A stretch of DNA of 64,000 nt, taken from NCBI GenBank assembly GCA_038087875.1, contig CM075988.1, positions 13,888,001 through 13,952,000 of the forward strand, written 5' to 3'. A program made the translations under genes and the position numbers. Below, in pieces: positions 1 to 64,000 of this stretch; positions within the stretch are counted from its first letter, which is position 1; every line of letters starts with the position of its first letter. Origin of the DNA: Malacoraja senta. Its lineage: Eukaryota. The notes beneath the pieces were generated by a model. It was not told the origin of the DNA, made no database searches, and saw only the letters and a program-made list of their open reading frames with translations.

Positions 1-76
1 GCTATCTGACCTGCTGAATGTTTCCAGCATTTTCTTTTGATAATCACTTGTTCCTTCTTTGTGGCAGTTTTTATTG

Positions 77-375
77 GGTGGTACGATGGCGCAGCGATAG
101 AGTTGCTGCCTACATACCAACGACCCGGATTCGATCATGATTACAGGTACTGTCTGTAGGGAGTTTGTACTTTCTCTCCATGACCTGCGTGGGTTTTCTC
201 TGGGTGCTCCGGTTTCCTCCCACACTCCAAAGACATACAGATTAGTAGGTTAATTGGCTTGGCAAAATTGTAAATTGTCCCTATAGGATAATGTTAGTGT
301 GCGGGGATCGCTGGTCGGCACAGACTTGGTGGGCCGAATGGCCTGTTCTTGCGCTGTATCTCTAAACTAAGCTAA
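77..375 (+). mobile_element. HE1-like tRNA-derived V-SINE
   Basis: tRNA-like head with A/B-box-like motifs, V-domain GGTTTCCTCCCACACTCCAAAGAC, CR1-type tail GGGCCGAATGGCCTGTT..CTGTATCTCTAAACTAA. Confidence 0.9.
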
Positions 376-1094
376 ATAACTGAGGTTGCTCATAAATGTG
401 TCATATTCTGATTTTTAATCTCATCTGGACTTAATTTAGAAATAATGCCTTACCGAGACATGCTCTAGACAAATGACTTGGTGTGTTGTGAAGGTTGAAT
501 GTCGAAAGTTGAAAGTTGAATTTAGTCCTGTTTACCTCATGTAGTGTAACACTAATTCACCAACCAGTTAGGGTTATTAGATTAATTGACCATAAATAAT
601 TTAGTAACTGAGTCTTTCAATTAAAAAAAATAACCTCCTTTTAATTCTGAGTGTAACTTTGGTCCTAGTGACCTTTCCTTTATAAAGGTCATCAACTTCT
701 TCTGCTCCATTCCTTTTCCAGCAAACTCCATTGATTTGCTCTTAATAAAAATTTTCATTTATGTTTTTGCAAACCTTCCTTGATTTATGAAAATGATGTG
801 TTCCTGGAAATTATTCTGTTGAGAAAAATGTCATAAATCAAAAAGGTGGGCAAAATGCAAGCAGGTATTTTTGAATTCACGAGTCCCTGCGGTCAGCGAC
901 AGGCATGTTAGTTGCTATCATTAAAAATAGATTTGCAAATTAAAGATAAGTAGCCTGAAAGGGTTTGCAAGAAAACCTTGCAAGAAAAATGTTTGTAAAT
1001 GGAACATTGGTGTAAATTGAGGAATATCTGTATAACCTCTTGTGGCTTTGATTTTCACCTGATTCTTGGGATCCAGCAATGTAGTAATTATGTT

Positions 1095-1245
1095 TAGGAA
1101 GGAACTGCAGATGCGTGGTTTACACCAGAGATCCACACAATGTTGGAGTAACTCAACGGGAAATGCAGCACTTCTGGAGAGAAGGAAGGGTTGAAACCCT
1201 TTTTCTGAACCGACCCGAAACATCACCCATTCCTTCTCTATAGTA
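1095..1245. mobile_element. Penelope-like terminal repeat fragment, decayed
   Basis: AGGAAGGAACTGCAGATG..GGAGTAACTCA..GACCCGAAACATCACC, shared with other copies in the window. Confidence 0.75.
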
Positions 1246-1778
1246 GCTATGTTACTGGTTTGGCCACATAGCGTTTGCATCATTGATGAGGAGACATGTG
1301 TCTGAGTCCTTTTGTGCAATTGAGAAATTTAAAGTCGCTTAATAAATGGAATATAAAGCGAGAATCAGCAGTGGTAGTCATGGAAACACTTCTGGTTCAC
1401 TGCTATCCTTTTGGGAAAGCATTCTGCCAATCATACATGGTTCAGCCTTCAGCTCAGGGGCAAGTAGAGATGAGCTATGAAATCCTGAATGGCTGGTGTT
1501 GTCCACATTCAGTGAATGAATCAGTGAACAAATAAATAAATTGATCTTTGGGAGCTCCACCAGCAATACAACTGTTCAAGAAGCTTCTCTTGTTCAATGT
1601 ATTCCTCCTGGACCAAGACCCCTTTCTTTATCCTACATTCATCTATGTGTGCCCCCAAGCAACCCCCCCCCCCTTAATTTATCTATCCCTGTACCCTTTA
1701 AATCCCTGTACATTAATAAAATTATTTGATACTCTTAATATCTCCTTTGCACGTTTTTTACCCTTTACTTCACTTTGG

Positions 1779-2080
1779 ACTTTAGAATAACAGCTTCAAA
1801 ACAGACCTTTTGGCCCACCGAGTCCACACCGACCAGCACTCACCCCCTGTACACTGGCACTAGCCTATACACTAGGGACAATTTACAATTCTACAGAAGC
1901 CAATTAACCTACAAACCTGTACATCTTTGGAGTGTGGGAGGAAACCAGAGCACCCGGAGAAAATCCATGTGGTCACAGGGTGGATGTACAAACCCATAGT
2001 CAGGCAGCACCCATAGTCAGGGTTGAACCCGAGTCTGACTCTGTGAGGCAGCTACTCTGTCACTGCACCACTGTGACACC
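1779..2080 (-). mobile_element. HE1-like V-SINE
   Basis: Reverse complement of the 77-375 family. Confidence 0.9.
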
Positions 2081-2906
2081 CTTAATGTGCCACTGTGCTG
2101 CCCTTATTATGTTTCAGTGAAATGGCTTACACTTACTATGTCTCAGTGAAATAGCTTTTTTTCTGCATTAATGTCTTGTTTTTTTACTGACAGCATAGCC
2201 CCAATGGAAAATAAAGAAGGGATTGGGATGAAAAGTGACCATTTTCTTTCATGTATTAATATCCATGATCGTCTGATCAAGAGCTGATCACACATGAGAT
2301 TCCTTGGTCCTTGGGTTTTTTTAGTTTACAGGGTCATTTTTAACATTCATCTTTAACTTGACTTTGAAAAGTCTATCATTCGTCCTCTTCAGCTGCAGTC
2401 ACTGGTTGTTGATTTCATTATCATTGCATTGAATTTCTAAGGAAGGAATATGCCTCAGTCATTTTTCTCACTAAATCGGATCAGCGTTTTAAGCTAAAGC
2501 CTGTGCCAGTCAACTCAAAGTAAAGTGGCTTGACTGCGAATGGCTTTGTGATTTATAACTGCAATAAGGAACATATTTAGGCCAGAATTGCAACTCGAGT
2601 TTTATTTGTTTTTTAAACCTTTTTTCTCTCTTCTAATGCCAAGGATGGGCCATTCCTTTATCATCTGATAAATGGACAAATTTGTAAATATTGTTGCAGA
2701 GAAAAAATGAGCAGTGAGAAAGTGAAATCTTGAGGTTTAAATACAAAATAAATTCAGCTGGGAAATCAACCTCATGCTAATATGTCAATGGTAAATATGG
2801 CTTAGTTATGAACTGTGACTTTTCCTAAATATAGGCGAATAAGTACCACTGTAACCCGACTGTTTAATCCAGTTTTGATTGCATCAATCAAAAACTATAA
2901 TATTTA

Positions 2907-3220
2907 CTTTAGTTTAGAGAAACAGCATGAAAACAGGCCCTTCGGCTCAATGAATCCATGATCACCTGTTCATACTAGTCCCATGTTATCCCACTTTCAC
3001 ATCCACTCCCTACACACTAGGGGCAATTTTAAAGAGGGACAATTAACCTACAAACCCCCACGTCATTGGGTTGTGAGAAGAAACTGGAGCACCCGAAGGA
3101 AACCCGGTCACAAAGAGAACGTACAAACTGCACACAGACAGCACCCGAGGTCAGGATCGATCCTGGTTCTCTGGTGCCGTGAGGCAGCAGCCCTACAAGC
3201 TGTGCCACCTTATGCCACCC
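2907..3220 (-). mobile_element. HE1-like V-SINE
   Basis: Same family, reverse orientation. Confidence 0.88.
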
Positions 3221-3609
3221 TTGCCTCAGTATTTTTGGAATGCAAACAATAATTTATAACGCTCGAGGGGCACAAAGGTCTTTTATAACTTGAGCATCGG
3301 GACTTCTGATTGTATGTAATAAGAAAAACAAAATATTGTAAAGCAGAATATTCTCAGTGCTGTCATTATATTCTGAATTGTAAAATTGATGAATTTGTCA
3401 AACGATACTCAACTGGGCTCTTAAAGCAGGAGAACAGATGCTTCCCTAACTCAAATGGATAGCATGCAGAACTGCAGCAGACATTTTCCTTGCTTGAGTG
3501 CATTTGAACAGAGCATGATGCATATCATGAAACACTGGCATTAAGCTCTTCAAGGTGAAACTATGTGCAGACATAGTGAGAGGATTAAAAACATTTTTCC
3601 CATCTGCTT

Positions 3610-3990
3610 ATTTTACAGGAGCTGGACATTGCTGGCATTTGTAGCCAACCTTCAGTTGCCCTTGAGAATGAGGTGGCGAGCTGGCTTATTGAACCATTCT
3701 AGACCTTCTACTGAAGATACTCATACAATGCTGTGGAGAGGAGGTTCAAGGATTTAGATGCAATGACAATGAAGACATTGCAGAATATATTGCTGAAGAC
3801 TTTGTCCTTCTTGACAATAGAGATGACACATGTGGGAGGAGTAGTCATGCTGAATAATGCAGTACACTTAACAAACGGTAAACACTGCAGCCTTGGTGCC
3901 CCAGTGAAGAGGGAATGAATGTTTAGTGTGGTGAGGGGGCATCTTTAATTTGGACAGCATTGTCCTGGGTGGTGTCAAGCTTCATAAATG
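3610..3990 (-). mobile_element. Old decayed CR1-group LINE 3' remnant
   Basis: GCTGGCATTT..CAGTTGCCCTTGAGAA resembles an old LINE 3' end; 3930-3990 resembles 56870-56950. Recognised by eye only. Confidence 0.45.
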
Positions 3991-4489
3991 CGCCAAAATG
4001 TGCAACACGTATCTTGATATTAATGGCTTGGATTTTGCAAGGTGGTTCTACGCTGAACCGCTGGACTTTCCCCATGTAATTGCCAACAAACTAAGGATAT
4101 CCACATATGCACATGTAAACTGGTGGCCAATCTTCACCAGTCGTTTCTAGACTCAGTGATAGATTCTCATGATGTCCAGTGCTGCAGCAATCAACAAATA
4201 CACTGTACTGAATCGGACCTGCTAACCTCAGTAGGTAATTTACAATTTTATTAAATAATTACGTTTAGTGAAAGAAACGCATACAACAGTAAAACTCTGG
4301 TAATTCAGCCTCTGATGGTTTCAGCAGCTGGCTCATTAGTCTAGAATGGTTGCAGGAGGTCAGTGTGCAAACAGGATGTGTAGCTGGTCAGGAAGGCAGC
4401 TGGGTTCAGAGTGTGGGTCGGGTGAATGGCTGGAGCGAGTATTGAGGTCAGGAATGCCAAGGGTCAGGAACATGGATAGAACCAGGATC

Positions 4490-4720
4490 AGGATGTTTAT
4501 ACCAAAGATAGACACGAGGAACTGGAGTGACTCAGTGGGTAGGCAGCATCTCTGGAGAAAAGGAGTAAGTGACATTTCAGATCGAGACCCTTCTTCAGAC
4601 TGGACTCTCAACGTCACCCATTCCTATTCTCCAGAGATGCTGCCTGATGCGCTGAGTTACTCCAGCATTTTCTGTCCATCTCCGGTGTAAACCAGCATCT
4701 GCAGTTCCTTCCTACACACT
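4490..4720. mobile_element. Palindromic Penelope-like terminal repeat pair
   Basis: CTGGAGTGACTCAG..GGCAGCATCTCTGGAGAA then inverted TTCTCCAGAGATGCTGCC..CTGAGTTACTCCAG; minus-strand CTGAAGA hammerhead-like core near 4575-4600. Confidence 0.8.
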
Positions 4721-5863
4721 GGTGGATTTACAGTATGTGCTTCTCACTCCCATCAAGTTTACTGGGTTCACTGGAAAATCTATTATACTATGGTTTAAAA
4801 TATGAGAAAAGTGAAATAAAAGAGTGTTTGGTTATTAATAAGTGTAACATCCAATAGTATGGAAAATCTGCAATGTTTGAAATTGCCTGAATTCACAAAC
4901 TCACTTGCGAAGCATTATTATGGGGTTGTAATCACGATAAGCAAATATGTGTAATTAATTGATTTAACAAGTTCAATAAATGACTATATTTTGTGTTCTA
5001 CTACTATTGATTGGGAGATATATGTTGATTAAAGAAAAGTGAAATGTTCCTGTGCAAATAGTGTTGTACAGTGCTATTGCCAAGAAATCAATGTTCACCT
5101 AGGCACTGCCAATGAGACCATTTACGTTTTTTGGACAAATCATTGTTTGGTTCCACTAGGATCCTCAGAGCCACTGATGGGATGTGATGATGGCTGTTTG
5201 GAAACTGGTACTTTATGGGGGTCAGTGGGAATTCAAGGTTCAGTCACTGAGATTAATAGGTTAGCTTTGGCACTGAGGAGAAGTAGGGAGATGGGCAATA
5301 AAGGAATGCCTTTGAGTAAAGGGACCTTCTGAATGGGGTCATTGCTGGGGATAGTTTTATTAAAACTTGAGGGTTCTTACTGTGCATATGATGGAGCTTT
5401 GGAACAATGTGCTTTAATTCTCAGACAATTCTCCAAAATGTTTGTTCCACAAGGAATGATATAATTTGATGTGACACAGAGATTGCATGAGATAAAGAAG
5501 GGTGATTCGTGACCAAACATGCCTGATTGAATTTTTGGTCTAGTGCGATTTGACTTAAAAGTGATTACAATTGTGTTCCAACCGTAAAAAAAATCAATTT
5601 TCAGATGCATAAAAATCAATGCTACTGATCTGAATTTCTAGCATCTGAAAAGCCAAATGGGGCTCTCACATCTCATCCAAAGTAAAAACCCTTGACACTA
5701 CAGTACAGTACTCGGGTAACAATTTAGCTTAAGCCTTCAAGTGTTTGGAAAGGATTGTTTCTTCTTCACGATGCTTTAATGCCTTTGAGAGTGAGAGAAG
5801 ATTTTAACCATATATAAACTGCAAGTGCAATTCTATTACTGAATGTTTTAAAATCTTAAAACA

Positions 5864-6165
5864 GGGTGGTGCAAAAGTGCAGCTGGTGGAGCAGCTGTCT
5901 CACAATGCCAGAGGCCCAGGTTCGATCCTGACTGTCTTTGTGGAGTTAGCACGTTCTCCCTGTGACCATTCTGGGAGCTCCAGGTACCTCTCACGTTCAT
6001 GAGACATGCGGGTTTGTAAGTTAATTGACATCCGATAATTGCCTCTACTGTGCATGGAATGGATGAAAAAGTGGGTAAACATAGACAAGTGTGAACGGGT
6101 GATTGATGCCCAGAGTGGAATGCTGGGCCGAAGGGCCTGTTTCCATGCTGTATCACTAAAAACTA
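5864..6165 (+). mobile_element. HE1-like V-SINE, older
   Basis: B-box GGTTCGATCC and tail GGGCCGAAGGGCCTGTTTCCATGCTGTATC. Confidence 0.85.
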
Positions 6166-6596
6166 TACTAGCCACCTTAAACCTATGTTAGAAAAATCAT
6201 TGTTATATTTTATCCTTCACTAATTCTCCAGATTTTGGACTAAACCAGGATCTCAACAATTGAACGCCGATCCTGCCTGAAATTGTCCCTCTGTGGTACA
6301 GGCTACATATATCAAACAAGCTGTCAGTCCAGCCCAACAGAACCGTTAGATTAAATCTTGGCATACCAAGCAACTTGTGCTGCATATGACGTTTAAACTC
6401 TAACCTCTGAGAGATTAAAATGACTTGAGCAACAATTCCCTGAATAGACGCTCAGAGCAAACAGGCGCTCTATAAGCTCAAGCCCTCGCCAAGGGTGAAA
6501 ATATTATTGCGGTTGCTTTGTGTTCTTAAATGTTATCATATGATTTGCTCTGCTGTTCAAGGGGGCATGAAATAACATAGAAGTATCACAGCACTA

Positions 6597-6617
6597 ATAT
6601 ATATATATATATATATA
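6597..6617. repeat. (AT)n microsatellite
   Basis: About 10 AT units. Confidence 0.95.
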
Positions 6618-7049
6618 TTGCAACTTTGTAGATTGTGCATTTCTTGCAGAGAAGTGTGAGAATTCAGGATTGGGAAGGATCAATACAATCTAGCAGGATA
6701 ATTCAAAGCTAGAAGATATTGTTAACTTTCTCTCGTGCTTCTACCCTTTAATTCTTCCTTTAGAAAACATTTCTGAAATGTCTGAGTCTCAGTGTGATAT
6801 TTTCCAGACTAAATGATTACTCAAGCATACAGGATGGCTACTGGGTAAAAACTGCATTAACCATTAATTTATTTCCCCAGTTATGTGGGTAATAAAGAGG
6901 CTGCTATTGCTACAGTTCCCTTTCTTACCTGGTTGGAGTATATGAGATTATGAAAGGCATGGATAAGATAGTCAAAATCTCAATGCCAGCCACTAACGTA
7001 TACTCTACAGCCTGGGATTTATACATTCTGACTTGGATAGGAAAAGTTT

Positions 7050-7360
7050 AATTTAGTTTAGAGATACAGCATGGAAACAGGCCCTTCATCCCACCGAATC
7101 CACACTGACCATCGGTCACTTGTTCCTATTATGTTATCCTACTTTCGCACACGCTCCCTATACACTAGGGGCAATTTACAGAGACCAATTAACTCATAAA
7201 CTTACATGTCTTCAGGATGTGGGAGGAAACCAGATCGTCTGGAGGAAACCCATGCAGTTATAGGGAGAACATGCAAACTCCACACAGACAGCACTCAACA
7301 TCAGGATCAAACCTAGGTCTCTGGCGCTGGTGGCAGCAGCAATAATAGCTATGCTATGTC
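7050..7360 (-). mobile_element. HE1-like V-SINE
   Basis: Same family, reverse orientation. Confidence 0.88.
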
Positions 7361-7389
7361 ACCAATCACTGACTGACACTCAGAAGATA

Positions 7390-7505
7390 CATGTATAGGA
7401 ATGGTTTAGAGGGACATGGGGCAAATGGGTCCAACTTAGATGGGCCATCTTGGTCGACATGGACAAGTTAGGCTGAAGGACCTGTTTCCATGCTGTATGA
7501 CTCTA
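7390..7505 (+). mobile_element. CR1 LINE 3' end fragment
   Basis: GGTTTAGAGGGACATGGG..GGCTGAAGGACCTGTTTCCATGCTGTATGACTCTAT. Confidence 0.8.
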
Positions 7506-7786
7506 TCCTCTAATTATATGAAGGAGTTAAAATACCGTGGTTAAAATTGTACAGTCTAATAAATTTAAATCTAATAAATTTTGAATGGATTACTCTTAAT
7601 TATTCAGTGCTATTCTATTAGCTGAAACTTTAATTTCAAGCCATAAATATATTGACAATAAAAATCTCTTTCAAATGAATACGGAAAGGCTAATATTCAG
7701 AGAAATCTTTCTCACTTTGTCACCCCCAAGTAGAAATGTTATTTTCTGCTTTTAGGAAAAAAAGCAGACAAACACAGTAAGTATCT

Positions 7787-7970
7787 GTGTAGGAAGGAAC
7801 GACAGCTGCTGGTTTATACCGCAGAAAGACAGAAAAAGCTTGAGTAACTTAGTGAGCCAGGCAGCACCTCTGAGTCTGAAGAAGGGTCTCGACCCGAAAC
7901 ATCACCCATTTCTTTTCTCCAAAGATGCTGCCTGTCCAACTGAGTCACTCCAGCTTTTTGGATCTTTCTA
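7787..7970. mobile_element. Palindromic Penelope-like terminal repeat with minimal hammerhead core (+, 7876-7903)
   Basis: CTGAAGA-A-GGGTC-TC-GACCC-GAAAC-ATC with flanking inverted arms. Confidence 0.8.
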
Positions 7971-8467
7971 TAGTAAGTATCTGGCCAGTTTTCTTTTGTT
8001 CATTTTACTGCACAGCTCTTGTCATTGAAAGTGCTCTACAGAACATGGCATCAGGCCAGCTACTGTGTGTGTGGTTGGATACATTCCAGGAGTTTTCATC
8101 AATAGTGCTCGTACCTCCCCACACCCCTGCTATTTGCTACCTGATATCTGTCTCAACTGGCCTCCCACTTCCCAAATTAATTGATAGTTAAACATGTTCT
8201 TTGTCATCTAATAATATTCCATACTTCCTTATGACACAGGAGGCTATTTTTGTGTAGCAAATCTATGTTGGCTCACAGAACAATTCCATTTCTATCTAAC
8301 TTTTCTAGTCATCCGTTCTTTCCACTTTACCATTAATTACCATTAGGTGGGTGGGTTGGTAAGTTTGCAGATCGCACAACAAACGATGGAATTGTGGAAA
8401 GTGCAGAGGCTGTATCCCTTTGTTATCATCTCATCACGAGAGGGATGGAGAGAGAGGGAACGCCTGG

Positions 8468-8640
8468 GTTACTTGAGGTTGGAGAAATCAATAGTCATGC
8501 CGCTGGGTTGTGAGCTGCCCAAACAAAATATGAGGTGCTGTCACTCCAATTAGGGTGTGGCCTCACTTTGACAGTGGAGGAGGCCCAGGACAGCGAGGTC
8601 AGTATGGGTGGGAAGGTGAGTTAATATGATTGGCAACTGG
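8468..8640 (-). pseudogene. Penelope-like element ORF C-terminus (GIY-YIG region remnant)
   Basis: Minus strand reads PVANHINSPSH, then after a frameshift TDLAVLGLLHCQSEAT..QHLIFCLGSSQPSGMTIDFSNLK*, a typical vertebrate Penelope C-terminus. Confidence 0.8.
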
Positions 8641-9050
8641 AGTATTGTGTGCAGTTCTGGTCACCACATCGCAGGAAGGAAGTGGAAGCTTTGGAGAAAG
8701 TGCAAAAGAACTTTGCCATAATGCTGCCTGAGTTAGAGTATTTAAACCACAAGGAAAGGTTGACCAAACTTTGATTGTTTTCTCTGGAACATCAGAGACT
8801 GAGGGAAGACCTAATAGGTTTATCAAATCATAAGATGCATAGACAGTGGGAAGCTTTTCCCCTGAGTGGTAATGTCAAATACTAGAGAGCATAGCTTTAA
8901 GGTTAGAAGGAGAGAGTGTAAAGGTGATGTGTGGGACATTTTTTGGGGGGGATAGAGAGTGGCAGGTACCTGGAAAGCACTGCCAACGGTAGTGGTGAAA
9001 GCAGATATGATTGTCAACTTTAAAAGGCTTTTGGATAATCATAGATAAGA
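8637..9050 (+). mobile_element. Decayed CR1 ORF2 3' fragment
   Basis: LEYCVQFWSP-type sequence CTGGAGTATTGTGTGCAGTTCTGGTCACCACA, homologous to 25280-25700. Confidence 0.8.
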
Positions 9051-9069
9051 TTAGATAACAGCGTAATCA

Positions 9070-9185
9070 GACCCACACCACCCTGACCACACACTCATTT
9101 CACCCCTGCCATCGGGAAGAAGGTACAGGCGCCTGAAAATTGTAATGTCCATGTTCGGAAACAGGTTCTTCCCTAAAGCCATTTG
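9070..9185 (+). mobile_element. Rex1/Babar-like LINE RT C-terminal fragment
   Basis: Translates HPDHTLISPLPSGRRYRRL..NRFFPKAI (LPSGRRY motif). Confidence 0.7.
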
Positions 9186-9189
9186 GCAA

Positions 9190-9480
9190 TTGGGGTGGCA
9201 CATTGGGGCAGCAATAGTGTTGCTGCATTACAGCGGCAGAGACCCAGGTTCGATCTGACAATGGGTGTTGTCTGTATGGAGTTTGTATGTTCTCCCTGTG
9301 ACCTTCTGGGTTTTCTCCGGGTGCTCCACTTTCCTCCCACATTCCAAAGAGATGCAGGTTTGTAGGTTGGCTTCTGTAAATTGTCCCTTCTGTGTGGGGT
9401 AGAACTTGTTGATCAGCATGGACTTGGTGGGCCAAAAGGCCTGTTTCATGCTATGTCTCTAAACTAAACTAAACTAAACT
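9190..9480 (+). mobile_element. HE1-like V-SINE
   Basis: Head, V-domain and (TAAAC)n tail. Confidence 0.9.
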
Positions 9481-10093
9481 TTCCAGATGCCATAGTGGGA
9501 TTCAAGTTCCTTTTGTTTGGATCACCAGCCAGGTCTCCGATAGCTTAGTAATGTAACTATTATGCTACCAAATCTTATCAAGCCTAAGAGAGCAATGCCT
9601 GGGCAAAGCTGAAATGTTAGTAAAGAAGCAAATTGTCCTGCATAAGTAGCACCATATGGGAAACTCTTTTGTGAGCTGCCAATGCTGCTTTGAAAGTACT
9701 GTATTTAATCATTGGCAAAATATGAAAAATAGTTCCATTTGGAGTCATCCATCACTGGCAGATTCTAGGATATAAGCAAGAACTTGCTAATAGCATGATC
9801 ATATTTTGCCAGTGATTGGATTATGTGTCACTTACAGTTCCAAGTGAGGTTTAAAGAGAATCTATTACAGTTGTGAGGAGGGTGAACAGCAACCAACTTA
9901 TTCAATACATTCAGTAGACAATAGGTGCAGGAGTAGGTCATTTATTGATGGTGAAAACATTGCTTAACAGCCCTCTGGATTCATGAGATGTTTATCCTCC
10001 ACTGGGACAAGTAGGCAACGGACTCCATGCTTTGGAGGCGGACTCGCTTGTACTGTGTGAGTTTTTGTAACGTAAATCAACGATCCAAATTGA

Positions 10094-10441
10094 TAATAAT
10101 AATAATAATGGATGGGATTTATATAGCGCCTTTCTAATACTCAAGGCGCTTTACATCGCATTATTCATTCACTCCTCAGTCACACTCGGTGGTGGTGAGC
10201 TACTTCTGTAGCCACAGCTGCCCTGGGGCAGACTGACGGAAGCGTGGCTGCTAATCTGCACCTACGGCCCCTCCGACCACCACCAATCACTCACACACAT
10301 TCACACACATTCACACGCAGGCAAAGGTGGGTGAAGTGTCTTGCCCAAGGACACAACGACAGTATGCACTCCAAGCGGGATTCGAACCGGCTACCTTCCG
10401 GTTGCCAGCCGAACACTTAGCCCATTGCGCCATCTGTCGCC
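10094..10441 (-). mobile_element. tRNA-derived SINE with CORE-like domain and L2-type tail (distinct family)
   Basis: Minus strand: A-box TGGCGCAATGG, B-box GGTTCGAATCC, GTGTCCTTGGGCAAGACACTT domain, tail AAGCGCCTTGAG..AAAGGCGCTATATAAAT plus (ATT)n. Confidence 0.85.
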
Positions 10442-10644
10442 TCCACAATCTGTCACCTCCACATGATGGGGTCGACCTACCCAATTTTCACTGACAGTGG
10501 ACAAGACAAACCCAGAAAATTTGCCTCAATGTCCTACCAAAAATGTAACACAATTACCATGTCATTGTTAAAAAATGTGTTTCCGGCTCCTCCTCCCAGT
10601 GTTTAAAACTGTTCCGAACTCTTCTCAGCCTTGGCCTAGAATCA

Positions 10645-10940
10645 ATGGAATAGAATTGAATACTTTATTTACTTTATTGTCACATGTGAAAAGGCACAAT
10701 GAAATTCTTTGCTTGCATATCCAATGTATACAAATAATGGCCACCTATGGCACTGACAAAGTTACAAAGTATTCCGGCTCCTCCTCTTGTTTCCCCCCCC
10801 CCCCCCCCCCACACCACGGTTCCAACACGCCGGGTCCCCATTGTCCTTTGTTCGCCCCCCCCCTGCCCATGCCGGGTCCTTCATTGTTCTCCCCCCCCCT
10901 CATGGCGGTCCCCCCACGCTCATTTGTCTGGTGAATGGTA
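10645..10940 (-). mobile_element. LINE-tail-like repeat (Rex/L2-type 3' end) with poly-C tracts on +
   Basis: TACTTTATTGTCACATGTG..GAAATTCTTTGCTTGCAT resembles reverse-complemented LINE 3' ends. Confidence 0.5.
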
Positions 10941-11274
10941 TCCTGCCATTCCAAAGTGTGCTACGAATGAATTTGTTCAGGCTGGCAGCACTGTCCTAGA
11001 AAAGTGGCCACACTTGTAACAGAGATTCAAGTGGTTATCACAAAGAAGTATTAAGATCATGCACCTTTACCTACGGGCACCAGGTCCTGTTCATTTTAAG
11101 GGATTCAATTTATCCAAACCTTCATCTTTGTACATGTTGAAGACCAATTGACTGATGACTTACTTAGTTCTTCCATCTTTCTGGTTACATGTCCAATAAC
11201 TTACATGAGGTCATTGGGTGCAAATGTATCTCTAATGTTTCTCTCTGTTTATAGACAGACTCTATGCATTTAGA

Positions 11275-11328
11275 GGGGTGCGAGATTGCCACCTTCACGT
11301 GGTCCGCCCTGTTTCGACTAATGCAATC
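11275..11328 (+). ncRNA. Predicted HDV/CPEB3-like ribozyme, copy A
   Basis: P1 GGGGUGc/CCGCCCU, P2 GAUUGCc/UGCAAUC, P3 ACC/GGU, L3 UUCACGU, J1/4 GU, UUCG mini-loop, J4/2 C-UAA with catalytic C at 11318. Confidence 0.8.
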
Positions 11329-11414
11329 AACCCGACGTGCCCAAACAAAAAGATCAAATAGAACAAGTTGACCAACAACTTTAGGCTGTGCACGCCATAC
11401 GCAAGAAGAGGTAG
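11275..11414 (+). mobile_element. Ribozyme-headed short retroposon, copy A
   Basis: Homologous to 19927-20070; flanked by ATGCATTTAGA (11264-11274) and ATGCATTCAGA (11415-11425); tail CCATACGCAAGAAGAG. Confidence 0.9.
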
Positions 11415-11649
11415 ATGCATTCAGAAACATTGCATACAAGATAAATGTTTACACATGATTCTCCGTCTTTTGATAAAAGATGTTGACACATCTAACATAC
11501 CAGTAATATTTGGCAATTGGAATATAATGTACCTGGATACAGGTACGCCAGCCTTCTGCCAAGCTATTTGCTCCCATAATCAAAATACAACATAAATTGA
11601 GTGAATGGAGGTCATCATTTTTTTTGCCATCTAACTAAGTCACTCATAT

Positions 11650-11775
11650 GTAAAGAAGGGTCCCGACCTGCAACGCTGCAAATGCATTCGCTTCAGAGCT
11701 GCTGTGTGACCCATTGAGTTACTCCAGCACTTTGTGTTTTGCTCAGGACTCCACCATTTGCAGTTCCTTGTGTCC
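11650..11775 (+). mobile_element. Penelope-like terminal fragment, decayed
   Basis: GAAGGGTCCCGACC..GAGTTACTCCAGCACTTTGTG..GCAGTTCCTTG. Confidence 0.7.
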
Positions 11776-11776
11776 G

Positions 11777-12060
11777 CATGGAAACAGGCCCTTCAGCCCA
11801 CTGAGTCCATTCCAACCAGCGTTCCCTGCACACTAACAATATCCGACACGCACTAGGGACAATTTGTATTTATACCAAGCTAATTAGTCTACAAACTTGT
11901 GCATCTTTGGAGTGTGGGAAGAAACCAGAGCTTCCCGGAGAAAATCCCTGCAGGTCACAGGGAGACCGTACAAATTCCATGCAGACAGCACCCATAGTCG
12001 GGATCGAACCTGGGTCTCTGGTACTGTAAGGCAGCAACTCTACCACTGCACCACCGTGCC
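11777..12060 (-). mobile_element. HE1-like V-SINE
   Basis: Same family, reverse orientation. Confidence 0.9.
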
Positions 12061-12789
12061 TTCCCTATTGCTTTGCAAACTATTGCAACATTGACTTCCA
12101 CTCCAAAGCATGGAAACCTTGGAACCATTGAAGATAAACACACGGTAAATCTAAATGGCCATGATGGCTGACATTAACCCTCCTTACAACTATAAATTCC
12201 CTTTAAACCTCACTGGGCTCTGTAAGTGTTACACAATCCAATCATTGGTAAAACCTGATTATTCTGTTTACAAGTTCTTATATACTGGAACCTGTTGGTG
12301 ATGGATGATTCCAACTGGAACTATATTTCATATTTTGCCAATGATTAAATATTTTTTTAATTAGCATTGACAGGTTACAGAAGAGTTTGTGTGGTCTAGT
12401 TTCCCACTTGGCTCCTTTTCTCCAGGGTATTTTGGTTCCTTTGTAAAATTTCAGCCTGAGAGACTCCGTTCATCTCTGTTCACCGGGAGACGACCACCAA
12501 TGTAGAGCACCCTCACCATGATTTTTAGGCTTGATTTATTATCTACCCTCAGATAAGGAACCCTGGAACACCATCCACTCACCCCCAGGAGAGCTTTGTC
12601 AATTTATAGGACTGAATAACGTGCTCCATGTTCACAATGCTGTCTCTGAAACACAGACAGTCAAACACCCATCCACCTGAACGCATCAGTTGTCTGAGGT
12701 ACATTTAATATGCATATACAGAAGGCCAAAAATTCCTCTTCAGTTCCTGTACTCAGTTGGATCAGCAGTGCATGCGAATAGCTTGTAAA

Positions 12790-13110
12790 CTAATCCCTTT
12801 TGCCTGCACATGATACATATCTTTCTGTTGCCTTTATATTTTTGTGCCTACCTAAAATCCTCTGAAATGTCACTATCATATCTGCTTCCATCATCTCCCT
12901 TGGCAGGCTTTCCAGACACCTACCGCTCTCTTTGTAAAAAATAAATACTTGCCCCACATACTGTATCTCCTTAAAACGTTTTCCCTTTGAGTTTATAGCT
13001 ATGCCGTCTGGTGTTTGGCATTTCCACCCCAGGAAAAAGGTTCTCACTGTCTACCTCTGATAATTTTATAAAGTTCTATTAGATCTCTACTCTTTTGACC
13101 CTTCAAAGAA
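12790..13110 (-). mobile_element. Decayed CR1 3' fragment
   Basis: Minus-strand SLPREMMEADMIVTFQRILGRH, a CR1 ORF2 C-terminal pattern. Confidence 0.75.
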
Positions 13111-13479
13111 AACAAAACCATCCAAAACGGCTACGAGTACTATTTACAACAAGGCGACATTCCAGCTATAGTATTAAAAACCTGTGCTCCAGAACAAACT
13201 ATGGATTTAACCAAGCTTTTCCAGCACAATAACAATGTTGACATTTACTTGAAGAGATGAAAATTTGCCCAGCTCTGTCATATTCATCAAAAGTAGAACA
13301 AACCCAATTCAACTAATTATTGCCCAAAGTCTACTCTCAATCATCATCGCACTGATGCAAGGTGCCATTAGCAGGGCTATCAAGCTGTACTTACTCGCCA
13401 ATAACATTTCACTGGTGCACAGTTTGACTTTCACAGGAATATTTGGCTCCAGACCTCATCACCAACAGAACAACGAGTT

Positions 13480-13830
13480 CAACTCCAGTGAGTGAGCCTG
13501 TTTTTTAAAATCAAGGCAACAATTGATCAAGTGTGGCATGAAAGAGTGATGGTAATAGCTATCAAGACAATAAGGATTGAAGTCATACCTTAGGTTATGG
13601 TTGTTGGAGTTCAGTCATCCCAGCCAAGACATCACATCAGGAGTTCCTGAGGGTGAGGCCCAACCATTTCCAGGTACTTCACCAATGACCTCTCTTCTAT
13701 CACCGGGTCTGAAATAGGAATATTTGCTGATCACTGCATGATATTGAATTTTATTTGCAACTCCTCAGAAAAAGACAGTCCAAATTCAGGCTAGGAGTGA
13801 TAATTAGTTAACATTTGTGCTATGTTAACT
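13480..13830 (+). mobile_element. Old LINE RT remnant
   Basis: TCAGGAGTTCCTGAGGG (SGVPxG) followed by TTCACCAATGACCTC and TTTGCTGAT (FAD) motifs. Confidence 0.6.
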
Positions 13831-14114
13831 CTGCTTTTCCTTGCACAACTACTACCTGAGTGACTGGTTTATTCCAACATGTTCTGTTTATGTTAGCACT
13901 GTGGGAGACTGTGCACCAAAATGACTGCAATAATTCAGGATGGTGACTCCCGGGAGAGGAGAGAAATAGTAGTTGGAGGATTGGTATCAGTTTGGTAATG
14001 TAGGATCAGTGTCATGGTAGAAGGATTGTTGCTAAGTTCATGAATTGTTAGGCATGGGGTTAGAACTAGTGGAAGATCAATGTTTGGAACAGGTAATATC
14101 CATAGATAGCCATG

Positions 14115-14245
14115 GACCCATAGAGTCATACAGCATGGAAACAGGCCATTTGGCCCAACTCGCCCTTGCTCACCAAGATGCCCCATGTGTACAAGTCTCA
14201 ACTGCTGTAGGTTTTGCCCCATATAGATAGTCTTTGGCCCATATA
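14115..14245 (-). mobile_element. CR1 3' tail fragment
   Basis: CATAGAGTCATACAGCATGGAAACAGGCC. Confidence 0.7.
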
Positions 14246-15947
14246 CAGTACATAGCCGTTATTATTCAAGGAAATAAAAAATGATAGTCAAGGGAAATAG
14301 GGCTAAGTAAATGTTTGCAGTGTGGAGGTCAGATCTTGGTGGGGGCATGGGTGTGGTGGAGGGGGCTGTCACCTGTTGAGGCAGGTGGGTCAGTTTTGTT
14401 GATTGGTGAGTAGGCTTGTCAAACGTGGCACGTGGAGATAGGAAGTGAATGGATGGGGAATGGGGTTGGGGAAAAAGAACAGCCAGATAAAAGTAGAAAG
14501 GAATCTTTAAGTCATGCTAAGGTACCTCTCACTGCCATGTCGCATGAAAGGGTATCTTTGGAAGCCACTGTGCACAGTGTACATTGCCAGACACACAGAA
14601 GATGCCAAATGAAACTATCAGACTGTGTTACTTGCATAAGACCCCAATTTTACAAATATGTTCTTTTTCATTGAAATCAGATCATGTAGGATACAAAACA
14701 GTGCTGCATGTGTGCAAAGCAGGAAAATATGACAAATAAATGGATGACAAGTCAAAGGGCTCTAAGCATCAAAGCACCTCATCAAATTTCACTTTGTTAG
14801 CAGAATTTCCTAAAGCAGTCGACTGGGAACGGTTACTGTTTGGGCCTAATTGTTTAATTAGTTCAAAGCCATCTGAGAATGGGTTTCAGGAATTCAGACT
14901 CAGCAAGGTACATGTTATGTATCTAAAACTGAATCGGCCACAATGACACCTTGTACTCTTTATATATTCCTGTCAGGTGGAGTTTTGCAATGATATCACT
15001 GCATTTTAAAATTCTCCTTATGATGTCCTTTTCAACATGAAAGAAAATACTAGGGCCATGTAAAATAATCTCTATTCATAACCTTATGAAAACACATATG
15101 GTTTAGTCGAGATATTACTAAGCAGAATACTTATTTAAACATTGCATAGAGTAATAGATATTGCATGTTTATGAATGGGTTTTGAAATGAAAACATCTTC
15201 ACATTAATCAAAATTCAAAGACTTTACACTCTGGATTTAGGCTAAACAATTCAGAACAAAGGTAGAATTACAAACATGTTTAAACAAAGTATGGTTGAAC
15301 CTTGTGCTTTCCATATGAAAGGCTTTGACTATATTTGACTATATGTCCAGTATAAAGTCTAGAACGTTTGAGAACAGAAACATATCACTACCTGACATGT
15401 GAAAATACATGCTGATTTAGACTGGGAATTTTGTGCACTTGCAGTATAGACACAAATCAGCCTGCATTACATTTGCAATGTATTCTCTACCTTTAATTTC
15501 CAGTTTACTGCATTTATAGAATCCTTCCCCTTATCTGAACATTTGCCCTCAACTTTGTGGCCTTTTGATGCTGTATGCTTCAAATTTGCTCCCATCTGTT
15601 CTGGTGAGACCTTGAAGTGAAATTCTTGTCACTGTGTAAACCTTTTGATTTTGGGCACATTCAACCAATCCAATATCACCCCTTTTACACCGTGACCCAT
15701 TGTTTTGATATTTTTTCAAAGATAATACAGTCACTGTGAATTATAATTATTGTTCATTATTGAATGTTCAATTCGCACAGATAGTAGTTGCTCATTGCTG
15801 TGGGCTAAAGCAAAGTTTGCAAATGTCGTCAGGAGAAATAGATTAAAAACAATGTTTCTTGAATCAAGACTTTTGTAATTGGCAATATTGGATCTCATGA
15901 TGAAAAGTGTAACAGGTTTGCATTATACAAGGCCTCTGTTGAGATAA

Positions 15948-16170
15948 TGTGTAGGAAGGACTGCAGATGCTAGTTCATACTGAAGATAGACACAAAATGC
16001 TGGAGTAACTCCACGGGACAAGCAGCATCTCTGGATAGGAATGGGTGACGTTTCGGGTCAAGACCCTTCTTCAGACTGAGAGTCAGGGGAGAGGGAGATA
16101 GAGATATGGAAGGGTGAGGTGTGAAACGAGACATCAAAGGGAACGAAGCTCAAGAAAATGTGGAATAAAT
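15948..16170 (-). mobile_element. Penelope-like terminal repeat with intact minimal hammerhead core (about 16045-16076)
   Basis: Minus strand: GT-CTGAAGA-A-GGGTC-TT-GACCC-GAAAC-GTC-AC. Confidence 0.8.
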
Positions 16171-16179
16171 CTATCTGTA

Positions 16180-16355
16180 TTCAAGAGAGTTAGATATAGC
16201 TCTTAGGGCTAACAGAATCAAAGGATATGGGGAGAAAGCAGGAACTGGGTACTGATTCTGGATGATCAGCCATGATCATATTGAATGGTGGCACTGGCTC
16301 GAAGGCAAGAATGGCCTACTCCTGCACTTATTTTCTATGTTTCGATGTTTCTGTA
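16180..16355 (+). mobile_element. CR1 3' end fragment
   Basis: Near-identical to 25670-25840. Confidence 0.88.
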
Positions 16356-17166
16356 ATGTGCTCTTTACATTGATCTATTTTATTTGTTCTTGCTGCCATC
16401 ATTCCCCCAGAGTGGCTTTTAAATCAATGATGTGTAAAAAGCCACATGAGTTTTAATGCACTGGTGTAACTATCTGTGAGAGTTCAGACCTAACATGAAG
16501 CTCTTTGCTCTAACATTGATCAAGCTTAACATCAAGCCACCTGAAGATGGCACAAACTGGCAGCCAAACCAACCAGTCATGTTAAAATCCCAATATCTTA
16601 AGCCATCAGACTGTTCCAGGATTAATTACAAGCAATTAACTAATTTTGTTCTGCAATGTACCACAATGTACCACATCTGTCATTGTTCATACATATTTAG
16701 TTGTACAGTTGATGTTTTAATTGGGAATGAAGCAAATTATTATATTAACATCCTGAGTCCCAACCAATTTCAAATTAGTTAGTTTTAATCTTTGCCCCAT
16801 TCTCCTCCAATCCTCTTTGACATCTTTTAGCAAATTTTAAAGACATTATTTTGGATCCACAAATTCTCGGTTCACCAAGTTAAAGATTATTTTGAGTCCA
16901 AAGGCACACTTAAGAATTCACTTTTTTTTAAGAAGTGCTGTAGGTTTTATCCCACATGCGTTCACCTCCCACTATAAACATCAGTACAAAACTTTGCTTT
17001 CTCCTCTTCCAAAGGGTTGATTGCCTGTGTATGAACACATCATAAAATATGAACACATCATAAATTATTTCCTGTCCTTCATTGGATCCAGGGTATCTTC
17101 CTCTATTGTGGTCTTTTATTGGTTAAAGTATTACATTTTTCTGGTTTTATTTTTAACAATAGCAAT

Positions 17167-18442
17167 TGGGTGGCATGGTGGTGCAGCGGTAGAGTTGCTG
17201 CCTTACAGCGCCAGAGACCTGGGTTCAATCCTGACTACGGAGGCTGTCTGTACAGAGTTTGTACCTTTTTCCCATGACTGCGTGGGTTTTCTCCTGGTCC
17301 TCCGGTTTCCTTCCACACTCCAAAAAAGTGCAGGTTTGTAGGTTAATAGGCTTTGGTAAAAATTGTAAATTGTCCCTAGTGTGTGTAGGCAATAGACAGT
17401 AGACAATAGACAATAGGTGCAGGAGTAGGCCATTCGGCCCTTCGCGCCAGTGTGATCATGGCTGATCATCCCCAATCAGTACCCCGTTCCTGCCTCCTCC
17501 CCATATCCCCTGACTCCGCTATCTTTAAGAGCCCTATTTAGCTCTCTCTTGAAAGTATCCAGAGAACCGGCCTCCACCGCCCTCTGAGGCAGAGAATTCC
17601 ACAGACTCAAAACTCTCTGTGAGAAAAGGTGTTTCCTCATCTCCGTTCTAAATGGCTTACCCCTTATTCTTAAACTGTGGCCCCTGGTTTTGGACTCCCC
17701 CAACATCGGGAACATGTTTCCTGCCTCTAGCGTGTCCAAACCCTTAATAAACCTTTATGTTTAAATAGATCGCCTCTCATCCTTCTGAACTCCAGAGTAT
17801 ACAAGCCCAGCCACTCCATTCTCTCAGCATATGATAGTCCCGCCATCCCGGGAATTAACCTTGTAAACCTACGCTGCACTCCCTCAATTGCAAGAATGTC
17901 CTTCCTCAAATTCGGGGATGAAATCTGCACACAATACTCCAAGTGTGCTCTCACTAGGGCCCTATACAACTGCAGAAGGACCTCTTTGCTCCTATACTCA
18001 ACTCCTCTTGTTATAAAGGCCAACATGCCATTCGCTTACTTCACCGCCTGCTGTACCTGCATGCATACTTTCATTGACTGATGAACAAGGACCCCCAGAT
18101 CCCGTTGTACTTCCCCTTTTCCCAACTTGATACCATTTAGATAGTAATCTGCCTTCCTGTTTTTGCTACCAAAGTTGATAACCTCACATTTATCCACATT
18201 AAACTGCACCTGCCATGCATCTGCCCACTCACCCAACCTGTCCAAGTCACCCTGCATTCTCATAGCATCCTTCTCACAGTTCACACTGCCACCCAGCTTT
18301 GTGTCATCTGCAAATTTCCTAATGTTACTTTGAATCCCTTCATCTAAAGGACAGTGTTCGTGTACAGGGATTGCTGGTTGGCGCATACTCGGTATGCTAA
18401 AGGATCTGTTTCTGCGCTGTATCTCTAAACTAAACTAAACTA
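17167..18442 (+). mobile_element. HE1-like V-SINE split by a CR1 insertion (SINE parts 17167-17389 and 18347-18442)
   Basis: SINE breaks at GTGTGTAGG and resumes at AGGACAGTGTT..TCTCTAAACTAAACT. Confidence 0.88.
17390..18346 (-). mobile_element. 5'-truncated CR1 LINE (RT C-terminal part, frameshifted)
   Basis: ORFs 18036-18386, 17727-18026 and 17476-17739 match ORF2 of 22636-25746 (KFADDTKL, LEYCVQ, WNSLP); (CTATTGT)n tail. Confidence 0.95.
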
Positions 18443-18966
18443 ATTTATTTTAATGATCATCTATTTTAGATCATGCCATTGGTCTAATTTCTCAATATTT
18501 TTTTCATTTAAAGCCAAATAGTTTACATAGTGTTTCTTAGGATTATATTATTTCTCTTTGAACTGTTAAACCTCAAACCTCTCCACATTGCATTGTAGTG
18601 TTACATTTCAACATCATAAATAAATACAATATTCTTGACAACCACTAATTTTTCAAATAAAATATTTTGTAAAGAAGGAAATAATGTTTCAGGTCAACAG
18701 CCTTTTATGTTATTCAACATTTAAAAAAAAAGACTTTATACCCCGAAGAATTAAAGAGATCTGAGAATAAAACAAAAATCTGAATATTTCCTGATATAAT
18801 TTTGACAAATCAAAGAACTATTGAAAAGTAGGAATTTCTCTTTTATAATTGTTGGTGTTTGATTCTGGTTGTGTCGTGAGTTATGATCAGTATTCTAGTT
18901 CAAAGTAACTAATTTGAGTTAAATTATCTTTCTATCGTACAATTCTGGAATTTTTATTGAAATTCT

Positions 18967-19122
18967 TTGTGTCTTTAGAATGTGGGAGGAAAATTAATCA
19001 CCCGGAGAAACCCACACGGTCACAGGGAGAACGTACAAGCTCCCTACAGACAGCACCAGTAGTCAGGGTCGAACCCGGATCTCTTACGCCATTGGGCAGC
19101 AACTCTATCATAGCACCACTGG
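18967..19122 (-). mobile_element. HE1-like V-SINE, 5' half
   Basis: TGTGGGAGGAAA..GGTCGAACCCGG. Confidence 0.85.
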
Positions 19123-19926
19123 GTCGCCCTGAAGAGTGGGGCCCTAAAGAGCCCTAAACTGCCAAATTGTGCCTTTGCCCTAAATAATCTGGCATGGTTA
19201 CTGAGTTTTTTATTACACATTTCAAACATGGTGTAAACGGTTTTATGATTTAGTTGATTAGTATATAGTAAACCAGCAGTTCTTATTGACACCTGGTCCT
19301 ATGCAACTCCCAATGAACATTGCTGGATAAACAGCCGAGAGTCCATCCCACCTTCTTACTGGTCTTTTATTATCTCACGCGTCAAGCTCTGCAACCCCTT
19401 TTTTATTACAGCAGTAAACCTGTTGAACATATGCATCAATTCGATTTATTTTTTTGTTATTTTAATAAAATATTGCAAAGAAAAAATAGAGGAACAATTG
19501 GTTAGTTGAACTAACTATGCCTATAAACATATTTCATCCCTTGATGCCTCTCATTCCAACCAGACAGTTGTACTATCTTCTTGTATTTTAGTTCATCATA
19601 TAGTTCTCAGAGTATGTCCTTCACTTTCTTGTTTGATTATACTGACTAATTTAAAAGTGTTATGGGTGTTAGATGTTTAAAATCTATGATTACTGGTAAT
19701 ATATAACAAAGATAAAGATCAAGACGAGATTGAAAATGAAAAGACTTGTTTTTACTGAAACATCAAAAATCTTTTTATTTCATTAGTTGGTAACCCAAGG
19801 TGCTATAATGTGGAAGTACAACACACTTCTAATTCAGGAATTCCTAATAGTCTTCTTGTGCTTTGTTCAATGGCACTCTACACATAAGCACTTCAATACT
19901 GAGTGCTGGTGAATTATAGAAATTGC

Positions 19927-19980
19927 GGGGTGGAAGATTGCAACCTTCACATGGTCTGCCCTGTTTAGACGAATGCAATC
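19927..19980 (+). ncRNA. Predicted HDV/CPEB3-like ribozyme, copy B
   Basis: P1 GGGGUGG/CUGCCCU, P2 GAUUGCA/UGCAAUC, P3 ACC/GGU, L3 UUCACAU, J4/2 C-GAA with catalytic C at 19970. Confidence 0.8.
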
Positions 19981-20070
19981 AACCCGGCGTGCACAATCAA
20001 ATAGGATCAAATATTGCAAGTAGTCCTACAACTTTAGGCTGTGCACGCCATACGCAAGAAGAAGAAGAAG
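19927..20070 (+). mobile_element. Ribozyme-headed short retroposon, copy B
   Basis: Perfect 10-bp TSD ATAGAAATTG (19916-19925 and 20071-20080); tail CCATACGC(AAG)5. Confidence 0.92.
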
Positions 20071-20704
20071 ATAGAAATTGGGAAAACATCACTATGGAAT
20101 CAAGTTTTGCAGTCATCCGATATCTAGTGATGATACATTTCTGCTGGAAGCAAAGGACCCAGATCAGGAGAGCATGCCAGTCTAATTCATTATTTTACTT
20201 CGGAGTCACGTGAGTGACTACGTGAAGAACCCCATCAGGGCGCATGCGCGTCATTACGTCGGACGCATTGGTGCGAACGGCAGCAGGAGCACGGACCTCC
20301 TGCTGCAGGTGAGTAGTTACAGCTCCACCAAAGTCGGGGAGACTTTGGAGGAGTTAGAGAAAAGTAAAGAAAGTGTTTCTGTGTGTTTTTTCCCCCACAT
20401 ACAGGAACAAGGAAAAGGTGCAGGCTGCTGCCGACAAGGAGAGAGAGAGCTGCGGGAAGCAGTCTCTGAAAGGCAGCCTGTCACCTCGGGGGAGTCGCAA
20501 GCCGGTAGCGGTGCGGCGACAGATTTGGCAAAGTGCCCAGCCGGGTACACAGCCAATGCCAGTCGGGCGGTCGGCATAACCCAAGTCAGTAAGGGCTATA
20601 GACTCCGCAGAGTCGGGACACGAGAGTCCCGTCGGGGACAGGATACCGTTCCCCAGCGGTTATCCAAAAGGAGCAGCTCATACAGGGGCTGCTCCACAGA
20701 GACG

Positions 20705-20955
20705 CTCCAGGAGGAGTAATGCAGGAGGGAAGCCACAGAGAAGGCTCCGCTGGCAGTGCCTAGGAGAGGTTCTGTTTCATAAAGCCACACTCCAGGAGGA
20801 GTAGTGCAGGCGGGAAGCCTTAGGGAAGGCTCCGCTGGCAGTGCCTAGGAGAGGCCTGCTTCATAAAGCCATACTCCAGGAGGAGTTGTGCAGGCGAGAG
20901 GCCGTGGGGACGGCTCAGCTGGCAGTGCCTAGTAGAGGCCTGCTTGAAAGCACCC
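20705..20955 (+). repeat. Tandem repeat of 84-85 bp x3 in the DIRS gag region
   Basis: CTCCAGGAGGAG recurs at 20705, 20790 and 20874. Confidence 0.9.
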
Positions 20956-21300
20956 TCTTTGCAAGAGGTGAGTGCAGAAGGGCAGATACGCTCTTACCCT
21001 GAGTCCGACGACTTCCAAAGGGAGGGCAGGCAGCTGTCAGAGCTGACACCGTGTGCAGCACGGTTTGCCATGTCGTCGGACGCTGGTGAGCCTCTGGGTG
21101 AGGAACTTGCCACCAGCATAAATTACCAAGTCTCACATCAGCTACAGGAGCTGACAATGGATGAGACAGTAACGAAGTATGAAGCCCCAATCAACTGTGG
21201 ACTGTTAAAAGTTCCTGTTGGGAACAGGAAGAATTGGGGCAAGATGGGCATACTAATGAAAGCCCAGGAGCATGTGAAGCTCCAGCATATTTTTAAAGTT
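20944..21300 (+). pseudogene. DIRS gag-like ORF remnant
   Basis: KYEAPINCGLLKVPV resembles the PxNCxxLxxP motif of DIRS ORF1; lies upstream of RT. Confidence 0.6.
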
Positions 21301-21452
21301 GCTGGCATCTGGTTGCCAGGTGGTGAGGAGGTAAGAGGGTCTGGTTCTCATGTAGACAGATCTAATGTGATACAATTAAATGTTTACCTCAGTTTATACT
21401 GAAGGTTATTCAAGGGCATCAAATAAAGCTTAATGCAAATTCTGATTTACCC

Positions 21453-22535
21453 ATGCAACATGTTCCAAAAAAGGAGTTTGACTTCAGTATCACTGAACAA
21501 TTGGAAGTTCAGCTGGAACTTGCAAGCTTATGTAATAAAGGTGTAATTGCTAAGGCAGTTTACCAAAGCCATCAGTTTGTGTCCAATATCTTTCCCAGAC
21601 CAAAAAAGGACGGGGGGATGCAGAATTATACAGACCTGAATAGTCTTAACCCTTTTGTACGGTATAGACATTTTAAGATGGAAACGTTTGTGAAGGAGAT
21701 CTTAAAGATGCGGATTCAGTGTCTGTTCATTTGCAGGATAGAAGATTTAAAATTCAACTGGATGGGGCAATTATGTCAATACAATCCACTGCCTAATGGT
21801 TTCTCTTCAGCTCCTAGAGGGATTACAAAGTTGTTAAAACCTATGCTAGGCATGATGAGAAGTCAAGGTCATGTGTTCATGGTTTAACTAGATAATATCT
21901 TGATAGTAGGACAATCAAAGGAAACAACTGGGCTTTATAAGCTATCCAGAGAAATCAACTGGGCTTTATAAGCTATCCAGAGAAATCTAAATTTATACCT
22001 GTGACACAAATTGACTAGTTGGGTTCACAATGGACTTAATCAACATCATTGTGACCTTGCCCAGGCAAAAAAGGGTAGAGCTAATTAAGAGCTATATCAA
22101 GTTAATTGCTAACACACAGCCTTCAATTAGCCAGGTGACAAGTCTGCTGTGGTAATGGCTGGCAGCTTTTCCAGCAGTTCAATATGGCCACTTTATTATC
22201 TACAATTGCAAAGGTCAAAGGAACAAGCATTGAGGATACATTGGGGTCATTATAATAGACCTATGCTTCTATCAATAGAGGCTGTTGCTGATGTACAATG
22301 GTGGATTCAGCATGTGTCCACTAGTAGTTCCAAAGTGTTATTGGACCAAGCTTCCATGATTTGCAGACAGATGTCAGAGCACTTGGGTAGGGTGCTACTG
22401 ATACAAGATCCAGCGGTGGAGACAGATGAACATTGCTTCTGCAAACATGGGGAATTAACCAAGAGTATTTTATGGACTCGAGGCTTATGGCACTAACTAA
22501 ACTAGTTTGCATATGCAGTGCAGTGCAAAATAGAC
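21453..22535 (+). pseudogene. DIRS reverse transcriptase and RNase H N-part, disrupted
   Basis: FVSNIFPRPKKDGG, RHFKMET, LPNGFSSAPR, V*LDNIL (YLDD destroyed), DVQWW; 31-bp duplication at 21925-21986. Confidence 0.92.
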
Positions 22536-22536
22536 A

Positions 22537-22630
22537 CTGCACAAAAGTGGATGGGTTGCACTTGAACCTGAGGGGGACCGATATCCTGGCGGGGAGATCT
22601 GCAAAGGCTACTGGGGAGACTTTAAACTAG
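22537..22630 (+). pseudogene. CR1 ORF1 C-terminal remnant (SGNH/esterase domain)
   Basis: DGLHLNLRGTDILAGR..LN*, containing the SGNH DxxH motif. Confidence 0.85.
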
Positions 22631-22635
22631 AATGG

Positions 22636-25600
22636 TTGGGGGGAGGGACTCAAATAGAGAATGCTATTAGACAGTGTGTGAGGCAGGAGGCAGAGAAGGA
22701 AAGCACTCAGACCCAACATGTAGGGGGGAAAGAAGAAAACAATAATAAACAGAGAATAAGAGGTGGTGGGGTTCTTAAATGGGTGAGCAGAGAAACAGAG
22801 GGGTGTAAAATGCGGGCGGAAGCAATAGGTAGCAAGGTGAAAGGTAAAAGTGGCAGGCAGACAAATCCAGGGCAAAAATCAAAAAGAGCCACTTTTCAAC
22901 ATAATTGTATAAGGGGTAAGAGCGTTGTAAAAACAAGCCTGAAGGCTTTGTGTCTCAATGCAAGGAGCATTCGTAATAAGGTGGATGAGTTGAACGTGCA
23001 GATAGCAATTAATGATTATGATATAGTTGGGATCACGGAGACATGGCTCCAAGGTGACCAAGGCTGGGAGCTGAACATCCAGGGATATTCAATATTCAGG
23101 AGGGATAGAGAGAAAGGAAAAGGAGGTGGGGTAGCGTTGCTGGTTAGAGAGGAGATTAACGCAGTGGAAAGGAAGGACATTAGCTTGGAGGATGTGGAAT
23201 CGGTATGGGTAGAGCTGCGAAACACTAAGGGGCAGAAAACGCTGGTGGGTGTTGTGTACAGGCCACCTAGCAGTAGTAGTGAAGTTGGGGATGGCATCAA
23301 ACAGGAAATTAGAAATGCGTGCAACAAAGGCAAAACAGTTATAATGGGTGACTTCAATCTACATATAGATTGGGTGAATCAAATTGGCAGGGGTGCTGAG
23401 GAAGAGGATTTCTTGGAATGTATGAGGGATAGTTATCTAAACCAACATGTAGAGGAACCAACGAGAGAGCAGGCTATTCTAGACTGGGTATTGAGTAATG
23501 AGGAAGGGTTAGTGAGCAGACTTGTTGTGCGTGCCCCCTTGGGCAAGAGTGATCATAATATGGTTGAGTTCTTCATTAGGATGGAGAGTGACATTGTTAA
23601 TTCAGAAACAACGGTTCTGAACTTAAAGAAAGGTAACTTTGAGGGTATGAGATGTGAATTGGCCAAGATTGACTGGCAATTAGTTCTAAAAGGGTTGATG
23701 GTGGATATGCAATGGAAGGCATTTAAAGACTGCATGGATGAACTACAAAAATTGTTCATCCCAGTTTGGCAAAAGAATAAATCAAGGAAGGTAGTGCATC
23801 CGTGGATAACAAGGGAAATCAGGGATAGTATCAAAGCAAAAGATGATGCGTACAAATTAGCCAGAAAAAGCAGCATACCAGAGGACTGGGAGAAATTCAG
23901 AGACCAGCAGAGGAGGACAAAGGGCTTAATTAGGAAAGGGAAAATAGATTATGAAAGGAAACTGGCAGGGAACATAAAAACTGACTGCAAAAGTTTTTAT
24001 AGATATGTGAAGAGAAAGAGATTAGTTAAATCAAATGTAGGTCCCTTGCAGTCAGAAACAGGTGAATTGATCATGGGGAACAAGGATATGGCAGACCAAT
24101 TGAATAACTACTTTGGTTCCGTCTTCACTAAGGAAGACATAAATAATCTGCCGGAAATAGCAGGGGGCCGCGGGTCAAAGGAGATGGAGGAACTGAGTGA
24201 AATCCAGGTTAGTCGGGAAGTGGTGTTGGGTAAATTGAATGGATTAAAGGCCGATAAATCCCCAGGGCCAGATAGGCTGCATCCCAGAGTACTTAAGGAA
24301 GTAGCTCCAGAAATAGTGGATGCATTAGTGATAATTTTTCAAAACTCTTTAGATTCTGGAGTAGTTCCTGAGGATTGGAGGGTAGCAAACGTAACCCCAC
24401 TTTTTAAGAAGGGAGGGAGAGAGAAAACGGGGAATTACAGACCAGTTAGTCTAACATCGGTAGTGGGGAAACTGCTAGAGTCAGTTATTAAAGATGGGAT
24501 AGCAGCACATTTGGAAAGTGGTGAAATCATTGGACAAAGTCAGCATGGATTTACGAAAGGTAAATCGTGTCTGACGAATCTTATAGAATTTTTCGAGGAT
24601 GTAACTAGTAGAGTGGATAGGGGAGAACCAGTGGATGTGTTGTATCTGGACTTTCAGAAGGCTTTCGACAAGGTACCACATAAGAGATTAGGATACAAAC
24701 TTAAATCACACGGTATTGGGGGTTCAGTATTGATGTGGATAGAGAACTGGCTGGCAAACAGGAAGCAAAGAGTAGGAGTAAACGGGTCCTTTTCACAATG
24801 GCAGGCAGTGACTAGTGGGGTACCGCAAGGCTCAGTGCTGGGACCCCAGCTATTTACAATTTATATTAATGATCTGGACGAGGGAATTGAAAGCAACATC
24901 TCCAAGTTTGCGGATGACACTAAGCTGGGGGGCAGTGTTAGCTGTGAGGAGGATGCTAGGAGACTGCAAGGTGACTTGGATAGGCTGGGTGAGTGGGCAA
25001 ATGTTTGGCAGATGCAGTATAATGTGGATAAATGTGAGGTTATCCACTTTGGTAGCAAAAACGGGAAGGCAGACTATTATCTAAATGGTGGCCGATTAGG
25101 AAATGGGGAGATGCAGCGAGACCTGGGTGTCATGGTACACCAGTCATTGAAAGTAGGCATGCAGGTGCAGCAGGCAGTGAAGAAAGCGAATGGTATGTTG
25201 GCCTTCATAGCAAGAGGATTTGAGTATAGGAGCAGGGAGGTTCTACTGCAGTTGTACAGGGTCTTGGTGAGACCACACCTGGAGTATTGCGTACAGTTTT
25301 GGTCTCCAAATCTGAGGAAGGACATTATAGCCATAGAGGGAGTGCAGCGAAGGTTCACCAGACTGATTCCTGGGATGTCAGGACTTTCATATGAAGAAAG
25401 ACTGGATAGACTTGGCTTATACTCGCTAGAATTTAGGAGATTGAGAGGGGATCTTATAGAAACGTACAAAATTCTTATGGGGTTGGACAGGCTAGATGCA
25501 GGAAGATTGTTCCCGATGTTGGGGAAGTCCAGGACAAGGGGTCACAGCTTAAGGATAAGGGGGAAATCCTTTAAGACCGAGATGAGGAAAAACCTTTTCA

Positions 25601-25746
25601 CACAGAGAGTGGTGAATCTCTGGAACTCTCTGCCACAGAGGGTAGTTGAGGCCAGTTCATTGGCTATATTTAAGAGGGAATTAGATGTGGCCCTTGTGGC
25701 TAAAGGGATCAGGGGGTATGGAGAGAAGGCAGGTACGGGATACTGA
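22636..25746 (+). CDS. CR1 ORF2: APE endonuclease plus reverse transcriptase, uninterrupted 1036 codons
   Basis: LNARS, GITETW, GDFN, SDH; QHGF, LDFQKAFDKV, GVPQGSVLGP, FADD. Track start is TTG; first ATG is at 22810. Confidence 0.97.
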   Translation: MGGGTQIENAIRQCVRQEAEKESTQTQHVGGKEENNNKQRIRGGGVLKWVSRETEGCKMRAEAIGSKVKGKSGRQTNPGQKSKRATFQHNCIRGKSVVKTSLKALCLNARSIRNKVDELNVQIAINDYDIVGITETWLQGDQGWELNIQGYSIFRRDREKGKGGGVALLVREEINAVERKDISLEDVESVWVELRNTKGQKTLVGVVYRPPSSSSEVGDGIKQEIRNACNKGKTVIMGDFNLHIDWVNQIGRGAEEEDFLECMRDSYLNQHVEEPTREQAILDWVLSNEEGLVSRLVVRAPLGKSDHNMVEFFIRMESDIVNSETTVLNLKKGNFEGMRCELAKIDWQLVLKGLMVDMQWKAFKDCMDELQKLFIPVWQKNKSRKVVHPWITREIRDSIKAKDDAYKLARKSSIPEDWEKFRDQQRRTKGLIRKGKIDYERKLAGNIKTDCKSFYRYVKRKRLVKSNVGPLQSETGELIMGNKDMADQLNNYFGSVFTKEDINNLPEIAGGRGSKEMEELSEIQVSREVVLGKLNGLKADKSPGPDRLHPRVLKEVAPEIVDALVIIFQNSLDSGVVPEDWRVANVTPLFKKGGREKTGNYRPVSLTSVVGKLLESVIKDGIAAHLESGEIIGQSQHGFTKGKSCLTNLIEFFEDVTSRVDRGEPVDVLYLDFQKAFDKVPHKRLGYKLKSHGIGGSVLMWIENWLANRKQRVGVNGSFSQWQAVTSGVPQGSVLGPQLFTIYINDLDEGIESNISKFADDTKLGGSVSCEEDARRLQGDLDRLGEWANVWQMQYNVDKCEVIHFGSKNGKADYYLNGGRLGNGEMQRDLGVMVHQSLKVGMQVQQAVKKANGMLAFIARGFEYRSREVLLQLYRVLVRPHLEYCVQFWSPNLRKDIIAIEGVQRRFTRLIPGMSGLSYEERLDRLGLYSLEFRRLRGDLIETYKILMGLDRLDAGRLFPMLGKSRTRGHSLRIRGKSFKTEMRKNLFTQRVVNLWNSLPQRVVEASSLAIFKRELDVALVAKGIRGYGEKAGTGY

Positions 25747-25844
25747 GTTGGATGATCAGCCATGATCGTATTGAATGGCGGTGCAGGCTCGAAGGGCCGA
25801 ATGGCCTACTCCTGCACCTATTTTCTATGTATCTATGTATCTAT

Positions 25845-26395
25845 ATGACAACACTACAGCAGTTGCTGATATGAATCACATGGGTGGAATCAAATCGTTA
25901 TCATGTGACAGGTTGGCAAATACGATTGGACCTGGAGTAGGGATAGAGAGATTTGGATTGGAGCTATCTATCTCCCAGGGAAACTTAATGTAGTACCAGA
26001 TGGCAGCTCACGAAAATTCCATCATAACACAGAGTGGATGTGGAACCAGGATGTGTTCAAGAACATAGTACTTCTGTATGGAAGGCCAAAATATGTTTCA
26101 TAGGCACCAGATCCAGGGGCAGTGACAATTGATGCTTTTTCACTAAATTGGGATGATATGTTTGTGTACATTTTCCCACCATAGGTCGGTGTTTGAGAAA
26201 ATCAAGCAGGATGCCGCTTCAGGGGTTTTGGTGATACCAAATTGCCTGATTCAACCATGGTTTCCTTAGATGTTACAGATAGCGATCCAACCTCTTTTTG
26301 CTGATTCCAAACAGTAGGAATTTGCTGGAGCATCCAGTAACGCATTAAGTTCATCCGTTATGTGATGGTATGGATCTGTTAATTTGCAGGTTTTA
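25845..26395 (+). pseudogene. DIRS RNase H C-part and methyltransferase-like domain remnant
   Basis: DNTTAVADMNHMGG; PDPGAVTIDAFSLNWDDMFVYIFPP; VLVIPN..QPWFP. Confidence 0.85.
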
Positions 26396-26399
26396 AGAA

Positions 26400-27382
26400 T
26401 GCCTTACATTGGTCGAGGACTTTCTAGGCCAACGGTGGATATACTCACTGCAGCCTGGAGAAACAGTACTCAAAAACAGTATATGACTTATGAAAAAAAA
26501 AAAAAAAAAATGGGAACAATATTGTGTTCAAAAGAATATTCAATATGATACTGTAGTTATTGAAAATGTGTTAGAGTTTATCTACACTTTATTATGATGA
26601 GGGTCTTAGCTATACTGCTATCAATACAGCTGGAAGTGCTTGGTCGGCATATCTTGTAATAGGTACACGGACACAAAGTATAGGTTCTCACCCTCTCATA
26701 TCTAGTTTGATAAAAGGAATCTTTAATTCCAAACCGCCTAAGCCTAGGTATATGGTAATCTGCGAGGTAAGTGTTGTTTGTAACATACTTCGTCATTGGA
26801 TCCCTGTCACGTCTATAACTTTGTTAAAATTAACCATGAAATTGGCTATGCTAATGGCATTAGTGTCAGTACAGAGAGTGCAGACTTTCCAAAAACTTCA
26901 GTTCGAGAGAATGGAAGTGAATACAGAGAATGTTCTGTTTTATATTTCTGACCTGCTCAAACAAAGCAGGCCAGGTGTGACAGGTCTTAAGATTGTGTTC
27001 TCAGCATATCCTACAGCTCCATGTTTATGTGTAAGGACACATTTGTTACATTACATTGAAGCCGCAAGGGCTTTAAGACAAGAAGAAACAGGATTATTTC
27101 TCAGTTACAAGAAGCCAACATAAAAGAGTGGCAGTTCAGACTATCTCAAGGTGGTTAAAGCAAGAGTTGGTTCAGGCAGGAATTAACATTTATGTGTTTA
27201 CATCTCATTCCACTAGCGCAGTAGCAACATCCGCAGCCAGGGCGATGGATGTTCCCATCGACCATATATTAAAAGCCGCAGGTTGGAAAAATGAACTTGT
27301 GTTTCAGCAATACTACCATCGGCCGATTGCCGATGGAGGGCTGTTTGCCAACTCAATATTGAGTGCTGTTGCTATTGTTTAA
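26400..27382 (+). pseudogene. DIRS tyrosine recombinase, disrupted
   Basis: LAMLMALVSVQRVQT, LKQSRPG, TISRWLK, HSTS (normally HSTR), AAGW, FQQYY. Confidence 0.92.
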
Positions 27383-29879
27383 AGTCTGTTTTCAATACTG
27401 TTTCATTCTGTTTTGTTTGTTGCCCTACATTAAGAGGGTTTATTTGTTGATTTATGACCAAAAATAAAACTGTTTTGTTTTTGCATGATATGCAATGTCA
27501 TGTTTACAGCATTATTGATGGTACTCAGAGTCAATCGATGCAGTGAGAAGCCGGGATTTTTATCTGCAGCATAAAAATCACAGAGCTTTAAAATCTTCAC
27601 GTAGTCACTCATGTGACTCCGAAGTAAAATAGTAAGATTAAACGAGAACTTACCAGTTTGAAGTTTGATCTTTATTTTATGAGGAGTTACGTTGGTGATT
27701 ACGTGCCCGCCACGCCCAACCCTCTCTCATAGAAAAAAGGTCATAATGGTAGTTCTCATGTTGATCATCTTAATATGTTACTTCAATTATGGTGTTGTCT
27801 GTGATTTCATACCGCTGCTTTGAAGATTGACGCGCATGCGCCCTGACGGGGTTCTTCACGTAATCACCAACGTAACTCCTCATAAAATAAAGATCAAACT
27901 TCAAACTGGTAAGTTCTCGTTTTATCTTACTATTTCTTTTCCAAGGCCAGCTCACTGGGTAAGGAAGAATGATTTAGAGCACTGAGTGAAGCACTCCAAC
28001 ATTGACCACTTCAACAGTTAGACTGGGTTTTACTTTGTTAGACCAGGTCCTGCTTTAGTTATACCAGGAATCACAGTTATCCAACTGCAGGTGACACTCC
28101 TGTGTTGCAACAGTTCATCTTATGGAAATTCTTCCTTTCAGAATTCACAAATCACATCCCAAAAATTTGAGATGCAGAACAAAATTTGCCCTCATAGAAT
28201 TTATGTGAAAAAGCAGATCAAGCAAAACAAAGATTGATTTCATTTCAACTTGCATTTCTAGCCATATCCTCAAATGATGGGACTTTGTGTACAGAAACTG
28301 TGACAGAACCTATTTTCTAGGAATGCAACCATCCTCCCTCCCACCCATCTCCCGTAATGATTAATGATGTCAACAATTCCATTTTACTTTGAAGTCACGT
28401 GAGTGACTATGTGAAGAAGACCCGTCAGGGCGCATGCGCGTCATTACGTCGGTCGCATTGGCGCAGACAGGCTGGGAGGAACAAAGTTCTCCAGCGGTAA
28501 GTTTGAAAAATCAGGTTGTCCGTTGCAGGAATCTTTTCTCGTAGGTTCCTGCTAGACATGAAATTCAGCCAAACCCGGTGGACCGCGGGGAAATTGTGGA
28601 CCGCGGGGATGCCGGCTTCGGACCGCGGGAGTGCGGTAACAAGCGGCCGGTGGGTTTTGCTGGTTGAGTCGTGGACAGGACGGTCCGCGACTCCCGAGGT
28701 TTAATTCGGGCCGCGGGTTTTTTGTAGACCGCGGGTTAAGCAAGCTACGTTCACGATAGAGGTGGCTGTTGGGCTTGTTATTTCGAGTCGCTGACAGGCA
28801 GGTCAGCGACTCCAGAGATATGTTTTAAATAGGGGCCACGGAGTTTCTCTAGTCCGCGGGGATACCGGCTACGGTCCGCGTAAAGTGAGGAGCCGGTGGC
28901 CGTCGGACTTCTTGCTAGAGTCGCTGACAGTAAGGTCAGCGACTCCCGAGGGTATTCGGGGTGCAGACTGAGCATGGTCGTTGGGTTACTACCCGGCTCA
29001 TTGAGGCAAGGATCACGACTTTGGCAGCCCATATGAGTTTGAACTATGTGGAGCCTGGCCAGGAGGGTCCCCTCTGTTATATATGTATGTCCTCAGTGGA
29101 GAGGAGTAAGGTCTCAGGGCTGCTTACCAATTCCTCAGTGGAGAGGAGTACATGGGGTCAGTGTGTGGCTGACCCCAACCCTAACTCAGGAAGTGAGATT
29201 AGTGGTTTATCACCGTTATGTGTCTATGGCAGTAGCATTTTCTGCTAATTCTGTGGAGGTTTCAGGACATGCCCTCCAAATTAAGGACGAATGCAATTTT
29301 GGGAAGCGTTCAAAAGGGTAATAATAATAATAATATTATACCGAGAAAGATGATTATAATTTACTCAATTAAGGAAATGGGAAGCCTTGTTGAGCTGTAT
29401 TATCAGTCACCTGTGGGAGTTACACCAGGTGGCGTCATAGTAATTCTGCTCATTAAAAGGGACTGTGCATGGTTTCTTCCCCAAGACGCCGGATTACTCA
29501 TATTAAAAGTAAATAAATCCCAGGTTTAACTGGGATGGGCGTCTTTATTCACATAAATGTCTTTGCCTATGACAAATAACTGTTAAGTTTTGTTCCAGCA
29601 TTTCCCACTATGTCTGATGTACGGGGGCCAGAGGCTCTACAATTCTTCCCTATAGACAGCATTGGCATCTGGAAGGAGCACGATTTGTAGTCGCTAGCAC
29701 GTGCAGCCTGTTTGGGGAAGGAGGATACCAACAGAGTATCTATTTGCATGGCTAGTCCTGGCTGCTGCTGTAGGCAGTGACCTGATAACCCCAACTCAGA
29801 GTGAGTGCCAAGCCAGGGGTATCAATGTCAGACAACATTGCGTCTTGTTGCAATTCAAGAACGCTCCATCGTAAGGCAT

Positions 29880-30290
29880 GTCAGGCAGCAACACCTAGTA
29901 AAGGGTTGCAAAATTCCCCACACTCAAGGGTCGGAGTGGTCGAGAGAGTGCTACAGGATGATGCACATGTGCCTGAAGCAACACCTGTTTGCCGGGTTGC
30001 CATTCCTCCCACTTGGTGCACCACAGTGGTCGAGATAGTGCTAAGATACATGCACACATGCCTGAGGTGATGCCTAGTAAAGGATTGCCAAAATTTCTCC
30101 CACTCAAATGGCGGAGTGGTCGAGAGAGTGCTACAGGAGTATGCACATGGGCCTGAAGGACACACCTGCTTGCAGGGTTGCCATTACTCCCACTCGGTTC
30201 TCCGTAGTGGTCGAGATGGTGCTAAATTACATGCACACAGACCTGGGGCAGCTCCTGTTGCAGGTTGCGTAAGTCCTCCCACGTGGATGT
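29880..30290 (+). repeat. Tandem repeat of 90 bp x about 4.5 with ABAB higher-order structure
   Basis: GTGGTCGAGA at 29936, 30026, 30116 and 30207. Confidence 0.9.
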
Positions 30291-30569
30291 ATAGCGGATG
30301 AAGATGGAGCCACACACATATGTGATAAGATTGTGGATAATGGTGTCGAACAACATGCTCGGTACAGAGGTATGTACAAGCAAATGGAGGAGATGAATGG
30401 TGATACCTGCTTCAGCGTCGATAACTCCCACTCTAAAAGAGGGTCTAAGGTTAGTGTGGATTAACTCCAAACAGGAATCCAAACATGGCTATGTGCCGGG
30501 ATCCTATGCTGAATGCATGAGGGTAAGCAGTGGGCATTTGCCTCTAAAATTGCTGCTCAGTCGCTGATT

Positions 30570-32550
30570 GCTGATCCATCCAGAGAAATCCAAATTAACA
30601 CCTGACTATTTGGGTCACAATTGATTCAATTAAGTGACTCTGCCCAGGGAAAAAAGGGTAGAGCTAATTGACAGCTGTATCAAGCTAATTGAGGCATTAA
30701 GGATACATTCGGGTCATTATAATAGACCTATGCAGTTATCAGTAAAGGCTATTTCTGATTTGCAATGGTGGATTCACCATGTGTCCAGGAGTTATAGCAA
30801 GGTAATGCTTGACCAGCCTTCCATGATTTTGCAGATGAATGTCAGTGCACTCGGGTGGGGTGTCACGGATACGAGTTTCAGCTGTTGAGGCAGATGGACT
30901 GAGCAAGAGGCATCGCTTCTGCAGACATGGGCAATTAACTATTAAGAGGTTTTTATGGACAAGGCTTATTGCTCTAACAAATGCAATCTGCATGTTCAGT
31001 TTCAGATTGACAATACTACGCAAGTGGCATATATATTAATCACATCGGTGGAATCAAGTCGGTATTTTGTGACAGATTGGCTAATCAAATTTGGGCCTGG
31101 TGCATTGGAAAAGATATTTCAGCTATTTATCTACCAGGTAGATTCTACATAGTAGCAGACGCCAAGTCACGAAAGTTTCATGACAACATAGATTGGATGT
31201 TGAACCAGGAGGTGTTCAATAATATAGTACTTGTATATGAATGCCAGATATCGATTTGTTTTGCATCAAGGTTCAACCATCAGATGCCTCAATAGGTTTC
31301 ATGGGAACCAGACCAGGTGGCAGTTGCAATTGATACTTTGACGTTTCATTGAGGTGGTATGTTTTATATATTTTGCCTAATAGGTCGGAGTCTGCAAGAA
31401 ATCAAGCAGGATGCCGCTTTGGGGGTGCTTGTAATACCTAATTGGCCGAATCAAGCATGGTTTCCCTTTGATGTTACAGTTAGGGATCCAACCTCTTTTT
31501 GGTGGTTCCCAAGCGTAGGAATTGACTGGAGCATCCGCTAACATGGGAAAGTCATCTGTTATGTGATTGTATTGACTTGTTAATTTGCAGGTTTTAAGAA
31601 GGCCATACCTGGAGCAAGGGCTGACTGGGTGAACGGTGGACATGCTCACTGTAGCCTGGAGAAAGAGTACTCAAAAGGGGTATATTACTTATGTAAAAAA
31701 ATGGGAGCAATATTGTGTACAAAATAATATTGACTATAGTACTGCAGGTATTGTGGATATTTTAGAGTTCCTGTTGACACTCTACGATGATGAGGGGCTC
31801 AGTTATAGCACCATTAATACAGCTTTAAGTGCTTTGTCATCGTATGGTTTTGATGGGGTCAGGAAAGATCCTATTGAGTTTCATCATATCATAGCTGGAT
31901 TGATGAAAGAAATTTCAACTCTAAACCTCCTAAACCCAGGTATATGGCGATCTGGGATGTAAGTGAGGTCCTCAAGATGCTTCGACAGTAGGTTCCTGTC
32001 ATGTCTCTGAATTTGCCAAACTAATCATGAAAGTGGTTATGCTCATGGCATTGGTTCAGCATAGCAAGTGCAGATTTTGCAAAACCTTCTGCTAGACAGG
32101 ATGGAAGTTGCTGAAGAGAATGTTATGTTATATAATTGCGTCCTGCTTAAGCAGAGCAGGCCAGGTGTCACAGGTTTGTTAAAATTGTGTTTCAGCATAA
32201 CCTACTGATCCATGTTTATGTGTAATGGTACATTTATTTTCATTATATTGAAGCTATAAAGACCTTAAGAAATGTGGAAACAGCATTGTTTATCAATTAC
32301 ATGAAGCCACACAGGAGAGTGTCAGTGCAGACTATCTCAAGGTGGTTTAAAGCAAATGTTGATTAAGGCAGGTATTAACACTGAAGTGTATATATCCTTT
32401 TTCCACTAGTGCAGCAGCAACGTCGTCGGATGTTCACAGTGGCCATATTTTTATCGGTGCCGGGTGGTCAAATGAATTATTTTTAAAAAAATTTACCATC
32501 GGCCGCTCGCCGATCGGAGAGAGGCTGTTTGCAAATTCAGTATTAAGTCC
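30570..32550 (+). pseudogene. DIRS copy 2 RNase H, MT and tyrosine recombinase remnants
   Basis: SDLQWW, FQIDNTTQVAYI, ADAKSR, FASRFNHQ, IPNWPNQAWFP, AWRKSTQKGY, GLSYSTINTALSALS; many frameshifts. Confidence 0.9.
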
Positions 32551-33317
32551 CCCTGGGATAGACGGGTTACCGTTTGTTTTGATTATTCAAATCAATTGTT
32601 ACTGCATGATATTAACATTTCATGTTTAACGCATTATTGATTGTTTCCCATTCAAAGTCAATCAATGCAGTGAGGCTGGGATTTCGATCTGCGGCATAAA
32701 ATCACAGAGCTTTGAACCCTTCACGTAGTCACTCACGTGACTCCGAAGTAAAATAGTAAGATTAAACGAGAACTTACCAGTTTGAAGTTTGATCTTTATT
32801 TTATGAGGAGTTACGTTGGTGATTACGTGCCCGCCACGCCCAACCCTCTCTCATAAAAAAGGTCATATGTTAGTTCTCATGTTGCTCATCTCAATATGTT
32901 ACTTCAATTATGGTGTTGTCTGTGATTTCATACCGCTGCTTTGAAGATTGACGCGCATGCGCCCTGACGGGTCTTCTTCATGTAATCACCAACGTAACTC
33001 CTCATAAAATAAAGATCAAACTTCAAACTGGTAAGTTCTCATTTAATCTTACTATTTTATTGCACAGCTCAGAGAAAACAGCACATTTTGTCTGTGAAGG
33101 AAACATAAAAAATTACAGACAACCAGATGAACTCACTTGTAGCGAATATACATCTGGACACATTAATGGCCAGAGGGTACTGTTATCTCAGCCATTTAGC
33201 TGAGTTTGTGAAGGTTCAATTACTAATCACTCCCAGCAGTTTTTGACTTGATTTATATCAAGCGTGATACCAGTTGGTCTTCCCATCTTCATTATATTAC
33301 CAGAGAAAGGACTGTAT

Positions 33318-33627
33318 CTTTAGACTGTAGACTTTAGAGATGTATGGAAACAGGCCCTTTGGCTCGCCATGTCCACCCCGACCAGCGATCATTCCATACA
33401 TTAGCACTATCCTATACACTAGGGACAATTTAAAATTTACAGAAGCCAATTAAGCTACAAACCTGTACATCTTTAGAATGTGGAAGGTAATCAGATTACT
33501 CACAGAAAACCTACATGGTCACAGGGAGAACATACAAACTCCGTACAGACAGCACCCATAGTTTGGATCGAACACAGATCTCTCGTACTGTAAGGCAGCA
33601 ACTCTACCATAGTGCCACTGTGCCGCA
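33318..33627 (-). mobile_element. HE1-like V-SINE
   Basis: Same family, reverse orientation. Confidence 0.9.
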
Positions 33628-34634
33628 CTAATCTATCCCACATAGAGTAATGCAATCTCGTGCACATGCACAAGTACAAGTACATGCACATGCACAAGTA
33701 CATGAGAAATCGACTGCCCATTAAATTATGGGTGTGCTTCATTAATACAGACAAGAAAGTAATGTCGACAGTTACTTTTATGTGAATGAACAGAGCTGAA
33801 ACGTAAGACTATGAAATGCCCTTGTGTATAACACTTTCCATAATAATTTTTTACTCTTCCCCTTCCTGTTGACACTGCCTCATGCAACTCCATGTAGTTT
33901 CAACAGAGCTGGGGGCAGACTACTCCACATTATTCTTGCTGAGATGTTGTCAGTTGAGATTTTCCAGGTTTCAGAGTGTCTGAGGGTCATTCTACAGCTG
34001 ACACCACCTGCTTCTACACAGGGATGTGCACAATGGCCGTTGGGATGAAAATAGAAAATATCGGAAATATTAACATCATTTGCTTGAAACATCAACTCTG
34101 CTCTTTCCATGGGTACTGCCCGACTAGCCGAGTGTTTCCAGAATTATCTATAATAATCTATAATCCAGCATTTTCCAGCACCTATAGTGTTTCAGTTTTG
34201 CATCAATATTAATTGGGATGCTTGGTAACACATAGAATTCTAATTGATAGAGCTATGGAAGAAGAGGCAAAACACTTTTATATGGGACATACTTCAATGG
34301 TTATTATCGCTATTATCCCTTTCCTTTGTCCTTCATCACAGCTTAGTTACCTGGGCTTGGTGTCAAACTTTTTTTTGTACTATTGCTATGAGGAATTAAG
34401 TTATTCTGCTTATTAAATGCATTACATTATCTATTAATGATCATATTACCTTTTGATTTTCTAGTAAAATGTCTTGAGAAATTTCTGTCAATGAACTGAG
34501 TCAATGTCTCTCTGTAGCTTTCAATGGATATTGGCTTAGAATGGAACTGTATATATATCGGAGTAAGGTAACGTTTACAAAACCCCAGACTAGTTGGCTG
34601 ATGCCAGATAGTATGGTTGTGCTGCAGTTAGTCA

Positions 34635-34940
34635 GATTCATACAGCACGGAAACAGGTCCTTCGGCCCAACTCATCCATGCCAAGGACCACCATCTACGC
34701 TAGTAGCATTTGCCCATGTTTAGCTCATATCCCTCTAAACCTTTCCTCTATGTACAGTATCTGTGCATGTTAGTGCAGCTTCCTCTGCTCCAGGTACTCT
34801 GCTTTCATGCTGATCTCTGGTACTGTTTGTGCAAAGCTTCCGTGTCCTCTTTTTTATGGAGGATACCCTGGGCACTTTCCTCTCATATCTCAAATATGTG
34901 CTGGTAGGTTAATTAGCTACTTTAAATTATCTTAGTGTGG
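34635..34940. mobile_element. CR1 tail (-) followed by a decayed V-SINE fragment (+)
   Basis: CATACAGCACGGAAACAGG..ATATCCCTCTAAACC, then GGGCACTTTCCTCTCATATCTCAAA..GGTAGGTTAATT. Confidence 0.65.
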
Positions 34941-35151
34941 GCTTATGGAAAGAAGAATCAAAGAGCAGTTGTTGGGCATCTGTGAGAAAGAATAGTTGCT
35001 GGGTTACTGGAAAATCAGGAGATGAGAAATGAGACTAATTGCTCTGCTGAGGGCTATTTTAGTTTTAGAGTTACAGCATGGAAGCAGGCCCTTTGGCCCA
35101 TCGAAATCCGTGCCGACCAGAGATCACCCAGTACACAAGTTCTATCCTACA

Positions 35152-35246
35152 GGGTAGACAAAAATGCTGGAGAAACTCAGCGGGTGTGGCACCATCTATG
35201 GAGCGAAGGAAATAGGCAACGTTTCGGGCCAAAACCCTTCTTCAGA
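35152..35246 (-). mobile_element. 95-bp Penelope-like terminal fragment with 10-bp TSD
   Basis: CTATCCTACA at 35142-35151 and 35247-35256; minus-strand CTGAAGAAGGG..CCCGAAACGTT core. Confidence 0.88.
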
Positions 35247-35427
35247 CTATCCTACACACTGGGGACAATTTTTACAGAAGCCAATTAACCTACAGACCTG
35301 CACATCTTTGGTTTGTGGGAGGAAGCCGGAGCACGTGGAGAAAACCCATGGAGAATGTGTAAACTCCATACAGACACCACCTGGATTGAACTGGTCAGGA
35401 TTGAACCTGGATCTCCGGTGCTGTAAG

Positions 35428-36468
35428 TAGCAATGTTACAAAATTTTGAGATTTAAAAAATAAAGTCTGCAATTTATCCCATCAGATAAAGCATAAAAAG
35501 AAGTTTAATTTGACACTTAATTCACTTTCATATCTTCAGTATTAAAAAAGTTATGGCCATTATCATACTCAGAAATTAGCATCTAGTTCCCTATTGCTTT
35601 TCCATTGACTTAACACAAAAGCTGTGATCGAGGACAGTTAAAAGCCCATAACTTTCTTAAAAATTATGGTAACTGAAAGAAATTTTCAGGTATTATAGAT
35701 TGAAGCATTCTGAAACAAATATGAAACAATCTTACTTCGAAGACGTGAAAGTAAAGCATATAATTAGTTAGTTACCTAATTGTAGCTAATTACAAAATTC
35801 AATTACTAGATCTAAACATCTATCAATTTCTTAAGAATAGATTAACATTTTTAAATAGCCTAAGTGTCCAAATAACATTCACACAATAATTCACAATATA
35901 ACATAATTTTTAAATCTAATTTTCATGAATTTACAGGCCAAATGGAAGGAATTGAATGTTTAATACCTGTAAATTAATGGGGATTTAATTCATCTTGCGA
36001 GTGAGAATTTCTGGAACGCGATCTTTTGGAACGTTCATTTGCGGTGAATTTAACCCCGTATTGGCATGAAAAATACTGCCGTTAATTCGGGGAATAAAAT
36101 CACCGTGTCGCATGACAAAATGTGAATTAAAGGCTTCTTAAGAAGCACTTTTATACATTTAAAGAAAGCACTTTCGTTTACCTGTCCATTGTGTGAAATC
36201 CGTCCCCGTTATTGGCGTTGACGCTTCAGGAGCTGCTTTTAAAATGACTGTAGCGCTGACATTGACGATTTAATTTTAAAAAAAAAATCACAAAACGCGG
36301 GTAGGAACGATTTTGTCAGCGAAGTTTTGTACTCCAACAAAATATTTCCAGGACAAGCGAGGAGAAACCGCGTTTTAACCCCGCCCCCCCCTTAAAGGCG
36401 CCAAAATCGCGCACACGGCCAGTGGCAGAATTACAGCGCGACTGAAGGTAAGTTTTGTAACATACCTA
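35428..36468. mobile_element. Non-autonomous DNA transposon (1041 bp, imperfect TIRs of about 19 bp)
   Basis: TAGCAATGTTACAAAATTT ... AAGTTTTGTAACATACCTA; CTGTAAG on both sides; no ORF. Confidence 0.9.
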
Positions 36469-37594
36469 CTGTAAGGCAGCAACTCTACATCTGCCCCACT
36501 GTGTTGCCTCATAGATCTATAGGCTACTATAGATCAAGTGATCCAAATGGCCTACTTCTGTGTCATTATAATTGTAACATTACAGGGCTAGAAGGCTTAA
36601 AATGTTAAGGCTCAAGAGTGACAGTCAAAGTGTGGGCAACTGGATACAGCACACAGACATGATTGTGAACCTTCAAAGCTAACAGAAAGGCATTTCTTCT
36701 GTGGCAGTCACTAGCATGACATCATACAATTAACACTTACTGCAACAAATGCTGATAATTATATTAACTTTTGAAATCATACTTTAGGAAAAAAGAGTTT
36801 CCTTTGCACTTGTCTGAACTGATGTGATTGCGACAGAATTTTTTGAAGTTGGAAGCATCCAGACTCTGTGGCATTGAAAAAAATGTTAGATTATCCATGA
36901 CATTTGTTATTTAAACAAACTGTCAGGCTGGAATATATTTAGCTTCATGAAGAAATACTCAAATTGTTTGATCGAGTAAATTGCTTGTATCCTTGAAGAA
37001 TAATATGCTATTTATGTCTTTTCTCATCTTATGATCTTGCTTGATTGGAGGTCTCCTGTCAAAAGAAAAGACGGTTTAAGCTGCAGCTAAATTACATGGT
37101 GTTCTAAAATAATAAAATGGGTCCTGAAGCAACCATGCCAGAGAAAGGCAATGTTAGCAGAGGTAATCGAAAACACAATCAAAGCGACAGACTTAATAGC
37201 GGCTTCTGATGGTGTGATGTGGGAGCAAAATGACGGCGAGCTTCACAGAATGGAATCAAAACAATTGGAAGCATATGGCGAGAACAAAGGAAGGAGGAAT
37301 AAGCCAGTGGAATTCATTATTACGGAAGGATCCAGGGAGCGACAGAGAGGAAGAAAGATAGGAATTGCAGAAGGACTGGTAGGTAAGAACAAATAACTAG
37401 AGTGCGCTCATTAGGTAATGAGAATCTAATGGATGTGAGGAAGGAAATGAGGACTTGGGACAATGCAGCTCAGTGGACTTGTGCATGATATTATTTATAG
37501 GGTTGGAATTGGGAGACTTGACGTGGAAACTATTCATTGGTGCTTCTGGTGATTACAAGGCATAAAAAGGTTTTCATTAGCATTCTAATTGATA

Positions 37595-38130
37595 CTTACA
37601 GCAGAGAAACAGGCCCCTTTGGTCCATGTTGACCATCAAACTCCAATCTCTTTAGTCAGAGGGTGGTGAATCTGTGGAATTCATTGCCACAGAGGGCTGT
37701 GGAGGACAAGTTAATCGGTATTTTTAAAACAGAGCTTGACAGATTTCTGATTAGTAAGAGCATCAAAGGTTATGGGGAGAAGGCAGGGGAATGAGTATGA
37801 GACAGATCAGCCATGAATGAACAGTGGTTAGACTCGATGGGCTGAATGGCCTAATTCTGCTCCTATGATTTTTATTCTAATGCTACACTAATCACATTTT
37901 ATTTTCCCCGCATTTCCATCAACTCCGACCAGATTCTACCAGTTGACTAAACACCAGGAGCAATATACAGAGGCTAATTAACCTCCTTGCCCTTTGAAAC
38001 GTGGGTTAAAACTGGTGCTCTCAGCAGAAACTCACAAAGAAGAACATGCAAACTCCGCACAGAAGGTGTCAGAATTTAGGACTGCTCCTGGGTCACTTTA
38101 GTATGAGGGAACAGCTCTACCAACTCAACT
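37595..38130 (-). mobile_element. Older V-SINE (-) with a CR1 3' fragment (+, about 37648-37868) inside
   Basis: SINE tail 37595-37645, CR1 GTGGTGAATCTGTGGAATTCATTGCCACAGAG, SINE body 37900-38130. Confidence 0.75.
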
Positions 38131-38354
38131 ACAGTAACATAAACAATTCTATAATTCTACAAATAAACCAAGTTAGTCTTAATATATAGGATGCAGGTAC
38201 AGGTTTAACATACAGGTTTAAAATTCAGACTTTGTTTTGCCTATTTTATGGGGGAATTGCCCAAAATGATCGCTGATTTCATTGAACAATGTTAGGTGTT
38301 ATAAGTATGCCTAAAACATATCTAGGCTAAGTTTTGGAGAGATTCATGGTCAAT

Positions 38355-38610
38355 CTTTGTGCCGGGCTTTGCCTCACCCCCACCCTCCCCTTTTCCAGGT
38401 TTCTCCCACCTACTCCATCAGTCTGCAGAATGATCCTGACCCAGTCTCCTATCTATTCATTTCACCGATGCTACCCAACCTGCTGAGCTACTCCAGCACG
38501 TTGTGTTTTGCGTAGGAAGAAACCGCAGATGCTGGTTTACGACAAAGATGCTGGAGTGACTCGGAGGAACAAGCAGCACTTCTGGAGAGAAAGAATGGCT
38601 AATGTTGAGG
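38355..38610. mobile_element. Penelope-like terminal fragments in opposite orientations
   Basis: CAGTCTGCAGAA..CTGAGCTACTCCAGCA then GTAGGAAG..GCAGATGCTGG..GCTGGAGTGACTC. Confidence 0.7.
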
Positions 38611-40154
38611 GTCCATGGCCCTCTTCAGTTTCCTGGCTAAAACACGTTCTTGGCCCCAACCAAAGGGAAATAAGGTTCCTAATGCGTGGTTGACGCCACC
38701 ATATGAAAATTGGTCCGTGAGAAACAGGGCATACCATCACCAAATGTCATTAACACGTTTAACAAAGAATTTTCCAAAAGTGTTGCCATGGAGCCAGGAT
38801 GAGCATGAATCAATTCATAGGTCTGTATTATTTCCACTTTTTGCCTTTCAACCCCACCTTAATTTCCATCCATCCACGCAATCTGTTCTAAGATGGAGGT
38901 CTGGGTTCAGGCATTGAAGCAAATGGCTTCTCTCAAGCAGATGCCCCCATTATATTCAGCTTAAACAATAAGATGGGGAAGGTGATGTGGAAGCCAAATA
39001 AAATGATTTATTCCATGACAATGTTAAGATGTAGGGAGATCTTGCCCACACAAGGACTGATGTGGGAAATTATAAGATCATAAGTGATAGGAGTAGAATT
39101 AAGCCATTCACCCTTATCAAGTCCACTCCGCCATTCAATGTGGCGAGACAACTACGTTTCCTTTCAATGAGTTCCTGGCATGGGCCAGTGTTAATTGTCA
39201 ATTCCTAGTTACCTGACCACAACTGGTGCATCATTGTGTGGTAGTGGTAGGAATGAGTCCAGTGTAAAACAGACCAAGTAGCAATGGCAGGTCTTTTCCC
39301 TGAAGGACAATAAGAGATGTTAGATTTATAAAAGTGTTTGGCAGCTATCCTGATCATATATTCTGATGCCAATTCAAAAATTACCTTGCTGATTTATTGA
39401 ATTTTGTGTCACAGTGGGATTTGAATTCATGGTCTTTGGTTGCTAGCACAATGTTTATTGACTGTTTTCAGCATATACAGTATGTATAAATTGGCCCAAT
39501 GGCCTTGGATGAGCATGTAGTTAACGCCACGAGGGAAAAGCTTAGAGTTTCAACACTGAATGCAGTTGGGGATAGGTAGCCCCATTTAGGGCAATGCTCT
39601 GGGCACATTTGGGCTGTTTGGTGAATGCAGCAAAACAAAGATGAGCCACAGAGACAATTGAAGGATATAAGCCCCGATCTATCAACCTACCTCATCGGGG
39701 ACCTAAGACTTTATCTCTGTGACAGTGATGCTGTAACACTATCTTCTGCAGGCTTGTTCTATTTGTGTATGATTTGATTGCCCGCGTGTATAGTATGACT
39801 GGATAACACGCAAACAAAGCTATTCACTGTATCACAGTACACGTGACACTAATAGAATAATATCAAACAATGTCACCACTGTAACTTGTGGAAGTTCTCA
39901 TATCAATCTGAAATTCCACCATTTTCTGGAAGATTGGTTTCGGATTAAAAGGTACATTTAATGCAGTGAGCGAGTCATCTCTAACTGGAACATCTTGTAT
40001 TAGCTGATGTAGTAATCTGTGTCCAAGGCTAAATGACATCCTGTTACAGGTTGCAGATTAGCTGAATTTAAGTACCTGAATTCCTTCCTTTAATGTACTG
40101 CTTGACTGGACTCTTCCCTTGACTGACTTAAGTTAAAATTGGTTTATTTTAATA

Positions 40155-40583
40155 TCATAGAATCATTGAGAATTTACAGCATAGGGCATTCAGTCCTTCA
40201 TGCCTGTGCTATTGAATGAAGAGCTATCCACCCACTTCTTGTATTTATTCCACAGCTTTGCTGGACAATACGCTTCAAGGACATATCCAAGAATTGTTTA
40301 GCTATGATGCTTCTACCATCCCTTCACATAGACTTTTCCAGACCATTTGAATGCACACCCTTTACCTGATCTCTCCTCGATTCCTTTGACCAATTACTTT
40401 AAATCTATGACTATTGGTTTTTGGCACTTCTGATAAAGGAAACAGGACATACCTATTTACTCTCCTAACTTTATATATGCTGATTAAGTCTCCCTTCAGT
40501 TTCCTCTGTTCTAAAGGAAATCACACCAATCCATTCGAGCATTCTCTATAGCTACACATTTCCAATCCTGGCAACTTCCTCAT
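40155..40583 (-). mobile_element. Old CR1 3' fragment
   Basis: TCATAGAATCAT tail; TTCCAATCCTGGCAAC pattern. Confidence 0.6.
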
Positions 40584-40584
40584 A

Positions 40585-40905
40585 GTGTGCCATGGTGGCG
40601 CAGCGGTTGAGCTACTGCCTTACAGCACTAGAGAACTGAGTTCGATTCTGACTATGGGTGTTTGTCTGTACGGAGTTTGTACGTTCTCCCCATGACTTGC
40701 ATGGGTTTTCTCCAAGATCTTCAGTTTCCACCCATACTCCAAAGACATGCAGGGTTGTAGGTTAATTGGCTTGGTATGAATGTAAATTTTTCCATAGTAT
40801 GTGTAGGATAGTGTTAATGTGCGGGATTGCTGGTCGGTGCGGACTAGGTGGCCTGAAGGACGTTTATCTGCGCTGTATCTCTAAACTAAACTGAACTATA
40901 AAAAC
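40585..40905 (+). mobile_element. HE1-like V-SINE
   Basis: Head, V-domain and tail. Confidence 0.9.
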
Positions 40906-41224
40906 TAAAATCTTCTTGGCATCTCTCCTGTTCAGTAATATCTCTCCAGATGACAAATATGTAACTATTAAAATAAATTTTTACATGAAATAAGTGCAAT
41001 GAGACACTGAATACTGCTTGATTGGCCTATGTCAGTTATTCTCAACATTTGGTCTCACAACCGTTAATTGAATCAAATGTGTGCTGGTGAGTATAACCAG
41101 TGATCAAGATCTGCACACTCATTTTGTGCTGGCAACCATGGATGTTTTTGTTCCTTACTTGTTTTTCATCTTTTAAGTGGTTAAATGTTAATACTTTCTG
41201 GAGAATAATGTATGGGCAATAACT

Positions 41225-41517
41225 ATGCAGTGGTAGAGCTGCTGCCTTCAGGTTCGATCCTGACTGCAGGTGCTGCTGGGCAGAGTTCGTACATTTTCCA
41301 AGTGATCACGTGGGTTTTCTCTGGGTGCTCTTGCTTCCTCACACATTACAAAGGCATGCTGGTTTGTTGGTTAATTGGTTTCTGTAAATTGCCACTAGTG
41401 AGTAGGATGTGAAAATTGAATAAAATAGAAATAGTGTATGGATGATCAATGGTCGGCGTGGACTCAGTGGGCCAAAGGGCCTGTTTCTACACTGTACCTC
41501 TAAGCTAACTAAACTAA
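41225..41517 (+). mobile_element. HE1-like V-SINE
   Basis: B-box GGTTCGATCC, tail GGGCCAAAGGGCCTGTTTC. Confidence 0.88.
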
Positions 41518-42594
41518 CAGTGATACCACATAGTAAAACAGATGCAGCTTTAATAATTTGTGACATGCTTTGCATTCCACGTTTTCTACAATTTCTCCAA
41601 TAACTTTACTGTACACCATAAAACTGCTGATCTTATTCTGCAGGTTTCCATTGCTTAGGTCTATATTGTTAGCAAGAGCACTGGAATTTAATGCAAGAAA
41701 GCACGGAGGAGATTAAGTGGAATTTTATAGTACAGATTTATTTAAGCATTTCAAATACCTTGTAAAGCTGGAACATTGACACTATATCAGGTAGTTAACA
41801 AACATGTTTGATGGACTGTGTTTATAAATTAAAATTTAAACCCAAGCACTGAAAAATGCAAAAGTGTGCAGGTCTTTTAAAAAAAAAAAAAATGTTTCCA
41901 TGGTGATGATTATGAACACGATTGGCCCAAAGCTTTTTTAATTTTGAGAGGAACTACATAAAGTGGCTATTGGGATTAGAGACCGGAATTGGAAAAGCTT
42001 TTAAAAACCAGGCAGCCTTTAGGGTACAAATATCCACCTCATTCTATTTTTAAAATAAAACACAGTAAATGAGATGCTGCACAAAGTAGCATCAATTAAA
42101 ATTATATAAAATAGCTTCAAAATAAACAATTTGTTCTTTGTTATTGGGTTGTGCTACTTTAACAGAATGAAGCACAATCTAAACTGAAAATATATATTTT
42201 TTTAAACAGTGGTTCCTGTAAAATAACAATGGGCTGCTGTGCAAATCAATTACTCTGAGTATTGCAGGGATATTTTCTTCCTATGTTACAATAGTGGTCA
42301 TAATGCACTGAGAAATATTCAGAGGGATGTGAAAGGTGCTACAGAAAAATACTTTCTTTTACCCAGTTTATTTGTTTATTTGAATAAATATCAAAAGAAG
42401 CTAAAAAATAATTCAGTGAAAATTGATCACTGTTTAAAACCACAATTCAACTGCAATGAGGTGGATATACACAGCTGTAGATCATTCTCACTAATCACAT
42501 ATGGGTTACCCTTGCAAACAATATTCAGAAGGAAGAGGGCTTATAAAAGCCATCATTGTTAAGAACAAACATGTTTTCATCATCTAATGAAGGC

Positions 42595-43296
42595 AGTCTG
42601 TAAAACCAATACACGCTTGAAATATATCGTTAGATTCAACAAAGAAAGACGATATGTGTGGCAGCTATCTGCAATGTAAATCCTAGAAAAACCTTCCATT
42701 CTCCAGCCAATAAGATGTCCACCATTAAATTGCACAGTTTTGCCAATGGTCAGATGATCATTGAAGGTACTCCACACCACAGTGTCTACAGTGAACAGTT
42801 CTCCTCTTGTAGTTTCTAAAATGTTGTTTAAGATTTTGACGTGGAATTCTATGGAGTGGGAAATTGAGTCTAGCAGGTATGCCAATATTTTTATTCCCCA
42901 CTTGACCCTTCCCATTATTTGTCAATTTATCCCATCAATATATTCTTCTCCCTGTCAAATACTTATATCTGTTTCACTTTTTGTTATAGTATACTATCAA
43001 TACCCTTGTACTTTCATATATTGGTATGCATAATTTTGTTGTATATTTACAATTTAATCAAAATTATTATATGAATGAAACTGATGACGTGTGTTACACT
43101 ATGTGTTACACCAGGAAAGTGATCAATAGCACATCAAGTGTGGTGGAATTTGTGAATTAGAAAAGTGTACATTAAGATTTGGGTATGGGAGTCACATCCT
43201 CGACTCGTCATCCCATTCATTAATCTGCTGATGTAACATTGTCTTTCTTTGTTGAATCTAACGATATATTTCAAGCGTGTATTGGTTTTACAGACT
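42595..43296. repeat. Perfect 56-bp inverted repeat with 590-bp spacer
   Basis: 42595-42650 is the exact reverse complement of 43241-43296. Confidence 0.95.
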
Positions 43297-44267
43297 TGTT
43301 CAATCCTTTTTGGTTTAACATTGAAACAGTCATGTAACTTTTACATTAATGGTTTAATAATAAGGCGGTTTAATCTGTGAACATAATGGATTAAACCTGC
43401 ACCATGATAGTATACAGTTTTGAATAATGGAGACTGCCTTTGTTCCAACTAATTTATTTCACAAAGACTTTGTTGGTACAATTCACTTCTTGTATCCCTG
43501 TCAGCACACCCGTGCTATACTTTTGAGTTTTAAAGCTATAATTTGAATACTATTGTGTAATTATAATGAATGAAGTTAGGATAATATGGCTGAGAAAGAA
43601 TGACAAGGGTGAATTTTAAGGCATGTCCATGTTATGGCTTTGTAATGTTATTTGTGGGGGGCTTCCTGCCTGCAAAGAGACTGATGTTTCTTGCATCACA
43701 ATAGTGATTCCAGTTCAAAAGTACTGCATTAGCTGTAAAACACTCTGGGATCCTTTCAAGGTGGTGAAAGGTGTTAAAACAATCTTTCTGCTGTGTTCTT
43801 CCTGCATATTGTAGCCTGGGATATTTACTTTGACTGCAATCAGTAATCCAAGTGTGAATTCCAATCAAATCAAGATGCATTTTATACTCCAGTTTCCACT
43901 CAAACTCGTATTGGTTGAATGTGTTGGGTTAATGTCACTGCTGTTTGGATTGTTGCATCATTGGATTGATCGATGGGTTTGTGTAAATGTACATTAAGTT
44001 AACGCAGTTGTGCATTCAGTTAAATGAACTTGGTGATCAGGCAATGAATTTGTTTAGTTTATTCCATGTATCTGCATCCCTCCATTATTGAAATGGTCTT
44101 GTGTTATTATATAAATTCATACTTCTCCCAAAATGTATGTGATCTGAGAATTTGATCTAGCACCAAAGGTTCTGAGCCAATATTTCTTACAGGAATTAAA
44201 ATTAAGTAAGTCCATTAAACTATGCTTCTCTCTGAATAGTGTACTCTACAGGGTAGTTCTTGGGAGT

Positions 44268-44485
44268 AGTAGAAACAAGAAACTGCAGATGCTGGTTTAC
44301 AAAAAAAGCACAAAGTGCTGGAGTAACTAAGAGGATCAGGCAGCATCTCTGGAGAACATGGATAGGTGACGTTCCGGGTCGGGACCCTTCTTCAACCTTA
44401 AGAAGGGTCCTGACCCAAAATGTCACTTATCCAATTTCTCCAGAGATGCAGACTGACCCACTGAGCTACTCTAGCACTTTATGTC
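44268..44485. mobile_element. Palindromic Penelope-like terminal repeat pair
   Basis: GGGTCGGGACCCTTCTT ... AAGAAGGGTCCTGACCC with inverted GCATCTCTGGAGAA arms. Confidence 0.82.
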
Positions 44486-45099
44486 AAGAGTGTTTTACTG
44501 TCCTATATCCCAGATAGAACAATGAAACTCTTACTTCTTCCACTATTCCACTAGTGAAATTCTTCCACTATTTGGGAGTTCCTAGTTTGAGAATGGCATC
44601 AGACTAGTGAGAAAGTGAAAAGAATGACGTAGGAAAACAATGAATAAAAAAAGAGTTAATAAATTATTTATTCCTGTATCCCTTTAATTCTGTTACTGTA
44701 ATCGCAGCTGTGTTATGTTTGATGTCTGTTCTATGAGAAAGATCACAGGGGATTAAAGTCATTGCAGCATTGGATTAATTCTGCGGAGAAGTAAAAAGCC
44801 AGAATGCCACAGACCTCTTGTCATTGAAAAAGGATCTCTTTACATTAGTGATGCAAGTCTTTTTTGTCTTTAAAAAAAAAAGCATTCTAGGATAAGGCTG
44901 AAGCTATGGTTACTCACTTCTGTTCATGTCTGAAAAGATAATTTGAAATTCAGCCCTGGGATAAATGCAGTACTTACTCATCAATGCACCTCAGAAATGG
45001 TTACAATTCAGACGATACTGGCAGATTCTGTCAGTTATTAGCAGAGAAGGTTATATGGTAGCAGTTTAGAAATCTCAAGTTTTTTTTTAACAGGAGACT

Positions 45100-45410
45100 T
45101 CAGTTTATTTTAGAGATACAGCGCGGAAACAGGTCCTTCGGACCCCCAGGTCCGCACCGATCAGCGATCCCCGCACATTAACACTATCCTACACCCACTA
45201 AGGACAATATTTTTTTACATTTCCCAAGCCATTTAACCTACAAACCTGAACATCTTTGGAGTGTGTGAGGAAACTGAAGATCTTGGAGAAAACGGGGAGA
45301 ACGTACAAATTCCGTACAGACAGCACCCATAGTCGGGATCGAACCCGGGTCTCTGGCGCTGCATTCGCTGTGAGGCAGCAACACTGCTGCTGCGCCACCG
45401 TGACCGCCCT
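45100..45410 (-). mobile_element. HE1-like V-SINE, subfamily with a short insertion in the head
   Basis: Extra GCATTCGCT in the tRNA-like region. Confidence 0.9.
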
Positions 45411-46399
45411 TGATTTGAGACTTGAGTTTCAAGAGCAAAAGCTTCTACATCTAATCAGCAACCTTGTATAGTTTGACCTTTAGACACAGACGTTGATGGC
45501 AAAAAATGGGAATTATTCTTATTTAATGCTGTGACGGTCTGAAGCAATTAGGAATGAATCTCTAAAGCTTAATATAAGAGCAAGATAAAATGGGTACTGA
45601 AAAGCTTAACTAAAAATGGAAAATGCTGTAAATTTTCAACAGGGTCAGGCAATATCTGTGGTGAGAAATAGTTTGTTTTGTGTCTGTGATATTAAAATAA
45701 AATTGTTCAGATGAAAGGTCAGAGAATCTGTACAATGCATTGTTTCTGATGCATAATACATACTTACTTTTTTATTACTGACTCAAGGTCCAGATAAAAG
45801 ACAAGACATTACATAGAATCAATTGCATACAAAGGTACAGTAAATTACTTACAAAAGCACAATAAATTACACAAAAAAGCACAATACATGGTTTAAGATC
45901 AAGAATAAAAGTTGTTTTGTCCTACAACAGGACAACTATACCAATGTCTCCACAGCTGGGATTGGTAGCATGTAGTGCTAAACCTTATTTTTGATAAGGC
46001 CAAGATGATTTCATTTTCAGAGTCATTAATCTGGCAAATAAATGTATACATAAGATTTTTTTTAATTTTTTTAAAAAATATTTTTATTAGAAGCAAACAT
46101 ATTATAAAGTATAGTAACATATTATAATAGAAAAAAAAACTTTTCATATACATCAATCATACATTATTAAAGTTGTCAATTGTCGATTAATTCTGCTTCT
46201 AGTGTTTTTTTTTATATAGATAGAAAAAGAGAGGTAAAAAGAAAAAAGCATTACAAATATCGAGAAAAAAAAAGGTGGAATGAGTTACTTATAATACGTT
46301 ATTGGAGATAAGTTCGTAGGTTATGAAATATAATTTTACATCTAATCCTGAGTTCAAGCTTCAGTTGGGTTTTTGTGCTGGGCCCATCTATCCCTTCAA

Positions 46400-49300
46400 A
46401 TAGTTAATGAATGGAGCCCATATTTTAACAAAATGTTCTTGTTTGTCCATTAAGACAAGTCTAATTCTTTCTAGATGTAGGGTCTCTGACATTTCCACAA
46501 TCCACATTTTAATTGTGGGGTTTATAGGACCTTTCCAAAATTTTAATATTTATTTTTCCCCAGTTATTATACTGTAGTCAAGGAAGTTTCTTTGGCTTGT
46601 TGTGAGTGTTAAACTTTGTTCTAATATCCCAAGTATTATTAATTTTGAGTCTGGATCCAATTTAGTATTAACAACTTCAGAAATTATTTCAAAAATATCA
46701 ATCCAGAAATTTTTGATTTTTATACAATTTGCAAAAGTATGTGTTAAATTGGCCTCTAGATGTAGGCATTTATCACAGATAGGAGAAATATGTGGGAAGA
46801 TTCTATTTAGTTTTATTTTGGAGTAATGTAATCTGTGTAAGACTTTAAATTGTATTAAAGCATGTCTGGCATTTAACGAGCATTGATGTATATGTTGTAA
46901 ACTTTCGTTCCAAATGTCTTTCGTTATAGAGTAACCTAACTCATTTTCCCATGTGTGTCTATATAGTTCCATCGGTGGTACCTCATTGTTTAAGAGGGTG
47001 TTATAAATATAAGCTATTAATTTTTCAGTGTTAGGATGCTTATTCAAACATTCATCAAGAATTTCTGGTTCCCTAGTCCTATATACTTGTGTATTAGATT
47101 TAACATAATCTCTAATTTGTAGATATCTGAAAAAATTATTTGAGTGTAGTCCATAATTTTGTTGTAACTCTTGAAATGACAGAAAGATGCCTTCCCTATA
47201 AAGATGTCCAATCTTTTTAATTACATAATGTTTCCATTGTATAAAACCTCTATCCAATATGGATGGCTTGAATAAAGGATTATTTACAATGGGAAGACAT
47301 AGTGGTATATTATTCAGTTTTAAAGCTTTTTTTAATTGTTTCCAAATTCGTATTCCACTATGTATTATAGGGTTTTCCTTATAGGTTTTTTTATTCAATT
47401 TTGTGGGAGCAAATATAATCGAACCAATTTCAAAAGGTAAACAGTCTTCCTTTTCCATCCTTAACGTATCTGAATATTGATCCATTTCTTCCAGCCAGAA
47501 ATTCATGTTTTTAATATGGACTGCCCAAAAATAAAGTAAGAAATTTGGCAAAGCCAAACCTCCGTTGCTCTTTGACTTACATAAATGTTTTTTACTTATT
47601 CTATGATTCTTATAATCCCAAATATAGCTTGTAACAATGGAGTCTACTTTTTTGCAAACGTTTTTTGGGATATATATCGGAATTAATTGAAATAGGTACA
47701 GTAGTTGCGGTAAGAAGATCATTTTTATAGCATTAATTCTACCAAGCATTGAAATGGGAATTGTTTTCCAGTACTGAATATTCTTGTGTAATTTATTAAG
47801 TAAGGGTGGAAAATTTAGTTTAAATAAAGAGGTATATGTCTTAGTTACATAGATTCCTAAATATTTAAGTTAATCTTTAACTATTTTAAAAGGGGATTGT
47901 TGCAATGTATTTAAATTGAATTTTGTTATTGGCATGATTTCAATTTTATTCCAGTTAATTCTATATCCTGAGAACTGACCAAATTGAGTTATTAGATTTA
48001 ATAGATTTGGAATACTAGTTTCTAACTTTGTGATATATATTAGTACATCATCTGCATATAAGGAAATTTTATTCCTTGTATCTCTAGTGTTGTACCCGTG
48101 TATTCCTGGATGGGTTCTAACGCTTTCTGCTAATGGTTCAATTGCAAGAGCAAATAATAGTGGGGATAGTGAGCATCCTTGTCTGCAACCTCTAGAAAGA
48201 TTAAATTTAGCTGATAACATTTGGTTTGTTAATATTCTAGCTGTTGGATTGGAGTATAACAGTTTAATCCATGTACAGTACTTCTCTCCTAGTTGAAATT
48301 TTTCCATTACCGAAAATAAATATGACCATTCTACCTGGTCAAATGCTTTTTCAGCATCTAACGATATAATTGCTAGATCTGCATTAAGAATTCTATTTGT
48401 ATATATAATATTGAATAGTCTTCTCAAATTATAAAATGAATAACATTTTGGAATAAAACCAGTTTGGTCAGGGTGTATTAATTTGTTAATCACTAAGCTC
48501 AATCTATGAGATAGGATTTTGGTTAATATTTTTTGATAAGTATTTAAGAGAGCTATTGCTCTATATGAACCTGGGTCTTCAGGATCCTTATCCGTTTTTG
48601 GTATAAGTATGATTGTAGATTCATTTAGAGTTTCTGGGAGTTTCTGTTGAGTATAAACTTATTTGTATAGTGTCTGTAGGTGTGGAGAAATCAGATCGTA
48701 AATTTTTAAATAAAATTCAGAGCTTAGACCATCAGGACCTGAGGCCTTTCCATTTTTTAAAGATCTAATTGACTCTTCGATGTCTTTTACCGTAATTTCT
48801 GCATTTAGTGATTCTCTCTTTCTGATCTAAACCTGTAAGGTTACATTTCTGTAGAAATGTTTCCATTCCTGCTGATTGTTCTGTCATTTTAGATGAGTAC
48901 AGTTTTTGATAGTATTGTAAAAATCTATCATTAATATCTTTAGGCAGTGTTAATATTTCTCCCTTGTCTGATCTAATTTTGTAAATTGTTTTTTCCCCGT
49001 CCAGTTTACGAAGTTGACGCGCCAATAGTTTTTGTGGTTTATCACCAAATTCAAAGTTTAATTGTTTTGTGTGTTGATATAGTTTTATAACTTGGTCTGA
49101 ATATATCTTGTTTAACTTATATTTCAGTACTGCAATTTTATTGTGTTTTGCCATAGATGGTGCTATTGCATTTTCTATATCTAATTGCCTTATTTCCATT
49201 TCCAAAGTCTGTTATTTGGCCCTATTCTCTTTGTTAAGAAATGATTGCGAAGAGATTAGTGCTCCTCGCACAAATGCTTTAAATGTTTCCCAAAGAAGGG

Positions 49301-50168
49301 AGGCAGAGATTCCAGGGCTATCATTAGCCTAAAAATACATATTAATCTGTTTTACGAGATATTCATTACATAGTTTTTCTTTTAAGATTTGAGGGTTAAG
49401 TCTCCATTGTGACTGTCTCGGTCATTCCATTTAGTTTAATCATAAATGTTAGTGGAGCATGGTCTGATATTATAATATTATGATATTGCGAGTTATAGGT
49501 AAATTGGATAAGTTTAGAGTCTACTAAGAAGTAGTCTATCCTTGAGTAAGTTTTATGCACTGGTGATTAAAATGAGTATTCTCGACCAGATGGATTTTCA
49601 ATTCTCCAAACATCCTTAATGTTGGTAGTATTAATATATGAATTTAGAAATTCACTTGACTGAGATTTTAATTTTCTTTGAGTTGATGATCTATCCAAGT
49701 AAGCATCCAGTGTACAATTTAAGTCTCCACCGATAATTAAGTTATGTTGTGTACATTCTGGGATAGTGTTAAGTATTCTCTTAAAAAACAGGGGGCTATC
49801 AAAATTTGGTCCATACACATTAAGGAGAGTCACTTTTTTCGAATATAACTCCCCTACTAATACAATATATCTACCTTCAATATCTTCTATCGTTGATATA
49901 TGTTTAAAGGGTATACCTTTACGAATTAATATTGCAACCCCTCTAGATTTATGTGAGAATGAAGAGTGATACGCTTTAGCAATCCATTTTGTTTTCAATC
50001 TATGTTGTGCTTCCTATGTTGTGTTTCCTGGAGAAATATTATATCTGCTTTAAGTGATTTTAAATGAGCTAATACTTTACCTCTCTTGATTGGTTCATTA
50101 ATTCCCTTAACATTCCAACTACAGAATTTCATTCCTTCACCCCCAATTTTCCTATTAACATCTTGCAT
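46400..50168 (-). pseudogene. L1 ORF2 (EN-RT-cysteine-rich), several stops and frameshifts
   Basis: SWNVKG, GGDLN, DQTGF, LDAEKAFD, GCRQGCSLSPLLF, LYADD, CDKC..HTFANC. Confidence 0.95.
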
Positions 50169-50962
50169 CTTGTGATTAAAGTGGTCTATGTTAGAGCAGA
50201 TGGCTCAGCACACTAAACCCCACCTTATACCCAAACATCAGGTAGATGAATTTTAGGTCCCGTCGGTTTTCCATCCCTAAATAAAATATATAATTCCATT
50301 CCAAATACAAAATATAATATAACATAAGATAAAAAAGATAAAAAGAAATTGCATTAATAATGTGTAAAGAGTAGAAAAAGAAGAAAACTACAACTATGGT
50401 TAGTGCAGTTAGTGATAGCCACCCCAGTGTGGCTAAGCATCTAAGGACTTCCATAGCTTTTGGTAAAAAAATATATATTACTAGCTCCGTACTTTCCTTA
50501 AAAGGAAAGTTTCAATTACAATGAAAACAATTTATGGGGGGGGAGGGAAACAATAGTTATATTCCATAATTGAAATAATTATTAGTCTCCAATTGAAATG
50601 TTAGTTGCAAAAATTTAAAAAAAAACATTGTTAAAGAGTAAAATAAAAAATATCAAAGAAAAACGTCCTAAATTTTTATTAATAAATTACCTGAATCACA
50701 CTATACTTATATTTCATACTATTAATTAATTCAGAGTTAATCCAGTTAACAATAATTAGTATTGATTAGTATTCATAATTAGTAATAGTTGTTAGAAATT
50801 AGTACTAAAATGTAAATATTATATATCAGTAGCAATCTAATTGCCCAATTCTTATTGCAGATTTTGGACAGTTCTTAAGTATAATCGTTTAAAGTTCCAT
50901 TTCTTCTCTGCAGGGTAACAATGTCCGATATCTTCAGGTGAATGTTGGGTGTAGGGTATTAT

Positions 50963-51171
50963 TCAATCTTCGGACTTATTCACGATGCTCTGGGCGAATT
51001 CAAGTGCTTCTGTGTGCTTGATGAAGAAATGTTCCTTCCGCTCGTAGGTTACTCTTAATGTTGCAGGGTATAACAGTCCATATCTCAAATTGTTCATATT
51101 CTTAAGTATTCTTCTTGTTTCTGTAAACAGCGCTCTCTTCTTGTGACTTCCACAGGATAATCTCTAAATAT
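50963..51171 (-). pseudogene. L1 ORF1 C-terminal part (non-inverted)
   Basis: IFRDYPVEVTR..YGLLYPATLRVTY..EALEF. Confidence 0.85.
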
Positions 51172-51330
51172 ACTTCCGGTGGCGCTATGGAGTAGGAGAG
51201 ACTCGCGCCGACTAGCTCCGTGAAAAGAACGCTGAAAATGGGGGAAAAAGACGGGACATACCTGCAGTAAACGGCACCAATTGTTTGCAGTAAGTTCGTG
51301 ACGTCATCAGGCGCGCGCGACACCGGCAGC
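51172..51330 (+). promoter_or_regulatory. L1 5'UTR, putative internal promoter (inverted)
   Basis: CpG-rich; begins ACTTCCGG (ETS-like); TGACGTCA (CRE) at 51299-51306; precedes ORF1 ATG at 51331. Confidence 0.55.
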
Positions 51331-52134
51331 ATGTCGATTCAACATACCCCCCCCAAGGCGAGAAAAACCGGCACGGGAAAAGAGGTAGGTCCAACTGAAG
51401 CCTCGGCCTCAGTTTTAACAGCATCCCAAGAAGATATCTCAAAGAAGAAAAAGACAGATGTGGAAGAATTAAAAAAATTTCCTTACACAGGAAATCTCTA
51501 ATATAATGAAAGAAATTAAAAATCTTAAACAGGATCTGATTTCTTTTAAAGAGGAAATTAAAGAACAAATTAAAGAAGAAGTTACAGCTTCTATACATGA
51601 AGTTCTGGAAGATTGGAAGTTAGACATGGAAGAAAATTTGAAACAAAATATTGAAGAAGTAAATGATAAACTGAATTCGATGGAATCTAAATTTGATTCT
51701 AAGTTGGAGCCTATCCTCCAGACATTAAATAAACACCAACAGGTTGTTACGGAATTAGAGGAAATTGCTGAGACGAGCACTGAAACTACAAATAAACTTA
51801 TTGCCGAGAATAAACGCCTATCAAAGTTATTACATCAAATAACCGAAAAATGTATTGACTTGGAGGGACGACAGAGACGCCAGAATTTAAGAATCGTGGG
51901 CATCAAGGAAGGCAGAGAGGGGAATCGCGACCTCCATGAATTTGCTGCAGATCTACTGAAAAAAGTCTTGAATTTGGATCAAGCACCACTACTTGCCCGA
52001 GCGCACAGAGTATCGAGACGTCGCCCAAGGGAGGTCGCCCCCCCAAGACAACTGATAGTGAAGGTGCAATATGACCATGTTTTGGATAATATGATGAAGA
52101 TAATTGTTCAAAGCAGAAACCTCGTATTTGAAGG
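51331..52134 (+). pseudogene. L1 ORF1 N-terminal and central part (inverted segment, one frameshift near 51475-51505)
   Basis: Coiled coil, then DLEGRQRRQNLRIVGIKEG, RAHR, PRQLIVK. Confidence 0.93.
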
Positions 52135-55100
52135 ATACATAAGATTTCTTAAGACAGTTTGTAAAGTATTGACTCCTGCAGCCACAGACATTTCACTTGC
52201 ACTACACCATCTGGGTCTAAGTAATATTCTCATGGCATCATTATAAGCTACTTTAAGTCTCTGTAAGATTGTGTTTCTGTAGTTTGACCACAGCTGTGCA
52301 GTATAGCATGGTGTACAATATGCTCTGAGACTAAGATTATTATCAGACAATTTAAAATCAGGAAATTTTAGACATTTGAACTACAGATCATAACAGCACT
52401 CTTACCAGCATTATATTTAATATCATGTTCTACACCATACACAGAACATATAGTAAGGAGCTGCTGGAGGCCAGCGCTAGATGGACTAAAGACCGCAAGA
52501 TCATCTGCATACATAATATGATTCACTAGAGTATTACCAATCATGCACCCATTATTACAGGCTTTCAATTGTTTGGACATATCATCAATATAGAGATTAA
52601 AAAGAACTGGGGACAAAATTCCCCCTTGTCTGACACCATTGCTAACCCCAAATGGAGCTGAGACCCTATTAACCCATTTTACTTGCATAGTCTGGTGGAC
52701 ATACCATTAAGCCAGAATTCTCACAATGTATTTAGGCACCCCTCTGACTCAATTTAACAAACAACTTTCTATGATCAGGATCAAACAGGATCAAAGGCTT
52801 ACGAAGCATCAATACAGCACATAAGAATTGATGAGTTGTTAGCTCTATTTGTTACAATTTCCTTTAAGGCATATATACACGTCAGTGCCATGTTTAGCCT
52901 TAAAACCAAACTGGTTATCTGTGGAGTTAACAAACTCATTTAATCTATCCAGTAGAATTATTTCTAGGACTTTTGACAATATGCTGGCTAAAGCTATGGG
53001 CCTGTAATTATTTAGGCTGCTTACTTTATCAGCTTTGTCCTTAATGACTGGCAATAACAAAACAGACAACATTGAGTCTGGTAACAAGCCATGAATCATA
53101 AAGCCAGTAAAACAAATAGTAAGGTGAGGAGCTATCCTCATACTGACATATTTAAGATGTTCAGCAGAAATATGATCTAAGCCGCTTGCTTTGTTGTCGG
53201 ACAGCTTGTTCATAGCTTGATACACCTCATGTGACATAATCACCATTGAATCATTACTCTCAATATTGTCCACCCTATACAAGTCACCTTGGACACAGTT
53301 TGATAGAGTACTAAAATGCTGTCGCCATAACTCTGCGATATTAGCTGTTCTGGAGATTCCATCAACAGTGCATGGTGAAGACGTTTTGCAGTCGTCAAGA
53401 ACTCTCACTATTTTCCAAAAATCAGTAGCATTGTTACTTAGCAGCTTCTTAGCCATGGAATCAGCCCTCATAGCTTGCTCATTTTTACAGGTGAAGCGAA
53501 CAGCATACTTATATCTTGCATTAGTGAGCTTCTTGTATTCAAGCACAGGCCCTTGTCTGGGTCTACCTGCCATAGCCCATAATTTAGTGGCTTCACAGGC
53601 TTCAGCATAATCCTCAGCTACATACTTATTCCAGCCAGGCCTGATGTTGTGTGTCTTATTTTAATGCTTGCTGTAGGGCTTACTGCCCACATATAAAGTG
53701 CTTACAATATCATTATACATGGAGCAGATATCTCTCCTATGCTTCACATCCTTACAATTAACACTACTACACATAATTGCATCTTTAGGTAGATGCATAT
53801 TGCTTAAGTATTTATCTGTATGAGAATAATAGGCTAAGATGTTTTCCTTTGTGAGGGTTGACCAGTCTAGTTTTTTTGTGTTAACACTAATTTCATCTCT
53901 GGATACCACAGGTAGATGTTTAACATTTATTGGCATAGCACCAGGTATATGATCAGTCATTGCTGTCCCTTACAGAATGCTCAAACACCTCAATGAGGGA
54001 TGTGCATCAGCTGTACTAATACAATGGTCCAGCCATGACGTAGTGTGCCAGGCCTCACTAATATAAATATAACTATCTGTAGGTAAAAGCACTTTGCTTG
54101 ACAATATAAAATTATTATCTTGACAGAACTGAGCCATATGATTGGCAAATAATGAGTTCCTGTCTGAGATATCTGCATTCATATCCCCAATGACATATAC
54201 ACTAGAATTATTATTGTTTTTGAATATAGGAATAGATGAAAACAAGCCTATTTAAATATTAATCCTCATTCTGATGGCATTCATAGGGTGTATACACATT
54301 TAGGATATCAAATTCCTTGTTGTTGTGAGTAAAGTGTATTGCTATACACCAGTCAGCATCAAGCCCGACAACATTTATTGATGTCAAGCTTCTTGTTCCA
54401 TAGATTAGCCACAGCCCCTGATATCCTACCTCTGACTATTCCCATGCCAAGGTCAGTTGTAGATTCCCCAGCCCCATGAAAGTGATCATTGAGAGAATTT
54501 AGTTTGTCCAAGTCTTGCTTTGCTAAAAATGTCTCTTGCATACATAGTATGGCACAGTTCTCCAACTATGCGGCAAGCTTTATCCCCTGCGCTCTGGCCC
54601 AAACGCAGGCCGCAACAGTTGTACGACATAAGCCGAGAGCACCAGCAGGTACACTCATTCCCCCGCAGCAGGCGCAGTGCTTGATCCGATGACTCCAACC
54701 CTGCGTGGCTCGTAATAGCGCCGGACAAATGCCCCTTCTGGCCAGAGCTCCGGATTGTACATTTCGCCAACCTCATTGCATTCCGCAGATACTTTAAATG
54801 AACAGTATCTACTGTGTACAGTGTCAATCTTTTGACAGGTAACCTCACGACCAAGTTTCTCTTTAAGATACACAAATAAAGTTTTGGCATCTCGATCTGG
54901 TGAAACATTCACCAGCTTAGTCTTGACCATTTTGATGTTACTCGCAGCTCTGGTGCCAACAATAGGTATAAGGTTACCGGATTTCTTTTTCTGTCCAGGG
55001 GTAATAGTGCACAATCTTGGCTTACCAGCAGCGTTCTCTGGAACATGATTCCTCTTTGGCGAGCCTGGTAAAGACGTTAATCCACTGGGACTATCCATTG

Positions 55101-56374
55101 TCGTAGCCCCCTCCACATTTAAAGCGAGGCCCCAGGCCGCAACTCTCACTCCGGCGACCAAGCCTGAGGCTCCTGCCGGTGCAGCCCCCAGCGCTGTGCC
55201 TTCCATACTAGTGGCTCCACTGACGCTGACGCATCCCGATTACCGCTCAGAGTCGGGTCAGTGGGTCGCTCCAATGCACACACTCAGCAATTAATTTTCA
55301 CTGTGATGGCACGGAAATCTTTGCTTACATCAGCCTGTAGCTGCACGGTGTGCTTCGTAGAATAGACCTCAGCGTGCAGCTGCTCCATTCTCCCAAGTAG
55401 GCTCGAGACATCCATGTTGGTAAATGTCACCGGCGGCGGTTCATCCAAGGAAAGAGAGACAAATCTGGGAGTATTCTCCCCACACTCATTCATTACTTTA
55501 AGGCCACTCTTTATGTTATTGACGTCTTTCTGTGTCCCTTTCTGGGAAACGTTCCGCTGTGTAGTGGGGCAGAGTTCAAACAAAACTTTCTTCGAGGACA
55601 CTATCCACTCGGAATCATAAGTGTTTGCAGCCAGTAGGACGATCTCGTACTGGCTTAATGTCTTCATTTTTACAGCGAGTAAGTTAAGCAGCTCATTCTC
55701 CATAATAACTTTACAGTCAACAGTCTTGTAGATTTCAGGTTTTATTCGAGACCGGCTAAAAACAGGAGCAGCTGAACCTTGTGGTGCAATGTCTGCCATG
55801 TTGTAAATTGGTTTTATGTTTGAATATAGAAGCTTACAATCTCCGCATGTCTTGATTAATGCACAACCTGAAAAGCAAGAGGTACTCCATGACTTCTAAA
55901 CTGGGAGATAGTATTGAGCTTAAGTAAACGATAGACAACAAACTATCCACAGGCAGTTTGCACCTCCACATGAATCGCATGAGTACCTCATGAGAATGTT
56001 TTTGCTCATCTGGCACCTTTCATCAGCTTCTGTTCTGCATTCTCCAGTCACACTTGAGCATGAAGATCGACTTCGAGCGATTGAAAGCCACAATCAGATT
56101 AGAGTGGTATCCTGAACACACACTGCCTGCATCAATAGCCAGTGTAATATGCTCTTCTCTTTTCACAATAGCCAGTGGAAGTTGGGATGTGGTTGATGAT
56201 AGCACGGCCAGATTCTGAGAAGCCACTTTTGTAGACAACCGCAGACCTTTGGGTGAAGCGACACTTGCAGAGAGGCCTGTTAAGGAGATCAATCGGCACT
56301 GGGTCAATGGTGAAGCTTTTCCAAGTCAGCATGGTCGGTGACATGAAGGAAAGGGTGATGTTCCCACCTCGATG

Positions 56375-56750
56375 ATTCATTGTCAAAGAGTGATACAGTG
56401 TGGAAACGGGCCCTTCGGCCCTACTTGCCCACACCGGCCAACATGCCCCAGCCACACCAGACCCACCTGGCTGTGTTTTGTCCATATCCCTCCAATCCTG
56501 TCCTATTGAAGAATAGAATAGAATCTAACTGTTTCTTAAACATTGGGATAGTCTCAGCGTCAACTACCTCCTCTTGCAGCTTGTTCCATACACCCACCAC
56601 CCTTTGTGTGAAAAATTTACCCCTCAAGATTCCTGTTAAATCTTTTCCCCTTCACCTCAAACCTATGTCCTCTAGTCCTCAATTCACCTGCTCTGGGCAA
56701 GAGACTCTGTGCATCTACCTGATCTATTCGTCTCATGATTTTATACACTT
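56375..56750 (-). mobile_element. CR1 3' fragment
   Basis: RGKFFTQRVVGVWNKL..GLEGYG. Confidence 0.88.
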
Positions 56751-57279
56751 CATCCCTTCATTCTGTCAGCTTTGTGAAATGCTGCAGAAGAAGACTTGGT
56801 GAATTCTTGCAGTGCATGATCCAGGTGGTTCTTGCTACAGCTATCAGTTGCACTGACCGAGAAACGGGATGCTCAGGGTGGTGGATGAGTTGCCAATAAA
56901 TCAGGCTGCTTCAGTCAGTGGTGTTGTGGTTTTCAAGTGTTGTTAGAGTTGCACTCATCCAAGCAACTGCAGAGTATTTCGTATCACTTCTGATTTGTGT
57001 CATCTAGATCTTGGAATGGCTTACGAGAGTCTGAAATTCAATCACTCACAGCAGAATATCCTGGCCAGCAGGTTTGCTCATGCTGCACAGAGTTGTTTAA
57101 ACTAGATGGACAGGAGAATAGGATCCAATGCAGGAACGAGGTAGGTAAAAGGCTGGAATTTGGTGTGGATGGTGATGAAAGAACGTCCAGTGCACAGAAT
57201 AGACTGGGTAACAGCAGGGAGCAAGGAAGGACTTACTTTAATGTAAGAAGCCGGTAAGGCAGATTAACTCAGGGTGTGG

Positions 57280-57655
57280 ATAGGTTGGTGCGACTAGGAT
57301 ATTGTAGCCATTGTGGAAACCTGGCTAAGAGAGGGAAAGGACTGGCAACTTCATATTCCAGGGTACAAGTGCTATGGAAGAGATAGAGGTGGGTAAAAGA
57401 GGAGGGAGTGTTGCTTTATGGATTAAGGAGAATGTTACAGCAGTAGTCCAAGATAACATTACTGATGGTTTGTCCAGGGAAGCTATAATGCGTGAAGCTG
57501 AGAAACATTTAACAACATTTAAAACATGCTTGGACATGTACAAGGAAAAGTTTAGAGTAACATATGGGCCAGGTGCAGGGAGTAGAGTAGATGGGACATT
57601 TTGGTTGGCATGGACAAGTTGGGCCGAAGGGCCTGTCCATACTGTATGACTTCAT
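57280..57655 (+). mobile_element. Internally deleted CR1 (EN start joined directly to the 3' end)
   Basis: DIVAIVETWL..IPGYK..GKRGGSVALWIKE followed within about 100 bp by TTFKTCLDMY and the CR1 tail. Confidence 0.75.
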
Positions 57656-57944
57656 GACTGTGACTTGCTTTTGTGAACACACAATTTGTGTGACTGCTCT
57701 ATTTTTTTTGTCAACCGTGTGTCTGACAAGATGTAGATGGTGTGATACTGTGATGGCAATGTTGTTGAATGTCAAAGGGAGAGGACTTTACTTTCTCTTA
57801 CTGCAGATGACCATTGCCTGCCGCTGAGTGACAAAACTGTTACTTAACACGTATCAGATTTGTTCTTGTGGAAATCCTGCAGTCTAAGGTACAGACCAGT
57901 TTGATATCTGACAAGTCGTAAATGTAGCAAATGTCATACATCAT

Positions 57945-58372
57945 CAGAATCTTACTTTATTAGTCAAGTATGTTTTGCAACAGACGAGGAATTTGATTTG
58001 CCATGCAGTCATACCAATAAAAAGCAACAAAACACACAAAATACATTTTAACATGAACATCCACCACAGTGACTCCTCCACATTCCTCACTGTGATGGAA
58101 GGTGAAAAAAAAAGTTCAATCTCTTCCCTTTGTTCTCCCGCAGTCGGGGGCCTCGAGCCTTCTGTTGACGGGATGATCTTGACACCCGTAGCTGGCGGCG
58201 GGACCCCCATGTTGGGGCGATCAAGCTCCTGCATCAGGGGGGAGGGGATCTGAGCTCTCCCATGCCGGGCTATCGGACCCCGGGTCAGGGCTGGTCGAAA
58301 CCTTCTGCGACTGGAGCTTCCCGAAATCAGTCTCTACCCGAGATTACGAGCTCCTCGATGTTGAAATCTGCA
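57945..58372 (-). mobile_element. Repeat with Rex/L2-type 3' tail and GC-rich body
   Basis: Minus strand: GGCAAATCAAATTCCTCGTCTGTTGCAAAACATACTTGACTAATAAAG tail. Confidence 0.55.
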
Positions 58373-59371
58373 ACTATCCCCACATGATAGAAGGAAGGGC
58401 TCTGACAAAGCATTGAAACGGTTTGGGTTGAGGACACTGGCCTCACTAACTCCTGCAGTAGGGTCCTGAGTGTTGACATGTATTTCAAATCATTCCAGAT
58501 TTATTAATTAGGCTTTTATTCATTAATTAGGAACAGCAACATTTTCACGTGGACTTGGAACTGGTTTGCAGCATTGATTCGTTCATTTGACACATTCTGC
58601 CTCGTACATCCCAGAACAATCTGCTTACTTCCCATACACTGATGTCAACTTCTCCTATTTGAACTCAGCTGTTGTTGGTTCAATGAAGCACAAAGCTTTA
58701 AGAGTAAACAGAAAAGCATCGAGTAAAATCTATGGACCAGAATGTTTTTAATTTGAAAGATGCTAATGTGATTTCAGTCTCTGGTATCCTGACTGTTATT
58801 AACATGTTGACTTTCATCCTTAACTTTTTCCCCACCCAGTAAGTCTGAGATTCGAAGAACACTTCCTAAACCTTTCATTATTTAATAGCTGCCACTTTTC
58901 TGCCATTATGTTCAATTTACATACATGCTTATATCCACAATGACGTGTGTGCCTGCAGTGCCTCAAGCATTGGAAGTATATAACCTCACTCTAACTGAGC
59001 CTATAAATGTGTTGTTTACTAGCGATGTTACAATGAGCTAAAAATCTGTCAAAGTTATATTGAAGCCAATCAAGCTCTCTGTTTGTCAAAAGAATGGCAA
59101 ATTCGAACAAACTTTGAGGGGTTCAACTGAAATATACAATTGCTGTATTGAATGCACCAATGCTTTTTGTTTGCGATGGTAAGTGCTGGTAGGGTGTCTC
59201 TAAAAAGTTAACCATCATTATTTTGTTTTCTGGCTATGTGACACGTGTTCATTATGGCACCAAATTTAAAAAAAAACATGGGATTGCACTGTTTTACCAA
59301 TGGTTTTGCAAACTCAGTACATCAGAATCAGCCTCATGTTACAATACATGGAATGTGTTAAAGCTATTGTT

Positions 59372-59683
59372 AGAAACACAGGTGCAGGAGTAGGCCCTTC
59401 GAACTAACACTGCCATTCAATATGATCATGCCTGATCATCTAAAATCAGTACCCTGTTCCTGCTTTTCCCCATATCCCTTGATTCCTTTAGCCCTAAGAC
59501 CTAAATCTAACTCTCTCTTAAAAACATCCAGTGAATTGGCCTCCACTGCCTTCTGTGGCAGAGAATTCCACAGATTCACAACTCTCTGGGAGAATAAGTT
59601 TTTCTTCGTCTCAGTTCAAAACAGCCTACCCCTTATTCTTAAACTGTGACCCCTGGTTCTGGACTCCCACAACATCGGGAACA
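59372..59683 (-). mobile_element. CR1 3' fragment
   Basis: Matches 17410-17713. Confidence 0.9.
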
Positions 59684-60096
59684 ATATTGTGGATATAAAT
59701 GAAACTCATCTTCGACAAATTGATGCTTGTACCATTCAGCTTATAATCAAATACTAATTACTGTCAAACTTTTCTTGCTGTCACTTAACATTAATTTTTA
59801 GAAGTTTTATTCATTTTAGTTTAAAATGTGATTATCCCTCTTAAAATATAAAAATATGGACAATTTACCCCTTTTTTCATTCTGCTTTTTTTCACCCTCT
59901 CTTGAAAGAAAGATAGAGATGCATTTCTATAATTCATCACAATAGGAGTTTTGAATATTTTTGAATATTTGCTATTTTATCCCCACACCAATATTTCATA
60001 TAGAACAAATAGATAATATGTTTTTCTGATTGCCAATTAACATTGGCTAGGGCAACAGGTAGAATATCCCTGCTCATCCAACAGATAGCATCTCTG

Positions 60097-60306
60097 TAGA
60101 AACAAGGAACTGCAGATGCTGGTCTTTTTTTAACAAGGTACAAAGTACTGGAGTAACTCAATGGAGTTGGGCAGCATCTCTGGAGGACATGGATAGGTAA
60201 TATGTTAGGTCGGGACCCTTCTTCAGACTCATTGAAAAAGGCCCGGAGGCGGAGGTGATGAAAGAAGAGCTCAACATCATGGCGGGCTCGGAACTCATTG
60301 AGGTTT
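60097..60306 (-). mobile_element. Penelope-like element remnant: ORF N-terminal motif joined to the terminal repeat
   Basis: LNEFRARHDVELFFHHLRLRAFF directly adjacent to GTCTGAAGAAGGGTCCCGACC. Confidence 0.82.
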
Positions 60307-60859
60307 ACATAGGTCACATTATAGGTCACATATAGACATCATCTCTGACAGGGCAGTCAGAGCAGCAATGGACTGTCAGCTGAGAATTGTGCCCCAGTCA
60401 AATAATATTGTAGATAATAGTTTTATAATAACAGTATTGGGTTCAGTATTGGGTGTGTGGGGTGAACCTCAAATTAGATGTCTTAAATTGAGTAGATTCA
60501 CTAAGACTGGCAGAAAAACCTGCTCAAGCTTCAAACATGAATTCTAAGACACAAATGTTGATGTATCACAGGACATTCTATTTGGTAAACAATAAAGATA
60601 GGATTAGGATAGGATAGATCGCAAAACTTCTGACATGATAGGAAAGGACAGTGGTCATTTCAGGGATTGAATCTGACATTTGGCATTGTATCATGTCTTG
60701 AATTCTCATACACAATGTTAAATGCAGCAGTCCAGGACTTAGTGACAGATCCGAGACTGGTAACAAGCAGATCATTCTGCTGTGGGGCTCAATTCCTGGA
60801 GCTCCCCAGTGCCTCCCTGGGTAAATCATCTTTTTTATCCTACACCATTTTAAACCAGA

Positions 60860-61163
60860 TTTAGTTTAGTTCAGAGATATAGCACAGAAACAGGCCCTTT
60901 GGCTCACTGAGTCCACCCCAACCAGCGATCCCCGCACATTAACACTATCCTACACACGAGGGATGATTTACATTTATACCAAACCAATGAGCCTACAAAC
61001 CCAGATATCTTTCAAGCGTGGGAGGAAACCAAAGTTCTCGGAGAAAACCTACACAGGCTATGGGGAGAACGTACAAACTCTGTACAGACAAGCACCGAAA
61101 GTCAGGATTGAACCCGGGTCTCTGGCGCTGTAAGGCAGCAACTCTACTGCTGCACCACCTTGC
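60860..61163 (-). mobile_element. HE1-like V-SINE
   Basis: Same family, reverse orientation. Confidence 0.9.
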
Positions 61164-61794
61164 CATCCAGAGTATTGAAGGAGAAACAATTAATGGGCAA
61201 AGGAGATGGGCAAGTTTCTTTGTTTTAACACAAATGCATTAGTTTAATGAATTTAATTATATACTTTTGTGGTTTGTTAATTTTGTTTTCATAATTTTTT
61301 CTTTTATGTACCTCAATTTTAATTGTTTTTAAATATCTCTGAAAGTTCTACTCTACATAATTCTACATATCTAATTATATATATTTTTGACAAATTTAAA
61401 TCCAGTCTCAAATATTGATCTGCTGCAAGCACTGGCAAGTGTACATATTTTTGGTCCTATATATGCAATTGGCTCTTCGTCTGATTTAAAAATCAATGTA
61501 AATAAGTTATTAAGTCTATTTCATGGTCTAATAACCTTATTGATCCAGTTTCCACAAATTTCTATCTGAGTTCTGCAGGGTAACTTGTTATAATCTGCCA
61601 GGCACTTGTTCCTTGCTTCCTGACTATTCAGCCAGGATTTACAAATTGGCCTGCTTGGATTTGGGATTATCAATTACTAGAGGTAATCGAATCACATGAT
61701 GTAGATGTCACAAACTGTGCGGATGAAACTCGGCAACATTTAGGTTATTCTTTATCGGGTGAAGCAGGTGTGTTCATTGTATTATTCGTTTTTT

Positions 61795-62040
61795 AATTTA
61801 GTTTAGAAATACAGTGCGGAAACAGGCCCTTTGGCCCACCAAGTCCGTGCCGACCAGCGATCCGCACACGTTAACACTATCCTACACACACTAGGGACAA
61901 TTTACATTTATACCAAGCCAATTAACCTACATACCTGTACGTCTTTGGCATGTGGGAGGAAACCGATGATCTCAGAGAAAACCCGTGTGGTCACGGGGAG
62001 AGCGTACTAACTCCGCAAAGACAGCATCCGCGCCGCCATG
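61795..62040 (-). mobile_element. HE1-like V-SINE with deletion in the head
   Basis: Same family, reverse orientation. Confidence 0.88.
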
Positions 62041-62696
62041 CAGCTTTATTATGGAAGATAATTTTTAACTCCAATCCATTCACTTTTTTTTCCTTAACAA
62101 TTTCAAATCTAGTGCCTTCTTGTGGGGTTTATTTCATGCTCATTGGTTTTTCAAGATCAAGTAGTGTGTTTTAGCAGATGCAGAAACGACAACCAAGTTT
62201 TCTGAACTGATTTATTTACACAATCGCTCCTTGGCAAACAGGTCTATGCAAACATGTCTGATCACAACTGTGGTCAACAAAACAACTGTGGTGCGAAACC
62301 GAAACTGCGCGAAAACAGCAGCCCCTCCCAAGTCACGCGACCGCGGCTTCCGAACGCCGGGTTCGATATCTGCGTTCAGGTGAGGAAGCCCCCTCACTTT
62401 GACCAGTGTTACTGATTGGTAAATTGAAGCAGGTGTCTCCATATTATAAGAGTCAAATCAGGGATTTCATTTTGCAATTCCCACGATGTGTCATATCTTA
62501 CCCTGCCATTGGAGCTTAAGATTGAATGGCAGGGGCAAGAGATGAACATTGAAAGAAGGACACTGGAACTGCAGGTAACAAACATCAACTGGCAGCAGAC
62601 AGATCATCGTGGCAGAGTATTGGGAAAAGCAAAAATGCTTTGTTGCTCTGCATCTGAGTTGCTCCATGCTGGTTGTGCCAAGTATTGAGCCAAAGA

Positions 62697-62930
62697 AGGT
62701 GGCACAGTGGCGCAGCGGTAGAGTTGCTGCCTTGCAGCGCCAGTGACCTGGGATCGATCCTGACTACGGGTGCAGTCCGAATGGAATTCGTACGTTCTCC
62801 CCATGACCTGTGTGGGTTTTCTCCAGGTGCTCCGGTTTCCTCCCCCATTCCAAAGGCATACAAGTTTATAGGTTAATTGGCTTTGGTAAAATTGTAAACT
62901 TTCCCTAGTAGGATAGTGTGTAGGATAGTG
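62697..62930 (+). mobile_element. HE1-like V-SINE, tail missing
   Basis: Head and V-domain, ending at TGTAGGATAGTGT. Confidence 0.9.
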
Positions 62931-63045
62931 TAAAGGGCCTGTCCCACGTGCAGGCGATTCCATGCGGCAAGCGCGACCTCCCCGGAAGCGGGGGGTGAGC
63001 GGACGTCCAGTTCGAGCAAAGTCCGTTGGAAGCTCGAGCGGTTTT
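62931..63045. mobile_element. One end of a Harbinger-like MITE
   Basis: TAA followed by AGGGCCTGTCCCAC terminus and a CpG-rich body; second TIR not seen. Confidence 0.5.
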
Positions 63046-63047
63046 TA

Positions 63048-63212
63048 TGTAGGTGAACACGGGTAGGTGATGTTTCGGGTCGAGACCCTTCCTCAGACCA
63101 TAGAAGACTTCAGTCCGAAGAAGGTGTCTCGACCCGAAATGTCACCTATTCCTTTTCTCCAGAGATGTTGTCTAACCCGTTGAGTTACTACAGCTTTTTG
63201 TGTCTATCTAAG
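63048..63212. mobile_element. Palindromic Penelope-like terminal pair with divergent hammerhead-like cores
   Basis: GTTTCGGGTCGAGACCCTTCCTCAGAC ... GTCCGAAGAAGGTGTCTCGACCCGAAATGTC. Confidence 0.8.
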
Positions 63213-64000
63213 ATTAATTCCAAAATAACTGAGTTCAAAGGCAAGAGGAAGAGGCTGGGCAGGCTGGGACATACAAGAGAGTGGTACTATCTTTCATCAT
63301 CAACAACAATGAAGTTAACAAATTCAATGTACCAAATTAAGGAGTTTGGAGACCTATCAGGGTGCTTTCCAAAGCAAGTATGTGTCATCTTAGCCAAGGG
63401 AAAATAGTGTATAAAATCAGCTGAAACTCATGGAAATAAAATTACATTTGTGTAAGCTGGAGGAAACGTTGATATTCCTTTTGGGGAAGTTTACAACATG
63501 AGAGTCCTGAATGCATTATCATTATAAATTAGAACGATCTGGACCAGTAAGCTTCAAGGTTTAAATGTGCAGTAGGTAATTATATATGGAGCCAAAATGA
63601 ACAATTATAAACTGAAACATTTCGCCAACGCTATTGTGTACGTACGGATGAAAAGAGGCATTTAATTCCGTTTTCTACTTCTCCCTTCTTCATGATATAA
63701 TTTTTTTCAGCAAGTGAAACCTATTTACTGTTTAAAAACTGAAAGTAATGTTTTTACACACTTCATTCTTATGTGAGTCATAAGTATGAATGAAGATTCA
63801 AAGCACCTTACTGATCAAGCAACACAACAAATATCATTTGTAAAATTTGGATTGATGTGGTATTCACACTTTACCACCAACATCATTTGACCAAATAAGG
63901 GGACAACATTTAAAATATTGTCTAATAAATATACTCTTGTGATTAAGATGTATTTTAAACTGCAAATGGTTTACCAAAGGTATCAAGGAATTATTCGAGC

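What the first reader, a model, noticed from the sequence alone, without database searches (positions are those of the whole stretch)
19927..20070. A ~140-bp retroposon whose head is a CPEB3/HDV-like self-cleaving ribozyme (copy B)
Seen: no Pol III A/B boxes; the first 54 nt fit the HDV double pseudoknot in canonical order. P1 GGGGUGG(19927-33)/CUGCCCU(19956-62) has a G1.U wobble, P2 GAUUGCA/UGCAAUC is 7/7, P3 ACC/GGU closes a 7-nt L3, then GU, a minimal P4 and J4/2 C-GAA. A short body and a CCATACGC(AAG)5 tail follow. A perfect 10-bp TSD (ATAGAAATTG) ends 1 nt before G1. Established: HDV-like ribozymes cleave 5' of G1 and define the 5' ends of R2, L1Tc/ingi and some RTE elements. The consensus L3 UUCACGU (intact in copy A) plus CU-GU matches the single-pair P1.1 layout of the mammalian CPEB3 ribozyme. 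Inference: a promoter-less non-autonomous element that excises its 5' end from host read-through transcripts and is mobilised by a LINE with an (AAG)n tail, most likely Ingi/Vingi-type. I know of no description of this in cartilaginous fish. This copy has L3 G>A, consistent with CpG decay, and may be slow.
Basis: partly seen in the sequence, partly recalled or inferred. Interest (0 to 1): 0.93.

Follow-up and report, generated by a model that had tools for sequence, protein, structure and literature searches.

The report
Retroposon headed by minimal HDV-like ribozyme
A 144-bp mobile element, present in thousands of copies, begins exactly at the predicted cut site of a very small self-cleaving RNA of the hepatitis-delta type, which probably lets it trim itself out of host transcripts instead of carrying its own promoter.

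Summary
Copy B (19927-20070) and copy A (11275-11415) are retroposons flanked by target-site duplications, with (AAG)n tails and no Pol III boxes.

- **Fold:** the first 54 nt fit the HDV-like double pseudoknot in canonical order. A loose descriptor hits random sequence about 0.3 times per window.
- **5' boundary:** public contigs from four coded organisms lay 782-13,524 pieces on the element, and the repeat boundary falls exactly on G1.
- **Family consensus:** it restores the L3 G and the G6-C pair.
- **Relatives:** a metagenome scan for the fixed core alone found many families whose unconstrained helices pair and covary. One heads an APE+RT LINE that also ends in (AAG)n and spawns deletion derivatives flanked by target-site duplications. 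Two are phage theta ribozymes that lack P4, as this one does.

Cleavage is untested, the partner LINE's clade is unresolved, and copy B (L3 G25A) is probably crippled. The CPEB3 resemblance is a core shared across the class, not a specific tie.

Ribozyme-headed bipartite non-autonomous LINEs are already known (R2, L1Tc/Ingi, RTE). I found no paper in the held library describing a P4-less version in a eukaryotic retroposon.

The scan's first readers noted this family many times elsewhere in this genome.

The parts
19916..19925 (+). Left target-site duplication of copy B (ATAGAAATTG). One extra base (C, 19926) follows before G1.
   Evidence: identical to 20071-20080
19927..19933 (+). P1 5' strand (G1-G7). 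The predicted cleavage is 5' of G1 (19927), which is also the first base of the element.
   Evidence: Repeat boundary at 19927 in 124, 169, 214 and 30 contigs of four runs.
19936..19942 (+). P2 5' strand (GATTGCA), preceded by J1/2 AA (19934-35).
   Evidence: 7/7 pairs with 19974-19980
19943..19955 (+). P3 (ACC/GGT) enclosing the 7-nt L3 (19946-52). Copy B reads TTCACAT; the family consensus and copy A read TTCACGT.
   Evidence: At 19951, A>G makes up 76-98% of summed depth.
19956..19964 (+). P1 3' strand (CTGCCCT in copy B, consensus CCGCCCT) followed by GT, which forms P1.1 with L3.
   Evidence: At 19957, T>C makes up 71-94% of summed depth.
19965..19969 (+). 5-nt linker (TTAGA in copy B, consensus TTCGA) where other HDV-like ribozymes carry the P4 hairpin.
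   Evidence: Compare TTTGA and TTTCA in theta ribozymes L046 and L078 and TTTAGA in drz-Mtgn-1.
19970..19980 (+). J4/2 CGAA, with the candidate catalytic C at 19970, then the P2 3' strand TGCAATC.
   Evidence: C>T at 19970 makes up only 2-5% of depth although it lies in a CpG.
19981..20039 (+). Variable body. 19986-19995 (GGCGTGCACA) is the 5' arm of a 10-bp stem. 20035-37 is a TAG that may be the relic stop codon of the parent LINE.
   Evidence: Non-CpG variation and body-swapping joints are concentrated here.
20040..20070 (+). 3' domain: the stem's 3' arm TGTGCACGCC (20040-49), then ATACGC, then the (AAG)5 tail (20056-70).
   Evidence: No variant reaches 5% at 20036-20070. The repeat ends at 20064-20071.
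20071..20080 (+). Right target-site duplication of copy B.
11264..11426 (+). Copy A with its duplications: ATGCATTTAGA at 11264-74, ribozyme head 11275-11328, body and degraded tail to 11415, ATGCATTCAGA at 11416-26. L3 is intact and J4/2 is CTAA. There is one mismatch in P1 (C7/C30) and one in P2.

Best explanation
Copy B is one insertion of a very abundant bipartite non-autonomous LINE derivative, a SINE-like retroposon without a Pol III promoter.

Anatomy:
- The first 54 nt encode a minimal HDV-like (delta-like) self-cleaving ribozyme with no P4 hairpin.
- A variable body follows, held inside a 10-bp stem.
- A short conserved 3' end and an (AAG)n tail close the element.

Proposed cycle; every step below is inferred:
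1. A source copy is transcribed as part of a longer host or read-through transcript.
2. The ribozyme cuts 5' of G1. This removes all upstream sequence and fixes the RNA's 5' end.
3. A partner APE-type LINE recognises the 3' stem and (AAG)n end, then copies the RNA by target-primed reverse transcription up to G1.
4. The result is full-length copies that start at G1 between 10-11-bp target-site duplications.

Shown here: the anatomy, the family-wide 5' boundary at G1, the fit of the consensus to the catalytic core, and covariation across relatives with the same core.

Copy B carries L3 G25A. That base forms the metal-positioning wobble with U20, so copy B is probably a dead or slow copy.
For: Anatomy and chance level:
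- Fold, duplications and tail were read directly.
- Descriptor hits against simulation: about 2e-6 per position.

Family-wide evidence:
- 9,240-13,524 contigs per DNA run and 782 in an RNA run lie on the element.
- Summed depth is millions, against 35-90 in the unique flank.
- Unrelated upstream flanks stop exactly at 19927 in all four runs.
- The consensus restores L3 G25 and the G6-C31 pair.
- In the head, every variant at 5% or more lies at a CpG site or the base beside one. The body carries many non-CpG variants and is swapped out in some contigs.

Class evidence:
- A scan for GGGG..TTCACGT..CCCTGT gave 120 loci.
- 34 of 110 distinct matches have all six unconstrained P1 and P3 pairs formed. 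About 0.3 are expected by chance, and slid controls give 0-8.
- There are 16 distinct pair combinations among them. Each of P1 pairs 5-7 shows 5-6 pair types, and P2 differs entirely between families.
- One family heads an element of about 3.3 kb with APE and RT domains. It ends with a stop codon, a short UTR and (AAG)n.
- That family has 280-420-nt head-plus-tail derivatives, and target-site duplications are visible around L090 and L056.

P4-less precedent:
- L046 and L078 abut tRNA 3' ends, so they are theta ribozymes.
- That class cleaves in vitro and is killed by a C-to-U change (PMC10879173).
Against: - No cleavage assay was done, and no RNA 5'-end signal was seen. The RNA run is available only as contigs, and 30 of them still carry upstream flank.
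- Rfam models give no HDV or CPEB3 hit even at E<=10. They also miss the tRNA-linked theta ribozymes and the P4-bearing LINE ribozymes, so this negative is uninformative.
- Nested-only folding of the 54 nt is no better than shuffles, with z of +0.84 and -0.31.
- Both copies in the window carry lesions.
- Covariation within this family could not be measured, because only two copies were readable.
- No partner LINE is present in the window.
Confidence: 0.8

Rival explanations
1. The head is only a conserved LINE 5'-UTR remnant, kept for transcription or for binding the partner's protein. It resembles the HDV fold but does not cleave.
For: No cleavage data exist. Nested folding energies are unremarkable, and Rfam gives no hit. 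In L1Tc the same 77 nt act as both promoter and ribozyme (PMC3383444), so a second function is conceivable.
Against: Every catalytic-core position is present in the consensus: the G1.U pair, U20/C22/G25 in L3, GU for P1.1, and C at the first J4/2 position. Helices covary across families that share the core. P4-less ribozymes with the same L3 (TTCACGT), GT and CCCT, and closely similar linker and J4/2, are known to be active. The 5' boundary lies on G1.
Confidence: 0.1
2. It is an ordinary Pol III SINE whose promoter has gone unrecognised. The 5' end would then be a transcription start, not a cleavage site.
For: Its size (about 140 bp), high copy number and LINE-type tail are typical of SINEs.
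Against: There is no A or B box within 2 mismatches. No tRNA, 5S, 7SL or snRNA similarity appears in Rfam. The head is instead shared in type with the 5' end of a Pol II-type LINE.
Confidence: 0.04
3. The ribozyme is real, but 5'-end definition is not its main role. It might act as an IRES-like or protein-binding module, or serve the host by cutting intronic transcripts.
For: IRES-like activity has been proposed for the R2 and L1Tc ribozymes (PMC6765202). CPEB3 shows that an intronic HDV-like ribozyme can be kept by a host.
Against: The element has no ORF to translate. The two copies read here (A and B) differ at 14% of positions and both carry ribozyme lesions, and the exact match between G1 and the repeat boundary is what 5' processing predicts.
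Confidence: 0.05

Closest known systems
Bipartite non-autonomous LINEs with a 5' HDV-like ribozyme: NARTc, RIME and SIDER of the L1Tc/Ingi clade, R2 SIDEs, and RTE- and Vingi-derived elements
   Same: ORF-less elements that keep only the 5' end and the 3' end of a LINE. The 5' end is a ribozyme that defines the RNA terminus. They are mobilised in trans and flanked by target-site duplications (PMC5786205; PMC3414825 and PMC4035085).
   Different: This element is much shorter (about 140 nt), its ribozyme lacks P4, it has an (AAG)n tail, and it sits in this animal genome, whose taxon was not verified. The parent LINE was not identified. In 2018, Vingi was not among the clades listed as carrying a ribozyme.
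Minimal (P4-less) HDV-like ribozymes: drz-Mtgn-1 and phage theta ribozymes
   Same: The same compact layout: 7-bp P1 with G1.U, 3-bp P3, 7-nt L3 (UUCACGU in L046 and L078), a short linker in place of P4, a CNRA J4/2 and a 7-8-bp P2. The class is active in vitro.
   Different: Those sit in bacteriophage genomes directly after tRNA genes and process tRNA 3' trailers. This one is the head of a eukaryotic retroposon.
Mammalian CPEB3 ribozyme
   Same: Nucleotides 1-38 align without gaps. L3 (7/7), the CCCUGU stretch, the one G-C plus one U-U P1.1, and the CGAA J4/2 are identical.
   Different: CPEB3 has a P4 hairpin, is a single-copy intronic element conserved in mammals, and is reported as not found outside mammals. 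The helices differ in sequence. The shared core also occurs in phage and LINE ribozymes, so it does not show a specific relationship.
Metagenomic LINE family found here (for example L079, L098, L106)
   Same: HDV-like head with the same core. It matches this element's consensus at 30 of 38 positions, including J1/2 AA. It has a stop codon, a short 3' UTR and an (AAG)n tail, and produces head-plus-tail deletion derivatives; L090 and L056 show target-site duplications next to G1.
   Different: It has a 7-bp P4 hairpin, comes from an unknown organism, and has an unrelated 3' UTR sequence.

Membership tests
HDV-like (delta-like) self-cleaving ribozymes | Nested double pseudoknot in the order P1-P2-P3-L3-P3'-P1'-P1.1-(P4)-J4/2-P2' | tested here: met
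   The descriptor matches copy B at 19927-19980. Copy A fits with one mismatch each in P1 and P2.
HDV-like (delta-like) self-cleaving ribozymes | G1.U wobble closing a 7-bp P1 at the cleavage site | tested here: met
   G19927 pairs with T19962, and the consensus P1 is 7/7.
HDV-like (delta-like) self-cleaving ribozymes | Catalytic cytosine at the first position of J4/2 | tested here: met
   C19970 in copy B and C11318 in copy A. C>T makes up only 2-5% of family depth.
HDV-like (delta-like) self-cleaving ribozymes | L3 with U20, C22 and G25, plus a P1.1 pairing to the two bases after P1 | tested here: met
   Met in the family consensus and in copy A. Copy B has G25A, so it fails this position.
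HDV-like (delta-like) self-cleaving ribozymes | Helices supported by compensatory changes | tested here: inconclusive
   Covariation is strong across families that share the core. Within this family only two copies were readable. The CpG-decay variants at 19957 and 19958 keep pairing, but that is weak evidence.
HDV-like (delta-like) self-cleaving ribozymes | Mg2+-dependent self-cleavage that is abolished by a C-to-U change | not testable with these tools
   This needs an in vitro transcription and cleavage assay.
CPEB3 ribozyme (Rfam RF00622) | Match to the family model, a P4 hairpin, and location in an intron of mammalian CPEB3 | tested here: not met
   No Rfam hit at E<=10 and no P4. The element is a dispersed repeat, not a single conserved locus.
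Theta ribozymes (phage minimal drz) | P4-less HDV-like fold placed directly 3' of a phage tRNA | tested here: not met
   The fold criterion is met. No tRNA lies upstream, and the element is a retroposon flanked by target-site duplications.
Bipartite non-autonomous LINE | No ORF; target-site duplications; 3' microsatellite tail | tested here: met
Bipartite non-autonomous LINE | 5' and 3' parts shared with an autonomous LINE of the same genome | tested here: inconclusive
An analogous LINE and derivative pair was seen in metagenome contigs.
Pol III SINE | Internal A and B boxes, or a head derived from tRNA, 5S or 7SL | tested here: not met

The most novel reading that the evidence does not exclude
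P4-less, theta-like HDV ribozymes are not confined to phages. In this animal lineage they head a promoter-less 'ribozyme-SINE' that has amplified to thousands of copies in several species. Intronic copies that are still intact would cut host pre-mRNAs. A captured head of this kind would then be a concrete candidate for the so-far untraceable origin of single-copy intronic ribozymes such as CPEB3.
Probability: 0.3. Interest if true: 0.8.

Novelty: new variant of a known kind. Interest (0 to 1): 0.6.

Why it matters
- It extends the ribozyme-defined 5' end from site-specific and protozoan LINEs to a tiny, highly successful retroposon in an animal genome. A 54-nt ribozyme plus a roughly 60-nt 3' recognition module appears to be enough for a retroposon.
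- It places P4-less HDV-like ribozymes in a eukaryote. The held literature describes them only from metagenomes and phages.
- It points to thousands of potential self-cleavage sites inside host transcripts.
- It offers a natural, compact 5'-processing module next to LINE systems that are being developed as gene-insertion tools.

Tried and rejected
- **Rfam** at gathering and at E<=10 gave no ribozyme hit. A control showed that Rfam also misses genuine theta and LINE ribozymes, so I gave this no weight.
- **Sampling the genome through the neighbouring CR1 ORF2** failed. The best protein hit was 66% identical, so the species is not in that collection.
- **Searching for spurious ORFs across the element** to fetch contigs found nothing.
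- **A metagenome scan with the element's 3' domain** gave 0 hits.
- **MAFFT alignment of the ribozymes (A2)** misaligned P1 and P2 because the junction lengths vary. Pair counts were therefore made from a fixed-register and descriptor parse in Python. In that parse the P2 pairs are forced, so they are not independent evidence.
- **Nested-only folding** gave no signal, as expected for a pseudoknot.
- **Clade assignment of the related LINE** by atlas search gave only 'reverse transcriptase, Chordata'. A C-terminal Cys-His motif was seen, but I could not use it reliably to separate RTE from Vingi.
- **The Vingi paper (PMC3002237)** is not held.
- **Two further weak core matches** in the window (1748, 27596) are at chance level.

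Full report
**What is in the sequence**

Copy B occupies 19927-20070. It lies between perfect 10-bp duplications (ATAGAAATTG, at 19916-25 and 20071-80), with one extra C before its first base.

A second copy, 86% identical, occupies 11275-11415. It lies between 11-bp duplications that differ at one base and directly abut its first G.

Both copies end in CCATACGC followed by AAG repeats. Neither has a Pol III A or B box within two mismatches. Rfam finds no tRNA, 5S or 7SL similarity anywhere in the window.

**The fold**

Numbering from G1 = 19927, the helices and junctions are:

| Element | Sequence (copy B) | Positions |
|---|---|---|
| P1 | GGGGUGG / CUGCCCU | 1-7 / 30-36, with the G1.U36 wobble |
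| J1/2 | AA | 8-9 |
| P2 | GAUUGCA / UGCAAUC | 10-16 / 48-54 |
| P3 | ACC / GGU | 17-19 / 27-29 |
| L3 | 7 nt | 20-26 |
| P1.1 | G37 U38 | 37-38 |
| Linker in place of P4 | 5 nt | 39-43 |
| J4/2 | C44 G45 A46 A47 | 44-47 |

A deliberately permissive descriptor of this topology finds copy B and one low-complexity site in the window. In twenty simulated windows of the same dinucleotide make-up it finds 0.3 sites on average. That is about 2e-6 per position, so a match that starts on the first base of a retroposon is not chance.

Nested-only energy folding shows nothing beyond shuffles. This is expected for a pseudoknot, but I record it as a negative.

**The family**

Logan contigs of four runs from four coded organisms were laid on 19827-20170 at 80% likeness.

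- 9,240 to 13,524 contigs per DNA run, and 782 in an RNA run, lie on the element.
- Summed word depth is in the millions, against 35-90 in the unique downstream flank. This is not a copy number, but it points to thousands of copies.
- In every run the best-supported place where contigs diverge into unrelated sequence is 'before 19927' (124, 169, 214 and 30 contigs; flank agreement about 0.35). At the other end divergence falls at 20062-20071. The repeat therefore begins exactly at G1 across the family.
- The consensus differs from copy B at 19951 (A>G, restoring L3 UUCACGU), 19957 (T>C, making G6-C31), 19967, 20004, 20014-16 and 20022.
- Within the head, every variant at 5% or more lies at one of four CpG sites or the base beside one. 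The candidate catalytic C (19970) is changed in only 2-5% of depth, whereas body CpGs reach 16-68%.
- The body carries many non-CpG variants, and in some contigs it is replaced altogether. The last 35 nt show no variant at 5% or more.
- Copy B has a perfect 10-bp stem between 19986-95 and 20040-49. This stem encloses the variable part and sits beside the tail. It is a plausible recognition structure for the partner's protein.

**Relatives with the same core**

The species' genome could not be sampled. I therefore scanned metagenome contigs for the fixed core alone: GGGG, a gap, TTCACGT, six free bases, then CCCTGT.

- Of 110 distinct matches, 34 have all six unconstrained pairs formed (P1 pairs 5-7 and the three P3 pairs). 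About 0.3 are expected by chance, and controls with one strand slid give 0-8.
- These 34 matches comprise 16 distinct pair combinations.
- With P2 located downstream, 68 matches complete the fold. Each of P1 pairs 5-7 shows five or six pair types.
- P2 is entirely different between families, for example GACAGAU/AUCUGUC, UGAGCUUC/GAAGCUCA, UAGCAUC/GAUGCUA and CAGUGUC/GACACUG. P2 pairing was required by my parse, so only its diversity counts as evidence, not the fact that it pairs.

This element's helices are yet another compatible set.

**A LINE with the same architecture**

The largest metagenomic family has unrelated upstream flanks right up to G1. It is followed by APE and RT domains in the same orientation. 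Homology between copies stops about 3.3 kb downstream.

At that point a stop codon is followed by a UTR of about 45 nt and AAG repeats.

The same family has 280-420-nt derivatives that join the ribozyme head to the last part of the LINE. Target-site duplications are visible around L090 and L056, and L025 has the same head-plus-tail build.

This is the architecture of the element studied here. Its head also matches this element's consensus at 30 of 38 positions.

It does not say which clade that partner belongs to.

**The missing P4**

Two of the scan's hits, L046 and L078, have 5-nt linkers (UUUGA, UUUCA) in place of P4. They start directly after tRNA genes. They are therefore theta ribozymes, the phage class of minimal HDV-like ribozymes. 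Tested members of that class cleave in vitro and are inactivated by a C-to-U change (PMC10879173).

drz-Mtgn-1 has the same layout.

Rfam detects neither these ribozymes nor the P4-bearing LINE ribozymes. Its silence on this element therefore carries no weight.

**Relation to CPEB3**

Positions 1-38 align without gaps to CPEB3. L3, the following CCCUGU and the CGAA junction are identical.

The same letters recur in phage and LINE ribozymes, however. They reflect the functional core: the U20.G25 metal site and the C22-G37 pair. They do not show a special link.

CPEB3 is reported as not found outside mammals (PMC8233481). A retroposon origin remains a hypothesis.

**State of the two copies**

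- Copy B carries G25A, which removes the wobble thought to position the catalytic metal ion. It also has two extra G.U pairs in P1. It is probably dead or slow.
- Copy A has an intact core, and CUAA is the commonest J4/2 in the class. It has one mismatch each in P1 and P2.

**What is known and what is new**

ORF-less bipartite LINE derivatives are documented for RTE, Ingi, Vingi and R2. [quoted passage not shown] The principle is therefore established.

No paper in the held library describes a P4-less ribozyme at the head of a eukaryotic retroposon, an element this small, or a ribozyme-headed retroposon in cartilaginous fish. The taxon itself could not be verified.

First readers of this scan have noted the same kind of element many times on other pieces of this genome. 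None of the notes shown carried a later check. I used them only as leads.

Noticed in passing
window 20190-25746: A CR1-type LINE lies immediately downstream of copy B, with an intact 1036-aa ORF2 (22636-25746; RVT_1, Exo_endo_phos). The closest proteins in the collection are only 66% identical.
   Followed up: partly
window 46550-48502 and 52845-55799, minus strand: Further LINE fragments with reverse-transcriptase matches. Neither shares the element's 3' end.
   Followed up: partly
L079, L098, L106, L050 (metagenome contigs): A LINE of about 3.3 kb with APE and RT domains whose first base is G1 of a full HDV-like ribozyme with a 7-bp P4. It ends in stop, short UTR and (AAG)n. The host organism is unknown, and the nearest atlas clusters are chordate.
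   Followed up: partly
L090, L025, L056: Internal-deletion derivatives (280-420 nt) of that LINE, consisting of ribozyme head plus 3' end. L090 and L056 show target-site duplications next to G1.
   Followed up: yes
L046:751-806 and L078:1315-1373 (minus): P4-less HDV-like ribozymes that start directly after tRNA-Thr and tRNA-Pro inside tRNA clusters, so they are phage theta ribozymes. Rfam 15 reports the tRNAs but not the ribozymes.
   Followed up: yes
L006, minus strand, oriented positions 12720-12832: A truncated ribozyme head (nt 1-41) is followed in tandem by a complete head of the same LINE family.
   Followed up: no
L040:913-957: A histone 3' stem-loop (Rfam) lies on a contig that also carries a ribozyme of the GGGGGGC family. 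The contig is therefore animal DNA inside a metagenome.
   Followed up: no
window 19986-19995 / 20040-20049: A perfect 10-bp inverted repeat inside copy B encloses the variable body. It is degraded in copy A.
   Followed up: partly
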